From contig CAZNCH010000001.1 in assembly GCA_964571555.1 (NCBI GenBank), forward strand, positions 1,265-65,264: a DNA stretch of 64,000 nucleotides. Reading direction: 5' to 3'. The notes under the pieces were generated by a model, which saw only the letters and a list, made by a program, of their open reading frames with translations, did no database searches and was not told where the DNA came from. The stretch's first letter is position 1. Each line of letters starts with the position of its first letter. Origin of the DNA: an uncultured Lachnospiraceae bacterium (GTDB lineage Bacteria; Bacillota; Clostridia; Lachnospirales; Lachnospiraceae). Shown one piece after another: positions 1 through 64,000 of this stretch. The position numbers were made by a program, and so were the translations under genes.

Positions 1-1
1 A

Positions 2-262
2 AGCCGATTGAGAAACAATGCACTCCTTGTGGAACTGGCGGAGAAATACAACACCACGGTCGCGCACTTATGTCTTGTTTTCGACTACGCGGAGGGCTTC
101 GTTGTTCTGCCGAAGTCTTCCCAAAAAGCGCGGATGGAAGAGAATTTAAACCTCACGGATCTGACCCTTTCAGATGCCGACAGGGACAGAATCAGAAACA
201 TGGCGGAAGCCGGGTGGAGCGGAGAGCATCCCGACAGAGAAACCGTCGCGGTTCCGAAATGA
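2..262 (+). CDS. aldo/keto reductase family protein, C-terminal fragment (5' end outside the window)
   Basis: The frame is open from the window edge to the stop at 260-262. The tail ...VAHLCLVFDYAEGFVVLPKSSQKARMEENL...LSDADRDRI resembles the conserved AKR C-terminal region. Confidence 0.55.
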   Translation, partial: SRLRNNALLVELAEKYNTTVAHLCLVFDYAEGFVVLPKSSQKARMEENLNLTDLTLSDADRDRIRNMAEAGWSGEHPDRETVAVPK

Positions 263-296
263 AACGGATGAGGAAAGCGCGGCTGAAAATCAGGAA

Positions 297-2153
297 TTAA
301 CGTGGATCAAAGATTTTCTCATAACAGAGAAAATCCTGCTCGTACATGTGACATTCCCCAACCAGATCGAACCCGAAGACGGCGTAGGATTTGAGCGCCT
401 TTACGTTGTTTTTGTTCACAAGGAAATGAAGGCTGTGAAAATCACGCCGTTTCAGTTCTGCCATTCCAAATTCCAGCATTTTTCTGGCAAGCCCGCGGTT
501 CTGCATGGACGGGGCGACACACAATCTGGCAAGTTCGCCGCCGGGGACTCCCGATGCGCTCCAACAGGGAAGCGCATCCACGTTTTCGTCCTGTTCAACA
601 GATATTGCGGCAATGATTTTCACCCCATCTTTCATCACATAAAGAGAATCTCTCGATAAATCGAAGGAGATTTCGCGATCGGTCGGATAATCCTCGTTCC
701 AGGGACAATATTCCAGCCCCAGCTGGGATTTGTAAAGCGCCAGAATTTCTTCCCGATCCGCGTCCGTCGCCGGCACAATCGGATAGTCTTTCGCGCATTC
801 AGAGGTTCCGTAACGCGTCAGCAGTTTCTTCATAATAATAAAATAAGCGGGGAACAGGAAGGCGTCCGCAAGAATCCAGGCAAGCGGCGAAGAAATGGTC
901 GCACCGGTGAAGCCGAGGAGCGGAACCAGTACCAGTCCGGTAATCGCGCGCGCGATCATCTCCATCAGACCGGAAAGGATCGCGAGGGTCGCAAACCCAA
1001 GCCCCTGAATCAGGAAACGGATCAGATTCACGAAGACAAGCGTGACGAAAAACGCGCCGGTAACGAGCAGATATTGATTCGCCTGCCGAATGAGGTCGGC
1101 TGATGGATCCGTAACAAAAAGCCGAATGAGATCCTTGCCGATCAACAGCAGGACGGCAAACGAAACGACGGAATAAACGCAGCCGATCACCGCGCTGTCG
1201 CGCAGTCCTCTCCCGATGCGTTCCGGCTTGCCGGCACCCAGATTCTGGCTGCCATAGGTTGCCAGCGCGGAACCAAGCGCGTCCAGCGGACAGGCAAAGA
1301 GAATCGTGATTTTGCCTGCGGCGGTCACGGAAGCGACCGCAATCGATCCGAGCGTGTTAACGCTTGCCGTCATAATGACGGAGCCGATCGCGGTGATGGA
1401 ATACTGCAAACCCATCGGAATCCCCATGTTCAGCAAAATGAGGATGTTCTTGCGAGAAGGCTTCAAATCAACCCAGCGGAAGATCAGAAGTTGATATTTC
1501 TTCAGGATCACTATGATCAGAAAGATGACACAGACCACCTGTGATAATACCGTTGCCAGAGCGGCACCGGTGACGCCGAGGTGCAACGGAACAATAAACA
1601 GGTAATCCAGCCCCAGATTGATGGCGCAGGAAATCAGCAGCAGATAAAGCGGCGTCTTGGAATCTCCGATAGAGCGGACGGCACCCGCCAGCAGATTATA
1701 AGCAAGCGTTGCGGGAATGCCGAGAAAAATCACCAGAATATAGGAATAGGAATAGTCGATGATATCCGCGGGGGTATTCAGCAGGGTAAGAATCGGACGC
1801 GTGGAAAGCGATACGGTTGTTGTCAGAACCACGGCAAGAATGCCCGACAGAAAAACCGCATTCCCGAGAAACTTCCTCAGATCCTTGTAGTCCTTCGCGC
1901 CGTATCTGTTGGCGACTGGAATGACGAAACCGCTGCCGACGCCGTTGCAGAAACCGATGACCAGAAAGTTCAGAGAACCGGTCGCCCCTACGCCCGCAAG
2001 GGCTTCCATTCCAAGAAAACGTCCGACAATCAAAGTATCAACAAGATTATAAAACTGCTGGAACAGGTTTCCCAGAATAATGGGAACCGCAAACGCCAGA
2101 ATCAGTCGAAACGGATTGCCGACGGTCAGATCCCTGCCTGTATTTTTTCTCAT
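297..2153 (-). CDS. MATE family efflux transporter fused to a C-terminal GNAT N-acetyltransferase domain
   Basis: Single 618-aa ORF with a GAGGAG RBS upstream. The N-terminal ~450 aa are polytopic and carry the MATE signature start (GNPFRLILAFAVPIILGNLFQQFYNLVDTLIVGRFLG). The C-terminal ~165 aa contain the GNAT acetyl-CoA motif (RLCVAPSMQNRGLARKML). Confidence 0.85.
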   Translation of the reverse strand: MRKNTGRDLTVGNPFRLILAFAVPIILGNLFQQFYNLVDTLIVGRFLGMEALAGVGATGSLNFLVIGFCNGVGSGFVIPVANRYGAKDYKDLRKFLGNAVFLSGILAVVLTTTVSLSTRPILTLLNTPADIIDYSYSYILVIFLGIPATLAYNLLAGAVRSIGDSKTPLYLLLISCAINLGLDYLFIVPLHLGVTGAALATVLSQVVCVIFLIIVILKKYQLLIFRWVDLKPSRKNILILLNMGIPMGLQYSITAIGSVIMTASVNTLGSIAVASVTAAGKITILFACPLDALGSALATYGSQNLGAGKPERIGRGLRDSAVIGCVYSVVSFAVLLLIGKDLIRLFVTDPSADLIRQANQYLLVTGAFFVTLVFVNLIRFLIQGLGFATLAILSGLMEMIARAITGLVLVPLLGFTGATISSPLAWILADAFLFPAYFIIMKKLLTRYGTSECAKDYPIVPATDADREEILALYKSQLGLEYCPWNEDYPTDREISFDLSRDSLYVMKDGVKIIAAISVEQDENVDALPCWSASGVPGGELARLCVAPSMQNRGLARKMLEFGMAELKRRDFHSLHFLVNKNNVKALKSYAVFGFDLVGECHMYEQDFLCYEKIFDPR

Positions 2154-2303
2154 CCAAACACTCCTCTTGAAAACATGGTCTCACAGATAAACAGCCTTAT
2201 CGGCGAGAAAGTCACACTTGATCATACGCCAAGGATCGGTGTTTTGTCCAGCCCTAAAACAAAGGAGAGGGCTTCCTTTGCGCGGAACCGGGATTACTCT
2301 TTT

Positions 2304-2332
2304 GTTGACAAATACCCCCAAGGGGTATATGA
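2304..2332 (+). promoter_or_regulatory. sigma-70-type promoter for csoR-copA (-35 TTGACA 2304-2309, 17-nt spacer, -10 TATGAT 2327-2332)
   Basis: Consensus -35 hexamer with canonical spacing to an A/T-rich -10. The spacer is occupied by a CsoR-type palindrome. Confidence 0.5.
2311..2327. promoter_or_regulatory. CsoR operator-like palindrome 1 (ATACCCCCAAGGGGTAT)
   Basis: Near-perfect GC-rich inverted repeat of the TACCC-N-GGGTA type described for CsoR operators. It lies between the -35 and -10. Confidence 0.6.
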
Positions 2333-2345
2333 TGAAGAGGAACAA

Positions 2346-2362
2346 AATACCCCGCGGGGGTA
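2346..2362. promoter_or_regulatory. CsoR operator-like palindrome 2 (ATACCCCGCGGGGGTAT)
   Basis: Second copy of the same inverted-repeat type, 35 nt downstream of the first and just after the predicted transcription start. Confidence 0.6.
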
Positions 2363-2434
2363 TTGGGGCAGAAAGCGGATCCGTGTGATAGAGGGAATTG
2401 CAAAATGCGCGAACCAAAAACAAAGGAGAAACAA

Positions 2435-2782
2435 ATGAGTCACGAAACAGAATGCTGTGAAAATCATGAAATACAGGCGGAGCAGAAGCATTGCTGCAGC
2501 GGTGCGCGCCACAAGGAGCGGGACGCCGAAACGAAAAAGGCGCTGAGGAATCGTTTGAAACGAATCGAAGGGCAGATTCGCGGGCTGGAAGGAATGCTAG
2601 AGGAGAACGCTTACTGTCCGGACATTCTGGTTCAGGTGTCCGCAGTTAATTCCGCGCTGAACAGTTTTAACAAAGAGTTGCTGGCACAGCACATCAAGAG
2701 CTGTGTCGTGGACGATATCAAAAAGGGAGATGACGCGACGGTAGACGAACTGGTATGCGTCATCCAGAAGATGATGAAATAA
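2435..2782 (+). CDS. csoR: CsoR-family copper-sensing transcriptional repressor with a Cys/His-rich N-terminal extension
   Basis: ATG at 2435 is preceded by AAGGAGA. The core LRNRLKRIEGQIRGLEGMLEENAYCPDILVQVSAVNSAL is the CsoR/RcnR (DUF156) fold with the metal-ligand Cys. The N-terminus is MSHETECCENHEIQAEQKHCC. Confidence 0.85.
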   Translation: MSHETECCENHEIQAEQKHCCSGARHKERDAETKKALRNRLKRIEGQIRGLEGMLEENAYCPDILVQVSAVNSALNSFNKELLAQHIKSCVVDDIKKGDDATVDELVCVIQKMMK

Positions 2783-2791
2783 GGTGAGGTT

Positions 2792-5341
2792 ATGAAACAA
2801 TATCATGTAACGGGAATGAGCTGCGCGGCATGTCAGACGCGCGTGGAGAAGGCGGTATCGAAGGTGCCGGGCGTCACATCCTGCGCGGTGAGTCTTTTAA
2901 CGAACGCGATGGGCGTAGAGGGCACGGCGTCACCGCAGGAGATTATCGCGGCAGTGGAAGCGGCGGGCTACGGCGCATCGGAAAAGGAAACAAAAAGGGA
3001 AGAGAATCACACAAGACGCCCAAAACCCGAAGAAGATGTACTGCAGGACAAGGCAACGCCGCAATTGAAGAAGCGTTTATACAGTTCCATCGCGCTGCTG
3101 CTGATCCTGATGTATTTCTCCATGGGCGTGCCAATGTGGAACTGGCACGCACCCGCCTTTTTGCAGGAAAATTACGTGTCGATGGGCTTGTTGCAACTGT
3201 TGCTTGCAGGCATGATCTTAGTGATCAACCGGAAGTTTTTCACCAGCGGATTCCGGAGCCTGTTTCATCTGGCACCCAATATGGATACCCTTGTGGCACT
3301 CGGCGCAGCGGCGGGTTTCGCCTATTCGACGGCAACGCTGTTCGTAATGAGCGCAGCGCAGATTGACGGCGGTGTTGCGGCGGCTTCCGCCTATCGAAAG
3401 GAACTGTATTTTGAATCTGCGGCGATGATTCTGACCCTGATTACCGTCGGCAAAACGCTGGAAGCCTATTCCAAGGGCAGGACGACAGATGCGTTAAAGA
3501 GCCTGATGAAGTTGGCGCCACAAACCGCAAACGTGGTTCGAGACGGGATCGAGAAGACGGTTGGGATTGACGAAGTAGGAATCGGAGACATTTTCGTGGT
3601 CAGACCGGGGGAAAATATTCCGGTGGACGGCATCGTCCTCGAGGGGAGTTCTGCGGTGAATGAAGCGGCGTTAACGGGCGAGTCCGTTCCGGTTGATAAG
3701 GAGATCGGCAGCAAGGTCAGTGCAGCAACGATGAACCAATCCGGCTTCCTCAAATGCGAAGCGACCAGGGTCGGCGAAGACACCACGCTTTCGCAGATCA
3801 TTTCCATGGTCAGCGATGCGGCGGCAACCAAAGCGCCCGTCGCCAAAGTTGCGGACACCATCTCGGGTGTCTTCGTTCCGATCGTGATCGGATTGGCGAT
3901 TCTCACAACGGCGGTTTGGCTGTTGCTTGGCAGAGAATTCGGTTATGCGCTAGCCAGAGGAATCTCCGTTCTGGTGGTATCCTGCCCCTGTGCGCTCGGT
4001 CTGGCGACGCCGGTCGCCATTATGGTGGGAAACGGCATGGGCGCGAAGCACGGCATCCTCTTCAAAACAGCGGAAGCCTTGCAGGAGACCGGCAGAGTAC
4101 AAATCGTTGCGCTGGATAAAACGGGTACGATCACGAGCGGAAAGCCTGCGGTCACCGATGTGATTCCGGCGGCTGGCGTGGAAGCGGCGCGCCTGATCGA
4201 AATTGCCGCTTCGGTGGAGAAACCGTCGGAACATCCTCTGGCGCGCGCGGTGGTGGAATATGCGCAGGAGAAGCAAATCGTCGGTCATGAGATTTCGGAG
4301 TTTCTTGCCCTGCCCGGCAACGGACTGGAAGCAAAGTACAACGGAAAGTTGATCCTTGGCGGAAGCCTTGCTTTCATCGAATCGAAGCTGAGGGTGACGG
4401 CAGCGGTGAAAGAGATGGCGGAAACGGTTGCCGCACAGGGAAAGACCCCGGTGCTGTTTGCAGAAGACGAGGAACTGCTCGGACTGGTTGCGATCGCGGA
4501 TCGAATCAAAGAGGATTCTGCGGCGGCAATTGCACAGTTGAAGAAAATGGGGCTGCATGTCGTTATGCTGACGGGGGATCATCGGAAGACCGCAGAGGCG
4601 ATCGGCGCACAGGCAGGTGTAGACGAGGTGATTGCGGGCGTGCTGCCGGACGGCAAAGAGAGAGCGATCCGTTCGTTGCAGGAAAAGGGCAGGACAGCCA
4701 TGGTCGGCGATGGAATCAACGATGCGCCGGCACTGACCAGGGCGCAGGTCGGCATCGCGATCGGTGCAGGTACGGATGTCGCCATGGATGCGGCGGATGT
4801 CGTACTGGTGAAATCAAAACTTTCTGATGTCGCTGCAGCGATCCGCTTGTCGCGGGCAACTTATCGGAACATCAAGGAGAATCTTTTCTGGGCGCTGTTC
4901 TATAATGTTCTGCTGATCCCGCTTGCGTGCGGCGTTTATGTCCATTGGGGCTTTTCTATGAACCCGATGTGGGGAGCGGCAGCCATGAGTTGCTCAAGTC
5001 TTTTTGTGGTGATGAATGCGCTCAGACTGAACCTGTTTCGAGTTCACGAAGCATCTCACGACAGACGAAGCAAAAATGCGATCCGTACAGACCCCAATCA
5101 GGAGACGGACAGAAACAAAGGAGGAAAGAAAATGAAAAAAACAGTGAACATTGACGGAATGATGTGCGAACATTGCGAAGCAAGGGTGAAGAAGGGGCTG
5201 GAAGCATTGAGCGGCGTTGCTTCCGCAGAAGTCAGCCACAAGAGCGGAACCGCGGTGCTGACGCTTTCGGGGGAAGTGGAAGAAGCAAAGATCAGAAAAG
5301 CAATCGAGGACGACGGCTATCAGTTCCTCTCCCTCTCCTGA
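2792..5341 (+). CDS. copA: copper-translocating P1B-type ATPase with an N-terminal and an additional C-terminal HMA domain
   Basis: N-terminal GMSCAACQ HMA domain, CPC transmembrane motif (SCPCALGLATP), DKTGT phosphorylation site, GDGINDAP hinge, and a C-terminal second HMA (GMMCEHCEARV). Confidence 0.95.
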   Translation: MKQYHVTGMSCAACQTRVEKAVSKVPGVTSCAVSLLTNAMGVEGTASPQEIIAAVEAAGYGASEKETKREENHTRRPKPEEDVLQDKATPQLKKRLYSSIALLLILMYFSMGVPMWNWHAPAFLQENYVSMGLLQLLLAGMILVINRKFFTSGFRSLFHLAPNMDTLVALGAAAGFAYSTATLFVMSAAQIDGGVAAASAYRKELYFESAAMILTLITVGKTLEAYSKGRTTDALKSLMKLAPQTANVVRDGIEKTVGIDEVGIGDIFVVRPGENIPVDGIVLEGSSAVNEAALTGESVPVDKEIGSKVSAATMNQSGFLKCEATRVGEDTTLSQIISMVSDAAATKAPVAKVADTISGVFVPIVIGLAILTTAVWLLLGREFGYALARGISVLVVSCPCALGLATPVAIMVGNGMGAKHGILFKTAEALQETGRVQIVALDKTGTITSGKPAVTDVIPAAGVEAARLIEIAASVEKPSEHPLARAVVEYAQEKQIVGHEISEFLALPGNGLEAKYNGKLILGGSLAFIESKLRVTAAVKEMAETVAAQGKTPVLFAEDEELLGLVAIADRIKEDSAAAIAQLKKMGLHVVMLTGDHRKTAEAIGAQAGVDEVIAGVLPDGKERAIRSLQEKGRTAMVGDGINDAPALTRAQVGIAIGAGTDVAMDAADVVLVKSKLSDVAAAIRLSRATYRNIKENLFWALFYNVLLIPLACGVYVHWGFSMNPMWGAAAMSCSSLFVVMNALRLNLFRVHEASHDRRSKNAIRTDPNQETDRNKGGKKMKKTVNIDGMMCEHCEARVKKGLEALSGVASAEVSHKSGTAVLTLSGEVEEAKIRKAIEDDGYQFLSLS

Positions 5342-5413
5342 CAAGATTTTGCCAAATCCATCAAAATATAGTAAAATTTGAATAACTATGTGTTGATAGG
5401 ATGAGGAAAGAAA

Positions 5414-6964
5414 ATGTCTCTGATCTCGGTACAGTTCTGGATCTTCTTCGTTTTCATACTGAGCGTTTATTATTTTCTGCCCGGAAGGTTGCAATGGGTT
5501 TGGCTGCTGCTTGCAAGCGGCGCGTTCTATGCAAGCAGCGCAAGCTGGCAGCAAAGCCTGTTCTTCCTGGGCTTTTTGCTGTGCAATTATGCGGCGTCCC
5601 GTTTGATTACTCCGGATGCGAAACGACCGAAGACCGCGTTTCGGATCATTCTTGCCTTTGATCTGTTGACGCTTGCGATTTTCAAATACAGCATGTTTTT
5701 CTATCAGATCATCAACGCCGCAACGAAGCCGTTCGGCTTCGGAATCTCACAGGAGAAGTTCGATCTGTTCCACTACTATTGCGGCAAGGTATATCCGCTG
5801 CACATCTCCTATTTTCTGCTCATTGTGGTAGGTTATCTTGCGGATGTCTACTGGGGGAAAAGCGAAGTCCAGAAGAACCCCGGCAAGATGCTCCTTTTCT
5901 CCGGCTTCTTCTTGCAAATGATTTCCGGACCCATCGTGCAGTACGATCAGATGCAGGGGCAGCTCTGGGGAGAAAAGCACCGCTTTGATTACGAAACCGT
6001 TGTGCGCGGTATAGAGCGGGTACTCTGGGGTGTCTTCAAAAAACTTATGATTGCGGAGCGCGCTGCCGTCATGGTAGACACAATTTATTCCTATTATGAA
6101 GCCTATACCGGCTTCTACGTTCCGTTTGCGGCGGCGCTGTTTGCACTGCAACTCTATGCCGATTTCTCGGGACTGATGGATATTGTGCTGGGGCTGGCGC
6201 AGTGTCTTGGCATTTCTCTCCCCGAGAATTTCAACACGCCGTTCTACTCGACCGATCTTTCGGAATTCTGGCGCAGATGGCACATGACGCTTGGCGCATT
6301 TCTGCGGGACTATGTCCTCTATCCGCTGGAACGCAGCACGCCGTGGCGCAAACTGCGGAAATTCTGCAAGAAACGCTTCGGCAAGGGCTATGAGAACAAG
6401 TTTAACCTGCCGCTGTACCTGGCGCTTTTGATTTCCTGGTTCCTGATCGGATTATGGCATGGCGGGGGCTGGAATTATATTTTCGGCGTGGGGCTCTACA
6501 TGTTCCTTGTGATCGTTCTTGGCGAAACGCTGCGTCCGATTTTTGTGAAAGCCACAGCATTGCTGCGGATCGATACGGAATGTTTTTCCTGGCAACTGTT
6601 CCGAAGAATACGAACCTTTCTGCTGTTCATCTTCGGCTTATCCTTTTTCCGCGCAGAAACACTGCAAGACGGTTTTCTGATGTGGAAAGGCGCCTTTGCA
6701 AAGTTTAACCCGTGGATTTTCTTCGACCGATCGCTTTACGAACTGGGTCTTTCGGGGAGGCAATGTTTCATTCTTTTTCTGGGACTGCTGGTTCTGCTTT
6801 TCGTTTCTATGCTTTCGCAGAGGGGCTCGGTAAGAGAACTTCTGCATAAACAGAACTTTGTCTTCCGCTTATCGCTCCTGCTGCTTCTCTTTGCCACGAC
6901 TGTCAGTTTCGGGTATTACGGAACGGAATTTGTCGCAGCCGACTTTATTTATGGAAGGTTTTAG
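5414..6964 (+). CDS. MBOAT family membrane-bound O-acyltransferase (AlgI/DltB/PatA-like)
   Basis: Polytopic 516-aa ORF carrying FWRRWHMTLGAFLRDYVLYPL and the conserved His region WHGGGWNYI. Confidence 0.9.
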   Translation: MSLISVQFWIFFVFILSVYYFLPGRLQWVWLLLASGAFYASSASWQQSLFFLGFLLCNYAASRLITPDAKRPKTAFRIILAFDLLTLAIFKYSMFFYQIINAATKPFGFGISQEKFDLFHYYCGKVYPLHISYFLLIVVGYLADVYWGKSEVQKNPGKMLLFSGFFLQMISGPIVQYDQMQGQLWGEKHRFDYETVVRGIERVLWGVFKKLMIAERAAVMVDTIYSYYEAYTGFYVPFAAALFALQLYADFSGLMDIVLGLAQCLGISLPENFNTPFYSTDLSEFWRRWHMTLGAFLRDYVLYPLERSTPWRKLRKFCKKRFGKGYENKFNLPLYLALLISWFLIGLWHGGGWNYIFGVGLYMFLVIVLGETLRPIFVKATALLRIDTECFSWQLFRRIRTFLLFIFGLSFFRAETLQDGFLMWKGAFAKFNPWIFFDRSLYELGLSGRQCFILFLGLLVLLFVSMLSQRGSVRELLHKQNFVFRLSLLLLLFATTVSFGYYGTEFVAADFIYGRF

Positions 6965-6965
6965 G

Positions 6966-8369
6966 ATGAAGAATCTTTGTAGAGCACTGATCTCGATTGC
7001 CGCCTTTGCCTTGGTCTATTACGGGTGCAGCAGGATTCTGCTGCTGAAATCGGAAGACGGCATTGAACAGATGCAAGCGTACTATCTGCAAAAAGAGAAT
7101 ACCGTGGATGTGCTTCTTCTCGGGAGTTCCCACACCTACTGCGATGTAAACACGGGGGTACTCTGGGACGAATACGGCATTTCCGCCTTCGATTTGGGCG
7201 GCGCGGAGCAGCCCTTTTGGAACAGTTACTACTTCCTCAAGGAAGCGCTCAAGACGCAGAAACCGAAAGTGATCGTGCTGGATATCACCATTCCGGGGAT
7301 CCGTTCCGAAGAATATCAGCTGCGCGTTTGGTCGGTGAAGAATCTGTTTGGGATCCATTTTAACAGGAACCGCATCGACGCAACCAGAATCAGCGTACCG
7401 TCATCGAGTTTTGAAACCTTGCTGAATCCGATGAACGAAATGCATACGCGCTACAGCGATTTGGACAAGGACGATTTCATAGACAGTAACCGCTCTGTCA
7501 ATTATAAGGGCTTTGATTTGAGAGACGGGATCGTTCCCTACGAAACGCCAGATATGTCCGGCGTGACAGAGTTGACGCCGATGACGGAGAAAGAAGAACT
7601 CTATTACCGCAAAATCATCGAACTCACAAGGGAAGAGAAGATTCCGCTGCTTCTGGTTTCGGTGCCGTTTCCCGTCTATGAAGAAGCGCAGAAGATCTAC
7701 AACTACGAATTCAAAATCGCGAAAGAAGAAGGCGTTCCCTATATTGATTACAACAAGGGAAACCATTATGCAGAGATGGATCTGGATTTCAAAACCGACA
7801 TGGCGGACGAATTTCACCTGAACATCACGGGAAATGAAAAGTTCTCCAAATATCTCGGGGCGCAGCTGAAAGAGACCTACGACCTCACCGATCACAGAGG
7901 TGATGAGAAATATGACTCGTGGGAAGTAAACGCATTGATCGAACGGCAGGAAACGGCGGCAGCCAGGTTAAATAGAGCCAAGACGCCGGAAGACTACGCG
8001 AGGGTCTTGAAGAATGAGAATTATATCACTTTTTTCAACGCGGGATCAGAAGCGGACGGTCTTATGAGCGCGCACGCAGCGGCGCTGGATGCGCTGGGAA
8101 TCGGCGCAGATTGGCGAGTGCAGGGAATGCATCTCATTTTACGGGGCGATCGGGTCTCCTATGCATCCGCCGAAAAGGAACAAAAAGTTCTGATCGATTT
8201 AAAGAAAACAAGACTCCTGCTGGTCAGCGAAGAAGATACGGAACAGGGCAGCAGGACGCTGCTCATGGTAGACGACAGAAGGAATGAGTTCGAGTCTTCC
8301 GGAATCGCGTTTATCGTATATGATTCCGTGCTGGACAGAGTGGTGAGCCGGAGAGAATTTGAGGAATAG
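6966..8369 (+). CDS. membrane-anchored SGNH/DltD-like partner of the MBOAT (putative extracytoplasmic O-acyl transferase)
   Basis: ATG at 6966 is 2 nt after the MBOAT stop. It has an N-terminal TM helix, an SGNH block I-like LLLGSSH and a block V-like DEFHLN. The gene order mirrors DltB/DltD, PatA/PatB and AlgI/AlgJ pairs. Confidence 0.6.
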   Translation: MKNLCRALISIAAFALVYYGCSRILLLKSEDGIEQMQAYYLQKENTVDVLLLGSSHTYCDVNTGVLWDEYGISAFDLGGAEQPFWNSYYFLKEALKTQKPKVIVLDITIPGIRSEEYQLRVWSVKNLFGIHFNRNRIDATRISVPSSSFETLLNPMNEMHTRYSDLDKDDFIDSNRSVNYKGFDLRDGIVPYETPDMSGVTELTPMTEKEELYYRKIIELTREEKIPLLLVSVPFPVYEEAQKIYNYEFKIAKEEGVPYIDYNKGNHYAEMDLDFKTDMADEFHLNITGNEKFSKYLGAQLKETYDLTDHRGDEKYDSWEVNALIERQETAAARLNRAKTPEDYARVLKNENYITFFNAGSEADGLMSAHAAALDALGIGADWRVQGMHLILRGDRVSYASAEKEQKVLIDLKKTRLLLVSEEDTEQGSRTLLMVDDRRNEFESSGIAFIVYDSVLDRVVSRREFEE

Positions 8370-8377
8370 GAGCGAAG

Positions 8378-9619
8378 ATGAAATACCTTATTTTAGGCGC
8401 GGGTCCTGCGGGGCTGGCATTTGCGAATCAGTTGCTGCAAAACGGGGAAGAAGACTTCCTGGTTCTTGAGAAAGAGGCGGATGCCGGCGGGCTGTGCAGA
8501 AGCAGAGAGGTGGACGGACGTCCGCTGGATATCGGCGGCGGACATTTTCTGGACGTTAAGAACCCAAGGGTGCTTGACTTTGTGTTTCCCTTTCTGTCGA
8601 TGGAAGAGTGGGATCGATATGAGCGTGATTCCAGAATTGTTGTAAACGGAAATGTCATTCACAGCCCGATTGAAGCCAATATCTGGCAGATGAAGTTGTC
8701 CGATCAGGTGGAGTATCTGAAAGCGATTGCAATTGCGGGCTGCAATCTGGGCGAAACCATGCCGGAGAACTTCGTCGATTGGATTTACTGGAAACTCGGA
8801 AAAAAGATTGCGGAAGATTATATGATTCCGTATAATCAGAAGATGTTCGGTTCGGATCTGAATATTCTCGGAACCTATTGGCTGAACAAACTGCCGAATG
8901 TTTCCTTTGATGAAACACTGATCAGTTGTCTTGAGAAGAAGGCGTACGGCACCCAACCGGGACACGCGCAGTTCTTCTATCCGAAAGAGTACGGAATCGG
9001 GGAACTGTTCGCACGGATGGCAGCTGCACTGGGCGATCGGATTCGATATAATACGCCGGTGGAGACCCTGGATCTTGAGACGAAAACAGTCAACGGAACC
9101 TATCGGGCAGAAAGAATCGTGACGACCGTTCCGTGGACGGCAATCGAAAAGATCACGGGACTCCCCGTGTATCTTGAGACGGCGGTTCACGCCTTAAAGC
9201 ACAGTTCCGTCGTGATCACCTACCGCCCTGAAATGCTTGAGACGAAAGCGCAATGGATTTATTATCCGGATCTGTCGCTGCCGCATCACCGCATTTTGGT
9301 GCGCCATAATTTCTGTCCCCGCGCAAAGGGCTACTGGACGGAAACGAATCTGACCAGATTCAAGGAAGAACAGGCGGAGGGACAGCCCTATTATATCAAC
9401 GAATACGCCTACCCGCTGAATACGATAGGGAAAGAGGAAAACATGGCGACGCTGCTTGTGTTTGCGGAGAAAAAGGGCGTCATCGGTCTCGGAAGATGGG
9501 GCGAGTGGCAGCATTTTAATTCAGATGTCGTCATTGCCAGAGGAATGGATCTGGCGGACCGGCTTTGTGGGAAAGAACGGGAAGATGAGAATATTGTGGT
9601 CAAAAATCAAAAACGATAA
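8378..9619 (+). CDS. FAD/NAD(P)-binding oxidoreductase (UDP-galactopyranose mutase / amine-oxidase-like fold)
   Basis: Rossmann dinucleotide motif at the N-terminus (LILGAGPAGLAFANQL...LEKEADAGGLCRS). Size and architecture fit flavin mutase/oxidase families. The exact family was not resolved by eye. Confidence 0.6.
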   Translation: MKYLILGAGPAGLAFANQLLQNGEEDFLVLEKEADAGGLCRSREVDGRPLDIGGGHFLDVKNPRVLDFVFPFLSMEEWDRYERDSRIVVNGNVIHSPIEANIWQMKLSDQVEYLKAIAIAGCNLGETMPENFVDWIYWKLGKKIAEDYMIPYNQKMFGSDLNILGTYWLNKLPNVSFDETLISCLEKKAYGTQPGHAQFFYPKEYGIGELFARMAAALGDRIRYNTPVETLDLETKTVNGTYRAERIVTTVPWTAIEKITGLPVYLETAVHALKHSSVVITYRPEMLETKAQWIYYPDLSLPHHRILVRHNFCPRAKGYWTETNLTRFKEEQAEGQPYYINEYAYPLNTIGKEENMATLLVFAEKKGVIGLGRWGEWQHFNSDVVIARGMDLADRLCGKEREDENIVVKNQKR

Positions 9620-11216
9620 ACTGTTCCGCTATCAGGCAGTGACAACGGTGCTGTTTGTTCTGCTGATCACGGCGCTGGCGTGGCAGAGTGACGACGCCTA
9701 TCACGCTTATATCATGGCAAAGAATCTGGTGCTCGGAAACGGCTTCGTCTACAATGTCGGAGAACGGGCAAGCGCATCCTCCTGTCCGCTGTTTACGCTG
9801 ATCATCGCCTTCGGGTACTTTTTCTTTCGGAAGATGTTCCTTGTATCGCTTCTGATCTGCATTTTCTTTTCCACCGCAGCTTATGTGGTGATCGTGAAGA
9901 CTTTCTGCAAGACGGAAAAGCAGGTCCTGGGAACCTTTTTGACGCTTGCGGCGAGTTCCTGCTTCATCAGTTATACCACGAGCGGCTTGGAAAACTGTCT
10001 GCTGTTTTTCCTGGCGGCGCTTTTCCTGAAATACTATTTTGCAACGGAGCGATACCGCGCAGGGGAGTTGCTGATCCTGGCGATCCTGGTGGCGCTGCTT
10101 GCGATGACCAGAATGGACGCCGTCCTGCTTGTTGTCCCGATGGCGCTTTACGCTTACCTTGCAAGAAGAGACAGGGTCTCTTTCGGTAAGGCGGTGCTGC
10201 TTGGTATTGCGGGGCTGTCTCCGTTTTTCCTCTGGGAGTTGTTTTCTCTCTTTTATTATGGTTTCCTCGTTCCCAATACCGCCTTTGTGAAGCTTGGTAC
10301 GGATATCCCGAAAAAGGAATACCTGGCAAGGGGCATCATGTATCTGGGAATTTCCGGCATCTGCGACGTGCTGTTAATCGCAGTTCCGCTCTTTGTGATT
10401 ATCGTCACGATCCTGCTTCAGAAGCGGCGGGAACTGTTTTGCTCGGCAGGTGTTCTGCTGTATCTTGTCTATGTAATCTATATCGGCGGAGATTTCATGC
10501 TGGGAAGACATTTTACCGTAATGTTCCTGATGTCGGTCATTTGCTTCCTGCATTTGCAGAACGAGACCTTCTTCGGACACGCAAAGCGACAGGTGATAGA
10601 ACGCGCAGCCGGTGTGGTTCTTGCGCTCGGTTTGCTTTGCAATCTGACGGGGTCGGTGATTACGAATCAGTTGCTGTTCGCGTACGGGGCGTCTCCGATT
10701 TCTGATGAGCGCGCCGGGTATTTCAAATATACCAGCCTTTATAACAATGTTCGCGCCTATCTTTCGGAAGGGCGTCTGATTCTGCGCGATGCATGGAACG
10801 AGCAGGGAATAGAAGAATATCGCGAGGCGGGTTACGAAAGAGGTATTCTGCGGATGGTTCCGGGCATCTCCATTTATTATAATTCGGACATGTATTTAAA
10901 TGACCAGTACGCGCTCGGTGATCCCTTTCTCTCCAAACTTCCTGCGGTCAGAGAGGACGGCTGGAGAATCGGACACAGTTGGCGGGAAGTGCCGCCGGGA
11001 TATGCCGACAGCGTGTTTGTCAACGAGAATCGGATCGAGGATGCGGATCTTGCCGCCTATTACGACAAGATTCTCCTGATTACAAGAAGCGAGCTCTTCG
11101 ATGGAGAACGTCTTCGTGCTGTGATGGAGATGAATCTGGGGAGATACGATCATCTGCTTGATCACTACCGAAATTCGTTGGATGAGAACTGTAGACTGAT
11201 ACCAAAGGACGAATGA
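9585..11216 (+). CDS. GT-C fold polytopic membrane glycosyltransferase (arabinofuranosyl-/glycosyl-transferase-like)
   Basis: The ATG at 9585 is preferred over the track start at 9456. Residues upstream of 9585 overlap the preceding gene and look non-coding. The protein has many TM helices and an early loop acidic motif (WQSDDAYHAY) typical of GT-C enzymes. Confidence 0.5.
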   Translation: MRILWSKIKNDKLFRYQAVTTVLFVLLITALAWQSDDAYHAYIMAKNLVLGNGFVYNVGERASASSCPLFTLIIAFGYFFFRKMFLVSLLICIFFSTAAYVVIVKTFCKTEKQVLGTFLTLAASSCFISYTTSGLENCLLFFLAALFLKYYFATERYRAGELLILAILVALLAMTRMDAVLLVVPMALYAYLARRDRVSFGKAVLLGIAGLSPFFLWELFSLFYYGFLVPNTAFVKLGTDIPKKEYLARGIMYLGISGICDVLLIAVPLFVIIVTILLQKRRELFCSAGVLLYLVYVIYIGGDFMLGRHFTVMFLMSVICFLHLQNETFFGHAKRQVIERAAGVVLALGLLCNLTGSVITNQLLFAYGASPISDERAGYFKYTSLYNNVRAYLSEGRLILRDAWNEQGIEEYREAGYERGILRMVPGISIYYNSDMYLNDQYALGDPFLSKLPAVREDGWRIGHSWREVPPGYADSVFVNENRIEDADLAAYYDKILLITRSELFDGERLRAVMEMNLGRYDHLLDHYRNSLDENCRLIPKDE

Positions 11217-11222
11217 AAGCGC

Positions 11223-11828
11223 ATGGGAAAGATATTTTGCATACTGGGCAAGAGTTCGACAGGGAAGGACACGGTCTATCGGCGAATCCTGAACGATCCG
11301 GACCTGAATTTAAACAGCGTGGTTTCTTATACAACGCGCCCGATTCGGGATGGCGAGAAGCAGGGAGAGACCTACCATTTTGTTTCGGAGGATGATTTTT
11401 GGCGTCTGAAATCCGAAGGAAAAATCATCGAAGACCGCGCTTACCGAACCGTGCACGGACTCTGGCGGTATTTCACCGTCAACGACCGGAAACTGGATCC
11501 GGAGCATAGGGACTATCTGATGATCGGCGTTTTAAATTCCTATCTGTCGATCAGAGACTTCTTCGGAAAGGATCGTGTTGTGCCGATCTATATAGAAGTA
11601 GATGACGGAGTTCGCCTGCAAAGAGCATTGGATCGCGAGAAGAAACCGGAGAACCGGAAGTTTGCAGAATTGTGCCGCAGATTCCTGGCGGACAGTGAAG
11701 ACTTTGCGGAAGAAAAACTGCTGGCAGCAGGACTGACAACGCGCTTTGCCAATGACGATCTGGATCTTTGCGTGGACCGCATCAAAGCATATATTCAGGC
11801 AAAGCTGTCCGGAAGGGAGGGCCTCTGA
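11223..11828 (+). CDS. guanylate kinase-like nucleoside monophosphate kinase family protein
   Basis: P-loop GKSSTGKDT followed by the Gmk-type TTRPIRDGEKQGETYHFVSEDDF motif. Confidence 0.7.
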   Translation: MGKIFCILGKSSTGKDTVYRRILNDPDLNLNSVVSYTTRPIRDGEKQGETYHFVSEDDFWRLKSEGKIIEDRAYRTVHGLWRYFTVNDRKLDPEHRDYLMIGVLNSYLSIRDFFGKDRVVPIYIEVDDGVRLQRALDREKKPENRKFAELCRRFLADSEDFAEEKLLAAGLTTRFANDDLDLCVDRIKAYIQAKLSGREGL

Positions 11829-12272
11829 ATGGATATCAAAGTGAATCAGCCGACAAGTGTGAACATGCAGACGGAACAGGTACAGAATGCCCAACTGACG
11901 GACGAGCAGTTCAAATTCACGCTGATGAGCAAGATTTCAGAGGAAGGACTGCAGGAGAGATTGTCGCTTCTGTTCGACGACATCACGATGCAGGGAAAGC
12001 GCATCTCGAAACACATGGACGTCAGAGATATGAAGAAATACCGCGGGCTGATCAAGGAGTTCATGAATGAGATCATCAACCGTTCTCATAAGTTCTCCCG
12101 AGAGAACTTTCTGGACAGAAAAGGCAGGCACAGGGTGTACGGGATCATCCGCCTGATCGATCAGAATTTGGACGAACTTGCAGAGGAACTGATGCGGGAA
12201 GAAAAGGATCATATTTCGGTACTCGGAAAGATTGGAGAGATCAGAGGGCTGCTTCTGGATATTTTTACATAA
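11829..12272 (+). CDS. yaaR: YaaR/DUF327 family protein
   Basis: 147-aa ORF immediately upstream of holB, as in Bacillus. The start abuts the previous stop (TGAATG). Confidence 0.65.
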   Translation: MDIKVNQPTSVNMQTEQVQNAQLTDEQFKFTLMSKISEEGLQERLSLLFDDITMQGKRISKHMDVRDMKKYRGLIKEFMNEIINRSHKFSRENFLDRKGRHRVYGIIRLIDQNLDELAEELMREEKDHISVLGKIGEIRGLLLDIFT

Positions 12273-12278
12273 AAACAC

Positions 12279-13268
12279 ATGAAAAGTTTTAATGAAATCA
12301 TCGGGCAAAATCATATCATAGAGTGTCTTCGAAATGCCATTCAGATGCGCACGGTGAGCCATGCCTATCTGATCGAGGGCGAAGCGGGCTCCGGCAAGAA
12401 AAGCATTGCCAAACTCTTTGCAATGACCTTGCTCTGTGAAGAAAGCGACGTCGAGCCCTGCCTTAACTGCCATTCCTGCAGACAGGCGTTGAGCGACAAC
12501 CATCCGGATCTTTGTATTATTACACATGAGAAGCCGGAGTTGATTTCGGTGAACGAGATTCGAAAACAGCTCGTGGATGATGTGGGAATCAAGCCCTATC
12601 ACAGCGACTATAAAATTTATATCATACCGGATGCGGAGAAGATGAATGCAAATGCGCAGAACGCGCTTCTGAAAACATTGGAAGAACCCCCGTCCTACAC
12701 GGTGATCCTGTTGCTTGCCGCCAACGCGACACGCCTGCTGGAAACGATCCGCTCCCGCAGCGTTCCGCTCTTGCTGCGGCCGCTCAAGGATCGCGAGGTC
12801 AAAGAATACCTGATGAGACAGCAGCAGATTCCGGATTATCGCGCGAGTGAAGTGGCTGCTTTTGCCAGGGGAAATGTCGGCAGAGCCGAAATGCTTCTGA
12901 AAAACGAATCGTTTCAAGCGCTTCGCGCAGAAGCGGAACTTCTCTTTCAGGAAGCGGAGAGAATGAACGCAGCCGAGATTTCGAAAGCGGCAAAGCGAAT
13001 CGGTGAAATGAAAACCGACCTTACCGAATTCTTTGATTACCTTATGCTCAGGTATCGGGATGTTTGCATTTATAAAGCAACCGGCGAGACGGGAAGACTG
13101 CTCTTTCAAAATGAAGTGCGATTGACGGCGGAACGCGCGAGAAAATGCAGTTATGAAGGAATGGACGCTGTGTTTTGTTGCATAAAAAAAACAAAAGACA
13201 GGATCAGATCGCATGCGGCGACGGAGATTGCGCTCGAAATGCTGATCCTGACGTTAAAGGAGAATTAG
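12279..13268 (+). CDS. holB: DNA polymerase III subunit delta-prime
   Basis: AAA+ clamp-loader pattern (HAYLIEGEAGSGKKSIAKLFA), a Cys-rich zinc module (CLNCHSCRQ), SRS-like RSRS, and conserved synteny with yaaR and ricT. Confidence 0.85.
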   Translation: MKSFNEIIGQNHIIECLRNAIQMRTVSHAYLIEGEAGSGKKSIAKLFAMTLLCEESDVEPCLNCHSCRQALSDNHPDLCIITHEKPELISVNEIRKQLVDDVGIKPYHSDYKIYIIPDAEKMNANAQNALLKTLEEPPSYTVILLLAANATRLLETIRSRSVPLLLRPLKDREVKEYLMRQQQIPDYRASEVAAFARGNVGRAEMLLKNESFQALRAEAELLFQEAERMNAAEISKAAKRIGEMKTDLTEFFDYLMLRYRDVCIYKATGETGRLLFQNEVRLTAERARKCSYEGMDAVFCCIKKTKDRIRSHAATEIALEMLILTLKEN

Positions 13269-13269
13269 A

Positions 13270-14178
13270 ATGAGAAAAGTAATCGGTGTCAGATTCAGAA
13301 CGGCGGGAAAGGTTTACTATTTCGATCCGAAGCAGCTGGAAATAAAAAGAGGCGAGCATGTCGTTGTGGAGACGGCGCGCGGCGTGGAGTACGGAACGGT
13401 GGTGCTTCCCGTGACGGAGATGGAGGATGAAAAGGTTCCGCAACCGCTCAAAGCCGTGCTTCGCAAGGCGACGGAGGAAGACGCCAAAACAGAAGAAAAG
13501 AATCGCGCCAAGGAAAAGGAAGCGTTCAAGATCTGCCTTGAAAAGATCGAGAAGCATAAGCTGGAGATGAAGTTGATTGATGCGGAGTACACGTTCGACA
13601 ACAACAAGGTGCTTTTTTATTTCACGGCGGACGGAAGGGTGGATTTCCGTGAACTGGTAAAAGACCTCGCCGCAGTCTTCAAGACGAGAATTGAACTGCG
13701 TCAGATCGGCGTCAGAGACGAGACAAAGATTCTGGGCGGGATCGGCGTCTGCGGGAGACCGCTCTGCTGTAGTACGTATTTGTCGGATTTCGCGCCGGTT
13801 TCCATCAAGATGGCGAAAGAACAGAACCTCTCCCTGAATCCGACCAAAATTTCGGGTATTTGCGGAAGGCTGATGTGCTGTTTAAAGAATGAAGAAGAAA
13901 CCTATGAGGAACTGAACAGGAAAATGCCGAACATCGGCGATACCGTGACAACGGACGACGGATGGAAGGGCGAGGTGGCTTCCGTCAACATCCTAAGGCA
14001 AGTGGTAAAGGTGGTTGTGGATGTGGACGATGAAAAGGAGATCAAAGAATACAAGGCAAGCCAGTTGCGGTTTAAGAGCAGACACCGGAAGAACCAGGAA
14101 AAGATGTCGGCGGAAGAGAGGAAGGCTTTAGCGCAGCTGGAGAAGAAGGATGACAAATCAAAACTCGACGACAATTGA
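13270..14178 (+). CDS. ricT: PSP1-domain regulatory iron-sulfur protein RicT (YaaT, stage 0 sporulation family)
   Basis: PSP1 C-terminal domain with the Cys cluster GVCGRPLCCSTYL...GICGRLMCCL. Position after holB is conserved. Confidence 0.85.
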   Translation: MRKVIGVRFRTAGKVYYFDPKQLEIKRGEHVVVETARGVEYGTVVLPVTEMEDEKVPQPLKAVLRKATEEDAKTEEKNRAKEKEAFKICLEKIEKHKLEMKLIDAEYTFDNNKVLFYFTADGRVDFRELVKDLAAVFKTRIELRQIGVRDETKILGGIGVCGRPLCCSTYLSDFAPVSIKMAKEQNLSLNPTKISGICGRLMCCLKNEEETYEELNRKMPNIGDTVTTDDGWKGEVASVNILRQVVKVVVDVDDEKEIKEYKASQLRFKSRHRKNQEKMSAEERKALAQLEKKDDKSKLDDN

Positions 14179-14905
14179 GTTGAAAGAGGGCGAACGGCTG
14201 GACGATCTGCAGCGAAACGGCTATCGGATCATTCAGAATCCGGAGAAATTCTGTTTCGGGATGGATGCGGTGCTGCTGTCGGGCTTTGCGACGGTGAAGC
14301 CTGAAGAGACGGTGCTGGATATCGGAACGGGAACAGGCATCATCCCGATTCTGCTTCAGGCGAAATCGCAGGGAAAGCACTTTACGGGGATCGAGATTCA
14401 GGAGGAAAGCGCAGATATGGCGCGCCGTTCGGTGCGGCTTAACGGACTGGAAGAAGAAATATCGATTGTATGTGACGATATCAAACGCGCGGAAACGATT
14501 TTCACAAAGGGGAGTTTCTCCGTTGTGACGTCGAATCCGCCTTATATGATCGGGACGCATGGCTTGCAGTGCGGTACCGCGCCGAAAAGCATTGCACGTC
14601 ACGAGGTCTGCTGCACACTGGAAGATATCATCAGAGAGGGCAGCCGGCTGTTGAAAGAAAAGGGGCGCTTCTATTTGGTGCACCGCCCGTTTCGGCTGGT
14701 TGATATCTTTGAAACGTTTCGGAAGTACCGACTGGAACCGAAACGAATGAAACTGGTCTATCCGTTCGTGGATCAGGAGCCGAATATGGTGCTGATCGAG
14801 GCGGTCAAAGGCGGGAAAGCCAGGCTGCGCGTTGAGAGGCCGCTTATTGTTTACGAGTCGAAAGGCAGATATACGCAGGAGATTTACGATGTTTACGGAT
14901 ACTAG
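14150..14905 (+). CDS. trmN6: tRNA1(Val) (adenine(37)-N6)-methyltransferase (YabB/TrmN6 family)
   Basis: SAM-binding DIGTGTGIIP and NPPY catalytic motif (VVTSNPPYM). Synteny with rsmI. Confidence 0.8.
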   Translation: MTNQNSTTIELKEGERLDDLQRNGYRIIQNPEKFCFGMDAVLLSGFATVKPEETVLDIGTGTGIIPILLQAKSQGKHFTGIEIQEESADMARRSVRLNGLEEEISIVCDDIKRAETIFTKGSFSVVTSNPPYMIGTHGLQCGTAPKSIARHEVCCTLEDIIREGSRLLKEKGRFYLVHRPFRLVDIFETFRKYRLEPKRMKLVYPFVDQEPNMVLIEAVKGGKARLRVERPLIVYESKGRYTQEIYDVYGY

Positions 14906-15740
14906 GGAAGGAATGCTCTATCTGTGTGCGACGCCGATCGGCAATTTGTCCGATTTGACGGAGCGCGTTCGGATGACGCTTGGCGAAGTGGATCTGATCG
15001 CAGCGGAGGATACGAGGAACAGCATTCGGCTGCTGAATCACCTTGAGATCCGCACGCCGATGACGAGTTATCACGAATTCAACAAATATGAAAAAGCCGC
15101 CGATCTGATCCGACAGATGCAGGCAGGGAAAAATATTGCTTTGATTACAGACGCCGGAACACCGGCGATTTCCGATCCGGGCGAGGTGCTGGTGCGAATG
15201 TGTCATGAGGCGGGAATCCGCGTTACTTCACTGCCGGGTCCCTGCGCCTGTATTACGGCGCTGACGCTTTCGGGAATGCGTGCGAGAAGGTTCTGCTTTG
15301 AAGGTTTTCTGCCGTCGGATAAGAAGGAACGCAAAGAAATTCTGGCGCAGTTGTCGACGGAAGCCAGAACGATGATTCTCTATGAAGCGCCGCACCATTT
15401 GAAAGGAACGCTTGCGCAGCTTTATGCGGCGCTCGGAGAACGGGAACTGGCGATCTGTAAGGAATTGACCAAAATACACGAAAGTTGTCTGAAAATGACG
15501 CTTGCGGAAGCGGTTTCCTATTATATGGAGAACGAACCGCGCGGCGAATATGTGCTGGTGATCGCGGGCAAGAGCGCATCGGAAGCGCAGGCGGAAGCGC
15601 GGGAACAATGGCTGAAAATGCCGCTTGCAGAACATCTGGCGATCTATGAAGCGCAAGGAATGGAGCGGAAAGATGCCATGAAGAGGGTGGCGCGCGATCG
15701 CGGTCTTTCGAAAAGGGACGTTTATCAACAACTACTGTAA
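14889..15740 (+). CDS. rsmI: 16S rRNA (cytidine(1402)-2'-O)-methyltransferase
   Basis: The ATG at 14889 has an AGGAG RBS. N-terminal LYLCATPIGNLSDLTERV and the tetrapyrrole-methylase fold are typical of RsmI. Confidence 0.9.
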   Translation: MFTDTREGMLYLCATPIGNLSDLTERVRMTLGEVDLIAAEDTRNSIRLLNHLEIRTPMTSYHEFNKYEKAADLIRQMQAGKNIALITDAGTPAISDPGEVLVRMCHEAGIRVTSLPGPCACITALTLSGMRARRFCFEGFLPSDKKERKEILAQLSTEARTMILYEAPHHLKGTLAQLYAALGERELAICKELTKIHESCLKMTLAEAVSYYMENEPRGEYVLVIAGKSASEAQAEAREQWLKMPLAEHLAIYEAQGMERKDAMKRVARDRGLSKRDVYQQLL

Positions 15741-15755
15741 TCACAACGGCAATTA

Positions 15756-15764
15756 TGCTATAAT
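15756..15764 (+). promoter_or_regulatory. extended -10 promoter element (TGcTATAAT) upstream of metG
   Basis: TGCTATAAT sits 33 nt upstream of the metG ATG. No T-box leader fits in the 56-nt gap. Confidence 0.4.
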
Positions 15765-15796
15765 GTAGAAGATTATAAGCAGCAGAAGGAGAGGAA

Positions 15797-17770
15797 ATGA
15801 GCAGAACACCGTATTATATTACAACTGCGATTGCTTATACATCCGGCAAACCGCACATCGGCAACAATTACGAGGTGGTTCTGGCGGATGCGATCGCACG
15901 ATATAAGAGAAAAGAAGGCTATGACGTATTCTTCCAGACCGGAACGGATGAGCACGGACAGAAGATAGAACTGAAAGCGGAGGCGGCGGGGGTGACCCCG
16001 AAACGCTATGTGGATCAGATTGCCGGCCAGATTCAAAGCCTCTGCGATCTGTTGAATATTTCATACGATAAGTTCATCCGAACGACGGATGAGAACCATG
16101 AGAAACAGGTACAGAAGATTTTTCGCAGGCTCTATGAGAAAGGCGACATTTACAAGGGAGCCTATGAGGGCATGTACTGCACGGAGTGCGAAGCGTTCTG
16201 GACGGAATCCCAACTCGCGGACGGCAAATGTCCGGACTGCGGCAGAGACGTGCATCCCGCAAAGGAAGAGGCTTATTTCTTCAAAATGAGCAAGTATGCG
16301 GATCGGCTGATCGAGCATATCAATACGCACCCCGAATTCATACAGCCAGTCTCCCGCAAGAACGAGATGATGAACAACTTCCTGCTTCCGGGACTGCAGG
16401 ATCTGTGTGTCTCCAGAACCAGTTTCAAGTGGGGCATTCCGGTTGATTTCGACGAGAAACATGTGGTTTATGTGTGGCTGGATGCGCTGAGCAACTACAT
16501 TACCGGAATCGGTTACGATGCAGACGGTCAGTCTTCCGAACAGTACAAGAAGTTTTGGCCCGCAGATCTGCACCTGATCGGAAAGGACATCATCCGTTTC
16601 CATACGATCTATTGGCCGATTTTCCTGATGGCGCTGGACGAGCCGCTGCCAAAGCAGGTCTTCGGGCATCCGTGGCTGCTGATGAACAACGACAAAATGA
16701 GCAAATCCAGAGGAAATGTCATCTATGCGGATGATCTGGCGGACTATTTCGGTGTAGATGCGGTTCGCTATTATGTGCTGCATGAGATGCCGTTTGAGAA
16801 CGATGGTAACGCAACGCTTTCTCTGATTGCGGAGCGTCTCAACTCGGACCTTGCGAATACGCTCGGCAACCTTGTGAACCGCACGATTTCGATGAGCAAC
16901 AAGTATTTCGGCGGAGAGGTCAACCGCTATCAGACGGAACTGACGGAGCAGATGGAGGCCATCGACGAGGATCTCAAGGGTACGGTGACGTCCGCCTGCG
17001 AGAAGGTGACGGAGAAGATGAACGCGCTTCGCGTCGCGGATGCGCTGACAGAAATCTTTGTCGTCTTCAAGCGACTGAACAAATATATCGACGAGACGGA
17101 ACCCTGGGTACTCGCCAAAGACGAGAACAAACGGGAGCGATTGGCGACGGTGTTATACAATCTCGTCGAGGGCATCGTGATCGGAGCATCTCTCTTAGAG
17201 CCGTTTCTTCCGGAAACGGCGGAGAAGATCGTTCGTCAGCTGAATACGGAAGTAAGAGAATTAAAGGAGCTGAACAGTTTCGGTCTCTATCCGCAGGGCG
17301 GAACGGTTACGGACCAGCCCAAGATTCTCTTTGCCAGACTTGATCTGGAAGACGTCGTCAAAAGGGAAGAAGAGCTGGCGGCGGGAAGGACGGCGGAAAC
17401 ACCTGCGACAACAGAAGAAACAGGGATTGAGATCCAAAAGAAACCGGAAATCACCTACGATGATTTTGCGAAATTACAGTTCAGGGTCGGCGAGATCATC
17501 GCTTGCGAAGAAGTGCCGAAGTCCAAAAAGCTGCTCTGTTCCAGGGTGAAGATCGGAAACGAAGTAAAGCAGATTGTGTCCGGAATCAAGCAGTATTACA
17601 GCGCTGCGGAAATGGTCGGCAAGAAGGTCATGGTGCTCACGAACTTAAAGCCGGCAACGCTTGCGGGGGTGGTGTCCGAGGGAATGCTGCTCTGTGCGGA
17701 AGACGCTGACGGCGATCTGGCGCTTGTGATACCGGAGAAGCCGATGCCGACGGGAGCAGAGATCAGTTAG
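15797..17770 (+). CDS. metG: methionine--tRNA ligase with a C-terminal tRNA-binding (EMAP/Trbp111-like) domain
   Basis: HIGN (HIGH-type) and KMSKS motifs, the zinc knuckle CTECEAF...CPDCG, and a C-terminal FRVGEIIACEEVPKSKKLL OB-fold. Confidence 0.95.
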   Translation: MSRTPYYITTAIAYTSGKPHIGNNYEVVLADAIARYKRKEGYDVFFQTGTDEHGQKIELKAEAAGVTPKRYVDQIAGQIQSLCDLLNISYDKFIRTTDENHEKQVQKIFRRLYEKGDIYKGAYEGMYCTECEAFWTESQLADGKCPDCGRDVHPAKEEAYFFKMSKYADRLIEHINTHPEFIQPVSRKNEMMNNFLLPGLQDLCVSRTSFKWGIPVDFDEKHVVYVWLDALSNYITGIGYDADGQSSEQYKKFWPADLHLIGKDIIRFHTIYWPIFLMALDEPLPKQVFGHPWLLMNNDKMSKSRGNVIYADDLADYFGVDAVRYYVLHEMPFENDGNATLSLIAERLNSDLANTLGNLVNRTISMSNKYFGGEVNRYQTELTEQMEAIDEDLKGTVTSACEKVTEKMNALRVADALTEIFVVFKRLNKYIDETEPWVLAKDENKRERLATVLYNLVEGIVIGASLLEPFLPETAEKIVRQLNTEVRELKELNSFGLYPQGGTVTDQPKILFARLDLEDVVKREEELAAGRTAETPATTEETGIEIQKKPEITYDDFAKLQFRVGEIIACEEVPKSKKLLCSRVKIGNEVKQIVSGIKQYYSAAEMVGKKVMVLTNLKPATLAGVVSEGMLLCAEDADGDLALVIPEKPMPTGAEIS

Positions 17771-17782
17771 AGAGGGAAGGAT

Positions 17783-18715
17783 ATGGTGAAAAGAGAAGAG
17801 CTTTGGTTTGATTCCAGAGATGAACAGCATAAGATCCATGCGGTTCGTTGGATTCCCGCGGGGGAGATCAAATGCATTCTTCAGTTGATCCACGGAATGG
17901 CGGAACACATCGAACGTTACGACGCCTTTGCAAGAAATATGGCGGAGCGCGGCGTCCTGGTGGTTGCAAACGACCATCTCGGACACGGGAAGAGCGTAGT
18001 TTCGAAGGAAGAATACGGATATTTCTGCGAGAAGAATCCGCTGACGGTGGTGATCCGCGATGTTCACCGACTGAAGAAGCTGACACAGGAGGCATATCCG
18101 GGCTTAAAATACTTCATTTTCGGACACAGTATGGGTTCCATGCTGTTGAGAAATTATCTCTTCCGCTACGGCAACGGGATCGACGGCGCGCTGATCTGCG
18201 GCACGGCATACCAGCCGCCCGTCAAGACGGCACCGGGAATCGCAGTGCTGAAACTGATGACGGCATGGAAGGGGGAGAAGTATAAATCCCGCTTCGCGTC
18301 GAATCTGGTAAACGGAACGCCAAACGCAAGGATACGCCCGCCGCGCACGGAGTTCGACTGGCTGACGAAGGATAACGATATTGTAGACGCATATATCGAG
18401 GATGAAGCCTGCGGCTTTTTGTTCACGCTGAACGGCTATCTGACGTTAGTGGAGAGCGTGCGCAGGCAGAACAAAAAGCAATACCTTGAGAGCATGCCAA
18501 AAGACCTTCCGATCCTCTTCCTTGCCGGAGAGGAAGACCCCGTGGGAAGTTACGGGGAGGGTGTACGACGTTCCTATCAAATGTTTCTGGACGTCGGGAT
18601 GAAGCAGGTAGGAATCCGGCTCTATCCGGGGGCTCGACATGAGATCCTGAACGATTCCTGCAAAAAAGAAGTTTATGAGGATGTCTTTTCTTTCATGGAA
18701 CAAAACATGAAGTAG
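17783..18715 (+). CDS. alpha/beta hydrolase (lysophospholipase / monoacylglycerol lipase-like)
   Basis: HGMAEH oxyanion region, GHSMGS nucleophile elbow, and C-terminal ...GARHEILND His motif. Confidence 0.8.
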   Translation: MVKREELWFDSRDEQHKIHAVRWIPAGEIKCILQLIHGMAEHIERYDAFARNMAERGVLVVANDHLGHGKSVVSKEEYGYFCEKNPLTVVIRDVHRLKKLTQEAYPGLKYFIFGHSMGSMLLRNYLFRYGNGIDGALICGTAYQPPVKTAPGIAVLKLMTAWKGEKYKSRFASNLVNGTPNARIRPPRTEFDWLTKDNDIVDAYIEDEACGFLFTLNGYLTLVESVRRQNKKQYLESMPKDLPILFLAGEEDPVGSYGEGVRRSYQMFLDVGMKQVGIRLYPGARHEILNDSCKKEVYEDVFSFMEQNMK

Positions 18716-18749
18716 ACGCTTGGGGGAGCGCATTAAGAAGGGAGAAATC

Positions 18750-19766
18750 ATGAAGAAAATTATTTGTCTGTTACTTACCATGGCGCTTACGCTTTCCATG
18801 ATGGTCGGTGTCGGCGCAACCGAAGTCATCACCTTTGATGACGACACGAAAAAGGAAGAAGCGGCACCGACCCCGACGTCCGAAGTTGCTGCGCCGGCTC
18901 TGTCAAATGCCTACATCGCCCTTGGCTCCGATCTGACGCAGAATCAACTTGGCACAGTGCTTTCTCTGATGGGAGTATCCGCTGCGGATCTTCCGAATTA
19001 CAATGTGGTCTACGTGACTAACGCGGAAGAACATCAGAGACTGGACAAATATATCGATCCCAAGGTAATCGGAACGAAGTCCCTGTCTTCGGTTCTGGTC
19101 AAGCCTGCGACGGCGGGACATGGCGTTGTGGTAACCACCAAGAACATCAATTTCTGTACGACCAATATGTACCGGAACGCGCTGATTACAGCAGGCGTCC
19201 AGGATGCAGACATCATCGTTGCCGCGCCGTCCCAGATTTCCGGTACGGCAGGACTCATCGGCGCGCTGAAAGCGTATGAGCAGATGTCCGGCAAAGCGGT
19301 CGGCGAGAATGCGCTGGACACCGCGCTGAACGAACTGGTCACCACGGGTGAATTGTCCAATTCCGTGGGAGGAACCACGGAAGCGGAGGAACTGATTTCC
19401 TACATCAAGGCACAGGTGGCCGCCAACGATCTGGAAACAGAGGAAGAGATCGAGGCTGCGGTACGAAAGGGCATGAAGGATCTGAACGTTTCTCTTTCCG
19501 AAGAGGAAGTAAAGCGAATCGTGAATCTGATGATGAAAATCAAATCTATGGGGATTGATTTTAATGTGCTTGCGGAGCAGGCGGATGATATCTATGCAAA
19601 ATATAAGACGCAGATCGACAACGGCACCTTCAATATCAACGATGTAAAGTTGGAAGATCTCGGTCTTGGCAAGCTCATTACCAAGTCTGTCGGAAATTTC
19701 TTCAAAGAGGTCGGCAGTTCCATCAAAGACTTCTTCGGCGGTCTGTTTACAAAGAGGAAGAAATAA
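18750..19766 (+). CDS. secreted DUF1002-like protein
   Basis: ATG at 18750 follows AGGGAGA. It has a signal peptide (MKKIICLLLTMALTLSMMVGVGA). The family assignment is from memory of the conserved NALITAG...SGTAGLIGALKAYE region. Confidence 0.55.
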   Translation: MKKIICLLLTMALTLSMMVGVGATEVITFDDDTKKEEAAPTPTSEVAAPALSNAYIALGSDLTQNQLGTVLSLMGVSAADLPNYNVVYVTNAEEHQRLDKYIDPKVIGTKSLSSVLVKPATAGHGVVVTTKNINFCTTNMYRNALITAGVQDADIIVAAPSQISGTAGLIGALKAYEQMSGKAVGENALDTALNELVTTGELSNSVGGTTEAEELISYIKAQVAANDLETEEEIEAAVRKGMKDLNVSLSEEEVKRIVNLMMKIKSMGIDFNVLAEQADDIYAKYKTQIDNGTFNINDVKLEDLGLGKLITKSVGNFFKEVGSSIKDFFGGLFTKRKK

Positions 19767-20243
19767 TTGGAAATCAGATCGATTCGACAGAGAGAGTGGG
19801 AAGACGCCATGCAGCTTGCATGGAATACCTTTCTGATTTACGAGGCGCCGGACTATTCGGAAGAAGGGGTAAAGCACTTCAAGGAGTTTGTGAAGGGAAA
19901 GGATTTGAAGAAAATGTTCCTGGAAGGGCAGTACCGGGCGTTCGGCGCCTTCGAGAACTCTCTTTTGGTAGGGATCCTGACGGTTCGGAACCGAAGTCAT
20001 ATTTCCCTGCTCTTTGTCGATGCCGAGTGGCACCGTAAAGGCGTCGGAACGGCGCTGATACAACGCCTGTTCCAATTTGAACGGGACGAGATGGGCGTCT
20101 GTGAGGTCACTGTGAATGCCGCGCCCTATGCAATCGAATTCTACCGGAAAATGGGGTTTTCGGAACTGGAAGAGGAGAAATTGACGGACGGTATCCGCTA
20201 TACCCCCATGATTGCGAGACTGCGTCATGGTCTTTGCCCCTGA
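19767..20243 (+). CDS. GNAT family N-acetyltransferase
   Basis: TTG start with a GAGGAAG RBS. Carries the motif LFVDAEWHRKGVGTALIQRL (R/Q-x-x-G-x-G/A). Confidence 0.75.
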   Translation: MEIRSIRQREWEDAMQLAWNTFLIYEAPDYSEEGVKHFKEFVKGKDLKKMFLEGQYRAFGAFENSLLVGILTVRNRSHISLLFVDAEWHRKGVGTALIQRLFQFERDEMGVCEVTVNAAPYAIEFYRKMGFSELEEEKLTDGIRYTPMIARLRHGLCP

Positions 20244-20297
20244 TCGGGCATTGCTGTATGTCTTTGCACCAAAGTAAATTTATTTATCGGAGTAGTT

Positions 20298-20984
20298 ATG
20301 AACAAGATTTTTGATTCCGAAGGCCCACTGTTTTCCACGCTTGGGAAAATGGCTGACCTCATGCTGTTGAATGTGCTGTATCTCCTTTGCAGTCTGCCGG
20401 TGATTACCATCGGCGCATCCACCACAGCATTGTACTATGTCACACTGAAAATGGTAAAGGATGAAGAAGGCTATATTTTCAAGAGTTTCTTCAAGGCGTT
20501 TCTGCAGAATTTCCGACAGGCAACGCTGATATGGCTGATCTTTCTGCCGGTCGGCGCAATCCTTCTGCTGGATTACCTGATCATTAACGGAACGCTGCTG
20601 GATGTATCCGCTATGCCCGACTCGTTCCGCAAGGTGTTGTTGATCCTGCTGCTGGTGGTCGGTTTCCTGTATTTTTTTACGCTGCGCTATGTCTTTCCGA
20701 TACTGGCACGGTTTGAAAACACCATCGGAAACACGATCAAAAACGCGCTCTTAATCAGTATCCGCCATCTTCCGCAGACGGTGCTGCTGCTTGCGATGCC
20801 GGTTCTGGCAGGCGTTGTTCTCTACTTTTTTCCGGCGGCGCTGATTCTGATCCTGCTGATTCTCTGCGGGTGGATTGCCTATTTGTCTTCCAAGATCTTT
20901 GTAAAAATATTTGTGAACTATATGCCCGGACAGGATGTCAGTGAAATGCCGGCGCACTCCGACGATACGGACGGGGGAAGTTGA
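20298..20984 (+). CDS. YesL/DUF624 family membrane protein
   Basis: The N-terminal pattern GKMADLMLLNVLYLLCSLPVITIGASTTALYYV is characteristic of DUF624. Multiple TM helices. Confidence 0.7.
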   Translation: MNKIFDSEGPLFSTLGKMADLMLLNVLYLLCSLPVITIGASTTALYYVTLKMVKDEEGYIFKSFFKAFLQNFRQATLIWLIFLPVGAILLLDYLIINGTLLDVSAMPDSFRKVLLILLLVVGFLYFFTLRYVFPILARFENTIGNTIKNALLISIRHLPQTVLLLAMPVLAGVVLYFFPAALILILLILCGWIAYLSSKIFVKIFVNYMPGQDVSEMPAHSDDTDGGS

Positions 20985-21007
20985 TTTCCGATAAACGGGG
21001 GTTGCAG

Positions 21008-22513
21008 ATGTCTGAATCTTCCAAAAAAGCAAAAAATAATGCATGCTGGTTGCAGTGGACGCTTCCGACAGTTACCTTTGCTGTTGTGATTGCGCTGCTG
21101 CTTACCAACTATAGCCTGAAAACGACGACTGCAATCACCTCGGATGAAACCGAGGCTCTTTTTGACCAGGTCTACAGTTACGGGGAGCGCTACGAGGAGC
21201 TGTATGCGGAATTGTTGAGGACGGCGGTACTGACGGCGGAGTTCAGTGCAGAGACCGCCGATCCGTTCGCAATACCGAATTATCGGCTGCTTCGCGGCGT
21301 TCTGGCACATTATCCGGTGACGGGAGCCTATCTGGTCAAGACGGACGGAACGGCAAGAAATGCTTCGGGAAACAGTTGTAATGATTTGGGAAAACGCTAT
21401 CTCAACAAATTGCCGCTGGACGGACCGTCAATTTCGGATTATTTCAAAACGCCGGTGGGAAGACAGATCGCGCTGATCAGCGCGCCGATCCGTACAGAGA
21501 TGGGAACCAGAGGTTTCGTCGTGTTTGAATTTGCGCCAAAGAGCCTGAAAGAGGTCGTAGATACGCCGGAGTATGTTTCTTCCAGCGTTTATGCGCTGGT
21601 GTCAAAGCGCGGGGTGATTGTAGATCAGGCGGGACTTCAAAGTTCCTTCATGGCGCTGAACAACAACTTTTTCGAAGATGCGGCGAAATATGAATTCGTG
21701 CGGGGTTCCGTTTCCGAAATGAAGCAAACGCTTGCGGCGGGACGTTCCGGATACGCGCAGGCGAAGATTAACGCAATGAACGAAAGGATCTTCCTCTATA
21801 AGCCGGTGGGAGAAAACGGCGACTTCCTGCTCGTCTCCGTCAACATGGGAACCCTACAGAAGAAAATTGCAGACCGCACCAAGACAACGGATCGGTTTGC
21901 GACGCTGATATATATTCTGCTCGGGGTCTTTGTCGTAATTCTGTTCTCGAACGGTATCGTCAACGTTACGACGAACACCAAAAAGAGCAAGGAACTTCAA
22001 GACAAGGCGGAGACAGATCTGCTGACCGGATTGTTGAATAAGATCGCAACGGAAGAGCGGATCAAAAATTATCTGCAGGATGTCGGCAGGGATAAAATAT
22101 CGATGATGTTCATTTTGGATATCGACAATTTCAAGAACATCAACGATACGATGGGACACGCTTTTGGGGATGAAGTAATTTCCGCACTCGGCAGACAGTT
22201 GAGCGCGGAGTTCAGGGTGACGGATATTGTCGGACGAACCGGCGGGGACGAATTTACGATCTTCTTAAAGGATCTGAAGGACAGGGCGGTGCTTCGTACG
22301 GAAGCCGAAAGAGTCCTGAATATCTTTAAGAATTTCAAGGTGGGCGAATATACGAAGTATTTCGCAACGGCGAGTATCGGCGTGGCAATATACCCGCAGG
22401 ATGCCAACAGTTTCGAAGCCCTGTATAAGGCGGCGGATCAGGCGCTATACAAAGCGAAGAATCAAGGCAAGAACCAAATGGCGTTTTACCGCGATCTCAC
22501 AGAACAGAAATAG
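21008..22513 (+). CDS. membrane-anchored sensor diguanylate cyclase (extracytoplasmic sensor domain + GGDEF)
   Basis: Two TM segments flank a ~270-aa extracytoplasmic region. The C-terminal GGDEF domain has an intact active site (RTGGDEFTIFL). The ATG at 21008 is preferred to the TTG at 20981. Confidence 0.85.
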   Translation: MSESSKKAKNNACWLQWTLPTVTFAVVIALLLTNYSLKTTTAITSDETEALFDQVYSYGERYEELYAELLRTAVLTAEFSAETADPFAIPNYRLLRGVLAHYPVTGAYLVKTDGTARNASGNSCNDLGKRYLNKLPLDGPSISDYFKTPVGRQIALISAPIRTEMGTRGFVVFEFAPKSLKEVVDTPEYVSSSVYALVSKRGVIVDQAGLQSSFMALNNNFFEDAAKYEFVRGSVSEMKQTLAAGRSGYAQAKINAMNERIFLYKPVGENGDFLLVSVNMGTLQKKIADRTKTTDRFATLIYILLGVFVVILFSNGIVNVTTNTKKSKELQDKAETDLLTGLLNKIATEERIKNYLQDVGRDKISMMFILDIDNFKNINDTMGHAFGDEVISALGRQLSAEFRVTDIVGRTGGDEFTIFLKDLKDRAVLRTEAERVLNIFKNFKVGEYTKYFATASIGVAIYPQDANSFEALYKAADQALYKAKNQGKNQMAFYRDLTEQK

Positions 22514-22548
22514 ACAAAATGTACAGCAAGAGAAATATTTTTTGTATA

Positions 22549-22585
22549 AAACGGTCATGTTCAGAAGGCATGACCGTTTGTTATA
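22549..22585 (+). terminator. rho-independent terminator after the diguanylate cyclase gene
   Basis: 11-bp perfect stem AAACGGTCATG / CATGACCGTTT with a 9-nt loop, followed by TTTGTT. Confidence 0.6.
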
Positions 22586-22628
22586 CTGTTACAGTAAGTA
22601 AAAACCCAGTATGTATTGGAGGAAGAAA

Positions 22629-23741
22629 ATGGCAAGTTTAACACTCACAAACATTTGTAAGGTTTATCCGAACGGCTTTCAGGCGGTAAAAGATTTCAAT
22701 CTTGAGATCGAAGACAAAGAGTTCATCATCTTTGTAGGCCCTTCAGGATGCGGCAAGTCCACAACGCTTCGTATGGTGGCAGGTCTGGAAGAGATCACCT
22801 CCGGCGAACTGAAGATCGGCGACAGAGTCGTGAACGATGTAGAGCCCAAGGACAGAGATATCGCGATGGTGTTCCAGAACTATGCGCTCTACCCGCACAT
22901 GTCCGTATATGACAATATGGCATTCGGTCTGAAACTTCGTAAGGTTCCGAAGGATGAGATCGACAAGCAGGTGAAGGAAGCGGCGAAGATCCTGGATCTG
23001 GAATCTCTGCTTGATCGTAAGCCGAAGGCTCTTTCCGGCGGTCAGAGACAGCGTGTGGCAATGGGACGTGCAATCGTTCGTCATCCGCAGGTGTTCTTAA
23101 TGGACGAACCGCTTTCCAATCTGGATGCGAAACTCCGTGTGCAGATGCGTATTGAGATCGCGAAGCTGCATCAGAGACTGGGCACGACCATTATCTATGT
23201 AACGCATGACCAGACAGAAGCAATGACGCTCGGAACCAGAATCGTTGTAATGAAGGACGGCGTTGTTCAGCAGGTGGATACGCCGCAGAACCTCTACGAT
23301 AAGCCCTGCAACCTCTTTGTTGCCGGCTTCATGGGCTCTCCGCAGATGAACTTCCTGGATGCGGTTGTTGAAGCAAACGGCGAGACTGTAATCCTCAAGG
23401 TTGTCGGCAAGTCCATTCCGCTTCCTCCGGCGAAGTCCAAGAAACTGATCGAGGGCGGCTATGTTGGGAAGACCGTTACTTTCGGTATTCGTCCTGAGGA
23501 CGTTTATGATTCCGAAATGTTCATCGATGCTTCCCCGCAGAGCGTGTTCGAATCTCAGATCAAGGTTTACGAGTTGCTCGGTGCCGAAGTTTACTTATAC
23601 TTCGACCTGGAAGAGTTCCCGATCACCGCGAGAGTGGATCCCAGAACAACGGCAAGACCCGGGGATACCTGCAAGTTTGCACTCGACGTTGAGAAGATTC
23701 ACGTATTCGATAAAGAGACGGAGTTGGCAATTACCAACTAG
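22629..23741 (+). CDS. stand-alone sugar ABC transporter ATP-binding protein (MsmK/MsmX/UgpC/MalK family)
   Basis: Walker A GPSGCGKST, signature LSGGQRQRVA, Walker B FLMDEP, and a C-terminal MalK-type regulatory (TOBE) domain. No permease gene is adjacent. Confidence 0.9.
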   Translation: MASLTLTNICKVYPNGFQAVKDFNLEIEDKEFIIFVGPSGCGKSTTLRMVAGLEEITSGELKIGDRVVNDVEPKDRDIAMVFQNYALYPHMSVYDNMAFGLKLRKVPKDEIDKQVKEAAKILDLESLLDRKPKALSGGQRQRVAMGRAIVRHPQVFLMDEPLSNLDAKLRVQMRIEIAKLHQRLGTTIIYVTHDQTEAMTLGTRIVVMKDGVVQQVDTPQNLYDKPCNLFVAGFMGSPQMNFLDAVVEANGETVILKVVGKSIPLPPAKSKKLIEGGYVGKTVTFGIRPEDVYDSEMFIDASPQSVFESQIKVYELLGAEVYLYFDLEEFPITARVDPRTTARPGDTCKFALDVEKIHVFDKETELAITN

Positions 23742-23757
23742 TCCGCAGCCATGCATC

Positions 23758-23785
23758 AGAGCCCTTCTTCGGAGGGGCTCTTTTC
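23758..23785 (+). terminator. rho-independent terminator after the ABC ATPase gene
   Basis: The stem AGAGCCCTTC / GAGGGGCTCT closes a TTCG tetraloop and is followed by a T-run. Confidence 0.7.
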
Positions 23786-23853
23786 TATGGAAAGCAAGAT
23801 AAGACTCTGTTATAATCATGTCAGGAAGAACGGACGAAACGGAGAGACGTTTT

Positions 23854-24936
23854 ATGATTACCAATCAAACGATTCAAAATACAATCGAAGAAGCAGGCAG
23901 GATTTCGGGAATGAAGTTCTTTGTTGCGGACGATTTCGGAACCGTGATTGCGGAGAGCGGGACGATCCGCGCTCCCCAATCGGCGATGCTGCTTGATTTC
24001 GCAAGATCCGAAGCCGATACGCAGGCAATCGGCGACATTATGCTGTTTCGCGTGGAGGAAGACGGAACGACGGCTTATGTTCTCGGCGTTCTGGGAGACG
24101 AGAATCCGCATTTGGTCGGCAGACTGGTTGCGGGACAGCTCCGAAGCCTGATCATTGCCTATAAGGATAAAGTGGATCGAAACAGTTTCTACCAGAATCT
24201 TCTCCTGGATAACCTGCTCCTCGTTGACATCTATAACCGCGCGCAGAAACTGCATATCGACGTCGTTAAGCCGCGGGCGGTTTTTGTAATCGAAATAAAG
24301 GCAAAGCGGGACGCCGGCGTGCTTGAAATGGTGCGGGAATTGTTTTATTCGACCGCAGGAGATTTCGTGACCTCAGTGGACGAGAATCATATCATTGTGA
24401 TCAGGACGCTTTCCGAGAACGAGTCTTATGAGGCGCTTCAAGAGACGGCGGAAATGCTGCGGGACATGTTGAATTCGGAAGCCATGACGGACGTCAGAAT
24501 TGCTTACGGAACGATTGCAAATGAAATCAAGGGAATCTCGAAGTCCTACAAAGAAGCGAAAATGGCACTGGATGTGGCGGGGATTTTCTACGCGGAGAAA
24601 GCCATTGCCGCGTATAATACCCTGGGGATCGGCCGGCTGATCTACCAGCTGCCCGTCAATCTCTGTAAGATTTTCATTCAGGAAATCTTCGGAGATGATT
24701 TTCCGGATGCGATTGACGACGAGATGCTCACAACGGTAAACAAGTTCTTCGAGAACAGCCTGAATGTCTCGGAAACATCGAGACAGTTGTTCGTGCATCG
24801 CAATACGCTGATTTATCGTCTCGAGAAACTGCTGAAAGCGACCGGTCTGGATGTGCGCGTATTCGATGATGCGCTGACCTTTAAGATCGCGCTGATGGTA
24901 GTCAACTATATGAAATATATCGAATCGATGGAATAG
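23854..24936 (+). CDS. CdaR/PucR family transcriptional regulator
   Basis: C-terminal PucR-type HTH (VSETSRQLFVHRNTLIYRLEKLLKATGLD). The N-terminus resembles the sugar-diacid recognition domain. Confidence 0.75.
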   Translation: MITNQTIQNTIEEAGRISGMKFFVADDFGTVIAESGTIRAPQSAMLLDFARSEADTQAIGDIMLFRVEEDGTTAYVLGVLGDENPHLVGRLVAGQLRSLIIAYKDKVDRNSFYQNLLLDNLLLVDIYNRAQKLHIDVVKPRAVFVIEIKAKRDAGVLEMVRELFYSTAGDFVTSVDENHIIVIRTLSENESYEALQETAEMLRDMLNSEAMTDVRIAYGTIANEIKGISKSYKEAKMALDVAGIFYAEKAIAAYNTLGIGRLIYQLPVNLCKIFIQEIFGDDFPDAIDDEMLTTVNKFFENSLNVSETSRQLFVHRNTLIYRLEKLLKATGLDVRVFDDALTFKIALMVVNYMKYIESME

Positions 24937-24938
24937 GA

Positions 24939-25634
24939 TCAGTCCACTCCGCGGATTGCGACGTGATCGACATAGGGCGCAACCGCTGCGGATAATTTCT
25001 CAAGATCTTCTCTTTCGTAAGCGGTAAGGCTGCAATCGGCAACGGCGTCAGAAGGAACATAGGACTGCAGGAAGTATCGTTTTGCGCCCTGTATCAGTTC
25101 GCCGATGCCCCGCATGGTTTCTTCGTTATGGAACTGCGCAATCACAGTGGTTCGGAACTCATAATCCACATGTCCTTCCAGTAGCAGACGGATGCTGTCC
25201 GTGATCGGCGCCAGATCCAGAGAAGAGAGCCCGCAGATCCGCGCGTAACCGTTCCGATCGGACTTGACATCCATCGCAACATAATCCGGAAGCCCTGCTT
25301 CCAGGAGCTGTTTCAGCATGGTCGGATTGGTGCCGTTGGTGTCCAGTTTCACCAGAAGCCCAAGGTCTTTGATCTTTCGAATGAGTACGGGAAGATCTTT
25401 CTGTAAGGTGGGTTCCCCGCCGGTAATGCAGACGCCATCCAGAAGCCCCTTGCGGGAAGCCAAAAAGGAAAAGAGTTCGCTTTCCGGAATCGGTGTTTCC
25501 TCGTCCGCATGCAGCACCAGATTCATATTATGGCAGAAAGGGCAGCGGAAATTGCAGCCGCCGAAGAAAATCGTCGCCGCAACGCGCCCCGGGAAATCAA
25601 GCAGAGTGGTTTTCTGTAATCCGTGAATGACCAT
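24939..25634 (-). CDS. nrdG: anaerobic ribonucleoside-triphosphate reductase activating protein (radical SAM)
   Basis: N-terminal TLLDFPGRVAATIFFGGCNFRCPFCHN (CxxxCxxC radical SAM cluster) and ITGGEPTL. Confidence 0.85.
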   Translation of the reverse strand: MVIHGLQKTTLLDFPGRVAATIFFGGCNFRCPFCHNMNLVLHADEETPIPESELFSFLASRKGLLDGVCITGGEPTLQKDLPVLIRKIKDLGLLVKLDTNGTNPTMLKQLLEAGLPDYVAMDVKSDRNGYARICGLSSLDLAPITDSIRLLLEGHVDYEFRTTVIAQFHNEETMRGIGELIQGAKRYFLQSYVPSDAVADCSLTAYEREDLEKLSAAVAPYVDHVAIRGVD

Positions 25635-25715
25635 GAAGATACCTCGTTGTTTGCTATATGTTGTATCGTAAGTATAACACAGATACCAAATAAAGGAAGT
25701 ATGGATTGAAATAGG

Positions 25716-26231
25716 ATGCGTAAATACACAACAGATGAGAAATATATGGCAGAAGCGCTGAAACAGGCGAAAAAAGCCTACGATCTCGGTGAGGTGCCGA
25801 TCGGCTGTGTGATTGTACGGAACGGCAAAATCATTGCACGCGGATACAATCGAAGAAACACGGACAAAAACACCTTAAGCCATGCAGAGATCAGCGCGAT
25901 CCGAAAGGCGAGCAGAGTCGTAGGCGACTGGAGACTGGAAGGCTGCCAGCTCTATGTGACGCTGGAACCCTGTCAAATGTGCGCGGGTGCGTTGGTTCAG
26001 TCAAGGATCGATCGGGTCGTGATCGGCTGCATGAGTCCGAAGTCGGGCTGTGCGGGGTCCGTGCTGAATCTGTTGCAGATGGATGCGTTCAATCATCAGG
26101 TGGAGATCGAGAAGGGCGTGTTGGAAGAGCCGTGTTCGAAGCTGCTTTCGGAATTCTTTGTCCGCCTGCGGGAACGTAACGCGCTGGAAGCGGAAGTAAA
26201 ACGGGAAGCCGATATGGCGGACGGGAATTGA
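25716..26231 (+). CDS. tadA: tRNA adenosine(34) deaminase
   Basis: CDA-fold zinc motifs HAEISAI and PCQMCAGAL. Its position directly upstream of the SRP RNA matches Bacillus. Confidence 0.9.
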   Translation: MRKYTTDEKYMAEALKQAKKAYDLGEVPIGCVIVRNGKIIARGYNRRNTDKNTLSHAEISAIRKASRVVGDWRLEGCQLYVTLEPCQMCAGALVQSRIDRVVIGCMSPKSGCAGSVLNLLQMDAFNHQVEIEKGVLEEPCSKLLSEFFVRLRERNALEAEVKREADMADGN

Positions 26232-26256
26232 CAAAAGAAGTTTTGCCACATATAAT
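26228..26256 (+). promoter_or_regulatory. consensus sigma-70 promoter of the SRP RNA gene (-35 TTGACA 26228-26233, 17 nt, -10 TATAAT 26251-26256)
   Basis: Both hexamers match consensus exactly with optimal spacing. It overlaps the last codons of tadA. Confidence 0.7.
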
Positions 26257-26263
26257 GTGTAAC

Positions 26264-26403
26264 TATGCAGCCCCGGTGTGCGCCGTTCGGGTCTTGCGCA
26301 ACGGAAATCTGTGAATCGTGTCAGGTCGGGAACGAAGCAGCACTAAGCAGAACTTTCCGTGTGCCGCAAGGTTGCCTGAGCGGAACGCAGCCGGGGCTGT
26401 TTA
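26264..26403 (+). ncRNA. ffs: signal recognition particle RNA (small 4.5S-like form)
   Basis: Conserved domain IV sequence GUCAGGUCGGGAACGAAGCAGC at 26320-26341 with the opposing strand ...GUGUGCCG. The closing helix pairs CAGCCCCGG (26268-26276) with CCGGGGCUG (26391-26399) and is followed by UUUAU. The ends are approximate. Confidence 0.8.
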
Positions 26404-27399
26404 TGCCAGGCTGTCTCTCCGGACGAGATAACAGGGTAGCGTGATATGCAGCGGTGTTTTCAACTTCTCGTAAAGCGGGAAACCGAAATGCAGGAACTGC
26501 ACCGCATAACTGCCCATTTCAAAGGCGGGTGCATGGATGGTCGTAAGCGGCGGCGCGGTATAGGCGGCGGCGCTGATATCGTCGAAGCCGACGACGGAAA
26601 TGTCCCCCGGTATGCAAAAGCCCGCTTCTGTCAGCGCACGCATGGCGCCCATGGCGATCGTATCACTCGCAGCAAAAATTGCCTGCGGAACCCTTCCCTC
26701 CCCGATCAACGTATGCATCAAATGGTAACCGGACTCCGAAGAGAAGGCGTCCTCTTTCAGATAAGGCTCCACCACCATTTCCATCTGCGCGGCATATTGC
26801 AGAAACAGTTCCCGACGCTTGTCCGGATAGACGGAAGAAGCGTTCAAATATTCCAGTCCGCCCAGATAACCCACATGGCGGAAGCCCTTCCTGTGAAAAT
26901 CGTTCATGACCTCGTAAAGCGCGGTTTCGAAATCAAGAGAGATCGAATTGTAAGAAGCGCGGTTGGTATGCATATCAACCAGAATCAGACGGTTCGTGAT
27001 CTCGCTGAAAGCGCGGATCTCCGTTTCGTGAAATTTTCCGATGCAGACAAGCGCGTTCACGCCGGAGAGGTCGTTTCGATAATCGGCATCCGACCGAAAG
27101 GAACGGACAACATTCAAGTGATGTTCAATGCAGTAGTTTTCCACTCCGAGACGAACAGACAGATAATAAGGGTCTTCCAGTTCCTGTGCGGGCGAGAACC
27201 ATTGCAGGATGCCGACGGTCAGTTCGCTTTGCGCTTTTTCTTTTCGGGGTTTTTTCGTATAGCCAAGGCCGGCTGCGACCGCAAGGACATGCTGCCTTGT
27301 GGCGGCAGTAACGCTCAAGGTTGTATCGTTGTTCAGAATTCTTGAAACGGCGCCGATGGAGACGCCGGCTGCGGCTGCGATATCGCGGATGGTTGCCAT
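26401..27399 (-). CDS. LacI family transcriptional regulator (probable galactose operon repressor)
   Basis: N-terminal HTH MATIRDIAAAAGVSIGAVSRILNND plus a periplasmic-binding-protein-like effector domain. It is divergent from galK. Confidence 0.9.
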   Translation of the reverse strand: MATIRDIAAAAGVSIGAVSRILNNDTTLSVTAATRQHVLAVAAGLGYTKKPRKEKAQSELTVGILQWFSPAQELEDPYYLSVRLGVENYCIEHHLNVVRSFRSDADYRNDLSGVNALVCIGKFHETEIRAFSEITNRLILVDMHTNRASYNSISLDFETALYEVMNDFHRKGFRHVGYLGGLEYLNASSVYPDKRRELFLQYAAQMEMVVEPYLKEDAFSSESGYHLMHTLIGEGRVPQAIFAASDTIAMGAMRALTEAGFCIPGDISVVGFDDISAAAYTAPPLTTIHAPAFEMGSYAVQFLHFGFPLYEKLKTPLHITLPCYLVRRDSLA

Positions 27400-27466
27400 G
27401 GGGATCCTCTCTTTGCGATTTTCAATTTTTTACTAAAGTTTACTTTCTTTTAAATTACAAAAGGTA

Positions 27467-27495
27467 TTGACAAAGCGGGAAAAGAAACGTATATA
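27467..27495 (+). promoter_or_regulatory. candidate gal operon promoter (-35 TTGACA 27467-27472, 17 nt, -10 TATATA 27490-27495)
   Basis: Hexamers read directly from the divergent intergenic region. Confidence 0.45.
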
Positions 27496-27543
27496 GTAAT
27501 TATAACTGCTGCAAGGAAAAAGGCAAGTAAAACATATAATTTT

Positions 27544-27565
27544 AGTAAACAAAATTGAGTTTACT
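27544..27565. promoter_or_regulatory. inverted repeat AGTAAAC-N8-GTTTACT, candidate LacI-family operator
   Basis: 7-bp perfect arms downstream of the candidate promoter. A further GTTTACT copy lies at 27438-27444 nearer the regulator gene. Confidence 0.3.
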
Positions 27566-27625
27566 TAATCAGGAGAAACCGAGAAAAGAACGGAAAGACA
27601 AGAGGAAGGAAAGCGGAGGGAAGAA

Positions 27626-28906
27626 ATGAAGCGGACAGAAGAACTGAAAAGAGAACTCAAGGCGGGTCATTATGACAGGAACCTTTCTGAAATCTATGTG
27701 GACGCTGCAATGCTGCCGTTGCAGAAGCGGCGCTATGTGGACGCCATAGAACGTTTCGAGGCGCTCTACGGAGTCAGGGAAGCGGAAATCTACAGCGCAC
27801 CCGGCAGAAGCGAAGTGGGCGGGAACCATACCGATCATCAGCATGGACAGGTGCTTGCGGCAGGACTGAATCTGGATCTCATCGCTGTGGCTGCGCCGAC
27901 GGAGGACGGCTGCATCCGCGTCGTGTCCGACACTTATGACATTCAGCCGATTGATCTCCTTGATCTGGAGAAGAAAGAGGAGGAAGAGGGAAGCAGCGAG
28001 AGTCTGATCCGCGGCGTTGCCGCCAAAATGAAAGCGGACGGGTTTCGGATCGGCGGGTTCTGCGCCTATATGACAAGTAATGTGCTGGTGGGCTCCGGAA
28101 TGTCCAGTTCCGCGGCTTTTGAGGTGGCGGTCGGCACCGTGCTGTCCGGTCTGTACAACGAGATGAAGATAGATCCGGTCTATATTGCGCAGGTCAGTCA
28201 ATATGCGGAAAACATATATTTCGGGAAGCCCTGCGGACTGATGGATCAGATGGCGTCTTCCGTCGGCAGCCTTGTCAATATCGATTTCAGGGATACGGAA
28301 CATCCGCTGATCCGGAAAGTGGATGTGGATTTCACGAAGTTCGGATACAGTCTCTGCATTGTGGATACGAAGGGCAACCATGAAGATCTGACGCCGGAAT
28401 ATGCCGCCATCCCCGCCGACCTGAAAAAGGTATGCGATTATTTCGGTTGTCGCTATTTAAGGGAAGTGGATGAAGATCAATTCTATCGGGAAATTCGGCA
28501 GGTGCGTGAGGCGGCGGGGGATCGGGCGGTGCTGCGAGCGATCCATGTGTTCGACGATAACGCCAGAGTCTCCGGCATGGTTACGGCACTGGAAAGCGGC
28601 GATTTTGATTCATTCAAGCGGTTGATCATCGAATCCGGTGAGAGTTCCTATATGTATCTGCAAAATGTTTATCCGACCGCAGATGTGAACAGGCAGGAAC
28701 TGTCCGTTGCGCTTGCGTTGAGTGCGCGGTTCCTGATCGGGAAGGGCGCATGGCGCGTACACGGCGGCGGGTTTGCGGGGACGATTCAGGCGTTTGTGCC
28801 GGATGCGCTGGTGGAAGAATACAAAAGACTGATGGACAACTGCTTCGGCGACGGCAGCTGCCACGTCCTGAAGATTCGTAAATTCGGCGGGATGAAAGTG
28901 ATGTAG
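27626..28906 (+). CDS. galK: galactokinase
   Basis: Galactokinase signature APGRSEVGGNHTDHQHG and the GHMP kinase motif GSGMSSSAA. Confidence 0.9.
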   Translation: MKRTEELKRELKAGHYDRNLSEIYVDAAMLPLQKRRYVDAIERFEALYGVREAEIYSAPGRSEVGGNHTDHQHGQVLAAGLNLDLIAVAAPTEDGCIRVVSDTYDIQPIDLLDLEKKEEEEGSSESLIRGVAAKMKADGFRIGGFCAYMTSNVLVGSGMSSSAAFEVAVGTVLSGLYNEMKIDPVYIAQVSQYAENIYFGKPCGLMDQMASSVGSLVNIDFRDTEHPLIRKVDVDFTKFGYSLCIVDTKGNHEDLTPEYAAIPADLKKVCDYFGCRYLREVDEDQFYREIRQVREAAGDRAVLRAIHVFDDNARVSGMVTALESGDFDSFKRLIIESGESSYMYLQNVYPTADVNRQELSVALALSARFLIGKGAWRVHGGGFAGTIQAFVPDALVEEYKRLMDNCFGDGSCHVLKIRKFGGMKVM

Positions 28907-28931
28907 CAATCACCTGTGAAAGGAGAAAGTG

Positions 28932-29051
28932 ATGAAAGTACTGGTTCTGGGCTGGGATCCGAAATTCGCCGATCTTTCTACGATTATTTCATCTGCATGG
29001 AAGTGGCATAAGAGCCATCCGAACGGTTACGGACAAGGAGAGAAGGGGTGA
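28932..29051 (+). pseudogene. galE: 39-codon remnant of UDP-glucose 4-epimerase (galE N-terminal MKVLV fused in frame to the galE C-terminal tail)
   Basis: It translates to [42 protein letters not shown]-x-P/A...W-x-W...NP/HPNGY is the conserved GalE C-terminus and MKVLV is a typical GalE start. An intact AAGGAG RBS lies 7 nt upstream. Confidence 0.6.
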
Positions 29052-29055
29052 AGCA

Positions 29056-30567
29056 ATGAGAAATCATTTGGTTGCAGCGTTGGCAGAATATGCGGTCGGA
29101 AACGGACTGATCGAGGAAGAAGATCGAATCTATTCCATCAACAGACTGCTGCAGGTGCTTCGGATCGAAGAATACGAAGCGCCGGAAGATAAAAGGGCAG
29201 TCGAAGCGCTTGCAGAGAATTTGGAGGAACTTCTGAAAGCGCTTTTGGATGATGCAGCGTCACGCGGGCTGGTGGAAGACGGCGTAGTTGCCAGAGATCT
29301 GCTGGATACGGAGATGATGAATTGCTTCGTTCCAAGACCGTCGGAAATGATTCGGGAGTTTCGCGAGAAATATCAAAAAGATCCGGAGGAAGCGACAAAT
29401 TGGTTCTATCGCATGTCCAAGGTCTCCGACTACATCAGAACCTATCGCATTGCAAAGGACAGGAAATGGATCTATGACTGCAATTACGGCAAGCTTGATA
29501 TTACGATCAATTTATCGAAACCTGAAAAGGATCCGAAAGCGATTGCCGCCGCGAAAGCCGCAAAGCAAGCCGGTTACCCGAAATGTCAGCTTTGCATCGA
29601 AAACGAAGGCTATGCGGGAAGGATCAATCATCCCGCAAGAGCCAACCACAGGATCATGCCGATCACTGTGTGCGGGGAAGCGTGGGGATTCCAATATTCT
29701 CCGTATGTTTATTACAACGAACACTGCATCGTGCTGAACACGAAGCATGTTCCGATGACGATCTGTCGGGAAGCGTTTGAGAAGATGTTTGATTTCGTCA
29801 GACAGTTCCCGCATTATATGCTTGCTTCCAATGCCGATCTGCCGATTGTCGGCGGTTCTATTCTCGCGCATGAGCATTTTCAGGGCGGGCATTATGAATT
29901 TCCGATGGCACGGGCCAGGATCGAAACAAAAGTGACGATTCGAGGGTATGAGGAGATAGACGCCGGCATCCTGAACTGGCCGATCTCCGTACTTCGAATC
30001 AGTTCGCCGAATGCCGACCGCCTGGTTGATCTGGCGGATCGTATTCTGGAGAAATGGAGAGGTTATACCGATGAGGCGTCGTTTCTCTTTGCGGAAACGG
30101 ACGGCGTGCCACACAACACGATTTCTCCCGTTGTACGCAAAAACGGCGATTGTTATGAAATGGATCTGGCGCTGCGCAATAACATCACAACGAAAGAACG
30201 GCCGCTCGGCGTATATCATCCGAGACCGGAATTCCACCATATCAAAAAGGAGAATATCGGCGTCATTGAGGTGATGGGACTTGCAATCCTGCCGGCGAGA
30301 CTGAAGACGGAACTGGAGCGGTGCGCGCTCTGTCTTCTGAACGGACGCTCGATCAGGGAAGATCCGGAGACAGAGAAGCATGCGGACTGGATCGAGAGCT
30401 GGCTTCCGGCAAGAAAAGCGGAGATTTCGAAAGAGACTGTCGACGCGATTCTGAAAGAGGAGGTCGGAAAGGTCTTCGTGGGCGTATTGGAAGACGCCGG
30501 TGTTTTTAAAAGAACCCCGGAAGGGAAAAGCGGTTTCCTGAGATTTATTGACGCCCTATCGGAATAA
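29056..30567 (+). CDS. galT: UDP-glucose--hexose-1-phosphate uridylyltransferase (type 2, ~500 aa Firmicute form)
   Basis: The length and the motifs KCQLCIENEGYAGR and ...ILAHEHFQGG are typical of class II GalT. It sits in the gal locus. Confidence 0.9.
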   Translation: MRNHLVAALAEYAVGNGLIEEEDRIYSINRLLQVLRIEEYEAPEDKRAVEALAENLEELLKALLDDAASRGLVEDGVVARDLLDTEMMNCFVPRPSEMIREFREKYQKDPEEATNWFYRMSKVSDYIRTYRIAKDRKWIYDCNYGKLDITINLSKPEKDPKAIAAAKAAKQAGYPKCQLCIENEGYAGRINHPARANHRIMPITVCGEAWGFQYSPYVYYNEHCIVLNTKHVPMTICREAFEKMFDFVRQFPHYMLASNADLPIVGGSILAHEHFQGGHYEFPMARARIETKVTIRGYEEIDAGILNWPISVLRISSPNADRLVDLADRILEKWRGYTDEASFLFAETDGVPHNTISPVVRKNGDCYEMDLALRNNITTKERPLGVYHPRPEFHHIKKENIGVIEVMGLAILPARLKTELERCALCLLNGRSIREDPETEKHADWIESWLPARKAEISKETVDAILKEEVGKVFVGVLEDAGVFKRTPEGKSGFLRFIDALSE

Positions 30568-30574
30568 CTGAACA

Positions 30575-30603
30575 TTGAAAGGCCTGTTTCCTTATGCTAT
30601 AAT
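30575..30603 (+). promoter_or_regulatory. promoter of the transketolase operon (-35 TTGAAA, 17 nt, extended -10 TGcTATAAT)
   Basis: TTGAAA at 30575-30580 and TATAAT at 30598-30603, preceded by TGC. Confidence 0.6.
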
Positions 30604-30671
30604 CATTATTGTGTCGCATTATGGGTTGCGATACACGGAACAAATGGTGCATCCAAAGATAAGGAGACATT

Positions 30672-31508
30672 ATGGAGAACTTAGAACTTCAAAAAACTGC
30701 GAATGAGATCCGCAAGGGGATCGTCACGGCTGTGCATGCCGCACATGCCGGACATCCCGGCGGGTCTTTGTCGTGTGCGGATATTATGACCTATCTCTAT
30801 TTCGAAGAGATGAAGATTGATCCGAAAGAGCCGAAGAAGGCGGACAGAGACCGGTTCGTGCTCTCAAAGGGTCATTGCGCTCCGGCGCTTTACTCCGCGC
30901 TTGCGGAGCGGGGCTATTTCCCGAAGGAGGACTTGCTCACGCTTCGTAAGCTCGGTTCGCATCTGCAGGGGCATCCCTGTATGCAGCATACCCCGGGCGT
31001 GGATATGAGCAGCGGATCCTTGGGACAGGGTGTTTCCGTAGCGACGGGCATGGCGCTCTCCGCAAAACTTTCCAATGATGATTTCCGCGTATATACCCTG
31101 CTCGGCGACGGCGAACTTGCAGAGGGTCAGGTATGGGAAGCGGCGATGTTTGCTGCGCATAAGAAACTGGACAACCTTGTTGTGATCGTAGATAACAACA
31201 ATCTCCAGATCGACGGTCCCGTAACCGAAGTCTGCAACCCCTATCCGATCGATGAGAAATTCAAAGCCTTTAATTTCCATGTGATCCATATTGACGCGCA
31301 CAATTTCGACGAGATCAGAGCCGCTTTCGCAGAGGCGAGGACAACCAAAGGCATGCCTACCGCCATCATTGCCAAGAGCGTCAAGGGCAAGGGCGTATCC
31401 TTCATGGAGAACAATGTGAAGTGGCACGGCGTTGCACCGGATGATGAGCAGTATGCCGCAGCAATGGCGGATTTAGAGAAAGTGGAGGAAAGCTTATGTC
31501 AGAAGTAA
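30672..31508 (+). CDS. transketolase, N-terminal (TPP pyrophosphate-binding) subunit
   Basis: GHPGGSLS, SKGH, and the GDGELAEGQVWEA TPP-binding motif. Split-gene form. Confidence 0.9.
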   Translation: MENLELQKTANEIRKGIVTAVHAAHAGHPGGSLSCADIMTYLYFEEMKIDPKEPKKADRDRFVLSKGHCAPALYSALAERGYFPKEDLLTLRKLGSHLQGHPCMQHTPGVDMSSGSLGQGVSVATGMALSAKLSNDDFRVYTLLGDGELAEGQVWEAAMFAAHKKLDNLVVIVDNNNLQIDGPVTEVCNPYPIDEKFKAFNFHVIHIDAHNFDEIRAAFAEARTTKGMPTAIIAKSVKGKGVSFMENNVKWHGVAPDDEQYAAAMADLEKVEESLCQK

Positions 31509-32440
31509 AGAAAATCGCTACCAGAGCCAGTTATGGCAACGCACTGGTGGAACTCGGAAATAAACATGACGACCTGGTGGTGCTGACGGCGGATCTTGCC
31601 GCCGCAACACAGACGGGCATTTTTCTGAAAGCGCATCCGGACAAGCACATCAACTGCGGGATTGCCGAAGCAAATATGACCGGCATTGCGGCAGGACTGG
31701 CGGCGACGGGGAAGGTTCCCTTCTGCTCTTCCTTTGCAATGTTTTCCGCGGGACGTGCGTTTGAGCAGGTTCGCAACAGTATCGGCTATCCGCATTTGAA
31801 CGTGAAGATCGGCGCAACCCATGCCGGCATCTCCGTCGGTGAAGACGGCGCATCCCATCAGTGTAATGAAGATATTGCGCTGATGCGTACCATTCCGGGA
31901 ATGGTAATCATCAACCCCGCCGATGATGTTGAGGCAAGAGCGGCGGTTGCGGCAGCCTATGAATATGAAGGTCCCGTTTATCTTCGGTTCGGAAGAGCGG
32001 CGGTTCCCGTGTTCAATGAGGAGGCAACCTATCGGTTTGAAATGGGCAAGGGCGTTGTGCTGCGGGAAGGAAAAGATGTAACGATCATCGCAACGGGACT
32101 TACGGTTCCCGAATCGATGGAAGCGGCAAAGATGCTTGCTGCGGAGGGGATCGATGCGGAACTGATCAACATCCATACGATCAAGCCGTTAGATGAGGAA
32201 CTGGTGCTGAAGAGCGCGAAGAAAACCGGTAAGGTCGTCACGGCGGAAGAGCATTCCGTCATCGGCGGTCTCGGCAGCGCTGTCTGCGACCTGCTTTCCA
32301 AGATGCACCCGACACCAGTTTGCAGGATCGGAATGCAGGATGTTTTCGGCGAATCCGGAAGCGCGGCGCAACTGATTCATAAATATGAGTTGGATGCGGA
32401 AGGCATTTATCGTCAGGTGAAAGCATTTATGAACAAATAA
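31496..32440 (+). CDS. transketolase, C-terminal (pyrimidine-binding) subunit
   Basis: Overlaps the preceding gene by 13 nt. Pyrimidine-binding domain pattern (GIAEANMTGIAAGLA...GEDGASHQ). Confidence 0.9.
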   Translation: MSEVKKIATRASYGNALVELGNKHDDLVVLTADLAAATQTGIFLKAHPDKHINCGIAEANMTGIAAGLAATGKVPFCSSFAMFSAGRAFEQVRNSIGYPHLNVKIGATHAGISVGEDGASHQCNEDIALMRTIPGMVIINPADDVEARAAVAAAYEYEGPVYLRFGRAAVPVFNEEATYRFEMGKGVVLREGKDVTIIATGLTVPESMEAAKMLAAEGIDAELINIHTIKPLDEELVLKSAKKTGKVVTAEEHSVIGGLGSAVCDLLSKMHPTPVCRIGMQDVFGESGSAAQLIHKYELDAEGIYRQVKAFMNK

Positions 32441-32462
32441 GAAGTACAGTTAGGATCAAAGC

Positions 32463-33329
32463 ATGTCGAGAGAATTGTTGATCTTTGCGCCGGATATCAA
32501 GGAAATGGTCTGGGGCAAAGAGTACTGGACGGTTTCCGCACATCCGAAGGGAGATTGTATTGTTACGGAAGGGGCCCATCGGGGGAAGAGGCTGTCAGAG
32601 CTTTGGAACAAACACCGGAACTTATTCGGAGATCTCTCCGGAGACAGGTTTCCTCTTCTCGTAAAAGTATTGGATACGAAAGAGAAGCTCAGCGTTCAGG
32701 TTCATCCGAATGATGAATATGCCAGGACCCACGATGAGGAGCCGCACGGCAAGGCTGAATGCTGGTATGTGATGGAAGCGGAGCGAAACGTTTCGCTCAT
32801 TCTCGGACATCATGCGAAGACAAGGGAAGAGGCGGAGCAACTGATTCGGGAAAAGAACTGGAAAAAGTTCTTGAAAACGACGACCATGAAGCACGGGAAT
32901 TTCATTCAATTGAATCCCGGAACGGTGCATGCGATCCCCGGCGGCGTGCTTCTGACAGAGGTGCAGCAGTGTTCTGATATCACGTATCGGTTGTATGATT
33001 ATGATCGTATGTTCCATGGGCAGTTAAGACCGCTTCATCTCCGGAAGTCGCTTGATGTGATCCAGATTCCGGACGGCTGCAACGAACATCTCTACCCGTC
33101 TTTCCCCGGCGAGGTGTATGAGACAGACTATTACAGAATCTCCAAGCAGGAGATTCACGGAGCGGCGGAGTTTGCGCAAACGGATGCATTCAGAGTACTT
33201 TCCGTGGTAGAGGGAAGTTGCGAGGTGGACGGATATCCGCTTTCCCGCGGAGACTCGCTGGTGGTTCCCTGCGGCTACGGAACTTATCGGATTACGGGAA
33301 ATACAGTAGTATTGACGTCAACGGTATAA
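32463..33329 (+). CDS. manA: class I mannose-6-phosphate isomerase (Firmicute short type)
   Basis: Cupin metal ligands in LSVQVHPND...KAECWYV...VHAIPGG. Confidence 0.8.
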   Translation: MSRELLIFAPDIKEMVWGKEYWTVSAHPKGDCIVTEGAHRGKRLSELWNKHRNLFGDLSGDRFPLLVKVLDTKEKLSVQVHPNDEYARTHDEEPHGKAECWYVMEAERNVSLILGHHAKTREEAEQLIREKNWKKFLKTTTMKHGNFIQLNPGTVHAIPGGVLLTEVQQCSDITYRLYDYDRMFHGQLRPLHLRKSLDVIQIPDGCNEHLYPSFPGEVYETDYYRISKQEIHGAAEFAQTDAFRVLSVVEGSCEVDGYPLSRGDSLVVPCGYGTYRITGNTVVLTSTV

Positions 33330-33347
33330 CGGAAACAGACCAATTTA

Positions 33348-33389
33348 CCCTGCGGCGGATGATGAAGCATCGGCGGCAGGGCGTTTTTT
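33348..33389 (+). terminator. rho-independent terminator after manA
   Basis: CCCTGC (33348-33353) pairs with GCAGGG (33376-33381) and has an inner GATG/CATC stem. It is followed by TTTTTT at 33384-33389. Confidence 0.6.
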
Positions 33390-33405
33390 CGAGAGAAACA
33401 TTGAG

Positions 33406-34680
33406 ATGGCACAGATTGTCGACTTCCTGAAAACAAAATACGGAACGGACTACGCGAAGAAGCCGGAGAAGACAGGGAAATCCGAAAAAGCGGAGCGCCG
33501 CGTCCAGGCGGAACAGCGCGAGGCGGAAGGAAGAAGCGAGCACTACAAGAAGAAACTGATCCGGCACCGCCTGACGATTTTTTATAAGATTCTCATCGGT
33601 ATCGCTGTTCTTGCAATGATTGGCGGCGTCGTATATTTCAGCAGGAAACGCCAGGTATATACGGATTACGATACCTTGCGCAGAGTTGATTTCGACGCGG
33701 TCTATACCGCGAATTACAGAAGTCTGAACGGAATCGTTTTGCGGTACAGCAAAGACGGCGCATCCGCATTCAATATGGAAAACAGTATGATCTGGAACCA
33801 GACGTATGAAATGCAGAACCCGATGATAGATTCCTGCGGAGATTATGCCGCAATCGGAGATTATAAAGGCACAAAAATTTACGTGTTCAACAGTGAAGGC
33901 ATGCAGGGGCAGATCGATACGACCTTGCCGATGCAGAAATTCTGTGTTTCGGGGAACGGAAATGTGGCTGCGGTACTCGAAGAAAACGAGGTCACCTGGA
34001 TCAAACTGTTTAACAAAGCGGGACAGCTGGTTGCCAATGATCGTACTACAATGGCGAAGAGCGGGTATCCGGTACGTGTGGCGATTTCAAATAACGGGAT
34101 TCTACTGGGGATTTCCTTTTTAAGGATTGATACGGGCGTGCTGTCTTCTTCCGTGGCTTTTTATAATTTCGGCGCGGTCGGGCAGAATGAAATCGATAAT
34201 CTTGTGAGCGGTTATGATTTTCCGGAAACGGTCGTCTCGGACGTAGAATTTATGAATGACAAAACGGCATTTGCGGTCGGAGACAATAAAATGATTCTTT
34301 TCGAGGGCGCACAGAAGCCCGAACAAAAGGCGGCGGTTCCGATAGAGGGAGAGATTCGCAGCGTCTATTACGGGCAGAATTATATTGGGCTTATTTTTCA
34401 GGACGAGACCGGAGAAGCACAGTATCGAATGGATGTTTACGATACGGAAGGAAAGCTCGCGCAATCGTTTTATTTCAGTCTGGATTATCAAAGCGTTCTT
34501 TTCCACAAAGATACTGTGATGATTTACAACAGCGACGAGTGTCTCCTGTACAATATGCAGGGCGTGGAGAAGTTCCACGGTTCCTTCCACCGTTCGATTC
34601 TTACGGTGGCGCCGACAGCCGGTCCTTTCAGATATCTTCTGGTGACCGGAAATGAGATGGAGGAGATTCAACTGAAATAA
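33406..34680 (+). CDS. membrane-anchored hypothetical protein with a repeat-rich (beta-propeller-like) ectodomain, DUF5711-like
   Basis: Basic N-terminal cytoplasmic tail, a single TM helix (IFYKILIGIAVLAMIGGVVYF), then ~330 aa of beta-rich repeats. The family name is recalled, not verified. Confidence 0.5.
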   Translation: MAQIVDFLKTKYGTDYAKKPEKTGKSEKAERRVQAEQREAEGRSEHYKKKLIRHRLTIFYKILIGIAVLAMIGGVVYFSRKRQVYTDYDTLRRVDFDAVYTANYRSLNGIVLRYSKDGASAFNMENSMIWNQTYEMQNPMIDSCGDYAAIGDYKGTKIYVFNSEGMQGQIDTTLPMQKFCVSGNGNVAAVLEENEVTWIKLFNKAGQLVANDRTTMAKSGYPVRVAISNNGILLGISFLRIDTGVLSSSVAFYNFGAVGQNEIDNLVSGYDFPETVVSDVEFMNDKTAFAVGDNKMILFEGAQKPEQKAAVPIEGEIRSVYYGQNYIGLIFQDETGEAQYRMDVYDTEGKLAQSFYFSLDYQSVLFHKDTVMIYNSDECLLYNMQGVEKFHGSFHRSILTVAPTAGPFRYLLVTGNEMEEIQLK

Positions 34681-35360
34681 TGAATTATTTACTGATTGCG
34701 GTGATCGTATTGATCGGTATGTGCGTGCTGCAAGGATACCGAAAGGGTTTCCTGCGGATCATGGTTTCTCTGCTCTGGATCGCACTGGTGATTGCGGCTG
34801 TTTTCTGGCTGTCCCCCTACGTGAGCGATTTCCTGATCCATCATTCGAGCGCATACGACAAGGTGGAAGAGAAAATCACGACATTGGTTGAGATCGGCGG
34901 GCATGTGGATCTTACGGATGAAACGGTACAGGAAGAATCCATAGACGCCATGGAATTGCCGGGACTTCTGAAAAGCGCGCTTCATCAGAACAACACGGAA
35001 GAAGTGTACAGGGAATATATGGTGGAGGCGTTTTCTGGCTATATTTCCGGTTTCTTAACGCGGCTGGTATTGAAAGCGGCATCCTTTATCGGGGTCTTCC
35101 TGCTGGTCGGACTTCTCGCTTTTATTGTAATGCGAGCCGCCGATCTGATTTCCAGAATCCCGATCATCAAAGGTTTCAATCGTCTCCTGGGCGTTGCCGC
35201 AGGACTCGTTCTGGCGCTTGCGATTATTTGGGTGTTTTTCTTTGTTGTGGTGATGTTTCTTGGCAGCGGTTTCGGCGATCGTCTCATGGCGGATATCAAG
35301 CAGAGTGCGTTTCTTACCTTTCTGTTTGACCAGAATCTTCTGATGGAATTGATCATGTAG
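34680..35360 (+). CDS. CvpA family membrane protein
   Basis: The start overlaps the previous stop (TAATG). The N-terminal pattern ...LIGMCVLQGYRKGFLRIMVSLL and 4 TM helices fit the CvpA family. Confidence 0.6.
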   Translation: MNYLLIAVIVLIGMCVLQGYRKGFLRIMVSLLWIALVIAAVFWLSPYVSDFLIHHSSAYDKVEEKITTLVEIGGHVDLTDETVQEESIDAMELPGLLKSALHQNNTEEVYREYMVEAFSGYISGFLTRLVLKAASFIGVFLLVGLLAFIVMRAADLISRIPIIKGFNRLLGVAAGLVLALAIIWVFFFVVVMFLGSGFGDRLMADIKQSAFLTFLFDQNLLMELIM

Positions 35361-35438
35361 CCGGAGCAAAGATTTGGATACAAATGACAAAGTTCCTGTT
35401 ATAATGGGAGTATCAATCGGATCTTTATGGAGGTGGAG

Positions 35439-35843
35439 ATGATGTTTTGTAAGAATTGCGGACAGACAATGGAGGAAGGCAGAAAGTTCTGCCCAAACTG
35501 CGGTGCGCCCGTGGATGCCCCGGCTGAGCCGTCCGGCGCTCCGGTGTATGCCGAAAGATATGAACCTGCAATGAGTTCAACCCCCGTTCTGGTGTGGGGT
35601 ATCATCGGATTGGCGTTCTCCTGCAGTTTTTATTTCAGTTTTCTGGGAATTATCTTCTCGGCAATCGGTCTGAGTAAAGCGAAGGCGTTTTTTGCCGCCA
35701 ACGGGCAGCTTTTCGGAAAGGCAAAGGTCGGCAAGATTCTTGCCACGGTCGGTTTGATTGTAAGCATTGTCATGACCGGACTTGCCGTTCTCCTTATCGC
35801 CGTGATCGGCGCGGCGGCGGTGAGCGGTCTTGGCAGCCTTTGA
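35439..35843 (+). CDS. zinc-ribbon / DUF4190-like small membrane protein
   Basis: N-terminal CxxC...CxxC zinc ribbon (FCKNCGQTMEEGRKFCPNCG) followed by two TM helices. GGAGGTGGAG RBS. Confidence 0.6.
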   Translation: MMFCKNCGQTMEEGRKFCPNCGAPVDAPAEPSGAPVYAERYEPAMSSTPVLVWGIIGLAFSCSFYFSFLGIIFSAIGLSKAKAFFAANGQLFGKAKVGKILATVGLIVSIVMTGLAVLLIAVIGAAAVSGLGSL

Positions 35844-35859
35844 TATTTTGGGAGATTCC

Positions 35860-36765
35860 ATGGAGAGAACCGGAAAACCAAGAAAAACCGGAAAGATCTT
35901 ACGGACTTTCTGTGTTTCCGTGGCGGTCTACATCCTTTTGGGCGTGGCCGCCACGGAACTTATATTTGGAATGATTTTCGCAAGAAAATCCGAATTCCTG
36001 TCCTTCCCGTCGCAGTTTTTCGTAGATGCCCGAACGGTTGAATTTCCCGTCGAGGAGCGTCAGCTCACAGGGTATTTGATCGGGGAGAGCGGAGAAAAGG
36101 GTGTCATTGTGATCGCACACGGCATGGACGCTTCCGCGGAAAGTTTTGCGCGAGACGCCAGACGTTTTGAAGAGTCGGGCTACTGCGTTCTGGTTTTCGA
36201 CGGAACCGGCTGCGGGGAGAGCGAAGGGCGGAGCCAGGTCGGCCTGGGTCAGCGCAGAAAGGATCTGATCGGGGCACTCGACTTCCTCGATGCATGCAAG
36301 CTGCGTTCTTCTTCCTACTTCCTCTACGGTCACAGCGCGGGGGGCTATGCCGCGGCGTCTCTATGTAATGACGAGCGGGTTGCCGCCGTTGTTTCCGTAG
36401 CGGCACCCGATTCCACGACGGAGACCATGACCGCCTTCGGAGTTGCAAGAGTCGGAGCGCTCGGTTATCTTGGCTATCCGTTCCTCTTTCTGAAAGAGCG
36501 TCTCCTGTTTGGCGCAGAGGGAACAAGGTCGGCGCATGAATGGCTTCGGGAGAGCGGGACGCCCGTTCTGGTTCTGGAAAGTGAGAGAGACAGGACAATT
36601 CCGCCGCACTTAGGGATAATGAGCCATGCAGAGGAAATCGGCAATCCGCAGGTTTTCTATCAATGGATCGAAACAAAGGGAAGCAACGCGCACACAGAGG
36701 TCCTGGAGGACAGCGGCGCCCTTGCGGAAGCCTTTTTTGCAAAGATCGAACCGTTTGCAGAATAG
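35860..36765 (+). CDS. membrane-anchored alpha/beta hydrolase (paralog 1 of 3)
   Basis: N-terminal TM helix, HG oxyanion region (VIVIAHGM), GHSAGG nucleophile elbow, and later Asp and His. Same family as 41796 and 46679. Confidence 0.7.
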   Translation: MERTGKPRKTGKILRTFCVSVAVYILLGVAATELIFGMIFARKSEFLSFPSQFFVDARTVEFPVEERQLTGYLIGESGEKGVIVIAHGMDASAESFARDARRFEESGYCVLVFDGTGCGESEGRSQVGLGQRRKDLIGALDFLDACKLRSSSYFLYGHSAGGYAAASLCNDERVAAVVSVAAPDSTTETMTAFGVARVGALGYLGYPFLFLKERLLFGAEGTRSAHEWLRESGTPVLVLESERDRTIPPHLGIMSHAEEIGNPQVFYQWIETKGSNAHTEVLEDSGALAEAFFAKIEPFAE

Positions 36766-36825
36766 CGGATTTTGCGGTAGAATAAATTAGTTTGTGTTCA
36801 TTGTTTTTGGAAGGCGGTTTTGGGA

Positions 36826-38778
36826 ATGGAGCGGCTGCAAAATATTGGAGATTATCGTACGGTCAATGCTTATGTAGCCGCGAAACTGGAACGGTTTTTC
36901 GGAATGGAGCGCACGTTTCGCGCATTGTTTCAACTGATGTTTTCCGAGAAAGAGAACGTCATGTATGAGAAGAGCGTCGGCTTTCAAGTTGAAACCACGA
37001 CTTACGGAGAAGCGTTCACGAAAACCTGTGAACTCGCAGGAATTCTGCAAGCGCGCCTGAAAGGGGTTCCGCGGGATTCCGTCATCGGTCTTTATCTGGA
37101 AAACGATCTGTCCTGGATTGAGTTCTTCTGGGCAATTCTTGCCGCGGGTTATCGTCCCCTCCTGCTGAATATCCGACTCGATGATGAAGTTCTGACAGAG
37201 GCATTGGAGGCGGCAGGCGCATGTGCGGTCATTTCTGCGCAGAAGTCCTTTGCGCCGTGCTTCATGCTGTCTGCAGCGGAGTTGTTGCATACGGAAACAA
37301 AGCCGCTCTTTACGGAAGCGGAATTTGGCAGCGAAATTCTGGTGATGTCTTCCGGAACAACACAGACGCCCAAGCTCTGTGCTTACACCGCAGAGGCGTT
37401 TTATTATCAGATCGGGGATTCCGCGGCGATCATCAGAAAAAGCACGCGGATCAAAATGCATTATCACGGACAGTTAAAGCAGTTGACCTTTCTTCCGTTT
37501 TATCACGTATTCGGTCTGATTGCGGTCTATATCTGGTTTGCCTTTTTCTCGAGAACTTTCGTGCATTTGTCGGATTTCAGCGCGGCAACGATTCTTCAGA
37601 CGATCAGAAAACACGAGGTAACGCATATCTTTGCAGTTCCGATGTTCTGGAACACAGTCTATGCGCAGGCGCTGAAAACAATCCGTGATAAGGATAACGA
37701 AACACAAATCAGGTTTCAAAAGGGAATGGCTCTTGCAAAAAAGATCGGCGATGTTCCCGTTTTGGGAGCATGGTTTACGAAGCGCGCTTTCCGTGAGATC
37801 AGAGAGAAGTTGTTCGGCGAGAGCGTCTGTTTTATGATTTCCGGCGGAAGTGAAATTTCAACGGAAGTGCTGACCTTCTTCAATTCGATCGGCTATCATC
37901 TGACAAACGGGTATGGCGCTACGGAAATCGGAATCACCTCCGTAGAGCTCAGAAACAGGAGAAAACCCCGAAACAGCGGTGCCGTCGGACGACCGCTGAG
38001 ATCAGTCGAGTACCGGATTAACGAAGCAGGAGAATTGCTTGTGAGGGGGAAAACAACCGCATCTTATCTGATTGAACGGACAGAAAAGAAGCCCAATGAA
38101 GGCTGGTTCAACACGCACGATCTCGCGGAAGAAAAGAACGGATATTATTATATTCTCGGACGAAAGGATGATCTGGTCGTTTCGGAAACGGGAGAGAATT
38201 TGAACCCGAATCTGATTGAGAGTCTGCTTTCCGAAGGCTTGAGCAACGAGGTCTGTCTGATCGGCCCCAAAGAGAACGGAGCGGTTGTTCCCACCTTGCT
38301 GGTATCGACCGGAAAGAGACTGTCGGAAGAAGAATTTAACGCCTTGCAGAAGCGCTATGTCGAGAAACTTCATGCAACGCACTTAAACGGAGAGATCCGA
38401 AAGATTTTCTTTACGAAGGAACCGCTGATCTATGAAGACGAGATCAAACGGAACCGGACACGTCTGAAAAGAGCTTATCTGGCGGGAAAACTGCCGGAAA
38501 TGAAACCTTATCGGGAGCGCTGCGCCGAACAGCGCAGCCAAACGTTTCGTTACGTGCGGGGACTCTTTGCGGAGGTGCTCCATTGCAAAGAAGAGGAAAT
38601 TACGGGAGAAGGCGACTTCTTTTTAACATACGGCGGAAACAGCCTGGCATATTTTACCGTGATTGCTATTCTGCAGGACGAACTGGGGATTTCTTTCCCG
38701 ATGTCCGAGGGAAAAGGGCTGAATACCGTGAATGAAATCTGCGACTTTATTGAGGAACGGAAAGCAGATGAGAATTAG
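36826..38778 (+). CDS. AMP-dependent (acyl-adenylate forming) ligase fused to a C-terminal carrier-protein domain
   Basis: Adenylation core motifs MSSGTTQTPK, GYGATE and GRKDD. The C-terminal ~80 aa carry the phosphopantetheine attachment motif GGNSL. Confidence 0.8.
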   Translation: MERLQNIGDYRTVNAYVAAKLERFFGMERTFRALFQLMFSEKENVMYEKSVGFQVETTTYGEAFTKTCELAGILQARLKGVPRDSVIGLYLENDLSWIEFFWAILAAGYRPLLLNIRLDDEVLTEALEAAGACAVISAQKSFAPCFMLSAAELLHTETKPLFTEAEFGSEILVMSSGTTQTPKLCAYTAEAFYYQIGDSAAIIRKSTRIKMHYHGQLKQLTFLPFYHVFGLIAVYIWFAFFSRTFVHLSDFSAATILQTIRKHEVTHIFAVPMFWNTVYAQALKTIRDKDNETQIRFQKGMALAKKIGDVPVLGAWFTKRAFREIREKLFGESVCFMISGGSEISTEVLTFFNSIGYHLTNGYGATEIGITSVELRNRRKPRNSGAVGRPLRSVEYRINEAGELLVRGKTTASYLIERTEKKPNEGWFNTHDLAEEKNGYYYILGRKDDLVVSETGENLNPNLIESLLSEGLSNEVCLIGPKENGAVVPTLLVSTGKRLSEEEFNALQKRYVEKLHATHLNGEIRKIFFTKEPLIYEDEIKRNRTRLKRAYLAGKLPEMKPYRERCAEQRSQTFRYVRGLFAEVLHCKEEEITGEGDFFLTYGGNSLAYFTVIAILQDELGISFPMSEGKGLNTVNEICDFIEERKADEN

Positions 38779-39409
38779 ATTGGTTCACTTATTTACAAAA
38801 ATCACGGCGTGGCCGGTGCAGCGGCTCTGTTTCAGAACGAAGATCTATTATGAGGACAGAGCGGCGCAGGGGCGCAGGATCCGGGGCAGCGCCATCGTGG
38901 TATCCAATCATACGTCCATTTACGACTATGCGGTCTATCTGTTTGTGTTTTTCGGCAGAACGCTTCGCGCCCAGATGGCGGAGGTGCTGTTCAAAAAGAG
39001 AATCCTCGGCAGGTATTTAAAATGCATGGGCGGGATCCGTGTCGATCGGAATATCCATGATATGGGATTCATGGCGGAGTCGGAACGGATTCTGAAACAG
39101 GGCGGCGCGGTGATGATTTTTCCGGAGGGGCGACTGCCGCGAAAAGAGGAAACAGAGTTGCTTCCGTTCAAGACAGGGGCGGCATTTCTTGCTTTGTCGA
39201 CCGGCGTTCCCGTGATTCCCGTCTATACGAACGGCTCGTATTTTTGCAGAAAATGCGCGTGTGTGCTGATTGGCAAGCCGATGCTGCTCTCGGAATATGT
39301 CGGGGCGTCAACGGATCCGAGGGAGAATATCAGCGCAGCCAACAGAGCTTTGCGCGCGCGGATTGCGGCACTGGGAGAACTGCTGGATGAGAGAACAAAA
39401 GAGAGTTAA
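38768..39409 (+). CDS. PlsC/LPLAT family acyltransferase 1
   Basis: HX4D motif (SNHTSIYD) and FPEGR block. Its start overlaps the preceding gene by 11 nt. Confidence 0.8.
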   Translation: MRIRLVHLFTKITAWPVQRLCFRTKIYYEDRAAQGRRIRGSAIVVSNHTSIYDYAVYLFVFFGRTLRAQMAEVLFKKRILGRYLKCMGGIRVDRNIHDMGFMAESERILKQGGAVMIFPEGRLPRKEETELLPFKTGAAFLALSTGVPVIPVYTNGSYFCRKCACVLIGKPMLLSEYVGASTDPRENISAANRALRARIAALGELLDERTKES

Positions 39410-40040
39410 GCGTTTTTCTTTCGAATATTTTTTCTATGATTTTGTCAAGGTAACGGCTGCGCTGCCGGGGCTGGTTGCTTTTCGACCGAAGTATTTGTTC
39501 GAGAACGAAAAGGCGAAGCGGCGGATTCGGGGCGGTGCGATCCTGATCGGAAACCACAACGGATATTTTGATCCGATCGGCATGATGCTCTGCGTCTATT
39601 ACCGCAGACACCGTTTTGTCTGCACCAAGGAGTTTTTCGAAGGCAGAAAAGGATTTTTCTTTCGGAACTTTCGGTGTATTGCGATCGATCGCAATAATTT
39701 CAGCGTGGATGCATTTCGGGAGATTGTTGAGAGCCTGCAAAAGGGTGAGATCGTCAGCATGTTTCCGGAGGGCAGGATTATTTTTGACGATGCACTTGCC
39801 GCTTTCAAATCCGGCATGGTGTTGATGGCTATGAAGAGCGGTTGTCCGATCGTTCCGATTTATGTGTTGAAGCGAAGAAACTATTGGGAACGACTGATCA
39901 TGGCAGTCGGCGAACCGGTCGACGTGAGGGAAGCTTTAGGCGGGAAATCCCCGCTTTCCGGCATGGACGCCGTTTCGGAACTGCTGCACGAGAAAGAAGT
40001 GAAATTGAAGAAGTTGTGCGAGGAGGCGCGAGGGAAATGA
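39387..40040 (+). CDS. PlsC/LPLAT family acyltransferase 2
   Basis: HX4D motif (GNHNGYFD) and FPEGR block. Its start overlaps the preceding gene by 23 nt. Confidence 0.8.
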   Translation: MREQKRVKRFSFEYFFYDFVKVTAALPGLVAFRPKYLFENEKAKRRIRGGAILIGNHNGYFDPIGMMLCVYYRRHRFVCTKEFFEGRKGFFFRNFRCIAIDRNNFSVDAFREIVESLQKGEIVSMFPEGRIIFDDALAAFKSGMVLMAMKSGCPIVPIYVLKRRNYWERLIMAVGEPVDVREALGGKSPLSGMDAVSELLHEKEVKLKKLCEEARGK

Positions 40041-41545
40041 AAACAAAAGGGAGAGAGGTGTTCGAAAAATATACAACGCCCGAAACGATGGAACGGATCA
40101 GGGAAGTTGCGACCGTATCCCGGATGTGGGAGCATTGTCTTGATGCGTATAGCGATAACGAAGCAATCAGCGATAACGGCGTGTCTTACACCTTTGCGCA
40201 AATAGAGGCGCGTGCGTCCCGCCTGCGGGGGCTGCTCTTAAAAGAACATGACGCGGCAAAGCGGATCGGACTCTATATGACGAATTCCGTCAGTTTCGCG
40301 GAAGCCTTTCTTGCGATTGTAACCGCCGGCTTCACTGCGGTCATACTGCCGCCGCAGTTGGATGATAAAGCCGTATTCGGCTGCTGCATGAAGTTCGACA
40401 TCGGAACGCTGCTGTATCTTCCTTCGATGGAAGAAAAGGTACAGACGGCGGCGAAAATGGCGCCCGGGATCAAGTTGTTTCCTGCTGATGTTAAGACGTT
40501 GGAAACAGCGCAGATTCAATCCTGTGACGCGACGACGCCGTGCGTTGTGATGTTTACCGGGGGAACAACGGGACAGAGTAAGGGCGCGCTGTTGAGCAAC
40601 GGTGCGGTGATGCAGGGCGTGGTCAACGGCTGCTACGGATATCGGGATGTTTTCGAGCAGAGGTATTTTCTGGTGCTTCCGCTTTCCCATGTCTTCGGTT
40701 TGATTCGGAATCTGCTGACTTCATTCTATACGGGCAGTTCCCTGTTTATCTGCAAAAACAATATGGATATGTTCCGCGACATCGCGATGTTCAAACCCAC
40801 CGTTTTGGTTGTGGTTCCGGCGCTCGCGGAAATGGCGCTGAAACTTTCCAAACAGTTTGGCAGGAATATGCTCGGGCCCGACATGAAATATGTGATCTGC
40901 GGCGCGGCAGCCGTTGCGCCGTATCTGCTCAGCGAGTACCGCAAGTTCGGGATCAGCCTGTTTCCGGGATACGGTTTGACGGAATCTGCGAATCTGGTGT
41001 CCGGAAATCCGGAAACGGTGGAGAAGCCGGACGCCGTCGGGATTCTGTACCCGAATCAGGAATACCGAATCGAGGAAGGCGAGCTCTGGCTCAGGGGAAG
41101 CAATATCATGGACGGTTACATCGGAGAGCCGGAAACCGGCATGGAGGACGGCTGGTTCAAAACCGGCGATCTGGTGAAGGTCGATGCGGACGGTTTCCTC
41201 TATATTGTCGGCAGGAAGAAAGAAGTGATCGTTCTGGCAAACGGTGAAAATGTATCGCCTGCGGAAGTGGAAGCGAAGTTCAACCGTCTGAAGTTCGTGC
41301 AGGATTCTCAGGTATTCGAGGACGTGACCGAGGGCGGAACGCATATTCTTGCGCTGGAAATCGTGCCGAGAGTCTCTGAACTGAACGACGTTGCGCAGGA
41401 AGATCGGAACACCTATATGATGGCGGCGCTGGAACAGGTCAATGCGACGCTGCCGGGTTATCAGAGGGTCAACCGCATGGAAATACGGGAAACGGATTTC
41501 GAAAGAACGCCGAGTATGAAGATTGTGAGATATCATAAATGCTGA
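40037..41545 (+). CDS. AMP-binding acyl-CoA/acyl-ACP synthetase-like ligase
   Basis: Motifs FTGGTTGQSKGA, GYGLTE and GRKKE. ATGA start/stop overlap with the preceding gene. Confidence 0.85.
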   Translation: MKTKGREVFEKYTTPETMERIREVATVSRMWEHCLDAYSDNEAISDNGVSYTFAQIEARASRLRGLLLKEHDAAKRIGLYMTNSVSFAEAFLAIVTAGFTAVILPPQLDDKAVFGCCMKFDIGTLLYLPSMEEKVQTAAKMAPGIKLFPADVKTLETAQIQSCDATTPCVVMFTGGTTGQSKGALLSNGAVMQGVVNGCYGYRDVFEQRYFLVLPLSHVFGLIRNLLTSFYTGSSLFICKNNMDMFRDIAMFKPTVLVVVPALAEMALKLSKQFGRNMLGPDMKYVICGAAAVAPYLLSEYRKFGISLFPGYGLTESANLVSGNPETVEKPDAVGILYPNQEYRIEEGELWLRGSNIMDGYIGEPETGMEDGWFKTGDLVKVDADGFLYIVGRKKEVIVLANGENVSPAEVEAKFNRLKFVQDSQVFEDVTEGGTHILALEIVPRVSELNDVAQEDRNTYMMAALEQVNATLPGYQRVNRMEIRETDFERTPSMKIVRYHKC

Positions 41546-41802
41546 GGAACAGAAGTGAAATATTAGAACAGTTGAAACAGGTGCTGCGCTCTGCGGATGA
41601 GAGCAAGGCGGCAATCATCGAAGCCTGCACGGAAGAAGCGAATCTGGCGACGGATTTGGGTCTTTCCTCGGTTGGGCTGCTCTATGTGGTCATCTCCATC
41701 GAGGAACAGTTCGGGATTCGATTTGAAAACGTGGGAATTGCCGATTTTGTTACCGTCAGAGACGTGGTAGATTACATTGAGGGACGCTCGGGCACATGCT
41801 GA
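41539..41802 (+). CDS. acyl carrier protein
   Basis: 87 aa with the attachment-site motif DLGLSSVG. Overlaps both neighbours by 7 nt. Confidence 0.8.
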   Translation: MLRNRSEILEQLKQVLRSADESKAAIIEACTEEANLATDLGLSSVGLLYVVISIEEQFGIRFENVGIADFVTVRDVVDYIEGRSGTC

Positions 41803-42734
41803 TCTTGAGAATAGCGCTGACGATATTCGTCTTGTATGTGATTTTCCTTTTAGGTCCGTCGATCGTGATGTATTTCAGGCTTTTTGTTCCGCGGTCGGGA
41901 ACGCCTTATGAAGAGAGGAATCTGCGCGGAACTTATCTTGAGAAGCACAGGGAACGGATACGGGAAGACAGCGCATATTTCAAAACGCAGAAATGCGAAG
42001 AGGTCAAGGTGATCTCGCAGGACGGCGTCAGGCTGTACGGAGAGTTCTACGGGGAGAATCATTCCGAAGTCGTATTATGCGTGCACGGGTACTTATCGAC
42101 GCCGCTCAACTGCTTTTCAACCATGGGGAAGTTCCTGCTGGAAGACGGCTACGGCGTGCTTCTGATTCATCAGCGCGGAAACGGAAAAAGCGAAGGCAGG
42201 CGGGGCGGCTTCGGGTTGATCGAATGTAATGATCTTTCGCTTTGGATTCGAAGTTTACGTGAGCGCGGAGCGAAACACATCTTCCTCGCGGGCATGTCCA
42301 TGGGCAGCGCAACGATCTGCTATGCGTCTCCGTTCTTAGAACAGCCGCCGGTTGCCGGCATGATCCTTTGCTGCGGTTTTGTTTCGCCCTATCGGCTGCT
42401 ATCGGATGCCTGCGATGAAAAGCATCTGCCGACGCGCCTGCTCCTGCCCCATATCGAATTTCTGGCAAGGTGGCGCTTAAAGATTGACCTTAAGGAGACG
42501 ACCGATGCGTCTCTTGAAAGAAACCGGATCCCGTCGCTTTTCGTGCACGGAACAGAGGACGCTTCGGTGCCCCTCTCAGACAGCAGGAGTCATTATGAGC
42601 ATTGCAGCGCAGAGAAACGCCTCTGCATTGTGGAAGGCGCCGGTCATTCCGATCTTTTTCTGATCGGAGAGGACGCGGGTCGCGCCGTAAAAGAATTTGT
42701 GGAACAACACAGCGAACGGAGAATGTCAAATTGA
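41796..42734 (+). CDS. membrane-anchored alpha/beta hydrolase (paralog 2 of 3)
   Basis: N-terminal TM helix, GMSMGS nucleophile elbow, and HGTEDASV / GAGHSD acid and His motifs. Confidence 0.75.
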   Translation: MLILRIALTIFVLYVIFLLGPSIVMYFRLFVPRSGTPYEERNLRGTYLEKHRERIREDSAYFKTQKCEEVKVISQDGVRLYGEFYGENHSEVVLCVHGYLSTPLNCFSTMGKFLLEDGYGVLLIHQRGNGKSEGRRGGFGLIECNDLSLWIRSLRERGAKHIFLAGMSMGSATICYASPFLEQPPVAGMILCCGFVSPYRLLSDACDEKHLPTRLLLPHIEFLARWRLKIDLKETTDASLERNRIPSLFVHGTEDASVPLSDSRSHYEHCSAEKRLCIVEGAGHSDLFLIGEDAGRAVKEFVEQHSERRMSN

Positions 42735-43666
42735 GTGACTTTGTAATTATGGCAGATTCAACCTGCGATCTGCCGGAGGAATTCCAGAAGAAGTATGATG
42801 TTATTGTGCTGCCGGGGCACGTGATTTTACCGGACAAATCAGAGGTTCTTTCCAGACCGAAATGGGAATATTTTGAGAGAGAGTCTTTCTATGAGCAGCT
42901 TCGGAACAATCCCGACGGCTTCGTTACGGCGCCGCCGAATGTCAGCGAATTCACGGCGGCATACGAGGAATACGCAAAACAGGGGAAGGACATCCTCTGC
43001 CTGACAATATCAAGCGGGATCAGCGGTGCATTTAATTTCAGCACCCTTGCCAGAGAAGCGGTGTTAAGGAAATATCCCAATGCCAGAATCATCAATATCG
43101 ATTCGATGCGATTCGGTCCCGGCTTCGGTCTGATGGTTGTGTATGCCGCAACGCTGCGCAGCGAAGGGTTGTCCATCGAAGATGTGGCGCAGCAGATTGA
43201 AACGAAGAAGAATACTTTTCATCAGGCGGGATGGCTCGACGATCTGTCTTTCGTCGCCAAGAAGGGAAGAATCACACACGCCAAAGCCTTTTTCGGTTCT
43301 CTTGCCGGGGTGAAGCCGATCGGAGAATTCGACTATAACGGTCTGACGACGGTGATCGGAAAGGCGAAGGGCGCCAAATCCGCCTATGCGGTTCTGCTGC
43401 AATATATCGAGCAGACCATCGTGGATCCGAAGAACCAGATCATTTTTATTGCGCAGTCCAACCGGCTGAAGCAAGCCGAACAATACAAGCAGATGATCCT
43501 GGAGAAATTTCATCCGAAGGAGATCTATATCAACGATGTATTCCCGTCCTGCGGCGTGAATATCGGTCCGGGGCTGATGGCGGCATACTATATGGGAACA
43601 CCGATATCCAAAGATCTTTCCAGAGAAAGGGAGATCCTTGAAAAGGCAATGAACCAAGGGGGTTGA
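42731..43666 (+). CDS. DegV family fatty-acid-binding protein (FakB-like)
   Basis: DegV N-terminal pattern (V)IMADSTCDLP and the family length. The TTG at 42731 (TTGA overlap, GGAGA RBS) is preferred. The ATG at 42749 is the alternative start. Confidence 0.8.
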   Translation: MSDFVIMADSTCDLPEEFQKKYDVIVLPGHVILPDKSEVLSRPKWEYFERESFYEQLRNNPDGFVTAPPNVSEFTAAYEEYAKQGKDILCLTISSGISGAFNFSTLAREAVLRKYPNARIINIDSMRFGPGFGLMVVYAATLRSEGLSIEDVAQQIETKKNTFHQAGWLDDLSFVAKKGRITHAKAFFGSLAGVKPIGEFDYNGLTTVIGKAKGAKSAYAVLLQYIEQTIVDPKNQIIFIAQSNRLKQAEQYKQMILEKFHPKEIYINDVFPSCGVNIGPGLMAAYYMGTPISKDLSREREILEKAMNQGG

Positions 43667-43668
43667 AG

Positions 43669-45015
43669 ATGAAGAAATTACAAAAGAAAAGCGAACTGAT
43701 ACTCTATGCGATTTCCGGTATGGGAATCAACATGCTGAATCTGATGATGGCGTCGTATTTGTGCAGTGCGCTGCTGATCGGCGGCTTTGGCGAGACGGCG
43801 ATTCCGTATCAGACCTATCTGCAGAAGGATCTGATTCTTCCGGCGGTCTGGGCGGTTTTTGCCCTGCTTGCCAAGATTCTGGACGGTGTGATTGATATTC
43901 CGATGGCGGCCTTTACGGATAATTTGAAGAGCAAATGGGGGAGAAGACGCCCTGCGATCCTGTTAGGACTGGTTGTGACGGTAATTTCCTATCTTCTCTT
44001 TCTGCTGGTGCCGAATGCGAGCGGCGCGACCCTTGGCAACACGATCTATTACGGCGTCGTTCTCTGCGTTTTCTATTGTTTCTATACGCTGACCATGGTG
44101 ACCTATTATGCGACCTTTACGGAAATTGTCGACACGACGGAGAAACGGAATATTCTCTCCAATGTGAAGTCGGTGTGTGATGTCGCATATTTCATTCTCG
44201 GCTATGTTGCGGTACGCATCCTTTTAAACGGGGTCAATATACGGAAGGTGGCATTGATTGTGCTGCCGATCGCGCTGACGATGATCATTCCGCTGTTCAT
44301 GATCAAAGAGCATTCGACGCTTGCGGGCGAAGCGGAATGCGAAGTGCCGGTCAATCTGATGCAGTCCCTGGTTTTCACCCTGAAAAACAAGACTTTCATC
44401 CTCTGGATGCTGACCTTTTCGTTCATGACGTTTAGCGTACAGCTCTTCCTTGGCGGAATCAATGAATATTTCTCCTTCGTGGGAATGAATATGATCCTGA
44501 TTATGATGTCGGCGTTTGCGCCTGTGCCGCTGACACTGCTCCTGTTCCGCTTTCTGATCCGGAAATACGGTTTCGGCTTCGCTTTCCGTTATGTGCTGGT
44601 CATCTTCTGCGTTTCGATGACGTCCATGGGTCTGATCGGCTTTATGGCGGCGGGAACACTAAAATCCGTACTTGCAATCCTCTCCGGACTGATTGCGTCC
44701 TTTGCCGTGGGCGCGATGTTTTCCGTTGCCTATTCCGTACCGGCGCAACTTGCGGCGGAAGAAGAGGAGAAGACGGGGATCGGCAATTCCGCGATGTATT
44801 TTGCGGTGCAGGGGCTGTTCGCAGGCGTTGCCTCCGGAATTGCAACGGGGGTTGTGTTGACTGCGCTGAAAGGTTCGCAGAACCACCCCACCGATGCAAT
44901 CAAATATATGACGCTGATCGCGGCGGCAGGCTGTCTGTTATCGTTGCTCGTTTCGAAGACGCTGCCGGAATCGGTGGTTCAAATGGGCAGGAACGGGGAA
45001 ACGAAAGACGCATGA
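43669..45015 (+). CDS. MFS transporter of the glycoside-pentoside-hexuronide (MelB/MFSD2-like) type
   Basis: 12-TM profile and the GPH loop 2-3 motif DGVIDIPMAAFTDNLKSKWGRRRPAIL. Confidence 0.75.
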   Translation: MKKLQKKSELILYAISGMGINMLNLMMASYLCSALLIGGFGETAIPYQTYLQKDLILPAVWAVFALLAKILDGVIDIPMAAFTDNLKSKWGRRRPAILLGLVVTVISYLLFLLVPNASGATLGNTIYYGVVLCVFYCFYTLTMVTYYATFTEIVDTTEKRNILSNVKSVCDVAYFILGYVAVRILLNGVNIRKVALIVLPIALTMIIPLFMIKEHSTLAGEAECEVPVNLMQSLVFTLKNKTFILWMLTFSFMTFSVQLFLGGINEYFSFVGMNMILIMMSAFAPVPLTLLLFRFLIRKYGFGFAFRYVLVIFCVSMTSMGLIGFMAAGTLKSVLAILSGLIASFAVGAMFSVAYSVPAQLAAEEEEKTGIGNSAMYFAVQGLFAGVASGIATGVVLTALKGSQNHPTDAIKYMTLIAAAGCLLSLLVSKTLPESVVQMGRNGETKDA

Positions 45016-46667
45016 AAACAAGAAGAATCAGCGGACGGCAGTTCGAACGGATGGTTCGGAACGGACTGGCGAATTTAAGCGAATACGAGACCAAACTGAA
45101 CGCGCTGAATGTTTTTCCCGTGGCGGACGGAGACACCGGAACGAATATGATCGCTACGTTAGCCGGCGGGATTGCTGCAGCCAAAAGCAACGAGCATGCG
45201 GGTCTTTACCTGAAATCATTGACGGACGGAATGCTGCTCGCTGCCAGAGGGAACTCGGGCGTGATCCTGTCACAGCTGTTTCGGGGATATTATCGGGCAC
45301 TCTCCAAATGCCCCATCATCGGGATAGGAGAATTCAGAAACGCATTGATTCACGGATACCGTTCGGGCTATGACGCTGTAGTCAGACCCGTGGAAGGAAC
45401 GATCTTAACGGTTGCACGGGAGGGAATCGAGCATATCCGCGCACAGATCGGAAGGAATACGACGCTGGAAGAATTGCTCTCCATGTATGTCGCTGAAATG
45501 AGAAAGAGTCTCGCGCAGACGCCGGAACTGCTTCCGGAATTGAAAAGCGCAGGCGTCATAGACAGTGGGGCGCTCGGTTACATTGCGGTCGCAGAGGGGA
45601 TGCTGAAATATCTGTACGGAGAACTCGTAGAGATGAAGCAGGAGAATGCGGAGACAATCGGCATGGAAAAGAACGAAAGCGTCGTGGACTATTCGGTCTT
45701 TCACGAAAACAGTCCTTTTGAAGAAGGTTATTGTGTTGAGTTTCTGTTGCAGTTGATGCGTTCTGAGCAATATCTGCAGAACTTTCGATTGCGGAAATAC
45801 ATTGAGGATCTGAATGATTTCGGCGAATCGATCGTGGCGGTGCAGGATGAGAGCCGTGTCAAGGTGCATATCCATACGCTGAAACCAGCCAAGGTGCTTT
45901 CTCTCAGCCAGGATTACGGAGAATTCCTGACCTGTAAGATTGAGAATATGCAGTTGCAGCACAACGAACAGCTGAAGAGGAAAGAGATCAGCAAGCCGAG
46001 ATCGGAATTCGTTATCGTTTCCATGGCGGATACGAATCGAATGAAGCAGATCCTTTTTGATCTCGGCAGCGATTACGTGATCCCCGGCGGTGCCGGAATG
46101 AATGCTTCCGTGCAGATGTTTTTGGACGCGTTTGAGGAAGTGAACGCAGAGACGATCGTTGTGCTTCCCAATGATGCGAACTCGATCTTCTCCGCCAGAC
46201 ACGCGGCGAAGATCTATGATCGGGCGAAGATTGTAATTCTGGAAACGAAGTCCGTTCCGCAAGGCTATTACGCACTGGCGATGGATGTTCCCGACAGCAG
46301 GGATATCAATTTCCGAATTTCACAAATGAAAAAGGGCATGACGGAAACGGAAACACTGTTTGTCAGCAAAGCGTCCAAGCCCTATCGGAGCGATGTTTTC
46401 TCCTGCGAGGAGGGTGCAAGGATCGCCATCGTCGGGGAAGAAGTGGTTGCCGAAGGAGCAGATAACGTGGACGCCTTCCTCAAAGGGCTGTCCTTTGTGG
46501 ACGGGATTGGGGAGAAGGAAGTCTGCGTGATTTTCAGAGGAGATTCGGAAGCCGGATATGAGGAAGCAAGGCTGCAAAATGCGGTCAATGACGCCTATCC
46601 GGATCTGGAAGTGGAATTTATTGACGGCGGCTCCAAACTGTACAGTTGGATGGCTGCCATTGTATAA
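45012..46667 (+). CDS. DAK2/DhaL-domain protein of the YloV/FakA (fatty acid kinase ATP-binding subunit) family
   Basis: The N-terminal DhaL motif LNVFPVADGDTGTNM and the ~550-aa three-domain length match FakA/YloV. ATGA overlap with the MFS gene. Confidence 0.75.
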   Translation: MKTRRISGRQFERMVRNGLANLSEYETKLNALNVFPVADGDTGTNMIATLAGGIAAAKSNEHAGLYLKSLTDGMLLAARGNSGVILSQLFRGYYRALSKCPIIGIGEFRNALIHGYRSGYDAVVRPVEGTILTVAREGIEHIRAQIGRNTTLEELLSMYVAEMRKSLAQTPELLPELKSAGVIDSGALGYIAVAEGMLKYLYGELVEMKQENAETIGMEKNESVVDYSVFHENSPFEEGYCVEFLLQLMRSEQYLQNFRLRKYIEDLNDFGESIVAVQDESRVKVHIHTLKPAKVLSLSQDYGEFLTCKIENMQLQHNEQLKRKEISKPRSEFVIVSMADTNRMKQILFDLGSDYVIPGGAGMNASVQMFLDAFEEVNAETIVVLPNDANSIFSARHAAKIYDRAKIVILETKSVPQGYYALAMDVPDSRDINFRISQMKKGMTETETLFVSKASKPYRSDVFSCEEGARIAIVGEEVVAEGADNVDAFLKGLSFVDGIGEKEVCVIFRGDSEAGYEEARLQNAVNDAYPDLEVEFIDGGSKLYSWMAAIV

Positions 46668-46678
46668 GAGGTGGAAGT

Positions 46679-47623
46679 TTGAACATTGCTTTTATCATTT
46701 CGGCGATCATTTTGCTGCTCGCGGTTTTCTTCGTGATCGCCATGTCGCTGGTTCTCTACAACATCATTCTGGTCAGAACATCGGAGCTGAAATGGGGACG
46801 GGAATGCAGCATCACGGAGGATGCGGAATATCAGCGCATGTATGATATCGGGCTTGCCTGGGAACAGCATCACCGCGATTGCAAGTCGGAGGTTTTCGTA
46901 CAAAGCGACGGATTCAGACTTGCAGGGGAATATTTTGACTTTGGCTCTGACCGCGCGGTGATCATTGTGGCGGGACGAACGGAGTCCTGTCTCTATTCCT
47001 ACTTTTTCGCGGAGCCTTACCGCGTTGCCGGCTACAATGTTTTGGTCATTGATAATCGCGCACATGGCTTGTCGGAGGGGAAGCGCGTCTCGCTGGGCTT
47101 CAAGGAATACAGGGATCTTCTGAAATGGGGCGAACTGCTGCATGAGGAAAAGGGGAACGCACATCTTATGCTGCACGGAATCTGTATCGGGTCTTCGGTT
47201 GCGCTGTTCACGCTCACCGATCCGTCGTGTCCCGCCTACTGGGACGGAATGGTTGCAGAGGGAATGTACACCACGTTTGCGGAGTCCTTCAAGAATCACA
47301 TGATTCAGGATCACAGACCGCTGTTTCCGATCTTCTATGTGACAATGCTGTGGGTGCTTTTGCTTTCCGGCGCCAACGTAATGACGGACGGTCCTCTGAA
47401 GCGGCTGCCGCTGCTGAAGAAGCCGATTCTCTTTCTGCACAGCAGAGAGGATGTATTTTCTCTGCCGGAGAAGGCGGAACTGTTATATGAAAAGTGCAAG
47501 GCGCGAAAAGAAATGGTCTGGTTTGAAACCGGCGCGCATTCCAGACTCCGCATCCGTCATTTAGAGGCGTATGATGCGGCGGTTCGTGCATTTGCGAAAA
47601 GACTGAGGAATGAGAATATTTAA
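46679..47623 (+). CDS. membrane-anchored alpha/beta hydrolase (paralog 3 of 3) with Cys in the nucleophile elbow
   Basis: TTG start after GAGGTGGA and an N-terminal TM helix. The elbow reads G-I-C-I-G (Cys codon TGT at 47183-47185) where the paralogs have Ser. Asp (HSREDVF) and His (GAHSR) are retained. Confidence 0.7.
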   Translation: MNIAFIISAIILLLAVFFVIAMSLVLYNIILVRTSELKWGRECSITEDAEYQRMYDIGLAWEQHHRDCKSEVFVQSDGFRLAGEYFDFGSDRAVIIVAGRTESCLYSYFFAEPYRVAGYNVLVIDNRAHGLSEGKRVSLGFKEYRDLLKWGELLHEEKGNAHLMLHGICIGSSVALFTLTDPSCPAYWDGMVAEGMYTTFAESFKNHMIQDHRPLFPIFYVTMLWVLLLSGANVMTDGPLKRLPLLKKPILFLHSREDVFSLPEKAELLYEKCKARKEMVWFETGAHSRLRIRHLEAYDAAVRAFAKRLRNENI

Positions 47624-48746
47624 TCGAAAATCAAAGAACAGAAAGAGAATGCCCGGCGCTAACGTGATTGCAGCAGCATGCGGAAGCGCCCTCTTGTTGT
47701 GCGGCTGTAATCAGACAGCGCCTGCTGCCGAAGCCGTGATTCCGCACAAGACCTATCAGAAACTGGAATATGTCACAACCGTGGTACAGAAGGGCGATAT
47801 GAAACCGGTGCTGACCTTGAAACTGAAGGCGCAGCTCGGCACGCAAATCCGCTATACGGTGAATTTGGCGGACGCCGAGGTGGATGAAGTCTATGTGAGC
47901 ACGGGAGACAAGGTAGTCAAGGGGCAGCTTCTGGTCTCCTTCAAGTCCGAGAAAACGAAAAAGGAAATTGAGAACTACAGGGCGGAGCTCGAAGAAAAAC
48001 AGTTGATGCTCGATCATTATACCAGAATGTCTCTGTTTGATTTACAGGAGCGGGAATATTACGAAAAAGAGCGGAAGGAGTATCCGCTTTATCAGCAGCA
48101 GGAAGATGAGATCAACAAAGAACGGGATCAGGAGAGCAAACGCCGGAAGGCGGCGGATTACAGTTTCACTGTACAACAGTTGCAATCGGATGTGGATCTG
48201 GCGGCGCTCTATCTGGAAGAAGCAACTGCCAGACTTGAGAATTGTCAGATTCGGGCAGAAGAGGACGGCGTCATCTCCTTTATGAGTCAGGGCTTGCTCA
48301 GCGGCTATGTACAGCCCGGCGAAACCCTGATGAACGAAAACTGCGGAGAGAATACCTACGCCGCCTATACCAGGGACGACTATGATTTTCGGATCGAAGA
48401 CAGTTTTACGGCGGAGGACGAGAACGCTTCCTACAAAATGACGGTGACGCAGACGAGCGGAGAAGACGACGGGACGAGACGAATCGTGTTCGTACCGGAT
48501 GCGACGCTGCTCAATCCGCCGGAGGGGGAAGCGCTTACCATGACCATCGAGAAGACCCGTTTGTTCGACGTGGTCTATGTGGAAAAGGGAGCAATCGCAA
48601 CCAAGGGAGAGCAATCTTTCGTCTATCTGGTATCGGAGAACGGCTTTCTTGACGCAAGAGAAGTGGAAACGGGGGAAGTCGTAGAGAATATGGTTGTAAT
48701 TAAAAAGGGTTTGAACGGGAACGAAAAGGTGGCAGTGATCAAATGA
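47610..48746 (+). CDS. HlyD/MacA-family membrane fusion (periplasmic adaptor-like) lipoprotein
   Basis: Lipobox LLCGC, a lipoyl-like hairpin (VYVSTGDKVVKGQLLVSF), a coiled-coil stretch, and beta-barrel/membrane-proximal segments. Confidence 0.75.
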   Translation: MRIFNRKSKNRKRMPGANVIAAACGSALLLCGCNQTAPAAEAVIPHKTYQKLEYVTTVVQKGDMKPVLTLKLKAQLGTQIRYTVNLADAEVDEVYVSTGDKVVKGQLLVSFKSEKTKKEIENYRAELEEKQLMLDHYTRMSLFDLQEREYYEKERKEYPLYQQQEDEINKERDQESKRRKAADYSFTVQQLQSDVDLAALYLEEATARLENCQIRAEEDGVISFMSQGLLSGYVQPGETLMNENCGENTYAAYTRDDYDFRIEDSFTAEDENASYKMTVTQTSGEDDGTRRIVFVPDATLLNPPEGEALTMTIEKTRLFDVVYVEKGAIATKGEQSFVYLVSENGFLDAREVETGEVVENMVVIKKGLNGNEKVAVIK

Positions 48747-51004
48747 GAAAACAGACATTTGGAAAGTGCGTGTGGGGGGTCATGGCGGCGTGCCTGCTGC
48801 TTGGCGGGTGTAAGGATGCAAGAGAGGTCCCGGCGCTGATCGAACCGGTTGCCGCCAACCAGTCGTTTCGACCGGTGGAGAGAAGAAATATCGGGAAAAT
48901 CCATGTTTCGATTGGAAATGTAGTGGCGGCGGAGGATTGCTATTACTATAAAAAGGTCACAACGATCAAGGAAATCCGTGTCAATGTCGGACAGCGGGTC
49001 GAAGAAGGCGACATTCTGGCGACGGCGGATCTGGAAGCGCTGGAGAATGAACTGGAGGATATTTCCGATCAAAGGGCATATTTCAGTGCGCTTCATGACG
49101 CCAACCAGCCCTTGTATCCGCTCCGGCTCGATCTGATCGACGTCGATAAACGCAGTTACGTCAACAGAGAGGACGGAAAGAGCGCTGCGGAGTGCGATAA
49201 TAAGACCAATCTGGAAAAAGAGAACTATCTCTACGACGAGAAACTCTTTGAGTACCAGATGAGACAACTTGCAAAGCGAGCGGAAGAAGTAAGGGAACAG
49301 ATTGCGGACGCGACGCTTAGGGCAACCAGGGCAGGCGTGGTCACCTACATTAAAAACACCGGCAAAAACAATGTGGCAAGGATAAACGAAGTCGTCGTGA
49401 TCGTGGCGGATGAAAACGACGTTTACATCGAAACGCCGGATCAGACCACCGAGGTGAACAAGTATAAGAAATACGAAGTGAAGTATGCGCTGATCGACGG
49501 GAAGGAGATTCCGGTTACGGAAGTGGAATATACGGACGATGAAACGATCTATGCAAGGGCGCAGCGCAGTTATCCCTGTATCCGTTACAAGACGCAGGAG
49601 CCGACTGATCTGAAGCCCGGAAATTCCGTCGTGCTCTGTTTCTTTCAGAAGGATCGGACCCGGGCGCTGTGTGTCGGTTCGGATTCCCTGAACTCGGATG
49701 ACGTCGGGAACTATGTCTATGTGAAAGGAAACGGGGATGAACTTGAAAAGCGCTACGTGTTAACCGGTGCTTCTGACGATTATTTTACGGAGATCCTTGA
49801 CGGGTTGGAGGAAGGAGAAGCGGTCTTCTATGTGCAGGAAATCGCGTCCCCCGTGAACTACAAAGAATATCGGGTCGAGAGTCGGGAGTATACGCAGACC
49901 TATATGAGCCTGAAACTGCGAGAGGGGCAGACCTTGAATCAGGCATATTTCGCCCCCTGCTTGGGAACCGTGAAGGAGATCCGTGTGGATCAGGGGAAGT
50001 GGGTAAAAAAGGGAGATGTGCTCATGGTCATTGATACCGGAGGCGGCGCTTCCGCGATTCAGGAGATTGTCAATGAGAAGAACCGGATCAAGGCGGATTA
50101 TGATAAGACGGTCAACAGTCTGGACGGGCAGCTCTATGATACAACCGCGCAAAAGGAGATTACAACGATAGAGGCAGGTATGTTCCACATGTGCGAACCG
50201 GATTATTTATTTGCCATGGAACGGGCGCAGATCCAGCAGAAGATGGCGGTTTACCAGAAGGAAGTGGCGAAGGCGGAGTATGAAGGGAGAATCAGACAGT
50301 GCAACAGGCGCCTGGAGCGCGTAAAAAAGGATAATGACGGCGCCGGTCTGGTCAGTGTAGTAGCGGAAGAGGACGGTATGATTTCGCGGATTCATGTCAA
50401 GGAAGGCGCTCTCATTAAGGAAAACGGCGAGAATCATCTCCTGTTGTCCTGCGCCGCTTACACACCGGATATCGTGGCGGTTTCGGTAAACACCATTCTC
50501 TCGCTTTCGTTGAACGGAAGAGTGAACGGCGTCTGTCCGATCGGAGCAAAGGTGCGAATCGTAGATTCGGAGGATGATTCGATCGCTTTCTCCGGCGTCT
50601 GCGTCAGCAATGCGTGGGATACAAAAAGTTATGCCTTTACCGAAGAAGACGGACGTGCGCGCGCGGTGACAATCAGCGATGAAGACAATAAAGAGAATTA
50701 CTTCTATGTCAAAATGGATGATCCCGAGTTTCTGGAGAAGCTCAACGTCAACAAAGCCGCAGCTTATCTGGACACGATGCAGGGGGAGAACATGATTGCG
50801 ATTCCTGCGCGGCTGCTCTACAAAGAGGAGAGCAAGACCGATAAAAAGGAAAAGTATTTCGTCTGGAAACTGCAGGACGGAAATCCCGTCAAGCAGTATG
50901 TGATCAGAGGTACGGAGTACGGTCTCGGAAATGAAACGGAAACAGTGATCCTGCAAGGAATCTCGAACGGAGATATTCTGGCGGATGAAGGAAATCATCA
51001 GTAG
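48743..51004 (+). CDS. tandemly duplicated HlyD/MacA-family membrane fusion lipoprotein (two complete adaptor modules in one chain)
   Basis: Lipobox LLLGGC. There are two lipoyl-type motifs (IKEIRVNVGQRVEEGDILATAD and VKEIRVDQGKWVKKGDVLMVID). Each is followed by a coiled coil, a second half-lipoyl (RAGVVTYI / DGMISRIHVKEG) and beta-rich domains. Confidence 0.7.
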   Translation: MRKQTFGKCVWGVMAACLLLGGCKDAREVPALIEPVAANQSFRPVERRNIGKIHVSIGNVVAAEDCYYYKKVTTIKEIRVNVGQRVEEGDILATADLEALENELEDISDQRAYFSALHDANQPLYPLRLDLIDVDKRSYVNREDGKSAAECDNKTNLEKENYLYDEKLFEYQMRQLAKRAEEVREQIADATLRATRAGVVTYIKNTGKNNVARINEVVVIVADENDVYIETPDQTTEVNKYKKYEVKYALIDGKEIPVTEVEYTDDETIYARAQRSYPCIRYKTQEPTDLKPGNSVVLCFFQKDRTRALCVGSDSLNSDDVGNYVYVKGNGDELEKRYVLTGASDDYFTEILDGLEEGEAVFYVQEIASPVNYKEYRVESREYTQTYMSLKLREGQTLNQAYFAPCLGTVKEIRVDQGKWVKKGDVLMVIDTGGGASAIQEIVNEKNRIKADYDKTVNSLDGQLYDTTAQKEITTIEAGMFHMCEPDYLFAMERAQIQQKMAVYQKEVAKAEYEGRIRQCNRRLERVKKDNDGAGLVSVVAEEDGMISRIHVKEGALIKENGENHLLLSCAAYTPDIVAVSVNTILSLSLNGRVNGVCPIGAKVRIVDSEDDSIAFSGVCVSNAWDTKSYAFTEEDGRARAVTISDEDNKENYFYVKMDDPEFLEKLNVNKAAAYLDTMQGENMIAIPARLLYKEESKTDKKEKYFVWKLQDGNPVKQYVIRGTEYGLGNETETVILQGISNGDILADEGNHQ

Positions 51005-51012
51005 GTGGAGAA

Positions 51013-53865
51013 ATGCTGCAACTCATCAAGAATAAGATCAAAAACAAAAAATTGCTGAATTTAAGCCTTCTGACAGGCGTGATTCTCCTTGCGGGTCTGC
51101 TCTGCGTCTACCCGATCTTTCGAGAGGGGAGTCTGAACCGGCTCCTCATGACGATGTTTACGGACGCCATTGAGGAAAAAGAGCAATACCCTGCGGTCAT
51201 CATGCGGAACGGACTACTGGCGGAAGAGGATTTCACCTCTGTTGACTCCATTCTTGCCGAAATGGACGCCTATGAGAAAAAGTGGGGTGAGAAAATTACT
51301 GCACCCGTCGTGGAACGACAACGCCTGATTCGCATTCCCGGCGGAAACGCAGAGACCAGTTTCGGTGAAAAATCACGGGTCGTAACGCTGGGCTATGTGC
51401 CAGAGTTATATGAACATGCAGACGTCGTGTACGGCGTTGCCGCGGATCGTGCGGAACAATCCGATAACGAATATGTGTTGGATGCCTTGCGTTTGGGCGC
51501 TTATCCCTGCGTGATCTCGCAGACGACGATGGATAAATACGGGCTGGTGGTCGGCGAACAACTCTCGTTTAAATTCAGACTTTACGGGGATCCGACGCCC
51601 TATGATTTCGTGATAACAGGCATCGTTGAAGAAAAGGAAAATGACGGTCGCTACTGGTACAGCCGGTTACGCGAGAACGATAAGATGCTCTTTGTGAACA
51701 AAGATGATTTTAACGAACTCGTGATTCTGTCGGAGAGTGCGGAGATTCGCTATGAAGCGGAAGTGATGTATGACTTTTCAAAGATCAACTGTAAGAATGC
51801 ACCCGAATATCTGGATGCATTAATCGCTTTCAAAGCGGAAGATGAGCACCTGTACCCCAATTTCGATCATACGCTGAGCCGTTATCTCGAGCAGGAAAAG
51901 GCAATCAGTGTGATCCTGCTCACCTTTGAACTGCCGATAGTGGCACTTTTACTGCTTTTCCTTTATATGATTTCGGATCGGATCCTTGAAATGGAGACAA
52001 CGGAAATCTCCATGTTGAAGAGCCGCGGCGTCAGCCGAGCGAAAATCATCGGTCTCTATGTCGGTCAGTCTTCTCTGATCGCTTTGATCGGCTGTATCAT
52101 CGGCTTGCCGGTGGGCTTCTTTCTGTGCAGGCTGGCAGCAGGCACAAACGCCTTTCTTTCGTTCTCCATGAAAGACGTCGGCACTTATTTGCCGACTCCC
52201 ATGATGCTGCCGTTTGCAGCGCTTGCTTTTGTCCTGTCCGTGCTTTTCATGACGCTTCCCGTGATCGCTCTTTCGCGGCTTACGATCACAGACAGGAAGG
52301 GAAAAAGAATCTCCCTGCATCACATCCCGTTTTGGGAGAAGGCGTTCCTCGATGTGCTGCTGTTGGGCGTATCAGGCTATCTTCTCTACAACTATTACAA
52401 ACAGAGCGAAGAAATGTCGGCGCGCATCATCGGCGGCGGCAGTATCGATCCCGTGATTTTTCTCGATTCAACGCTGTTTATCCTATCCTGCGGTCTGCTC
52501 TTTATCCGCCTTACGGGATATCTGGTAAGGCTGATTTATCGGCTCGGCAGAAAACACTGGAAACCGGCGACCTTTGTCGCTTTCATGCAGATCATCCGCG
52601 GGGTCGGAAAGCAGGGCTTCATCTCCGTTTTTCTTGTGATGACGATTGCCATGGGGGTCTTCAATGCGAATCTCGCAAGAACCGTCAATGAGAATGCGGA
52701 ACGAAGAACAAGTTACAATCTCGGCACGGATTTAAGACTGCAGGAGAAGTGGAAGTTAACGACGATCCGCGTGAACCCTACCGACCCGACGCCGCTCTGG
52801 AACTATTCCGAGCCCGATTTCGAACGGTACAGATTCTTAGAGGAGTTCGGCGCAGAAGAGATGACGCGGGTCATCTGTGACGAAAATACGGATCTTGTGA
52901 TCGATAAGAAGGTGGAGAAGGGGAATACCCTGATGGCGATTCACACAAAGGAATTCGGAGAGACGGCAACACTGCCGGAAGGCGTGAATGACGTGCATTG
53001 GTTTCATTACCTGAACCAGCTGGCAAAGCTTCCGAACGGGGTGCTTATTTCAAGCAATCTTGCGCAGAAATACAGTCTCAAAGAAGGGGATAAAATCAAA
53101 TATGAAAGATACAGCCCTGTGAATGAGAAAGAGCCGTATCAGACCGTGGAGGCGAAGATCTGCGGCATTGTCGATGCGTTCCCGGGCTATGAGAGCGCAG
53201 CCTACACCGCAAAAGAGGACGGAACGGTAGAGCTTCGCGAGAACTATCTTGTAGTTGCCAATTATGCGACTGTGGTGAATGATTTCTCCATCACCCCATA
53301 CCAGATCTGGATTCGTCTGAGGAATTACGCGGATTCCGATCAGATGGAGCGCGCAATCGAAGATGCGGGAATCACGCTGACATCCTTTACGTCTCTGGAG
53401 AGAGAGATCCAGGATCAGCGGGATTCCGCGATGATCCAGATTACCAACGGGATGTTCTCCGTCGGGTTTATTATTTCGCTGTTGATCTGCGCGGTCGGTT
53501 TTCTGATCTATTGGATCCTGACCATTCGGGAGAGAGAACTGCTCTACGGAATCTATCGGGCAATGGGGATGAGTATGCGTGAGATCCAGAAAATGCTGGT
53601 AACGGAGCAGATTTTCAGTTCGCTTCTGGCAGCAGTGTCCGGCTTCGGCGTCGGCGCAGTGACGACGCTGCTGTTCACAAAGTTGATTTCCATCGTATAT
53701 CTGCCGCGGAAACATAATCTTCCGATTGAAATTGCGATGAAGCCGGAGGACAGCATCAAAATGGTGGTGATCATCGTGATCGCGTTCGCCGTTTGCTTCT
53801 ATATCATGCGCAAAACAATCCGAAACATGAACATTACACAGGCCTTGAAGATGGGAGAGGATTAA
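51013..53865 (+). CDS. ABC transporter permease with two MacB/FtsX-type modules
   Basis: 950 aa. The pattern TM - large extracytoplasmic domain - 3 TM occurs twice, and the C-terminal FtsX-type helices are recognisable. Confidence 0.8.
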   Translation: MLQLIKNKIKNKKLLNLSLLTGVILLAGLLCVYPIFREGSLNRLLMTMFTDAIEEKEQYPAVIMRNGLLAEEDFTSVDSILAEMDAYEKKWGEKITAPVVERQRLIRIPGGNAETSFGEKSRVVTLGYVPELYEHADVVYGVAADRAEQSDNEYVLDALRLGAYPCVISQTTMDKYGLVVGEQLSFKFRLYGDPTPYDFVITGIVEEKENDGRYWYSRLRENDKMLFVNKDDFNELVILSESAEIRYEAEVMYDFSKINCKNAPEYLDALIAFKAEDEHLYPNFDHTLSRYLEQEKAISVILLTFELPIVALLLLFLYMISDRILEMETTEISMLKSRGVSRAKIIGLYVGQSSLIALIGCIIGLPVGFFLCRLAAGTNAFLSFSMKDVGTYLPTPMMLPFAALAFVLSVLFMTLPVIALSRLTITDRKGKRISLHHIPFWEKAFLDVLLLGVSGYLLYNYYKQSEEMSARIIGGGSIDPVIFLDSTLFILSCGLLFIRLTGYLVRLIYRLGRKHWKPATFVAFMQIIRGVGKQGFISVFLVMTIAMGVFNANLARTVNENAERRTSYNLGTDLRLQEKWKLTTIRVNPTDPTPLWNYSEPDFERYRFLEEFGAEEMTRVICDENTDLVIDKKVEKGNTLMAIHTKEFGETATLPEGVNDVHWFHYLNQLAKLPNGVLISSNLAQKYSLKEGDKIKYERYSPVNEKEPYQTVEAKICGIVDAFPGYESAAYTAKEDGTVELRENYLVVANYATVVNDFSITPYQIWIRLRNYADSDQMERAIEDAGITLTSFTSLEREIQDQRDSAMIQITNGMFSVGFIISLLICAVGFLIYWILTIRERELLYGIYRAMGMSMREIQKMLVTEQIFSSLLAAVSGFGVGAVTTLLFTKLISIVYLPRKHNLPIEIAMKPEDSIKMVVIIVIAFAVCFYIMRKTIRNMNITQALKMGED

Positions 53866-53866
53866 G

Positions 53867-54697
53867 ATGGAATATATGATAGAAACCAGACAGATTCATA
53901 AAAGTTTTCCTCTCGGCAACAAAGAAACGCTGGAAGTCCTGAAAGGGATCGATCTCAAAATCGAAAAGGGAAAACTGACGATTCTGAAAGGAAGATCCGG
54001 CTCGGGGAAAACAACGCTGTTAAATATTCTAAGCCTGCTGGATGCACCGACAAAAGGTGAACTTCTGATCGACGGCGAGGAAATGAAAGAGAAAAGCGAG
54101 GTCGAAAAAGAGAAGATCCGAAGATATCATATCGGCTTCGTCTTCCAGTCGGTTGCGCTGCTGCCGATCCTTTCCGCTTATGAAAATGTGGAGTTCGGCA
54201 TGAGGCTTGCCGCATATGAAGGAAACATGGACGAAAGGATTCGAAATGTCTTAAGGATCGTCGGACTGCAGAAGCGCATGGGTCACATGCCCGCGCAGAT
54301 GTCCGGCGGTGAACAGCAGAGAGTCGCAATTGCGAGGGCGGTCGCCCACAGTCCCAAGATCATCTTCGCAGACGAGCCGACAGGGGCGCTGGATACGGAT
54401 TCCGGTCTTGCGATCATGAAACTGTTTCGGGAGCTGATTGAGAAAGAGGGCATCACGATTGTCATGACAACGCACGACCCGAATCTGATGCAGCTTGGAG
54501 ACGTCGTCTATGAAATGGAAGACGGGGAACTGACGCTGATTGCCGAAGAAAACGAAGCGGAACCGATTGAGGAGACTCTTTCGGAGACAGCAACAGAAGA
54601 AAAAACAGAAAAAAGGGAAACAGTGAACAAAGAAACAGACGCAACAGAAAAGGAAACGGACAATGGAGCAGAAGAAGGAAGAGATTCTGGTTTGTGA
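53867..54697 (+). CDS. ABC transporter ATP-binding protein 1 (MacB/LolD type) with an acidic low-complexity C-terminal tail
   Basis: Walker A GRSGSGKTT, signature MSGGEQQRVA, Walker B IFADEP. The ~50-aa tail is rich in E, T and K. Confidence 0.9.
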   Translation: MEYMIETRQIHKSFPLGNKETLEVLKGIDLKIEKGKLTILKGRSGSGKTTLLNILSLLDAPTKGELLIDGEEMKEKSEVEKEKIRRYHIGFVFQSVALLPILSAYENVEFGMRLAAYEGNMDERIRNVLRIVGLQKRMGHMPAQMSGGEQQRVAIARAVAHSPKIIFADEPTGALDTDSGLAIMKLFRELIEKEGITIVMTTHDPNLMQLGDVVYEMEDGELTLIAEENEAEPIEETLSETATEEKTEKRETVNKETDATEKETDNGAEEGRDSGL

Positions 54698-55568
54698 CGG
54701 ACTGGTGAAAATATTCAAGACAGACGAAGTGGAAGTGATGGCGCTGCAAGGGCTGGATCTTACGATTAAACGAGGGGAACTCGTCGCCATTATCGGGAAA
54801 AGCGGCAGCGGGAAATCAACGCTTTTGAATATGATCGGCGGTCTGGATCGACCGACGGCGGGAAGAATCTATGCGGACGGAAATGATCTCTTTGCAATGA
54901 CGGAGCAGCAGTTGGTGGAATATCGGCGGAGCACGGTCGGTTTCGTCTGGCAGAACAGCGGGCAGAATCTGTTTTCTTATCTGACCGCCGTACAGAATGT
55001 GGAAGCGCCGTTATATTTTGAGCGGATGGGCGACAAGGAGAGAAGAGAACGCGCCATGGAACTTCTGAAGCGAACCGGCGTCGAGCACAAGGCAGACGCC
55101 TACCCGACCCAGATGTCCGGCGGAGAACAGCAGAGAGTTGCGATTGCGGTGGCGCTGGCGAACGATCCGAAGATTCTGCTGGCAGACGAACCGACCGGTT
55201 CTGTGGATTCGAAGACATCCAATCGGATTCAGGATTTGTTCCGGAAGTTAAATGAGGAAACCGGACTGACGATCATTATCGTGACGCACGATATCAGTCT
55301 TGCAAACAAGGTGTCCCGTGTGATTATGGTCTCCGACGGTAAGATCAGTACGGAGAAAATCATGAAGGAAGCGTACCGGAAGAAGTTGGATGAATTGTCA
55401 ACCGAGACGTTAAAGGAAATAGAGTCGCATGAAGAATATTCGGTGCTTGACAAGGCAAGGCGCGTCCAACTCAGTGAAGACGCATTGCAGGAAGCGGGGA
55501 TTGACAGTCACATGGTAAAAGTGGAAGTTGTCGACGGAAAAATCGTGATCTCAAAGCAGGACGCGTGA
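54663..55568 (+). CDS. ABC transporter ATP-binding protein 2 (MacB/LolD type) with a ~75-aa C-terminal extension
   Basis: Walker A GKSGSGKST, signature MSGGEQQRVA, Walker B LLADEP. It overlaps the preceding gene by 35 nt and the extension ends ...RRVQLSEDALQEAGIDSHMVKVEVVDGKIVISKQDA. Confidence 0.9.
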   Translation: MEQKKEEILVCDGLVKIFKTDEVEVMALQGLDLTIKRGELVAIIGKSGSGKSTLLNMIGGLDRPTAGRIYADGNDLFAMTEQQLVEYRRSTVGFVWQNSGQNLFSYLTAVQNVEAPLYFERMGDKERRERAMELLKRTGVEHKADAYPTQMSGGEQQRVAIAVALANDPKILLADEPTGSVDSKTSNRIQDLFRKLNEETGLTIIIVTHDISLANKVSRVIMVSDGKISTEKIMKEAYRKKLDELSTETLKEIESHEEYSVLDKARRVQLSEDALQEAGIDSHMVKVEVVDGKIVISKQDA

Positions 55569-55578
55569 GATCTCAGGT

Positions 55579-55605
55579 TAAGGATTCCGGCGGATCTGCC
55601 GAAAT
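55579..55605 (+). promoter_or_regulatory. sigma-28 (SigD/FliA)-type promoter: TAAG-N15-GCCGAAAT
   Basis: It matches the TAAA-N15-GCCGATAA consensus at 3/4 and 7/8 positions with exact spacing. It lies 38 nt upstream of the 55643 ATG. Confidence 0.6.
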
Positions 55606-55642
55606 ATAGTGCGTAAGACATTCGGATTGAAGAGGGTGCACT

Positions 55643-58351
55643 ATGAAAGTGGATTTGCAGAAGATCAATCAGAATGTTGACATGGAAAAAACCGCATATC
55701 ATGTACCGGAGCGGGTTTTGGAAGCAGGGATCGCGACTGCCGCTTCGGGATATTCCTTAGACATTACAGGCAATGTTACGGATAACATGGCATATAGGGA
55801 AGAGGGTCTGAGATCGTTAGAAGATTTCCGCCTTGCCGCCGGTCGTTTAGACGTAACGCAGCAGCGAAATTACATGACCGTAATGTCTAATTCCATGTCA
55901 ACAGAAGATTTTGCCAAATTGCAGAAAGAGGGCTATCGTCCCGGCGCGGTTGCCGTGGAGGATCTGGTCACCAATCTGGATAAGATCAAGGCGAAGGTGG
56001 CGGAAGCCGGTACTGTAATTGCAGGGTTCAACGACGATCTTTCCATGGAAGAAATGGAAAGGATTACGGGAAGCAGGGCGGAAGCGCTCAAGATCTCTGC
56101 GGCGCTGATCGAAAACGATCTCCCGGTGACCGAAGAAAACCTTCGAAACATCAAGGAAGCCTTTGAGGAGAGCGAACAGATTACAGAGGTCACCGACAGC
56201 ATGCTGCGTTTCCTCGTCAAAAATCCGATGGAACCTACCGTCGGAAACCTGTATAAAGCACAGTTCAGTAGCGGAACGGAAGCGCTCAGACCTTCCGGGG
56301 GCTATTATCCGGAAGAGACGAACGGCTATTATGCGAAGAAAGCGGAGCAGATCGAATGGAGCCGGATCGGCGATTCCGTCAATCGAATCATTGAAGACGC
56401 AGGACTTTCCGGTGTGGCGTCTGCACAGGATGAGGCAAGATGGACGATTGCACAGGGGTTGCCGCTAACCAGGGACAGTTTGCGGCAGGTTCATACCTAT
56501 CGGGAGATCCGCTTTCCTTTAGAAAAAGCGATGCTGCTTCCTAAATTTACGGCTGCGATTGCGGTCGGCAGGAAACCGCAGCAGGCGAATCTGACGACAG
56601 AACGGCAGCAGCCGCCGCACTTCGCATCAAAGCGGATGCTGGAAGAAACGCGGCTGATGATGAGCATTGAAGCAAACAGGTCGCTTGCAAGACAGGGTCT
56701 TTGGATCGATACGCAGGAACTTGCGCGTGCGGTTGCGCAATTGGAAGAAGCGGAGAAAGAACTGTTCGGTCGCGCCATTGACGTCATACAGGAGATCGCG
56801 GAACAGCCCGCGGAATCCATTCAGGCGGCGGTTTTTGATACACGCAGTTTTACGCCGGTACAGTTACATGAAATCGGACAGTCGCTGAAGCAATCTTACG
56901 ATGCGGCGATGAAGCGGTATGAAACGGTCTGGACAGCGCCGAGAGCCGATCTTGGAGATTCCATTCAGAAGGCGTTTCGAAATGTGGATGAGATTCTTGC
57001 GGATCTGAATCGGATTCCGGATGAAGTGAACCGCAAGACGGTACGGATCTTAGGATATACGGAAACAGAGATAACGGAAGAAAATTTCGAACGCGTCAGA
57101 GAGGCAACAAAAGCGGTGCTCGAGGTGATCGAGCGGATGACGCCGGAGAAGATGCTCGCAATGATCCGCGACGGATTCAATCCGCTGAATGAGAGCATGA
57201 CGGATGTGGCAGACTATCTGAAACGGAAAACGGACAGCGAGCGGGCGGAAAGTTACAGCGAATATATTTGGAAACTGGAGAAAAACGGAGAGGTGACTCC
57301 GTCCGAGAAGGAGGCGTACATCGGAATCTGCCGCCTGATTCGTCAGATTGAGAAAAACGACGGCAGACCGATCGGGGATGTATTAAACACGGAAGAACAG
57401 CTGACGTTGCAGAATCTTCTCAACGCGGTGCGATCCAGAACAGCGGCGGGCATGGACGTAGGGATCGACGATGCATTCGGAACGCTGGAAACCTTACAGG
57501 AAAAAGGAACATCCATTACGGAGCAGATCCTGCAGGCCTTCGATCAAGTCATACGGACGGCGGACACAGAGGAAGCCGAACAGTTGCTGGCAAAGGAAGC
57601 GAAACAGCAATCCGCCGAGGCGATGAACGTTTCGGATGAGGCGCTGGGCGCGCTTCTGGATACAGGACTTCCGGTAAATGCCGATCACCTGCTTGCGGCG
57701 CAGTACCTGATGCATCAGAGGGGCGCGACGTTTGCGGCTTTCGGAAAGTTATTAAAAAGGACAACGGCGGAAGAGACACGGGAGGCGAAAGAAAAGACAG
57801 AAGGCTTCGTTGATCTGCTCGGTACGGAAGACGATCCTGCGGAAGCATATCGCAGTATGACGGTGGCGGCGGAAAGCGTGATCAACGAAGAGACGTTTCG
57901 GGAAGTTGATCCCGACCGACTGCGTGCGTTAAGGCTGCTGCATAAGCAGTTGTATGTGGCAGGGGCGATGGCACGAAGAGAGACTTACGAAGTACCGATG
58001 GAAATCGAGGGTTCTCTGACCGGCATCCATCTTCGCATTCTGCGCGGTACGGAGACGGCGGAAGCGGCAATCAGTTTCGAAACGGAAGGATACGGGAGCG
58101 TCAGAGCGCGATTTTCACTGCATCAGGAGAAAGTAAACGGTTATGTGACAGGTGATTCGGAAGAGGGAATCCGAAAGCTTTCGGAGCAAAAAGCAGCCTT
58201 TACGGAACTGGCGGGATACGATACGGAAGCCATCCGCTACTTCGTTACAAAGGATCTCAAACCGGACCGCGCGACACAGACGGATCAGGGAAACAAAGCA
58301 AGCGTCAGAGCATTATACGGCGTCGTCAGAGCGTTTCTGAAGAGCCTATAG
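55643..58351 (+). CDS. large acidic flagellar-locus protein with a FliK-like C-terminal domain (possibly DUF6240 family)
   Basis: 902 aa, helical and acidic, with recurring (G)LPVT/LPLT/LPVN...L segments. The C-terminal beta-rich block (MEIEGSLTGIHLRILRG...ISFETEGYGSVRARFSL...VNGYVTGD) resembles the FliK hook-length-control C-domain. It is co-oriented 16 nt upstream of flagellin. Confidence 0.4.
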   Translation: MKVDLQKINQNVDMEKTAYHVPERVLEAGIATAASGYSLDITGNVTDNMAYREEGLRSLEDFRLAAGRLDVTQQRNYMTVMSNSMSTEDFAKLQKEGYRPGAVAVEDLVTNLDKIKAKVAEAGTVIAGFNDDLSMEEMERITGSRAEALKISAALIENDLPVTEENLRNIKEAFEESEQITEVTDSMLRFLVKNPMEPTVGNLYKAQFSSGTEALRPSGGYYPEETNGYYAKKAEQIEWSRIGDSVNRIIEDAGLSGVASAQDEARWTIAQGLPLTRDSLRQVHTYREIRFPLEKAMLLPKFTAAIAVGRKPQQANLTTERQQPPHFASKRMLEETRLMMSIEANRSLARQGLWIDTQELARAVAQLEEAEKELFGRAIDVIQEIAEQPAESIQAAVFDTRSFTPVQLHEIGQSLKQSYDAAMKRYETVWTAPRADLGDSIQKAFRNVDEILADLNRIPDEVNRKTVRILGYTETEITEENFERVREATKAVLEVIERMTPEKMLAMIRDGFNPLNESMTDVADYLKRKTDSERAESYSEYIWKLEKNGEVTPSEKEAYIGICRLIRQIEKNDGRPIGDVLNTEEQLTLQNLLNAVRSRTAAGMDVGIDDAFGTLETLQEKGTSITEQILQAFDQVIRTADTEEAEQLLAKEAKQQSAEAMNVSDEALGALLDTGLPVNADHLLAAQYLMHQRGATFAAFGKLLKRTTAEETREAKEKTEGFVDLLGTEDDPAEAYRSMTVAAESVINEETFREVDPDRLRALRLLHKQLYVAGAMARRETYEVPMEIEGSLTGIHLRILRGTETAEAAISFETEGYGSVRARFSLHQEKVNGYVTGDSEEGIRKLSEQKAAFTELAGYDTEAIRYFVTKDLKPDRATQTDQGNKASVRALYGVVRAFLKSL

Positions 58352-58367
58352 AAAGAGAGGTAGTTCC

Positions 58368-59468
58368 ATGAAGATCAATTCGAATATTCAGGCACAGATT
58401 ACCAACAACATTTTGCGAAGAAACGAGGGTGCGCTTTCCGCGTCTTCCGAAAAACTTTCGAGCGGGTATCGAATCAACAGCGCAAGAGACAACCCGGCGG
58501 GCATTGCCATTACGAACAAGATGAATGCCCAGATCAGAAGTTTGTCGAAGGCGACACAGAATTCCAAGAATGCGTCCAACGTGATTGCAACTGCCGAAGG
58601 CGCACTTTCGGAGATCCAGAACATGATCCAGAGAATGAGCGAACTGGCGGTCAAGGGAGCCAACGATACCAACACCGATGAAGACCGCGCTGCGATCGAG
58701 AAAGAAATACAGGCGCTGAAAGAGGAGGTTGTCAGAGTCGCGCAGGAGACGGAATACAATACGCAGAGTCTCTTAAACGGAGAGCAGGCGCTTCGCGGCT
58801 ATGCCTATTTCAATCAGCCTGCCGATAACGGAAAGTTACATGTGGAGAACCATAATGCGGCATTTCCGGCAGGGGAATACAATATCGGAATCAGCCAGGA
58901 CGGAAGCGGCGTTGTGACCTTGACCGGCTTCCCGACCGGTTATAATGTGATCACAGAGGGAGAAATGGTGACCGTCAAAACCGATCAGGGCGGAGAACTG
59001 AAACTCTCTTTCCGCGCCGGCGATATTCCGATCGCGCCGGCGGAACTGCAGGCACGACTCGACCTCAAGGACACCGGCGGAATGAGTATTCAGGTCGGCT
59101 TCTCCGAGGGACAGGAGATCCAATTGGTGATTCCTGAGATTTCTCTGAAGAACCTCGGCATTGAAGACTTGCACATGGATACGATAGACGGATGCAAACA
59201 GGCAATGGATCAGCTCGAGGAGGCGCTGCGGTTTGTTTCCGCAACCCGTTCGGAACTCGGTGCGGTGCAGAACCGTTTGGAAGCGACGATTTCCAATCTG
59301 GATATTTCGATTGAGAATCTCACCAATTCCTATTCGACAATCAAGGATACGGATATGGCGGAAGAGATGGTGGAATATACCAAATTGCAGGTTCTGGTAC
59401 AGGCGGGAACCACAATGCTGACGCAGGCAAACGAACAGCCGCAGCAGGCGTTGCAGTTATTGCAGTAG
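58368..59468 (+). CDS. fliC: flagellin
   Basis: Conserved N-terminal D0/D1 (MKINSNIQAQ...LSSGYRINSARDNPAG) and C-terminal D1/D0 (RSELGAVQNRLE...MVEYTKLQVLVQAGTTMLTQANEQPQQALQLLQ). The variable region is short. Confidence 0.95.
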   Translation: MKINSNIQAQITNNILRRNEGALSASSEKLSSGYRINSARDNPAGIAITNKMNAQIRSLSKATQNSKNASNVIATAEGALSEIQNMIQRMSELAVKGANDTNTDEDRAAIEKEIQALKEEVVRVAQETEYNTQSLLNGEQALRGYAYFNQPADNGKLHVENHNAAFPAGEYNIGISQDGSGVVTLTGFPTGYNVITEGEMVTVKTDQGGELKLSFRAGDIPIAPAELQARLDLKDTGGMSIQVGFSEGQEIQLVIPEISLKNLGIEDLHMDTIDGCKQAMDQLEEALRFVSATRSELGAVQNRLEATISNLDISIENLTNSYSTIKDTDMAEEMVEYTKLQVLVQAGTTMLTQANEQPQQALQLLQ

Positions 59469-59483
59469 CACGGGGGACTACAG

Positions 59484-59963
59484 ATGAAGAAAGAACTGGT
59501 GCAGGCATACACGCTTAGGATCTCACAAGCCAACCCCAGCGAAATCATTGCGATCGTCTATGCGCTGGCGGGGCAGTATTTGTCCGACGCGCAGGAGGCC
59601 TACGACGCAGGGGAGATACCGGAATTCACGGACGCCTGTCATGGCGCAAAGCGGTGTCTGAACCATTTACTGCAGGCGCTTGATGATGCGCAGGAATTAT
59701 CGGTGCCGTTGGCGAACCTGTATATTTATTTCAACAAGGAAATCAGCATGGGCTGTGCAAGGCGGGATATGGAGCGGCTCCTGACCGTGAAAAGACAGAT
59801 TTCGGAACTGGAAGCATCCTTTGTCGAACTGGCAAAGCAGGATGGCTCCAATGCCGTGATGCAGAATCCTCAAGCGGTCTATGCCGGTCTGACCTACGGT
59901 AGAGAACAGTTGAACGAGAGCCTATACGATTACGATACGGACAGCAGGGGATTTCGCGCATAA
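59484..59963 (+). CDS. fliS: flagellar export chaperone FliS
   Basis: Size, four-helix pattern and position directly after flagellin. The ...ANLYIYFNKEI... region is typical of FliS. Confidence 0.7.
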   Translation: MKKELVQAYTLRISQANPSEIIAIVYALAGQYLSDAQEAYDAGEIPEFTDACHGAKRCLNHLLQALDDAQELSVPLANLYIYFNKEISMGCARRDMERLLTVKRQISELEASFVELAKQDGSNAVMQNPQAVYAGLTYGREQLNESLYDYDTDSRGFRA

Positions 59964-60067
59964 ATAGGTCTCCATGCGATAGAAGAAACCAAAGATTCGA
60001 CCGCAGGGGAAGAGACGGAATACAGAGCGATTCTACTTGACAACGGCTGAGTTAAGATGCGGTCTGA

Positions 60068-60112
60068 TAAAGTTGGTGGTTATTTCGGTAATAATCACCA
60101 ACTTTTTATTTT
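60068..60112 (+). terminator. rho-independent terminator of the flagellin operon
   Basis: ~16-bp stem AAAGTTGGTGGTTATT / AATAATCACCAACTTT with one G-U pair, followed by TTTTATTTT. Confidence 0.75.
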
Positions 60113-60284
60113 ACGTAAGAGAGATGAAACGCCATGAATTATATGATTTTCACAAAGATCGAAAGATTGTAGAAATCATATGGACAAGCGGTCGAAAAGC
60201 CTCTACAATACAAATTACAAATCAAGACACAGCGGCAGAGCAAAGACAGATCTCGTGCGTGTGCACAAATTTTCAAAGTAAAAT

Positions 60285-60719
60285 ATGGATGGATTCGTGC
60301 TGATTACAATTTTAATGATGGCGTCAGCCAGTGACTTAGTGTACGCCAAAATACCGAACCGCTTGATTGCGCTCGGACTGGGATATGCCGTGTTCACAAC
60401 CTTACTTTCGGGAAAGGCGGAACTTGTCTCCGACAGGGTGATCGGTACTTTCCTTCCCATCGTTGCACTGCTGTGGCTGTTGCGGTTTGAACTACTGGGA
60501 GCAGGCGACATGAAACTGTTCAGTGTCGTCGGGGCGTTCTTGGGTGTGAGAGCGGTTCTGTTCAGTATCGGCATATCGTTTTCGGTCGGTGCGTTGATAG
60601 GCGGTATCAAAATGATAAGAACCGGAATGTGGCGGACGTTTCCGTACGGAAGGGTATCGATCCGATTCGCATTGCCGGTATTGATCGGAACCATCGTGTG
60701 TATGGCGCTGGGCGCGTGA
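60285..60719 (+). CDS. A24 family prepilin peptidase, short CpaA/TadV type
   Basis: 144 aa, polytopic, with the two catalytic Asp contexts (SASDLVYAKIPN and GAGDMKLF). Confidence 0.8.
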   Translation: MDGFVLITILMMASASDLVYAKIPNRLIALGLGYAVFTTLLSGKAELVSDRVIGTFLPIVALLWLLRFELLGAGDMKLFSVVGAFLGVRAVLFSIGISFSVGALIGGIKMIRTGMWRTFPYGRVSIRFALPVLIGTIVCMALGA

Positions 60720-60720
60720 G

Positions 60721-62292
60721 GTGAAACGGTTGCGTGAGGAAGAAATTGTTTTGTGTGAAGAGGATACGGAACATGCACAGAGACTGATTAATTTTCTGAG
60801 AAAGCAAGAGAATCCCAAATATCGGGTTCGCTACTACCATTCGCCGCAGGAAATGCTTCGCGAACGTCCGCAGGCGGACGTGTTGCTGCTCGATGAAGCT
60901 GTCTACGCGTCCTGCAAGACGGAATTGGAGAAAACGGTGATTGCGGCGAAGCGGGGGATCCTTTGTACCGACAGGAAAGAGACCTATCCGAAAGGCAGGG
61001 TCTATAAATACCAGTCCGCGAGACGAATCTTAAGCGAAATCGGTTGTGTGTCGGATGCGGAGAGAAGAACGGAGAATGGCGCCGTTGCTTTGGATCGGAA
61101 ACTCCGGCTGAAAACCGAGGTCTTAAGAAGACTGTCGCACAGGGCCGAGGATTCGGAGGAAGTTGTTTTTCTTGCGATTGAGGAATGCCTGAAAAAGGAA
61201 GACCTGCGCCATCCGATGCGACCGGAAGAGATGGAAGCGCTGCGCAGAGAACTGTTTCACGCGATCAAAGGTCTGGATGTATTGCAGGAACTCCTTGAGG
61301 ATCCGGAGATTACGGAGATCATGGTGAACGGCTATGACAGGATCTTCATTGAGAAAAGCGGACGACTCTATGCGAGCGGTCGCAGTTTTGAATCGAAAGA
61401 ACGACTGCTTGAGATTATCAGACAGGTTGTCGCAGGCGCAAACAGAACGGTGAATCTGGCAGCGCCGATTGTGGATGCCAGACTGCCCGACGGTTCCCGT
61501 GTTAACGCCGTGCTGGATCCCGTCGCGCTGGACGGACCGCTTCTTACGATTCGCCGGTTCGGGGAACAGCCGATGACGGCGGAGAAACTTCTGGAACTGG
61601 GATCCGTGACCGAGGAATGCTTAAACTTCCTGCGCCGTCTGGTCGGCGCAGGTTACAACATCCTGATCAGTGGCGGAACCGGCGCAGGCAAGACAACGCT
61701 GCTTAACGTCCTTTCTTCCTTTATTCCCAAGGATGAGCGGATCATTACAATCGAAGACAGCGCGGAGCTGAGACTTACGGAAATTGAGAATCTGGTGAGG
61801 TTCGAAGCCAGGATGGAAACGGCGGACGGCGTTGCGGCAATTACGATTCGGGATCTGATCAAAACCGCATTGCGGTCCAGACCGGATCGTGTGATCGTTG
61901 GAGAAGTCCGTTCCGAAGAGGCAATCGATATGCTGCAGGCGTTGAATATCGGACAGGACGGATCCATGTCGACGATTCATGCCAACTCTGCGGTAGATGC
62001 GCTTTCCAGACTGGAGACGATCGCAATGCTGTCATCGGAACTTCCGCTCAGAGCCCTGCGTCGTCAGATTGCTTCCGGAATTGATATTGTCATCCATGTC
62101 GAAAGATGCAGGGACAAGCGTCGTCGGGTCCTTGAAGTTGTCGAGGTTTTAGGAATGGAAAATGAAGAGATCAGAACACAGCCGCTGTTTGAATTTGAAG
62201 ACGGCGGCACGAGGGAAGAAGCGGGCGGTCGGTTAGTGCGCAGAGAAGAACTGCGCCATGACGGGAAGCTGCTGCGGGCAGAAATGAAATGA
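60721..62292 (+). CDS. cpaF: CpaF/TadA-family secretion ATPase with an N-terminal receiver-like domain
   Basis: Walker A GGTGAGKTTLLN, Asp box and His box typical of the T2SS/T4P/Tad ATPase family. The first ~110 aa look like a REC fold (IVLCEED...ADVLLLDE...LCTD...YKYQ). The start is GTG at 60721 or TTG at 60730. Confidence 0.85.
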   Translation: MKRLREEEIVLCEEDTEHAQRLINFLRKQENPKYRVRYYHSPQEMLRERPQADVLLLDEAVYASCKTELEKTVIAAKRGILCTDRKETYPKGRVYKYQSARRILSEIGCVSDAERRTENGAVALDRKLRLKTEVLRRLSHRAEDSEEVVFLAIEECLKKEDLRHPMRPEEMEALRRELFHAIKGLDVLQELLEDPEITEIMVNGYDRIFIEKSGRLYASGRSFESKERLLEIIRQVVAGANRTVNLAAPIVDARLPDGSRVNAVLDPVALDGPLLTIRRFGEQPMTAEKLLELGSVTEECLNFLRRLVGAGYNILISGGTGAGKTTLLNVLSSFIPKDERIITIEDSAELRLTEIENLVRFEARMETADGVAAITIRDLIKTALRSRPDRVIVGEVRSEEAIDMLQALNIGQDGSMSTIHANSAVDALSRLETIAMLSSELPLRALRRQIASGIDIVIHVERCRDKRRRVLEVVEVLGMENEEIRTQPLFEFEDGGTREEAGGRLVRREELRHDGKLLRAEMK

Positions 62293-63026
62293 ACTATGAC
62301 AGATATCGTCCGACCACAAGAGAAGCGCTCAAAATTCTTGGAGAATATCTTTTGATCAATACCGTGTTTTCTTATCTGTTCTATGATTCGATCCTTGCTT
62401 TTTTGTGCGGCTTGCTCTTGTTTCCGTTCTATGCGGGATATCGCAGGAAGGAGCTTTGCAGAAAGCGATGCAGGGAATTACAGGAACAGTTTCAGCAGTT
62501 GATGCTTGCGGTTTCCGGAAAGATCAAAGGCGGAATGTCGGCGGAAAATGCATTTCCCGCATGCGGAAGCGATATGGCGGCTCTCTTTGGGCAAAATGCG
62601 CCAATTGTGAGAGAACTGAAACAGATATCGCTGCAGATGTCCCGATCCGTACCCTTGGAAGACTGTATTCAAGATCTGGGCATCAGATCGGGGGTGCCGG
62701 AGATCTATGAGTTCTCACAGGTGTTCTGCATTGCGAGAAACAACAGCGGCAGAATGCGTGCGGTGATCGAAGATACGACCGGGTTGATGCAGGAGAAAAG
62801 GGAAACGGAAGAAGAGATTCAGACCCTGCTGGGCGGCAAAAAATTAGAGCAGCGGCTGATGTGTGTGATCCCGCTGGGGATTATCTTCTATCTGCGGCTG
62901 TCTGCGCCGGAATTCTTAAAGATCCTCTACCACAACGGATTCGGTGTCTGCGTTATGAGCGTCTGTCTTATCACATATGCGGCAGCCTTTCTGCTTGCGG
63001 AGCGGATCCTTCGGATTCGTGTTTAG
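62289..63026 (+). CDS. type II secretion system F-domain protein (TadB-like)
   Basis: ATGA overlap with cpaF and a T2SSF domain flanked by TM helices. Confidence 0.75.
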   Translation: MNYDRYRPTTREALKILGEYLLINTVFSYLFYDSILAFLCGLLLFPFYAGYRRKELCRKRCRELQEQFQQLMLAVSGKIKGGMSAENAFPACGSDMAALFGQNAPIVRELKQISLQMSRSVPLEDCIQDLGIRSGVPEIYEFSQVFCIARNNSGRMRAVIEDTTGLMQEKRETEEEIQTLLGGKKLEQRLMCVIPLGIIFYLRLSAPEFLKILYHNGFGVCVMSVCLITYAAAFLLAERILRIRV

Positions 63027-63052
63027 GGGCCTGCGGAAGAAAGGACTTTAAA

Positions 63053-64000
63053 ATGAACGGAAGAAGATCGCCATACGGCAAGTATATGTCCGCCAAACAG
63101 CATGCTGCCATGCAGAAGCTGTATGCAAACAGAGTGGAAGAACGAATGCGGGGACATTTAAAAAAGCGGCTTCTGCTCGCGCTTTCGGTCTTCTTTCTGA
63201 TCTCACTGTTTGCACTTGTGATTGCATGGAAGGATCTTCATCAGAAAGAGTTGCTGCAGGGGCGTTTCATCCGACGCAATGAAGCGGAAGGAAACAGGAA
63301 GCGCATTGCGGTCACTGCCATTTCGACACAGGGGCAGGAGAAGGAAATCAACCTGATTGTGGACAGTCGTCAATATTCGATAGAGGAAGTCTCCGCAATG
63401 TTGCCGAAGTTCTATGAAGCACTGGAACGGACGATTCTTTCTGAAAACGAGTCGCCGGATCGGGTGAATCGGAATCTTCTGCTTGTCACCTCGCTGCCCG
63501 GTTATCCGTTTCGGATTCGTTGGAAATCGGAGCGACCGCTGCTGCTGAACGGAAGCGGACAGATCGATGAAGTGCGCTTGCTTCGTGCGTTGGACGAGGG
63601 GATGACGGACGGGATTGAGGTGTGTCTGACCGCGCAGATCGAATACGGGGACTTTGCAGAGGAACGACAGATGGCAGTACGTCTGATCCGACGGGAGCAG
63701 AACGCGGAAGAAGCCTTTTGGGCGCAAATGGAGCATGCCCGACAGGTTTTGGACGAAGCAACGGCGCAGGAAACCTATCTGGAACTGCCGGAGACGGTGG
63801 ACGGAACGCAGATAAGGTATCAGGAAAGTGCGAAAGCCACAGCGCCGCTGATTTTTCTCGGAGGTATTCCGATTGCGCTTTTGTTGTTCTACAGGGACGA
63901 TCAGAGGCTTCTTCAAAAAGCGGAAGAAAGAGAGGAACAACTGCGGCAGGATTATCCCCGTCTGCTCCATCGCTTTGCACTCTATTGCAGCGCCGGTTTG
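63053..64000 (+). CDS. TadC-like membrane protein with an extra N-terminal ectodomain, 3' end outside the window
   Basis: My own translation from the ATG at 63053 (RBS GAAGAAAGGA) stays open to the window end. It runs MNGRRSPYGKY..., a TM helix (LLLALSVFFLISLFALVIAW), ~190 aa soluble, a second TM, then ...QLRQDYPRLLHRFALYCSAGL, which resembles the start of a T2SSF domain. The gene is absent from the ORF track because it is unterminated. Confidence 0.55.
   Translation, partial: MNGRRSPYGKYMSAKQHAAMQKLYANRVEERMRGHLKKRLLLALSVFFLISLFALVIAWKDLHQKELLQGRFIRRNEAEGNRKRIAVTAISTQGQEKEINLIVDSRQYSIEEVSAMLPKFYEALERTILSENESPDRVNRNLLLVTSLPGYPFRIRWKSERPLLLNGSGQIDEVRLLRALDEGMTDGIEVCLTAQIEYGDFAEERQMAVRLIRREQNAEEAFWAQMEHARQVLDEATAQETYLELPETVDGTQIRYQESAKATAPLIFLGGIPIALLLFYRDDQRLLQKAEEREEQLRQDYPRLLHRFALYCSAGL

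Follow-up and report, generated by a model that had tools for sequence, protein, structure and literature searches.

In MacAB-TolC of Escherichia coli (PDB 5NIK, 9QGY), a type VII ABC permease with the FtsX fold and large extracytoplasmic domains works with a four-domain adaptor (lipoyl, hairpin, barrel and membrane-proximal (MP) domains). MacB is a homodimer with a fused NBD, and MacA is one TM-anchored protein that is used six times and docks TolC. Gram-positive MacAB-like pumps, Spr0693-0694-0695 of Streptococcus pneumoniae and YknWXYZ of Bacillus, use one adaptor gene, a homodimeric 4-TM permease of the FtsX type and one separate NBD; they have a role in antimicrobial peptide or toxin resistance, and their adaptor hexamer is thought to cross a periplasm-like wall zone (PMC5768738, PMC5985334, PMC8277102). 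The MacA-like adaptors YknX and Spr0693 are hexamers, as is MacA (PMC8277102), and the Spr0693 channel has a height compatible with the periplasm-like zone (PMC5985334). What such a channel would reach in a monoderm, a point raised in an earlier note on the DNA described here, is a known question for YknX and Spr0693 too and is not specific to this locus. Pairs of adaptors have also been described. TriA and TriB of the Pseudomonas aeruginosa pump TriABC-OpmH are obligate paired adaptors (PMC4338810, PMC4446572), non-identical and both required in one pump, and a covalent fusion of the two, the engineered TriAxB (PDB 6VEJ), is functional. A natural fused double MFP of an ABC transporter, DSY0927 of Desulfitobacterium hafniense (Zgurskaya et al. 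2009, cited in PMC4338810 and PMC4446572), was noted from sequence only, never characterised, and was taken as evidence for adaptors working as dimers. Finally, YbbAP(-TesA) of E. coli (PMC12646458) has a single-chain permease with two MacB-type units, two linking helices and two extracytoplasmic domains; its separate NBD, YbbA, is used twice and its partner is the hydrolase TesA. The number and order of adaptors around ABC and RND pumps, and the role of adaptors without an outer membrane, are long-standing questions that have so far been addressed with engineered fusions (AcrA-AcrA, TriAxB).

Here, we describe a five-gene cassette, all on the forward (+) strand, in a 64,000-nucleotide stretch (the window) from an uncultured gut or rumen Lachnospiraceae bacterium. 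Its first two genes encode three adaptor modules in a 1+2 arrangement, as the earlier note had proposed: both open reading frames are present, and HMM profiles, AlphaFold2 (AF2) models and Foldseek agree on their assignment. The single adaptor, MFP-A (47610..48746), has 378 aa and a signal peptide that ends in LLLCGC, with the lipobox cysteine at position 33 invariant in 14 orthologues. NCBIfam RND_mfp matches it at E 2e-15, with its C-terminal positions at residues 185-375. The AF2 model (pLDDT 79.8) has the MFP element order, with the alpha-hairpin at residues ~114-210 (nt 47949-48239), and its top Foldseek match is MacA (5nik_D, E 8e-16). Judged by this model, MFP-A is a full adaptor as well.

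The stop codon of MFP-A overlaps the start of the double adaptor, MFP-BC (48743-51004), by 4 nt (ATGA), and in most relatives the two genes overlap or lie a few bases apart. MFP-BC is a 753-aa lipoprotein of the membrane-fusion or periplasmic-adaptor fold with two complete adaptor modules. Its signal peptide (48743..48811) ends in LLLGGC, and the lipobox cysteine (LLGGC, Cys23) is invariant across 25 homologues, so that a lipidated N-terminal anchor, claimed from the start, is predicted for both proteins. Module B (residues ~40-372, 48860..49858; RND_mfp and AF2 secondary structure) comprises lipoyl halves at residues 69-96 and 189-215, a hairpin at 97-188 (nt 49031-49306), a beta-barrel at 216-319 and an MP domain formed by 40-68 and 320-365. 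It ends in a short conserved linker (P370..Y373.EY376) of constant length, conserved in 14 of 15 loci. Module C (residues 373-753, 49859..51004; Pfam, PDB profile, AF2 and hhalign) has lipoyl halves at 404-434 and 530-560, a hairpin at 435-529 (nt 50045-50329), a beta-barrel at ~561-689 and an MP domain at ~690-750. The lipoyl motifs quoted previously are both in place, IKEIRVNVGQRVEEGD at residues 75-90 and VKEIRVDQGKWVKKGD at residues 410-425.

Several comparisons place the modules in the adaptor superfamily. Pfam Biotin_lipoyl_2 and HlyD_D23 together with NCBIfam RND_mfp and type_I_hlyD match modules A, B and C, and both halves of MFP-BC are matched by RND_mfp and PDB MacA profiles: RND_mfp at residues 164-361 (module B), Biotin_lipoyl_2 and HlyD_D23 at 408-561 and the MacA 4dk0 profile at 398-696 (module C). 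In each module the lipoyl domain (barrel-sandwich hybrid) is split by an alpha-helical hairpin, modelled as two antiparallel helices of ~45 residues between the lipoyl strands, and the second lipoyl half is followed by the beta-barrel and MP domain. The MFP-BC model (pLDDT 84.2, pTM 0.75) runs through this order twice, each time from initial strands into one lipoyl half, a pair of ~45-residue helices, the other lipoyl half, the beta-barrel and the MP domain; two copies of the series from lipoyl to beta-barrel had been claimed. MacA of MacAB-TolC ranks first in Foldseek and is the best PDB match of MFP-BC; full-length matches of the MFP-BC and MFP-A models to MacA have TMt values of 0.50-0.58.

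The internal repeat that the earlier note asked to have confirmed is significant on formal self-alignment, both in a BLASTP comparison of the N and C halves (E 8e-7) and when the halves of the family alignment are compared as profiles by hhalign (96.3% probability, E 1.8e-9, 287 columns, B 13-325 versus C 17-377). The description 'internally duplicated' holds for the presence of two homologous modules and fails for their origin. All module pairs are homologous over their full length (A-B E 3e-19, A-C 3e-14, B-C 2e-9), with A closest to both others, and a beta-only profile comparison again ranks B-C weakest (68%, E 5e-5, versus 98% for A-B and 96% for A-C). B and C form the pair with the least resemblance. 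The second adaptor is best described as two old paralogues that became fused, not as an internal duplication; all three modules are anciently diverged paralogues, with no recent duplication. Mean identity is highest in the MP and lipoyl domains (38-50%) and lowest in the hairpins (26-34%), and this conservation points to contacts of the modules with the permease and with each other. Hairpin lengths of A, B and C vary independently between clades and differ from each other in most: spans are 105/101/111 residues in the clade of the window and 70-75/101/117-121, 70/129/91 and 62/76/50 in others. Hence, a regular 12-helix tube with equal staves is not conserved.

The adaptors are followed by a 950-aa permease (51013..53865) with two FtsX units and the 10-TM topology of YbbP, in which two large extracytoplasmic domains (~38-295 and ~558-812) and two linking TM helices are found. 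Hydropathy gives nine clear TM segments and one weak one, and Pfam finds FtsX twice (3e-23) and MacB_PCD twice (3e-9), which bears out the proposed double-FtsX, MacB-type context. The mark of MacB or type VII ABC proteins, an FtsX-type unit of four TM helices in which a large extracytoplasmic domain separates TM1 from TM2, is present, and the family profile matches the TM regions of LolF, LolC and YtrF. The topology is that of the YbbP-type fused permease described in PMC5985334; this likeness is one of topology, not orthology, given that no sequence similarity to YbbP structures is detectable. No solved type VII protein is more than remotely similar to the permease, whose own halves align with 88.7% probability at ~15% identity. 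Two ABC ATPases complete the cassette. ATPase 1 (53867..54697, 276 aa, Pfam ABC_tran 2.5e-34) is an NBD of the MacB/LolD/FtsE type with an acidic, low-complexity C-terminal tail, and ATPase 2 (54663..55568, 301 aa, ABC_tran 1.4e-35) overlaps it by 35 nt and has a conserved C-terminal tail of ~70 aa. All motifs are canonical in both; the two are ~41% identical, and NBD cross-matches fall at 40-43% identity.

Two narrower assignments were rejected. MacB proper (the MacB equivalog) has its NBD fused to the N-terminus of a homodimerising 4-TM permease, whereas here the NBDs are encoded by two genes of their own and a pair of diverged units is joined in a permease of 950 aa. In a Bce-type module (BceAB-RS), the 10-TM permease has only one extracellular domain, there is one type of NBD, adaptors are lacking, and the kinase is an intramembrane-sensing one of the BceS type. 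The cassette, by contrast, encodes two NBDs, three adaptor modules and a permease with two extracytoplasmic domains; kinases encoded nearby in relatives have HAMP and a length of 475-482 aa, and PsdB matches only weakly, to the last FtsX unit of the permease.

Compared with the described systems, the cassette shares the permease class and the four-domain adaptor of MacAB-TolC, MacA being the best structural match of all three modules. It differs in that its one permease is fused and asymmetric, its two NBDs are distinct and separately encoded, and its three lipoprotein modules are all different, two of them being fused; there is no outer-membrane channel. With Spr0693-0694-0695 and YknWXYZ it shares the monoderm host, a hairpin adaptor without an outer membrane, a separate NBD and an FtsX-type permease, but has three adaptor modules, two permease halves and two NBDs. 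DSY0927 likewise consists of two different naturally fused MFPs beside an ABC transporter in a Firmicute; its N half is described as lacking a coiled coil, whereas MFP-BC has long hairpins in both halves and is always accompanied by a third, separate adaptor. TriABC-OpmH is an RND transporter of a diderm with three-fold symmetry, an outer-membrane channel, a man-made fusion and two adaptor types, against three types here. YbbAP has the same permease layout and a separate NBD, but the cassette has two NBDs and adaptors as partners. We are confident of the general architecture and of the MacAB-like class membership.

Covalently duplicated adaptors had been called unusual, which is only partly right: adaptor fusion as such has been on record since 2009 (DSY0927), paired TriAB is described, and the 1+2 layout, itself unstudied, is common and the rule across Lachnospiraceae. 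The proposed survey of fused double adaptors beside double-FtsX permeases finds them widespread, with the gene order A, BC, permease, NBD1, NBD2 kept in every related locus with enough flank. The same five-gene order recurs in more distant subfamilies with adaptors of 343+802, 341+823, 383+739 and 368+688 aa, and the 1+2 cassette is found in Roseburia and Blautia as well as with two further subfamilies of the permease. At E<=1e-30, the double adaptor forms 386 clusters (50% identity), and all relatives belong to Lachnospiraceae, a monoderm family. No gene for a TolC-like or other outer-membrane factor, the partner that defines a tripartite efflux pump, occurs in the window operon or in 12 annotated related loci, in line with the monoderm context that had been suspected. 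We read the locus as an ABC machine of type VII (the MacB superfamily) that is made up of five genes and conserved in monoderm Lachnospiraceae. Two-component systems of the OmpR type adjoin it in L001, L005, L024 and L025, the third of which also carries LiaF-like and LytTR genes; these neighbours suggest envelope detoxification. In the window, no two-component system was found adjacent to the cassette, which comes after a lipid-salvage operon.

The two different ATPases power one single-chain, strongly asymmetric permease of YbbP topology, and by analogy modules A, B and C would together form one heteromeric adaptor ring on its ectodomains. Since MacA, YknX and Spr0693 all form hexamers, the likeliest ring would have six modules, two A and two BC arranged as A-B-C-A-B-C. 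Neighbour order and ratio would be set by the covalent joining of B to C and by the coupled, 1:1 translation of A and BC. ATP-driven mechanotransmission in the permease would pick up amphipathic molecules from the outer leaflet or the wall-proximal zone, with antimicrobial peptides, bile or other lipophilic toxins as candidate cargo, and would expel them via a helical tube of ~6.5-7 nm into the inner wall zone or across it, without an outer-membrane partner. The substrate class is a guess from the neighbouring two-component systems. We put the A2(BC)2 stoichiometry forward tentatively, as somewhat more doubtful than probable: the unequal hairpins in most clades count against it, as does the ~15% identity of the permease halves, since each module type would face two unlike surfaces and have to fit both. 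A completely desymmetrised MacAB-type machine, in which two NBDs, two permease halves and three adaptor modules are all dedicated and non-interchangeable and the B-C fusion and coupled A hard-wire adaptor order around the permease, either as a fixed-order A-B-C-A-B-C heterohexamer or as a non-hexameric three-module assembly, is possible but doubtful.

The loss of symmetry in all other parts would also fit a fully asymmetric 1:1:1:1:1 machine, in which one A and one BC place each module at a unique permease site and the hairpins form a three-hairpin bundle or open arc, making the adaptors mainly coupling or activating elements and a release platform, with no conduit. Each of the three modules is under separate purifying selection, their hairpin lengths drift independently where a closed regular barrel would resist, and the A/BC coupling fits 1:1 as well. 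We still regard it as rather unlikely, given that all solved adaptor assemblies are hexameric, including Gram-positive YknX and Spr0693 (PMC8277102), that three modules cannot enclose a MacA-like lumen and that no precedent is known. A B-C-B-C-B-C hexamer of three BC chains alone, like TriA/TriB or the engineered AcrA-AcrA and TriAxB, with MFP-A as an accessory (alternative adaptor, assembly factor or wall-binding factor), is unlikely. Adaptors are regarded as functioning in dimers, and fusions of two adaptors are active as trimers of dimers (PMC4338810, PMC4446572); 6vej (6vej_P) is among the sequence matches, and in most clades the B and C hairpins are nearer each other in length than either is to A (101 versus 117-121; A 70-75). 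But A is strictly co-conserved and usually translationally coupled with BC, its MP domain equals those of B and C in conservation, it is the module most similar to both, and an extra adaptor in equimolar amounts would have no obvious purpose in a three-fold ring. That the machine is instead a lipid or hydrophobic-molecule extractor tied to the upstream lipid-salvage operon, with the membrane-anchored alpha/beta hydrolase encoded at 46646-47623 as partner enzyme, would follow YbbAP, which passes membrane-extracted lipids to TesA (PMC12646458), and would fit the YbbP topology (PMC5985334) and the 14-nt overlap of the hydrolase gene with the MFP-A start, but is very unlikely: none of the related loci examined shows the link to the hydrolase and lipid operon, a hydrolase match being absent and other genes lying alongside, YbbAP has no adaptors, and the permease is so remote from solved type VII proteins.

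The cassette family is a natural and widespread version of what engineered fusions have been used to address. With three distinguishable modules, two of them covalently tied, an asymmetric permease and two distinguishable ATPases, every position could be identified in a cryo-EM map. If true, the desymmetrised machine would be the first natural adaptor ring with a defined subunit order, and would let the ATPase-activating, ring-sealing and wall-contacting adaptor positions be mapped in a monoderm. Abundant Lachnospiraceae of gut and rumen (Roseburia, Blautia and Coprococcus-labelled records) commonly carry the cassette, and hypothetically it may bear on their tolerance of host and microbial antimicrobial peptides and bile.

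MFP-A (378 aa, 47610-48746, + strand) and MFP-BC (753 aa, 48743-51004, + strand) are both members of the membrane-fusion/periplasmic-adaptor superfamily by Pfam and NCBIfam, as the earlier note had read them, and the lipoyl motifs and signal-peptide ends it quoted are found in the translations. Both are predicted lipoproteins, with a signal peptide and a lipobox in which the cysteine is invariant across all aligned homologues. In MFP-BC, the first half carries an RND_mfp match at residues 164-361 (NCBIfam) and the second half Biotin_lipoyl_2, HlyD_D23 and type_I_hlyD matches from 404 to 561 (Pfam, NCBIfam). Formal self-alignment gives a significant internal repeat: the halves match each other by BLASTP (E 8e-7) and by hhalign after splitting a 25-sequence family alignment in two (96.3% probability, E 1.8e-9), and with a permissive hhalign alignment setting the match spans 287 columns, almost the entire module. 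Against the PDB, the MFP-BC family profile finds MacA structures best (E about 1e-11); the match to MacA 4dk0 lies at second-half residues 398-696, and the membrane-proximal (MP) domain of the first half is matched by a MacA/MexA chimera. The AlphaFold2 model from the family alignment (pLDDT 84.2, pTM 0.75) contains one series of elements twice, with helix pairs at 97-141/145-188 and 435-481/486-529, and its top Foldseek matches are MacA of MacAB-TolC cryo-EM structures (E 4e-17 and 1e-15). A model of MFP-A built with 14 orthologues (pLDDT 79.8) shows the architecture of the MFP-BC modules, and its best match is again MacA (5nik_D, E 8e-16). Structural comparison of the two MFP-BC modules, B and C, drew on secondary structure, on alignments of profiles and on Foldseek searches with the whole model. 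The second half is not an unrelated domain by PDB profile, AlphaFold2 model, conservation or hhalign, and a decaying domain is ruled out as well, the half being a full membrane-fusion protein under purifying selection. The earlier observation is confirmed, and its interpretation is partly supported.

MFP-BC had been described as internally duplicated, of which the two adaptor modules stand and the duplication does not. In profile-profile comparisons, A-B gives 99.2% probability (E 3e-19), A-C 98.2% (E 3e-14) and B-C 96.3% (E 2e-9), so that the fused pair is the least similar of the three. MFP-BC is therefore best described as two diverged adaptors that have been fused, and a recent tandem duplication is ruled out. 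Judged by these profiles, modules A, B and C are old paralogues. The B-C junction is short, constant in length and conserved (..GLEEGE.V.Y.QE...P..Y.EY.V.., 14/15 loci), and the B and C MP domains must therefore be adjacent. In 13 diverse loci, mean pairwise identity is highest in the MP and lipoyl domains (38-50%) and lowest in the hairpins (26-34%).

The two adaptor genes open a cassette of five closely packed + strand genes, followed by a permease (51013-53865, 950 aa), ATPase 1 (NBD1; 53867-54697, 276 aa) and ATPase 2 (NBD2; 54663-55568, 301 aa), with junctions of -4, +8, +1 and -35 nt in gene order. A promoter/terminator scan of 46000-56000 gave no more sites than shuffled sequences. The cassette is followed by a 902-aa DUF6240 protein (55643-58351, Pfam E 2e-101), which also follows it in the closest relatives at ~58% identity (L007 14753-17449, L008 10394-13093, L021 15624-18314 and L025 from 15474); synteny thus reaches past the pump.

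By Pfam, the permease carries FtsX and MacB-type extracytoplasmic domains, two of each, and hydropathy shows nine clear hydrophobic segments and a weaker tenth, matching the 4+2+4 topology of E. coli YbbP (PMC5985334). Its halves are ~15% identical (hhalign, 88.7% probability, 374 columns). Sequence similarity to solved type VII ABC proteins is marginal, and PDB sequence searches return weak matches in the FtsX region alone (PsdB, LolF, LolC, YtrF), which leaves no basis for calling the permease a YbbP orthologue. Cross-matches put the identity between the two ATPases at about 40-43%. The Walker A, Q-loop, signature, Walker B-Glu and H-loop motifs are canonical in each, and both ATP sites are therefore predicted to be active. 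ATPase 2 has a conserved C-terminal tail of ~70 aa (55359-55565, ..EEYSVLDKARRVQL....VKVEVVDGKIVIS..), which has no Pfam match in the window and is present in the distant L022 cassette too (8956-9840). An AbrB-like identity for this tail finds no support. The second ATPase is longer in L026 (10575-11663, 362 aa), where the NBD begins only near residue 91, and in L027 (10476-11663, 395 aa). The ATPase 1 tail (about 54540-54694) is acidic, E/T/K-rich and of low complexity.

The cassette is widely distributed. A word-indexed search found 139 full-length double-adaptor relatives (700-770 aa), with Lachnospiraceae, Roseburia and Blautia as named sources, and in an exhaustive HMM search of 1.84 billion representatives, 386 clusters (50% identity) reach E<=1e-30, of which the best 150 are almost all full-length (700-860 aa). 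The 17 GTDB species loci recovered all come from Lachnospiraceae MAGs of rumen or gut, in a survey seeded with the narrower of our homologue alignments (A3) and so biased toward close relatives. The order A, BC, permease, NBD1, NBD2 is conserved in every locus with enough flank; Blautia has two additional genes between A and BC. Permease subfamilies at a greater distance, 30-45% identical to the window's permease, share the 1+2 layout, with adaptor pairs of 325+628, 343+802, 341+823, 383+739 and 368+688 aa, and the long adaptors have adaptor-model matches in both halves. One such permease appears in about 298 assembly blocks. No unfused 1+1+1 set was found in two permease searches, in which all four contexts were 1+2. 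Given this wide occurrence, the 1+2 cassette is a common arrangement in Lachnospiraceae gut bacteria, in which database labels read only 'biotin/lipoyl-binding protein' or 'hypothetical' for these adaptors.

The cassette holds a complete, co-conserved parts list of a MacAB-like type VII ABC machine with three distinct adaptor modules. From knowledge of the family, the NBD heterodimer would act by mechanotransmission, its binding and hydrolysis of ATP shifting the stalk and ectodomains of the permease, the adaptors would rest on the ectodomains via their MP and barrel domains, and their helical tube, ~6.5-7 nm with ~45 residues per helix, would point away from the membrane. No outer-membrane factor gene lies near the cassette. 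The A/B/C hairpins span 105/101/111 residues from lipoyl to lipoyl in the window's clade, 70-75/101/117-121 in other clades, 70/129/91 in Roseburia and 62/76/50 in the distant L022; a need for equal staves is thus not conserved. Variable, weakly conserved hairpins would fit the absence of a fixed tip docking partner. In Roseburia, the module-B tip carries a variable low-complexity insert of 8-44 residues with AENNIQ-like repeats (columns about 158-185 of the broad alignment A1; P0036, P0042, P0072, P0103 and others), and the module-C hairpin of those proteins is ~30 residues shorter than the window's.

Because all solved adaptors are hexamers and MFP-A and MFP-BC, as translationally coupled genes, look equimolar, we tentatively rate A2(BC)2, the hexamer of two MFP-A and two MFP-BC chains proposed earlier, as the likeliest stoichiometry. 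It is weakened by the hairpin spans, given that equal staves are not conserved, and by the asymmetry of the permease, on which each module type would have to fit two unlike surfaces. A fully asymmetric 1:1:1 assembly is rather unlikely, and a (BC)3 trimer of fused dimers with MFP-A as an accessory is less probable again.

As to the function of the pump, OmpR-type response regulator and HAMP/HisKA kinase pairs adjoin the cassette in four relatives (L001, Roseburia, 1960-4043; L005, Blautia, 2968-5075; L024, 495-2641 and 4602-5827; L025, 3668-5753), with additional LiaF-like and LytTR genes in L024; none is next to the window cassette. These pairs suggest a role that is inducible and concerned with envelope stress or detoxification, like that of other MacB-type modules in Firmicutes. 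A YbbAP-TesA-like link to the upstream genes is improbable: the window cassette does come at the end of a run of lipid-salvage genes, directly 3' of a membrane-anchored alpha/beta-hydrolase (46646-47623) whose 3' end shares 14 nt with the MFP-A start, and in E. coli a YbbP-type transporter partners the hydrolase TesA (PMC12646458), but this linkage is absent from every related locus examined. In L029, an SGNH/GDSL hydrolase is found two genes upstream, but amid xylanase genes. The cassettes of Roseburia and Blautia contain a DUF6034 lipoprotein (about 460-485 aa; L001 5554-7008 and L005 6596-7987; Pfam E 4.5e-23 and 3e-11), which lies either ahead of MFP-A or between the two adaptor genes. Missing from the window, it may be an additional extracytoplasmic partner. 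An unannotated protein of ~500-530 aa with no Pfam match, directly 3' of the second ATPase in three relatives (L026 11818-13416, L027 11814-13415, L025 13831-15330), may give some cassettes a sixth component.

Fused or paired adaptors are, as an idea, already known. According to two reviews, the predicted ABC-transporter adaptor DSY0927 of Desulfitobacterium hafniense naturally joins two different MFPs, and they argue from it, from the two-adaptor pump TriABC and from engineered AcrA-AcrA fusions that adaptors work as dimers (PMC4338810, PMC4446572); the engineered TriAxB fusion structure 6vej is among the sequence matches of the MFP-BC family profile. The Gram-positive adaptors YknX and Spr0693 retain hairpins and are hexameric, and their tube has been proposed to cross a periplasm-like inner wall zone (PMC5985334, PMC5768738, PMC8277102). 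In AaMacA, the barrel residues that form the ring are E231, Y276 and T293 (PMC8277102). The earlier view that covalently duplicated adaptors are unusual does not hold for Lachnospiraceae. Full-text literature searches found no description of a conserved 1+2 three-module set with a YbbP-topology permease and two different ATPases. With a natural, widespread adaptor system that is both heteromeric and fused, adaptor order and stoichiometry would become directly testable.
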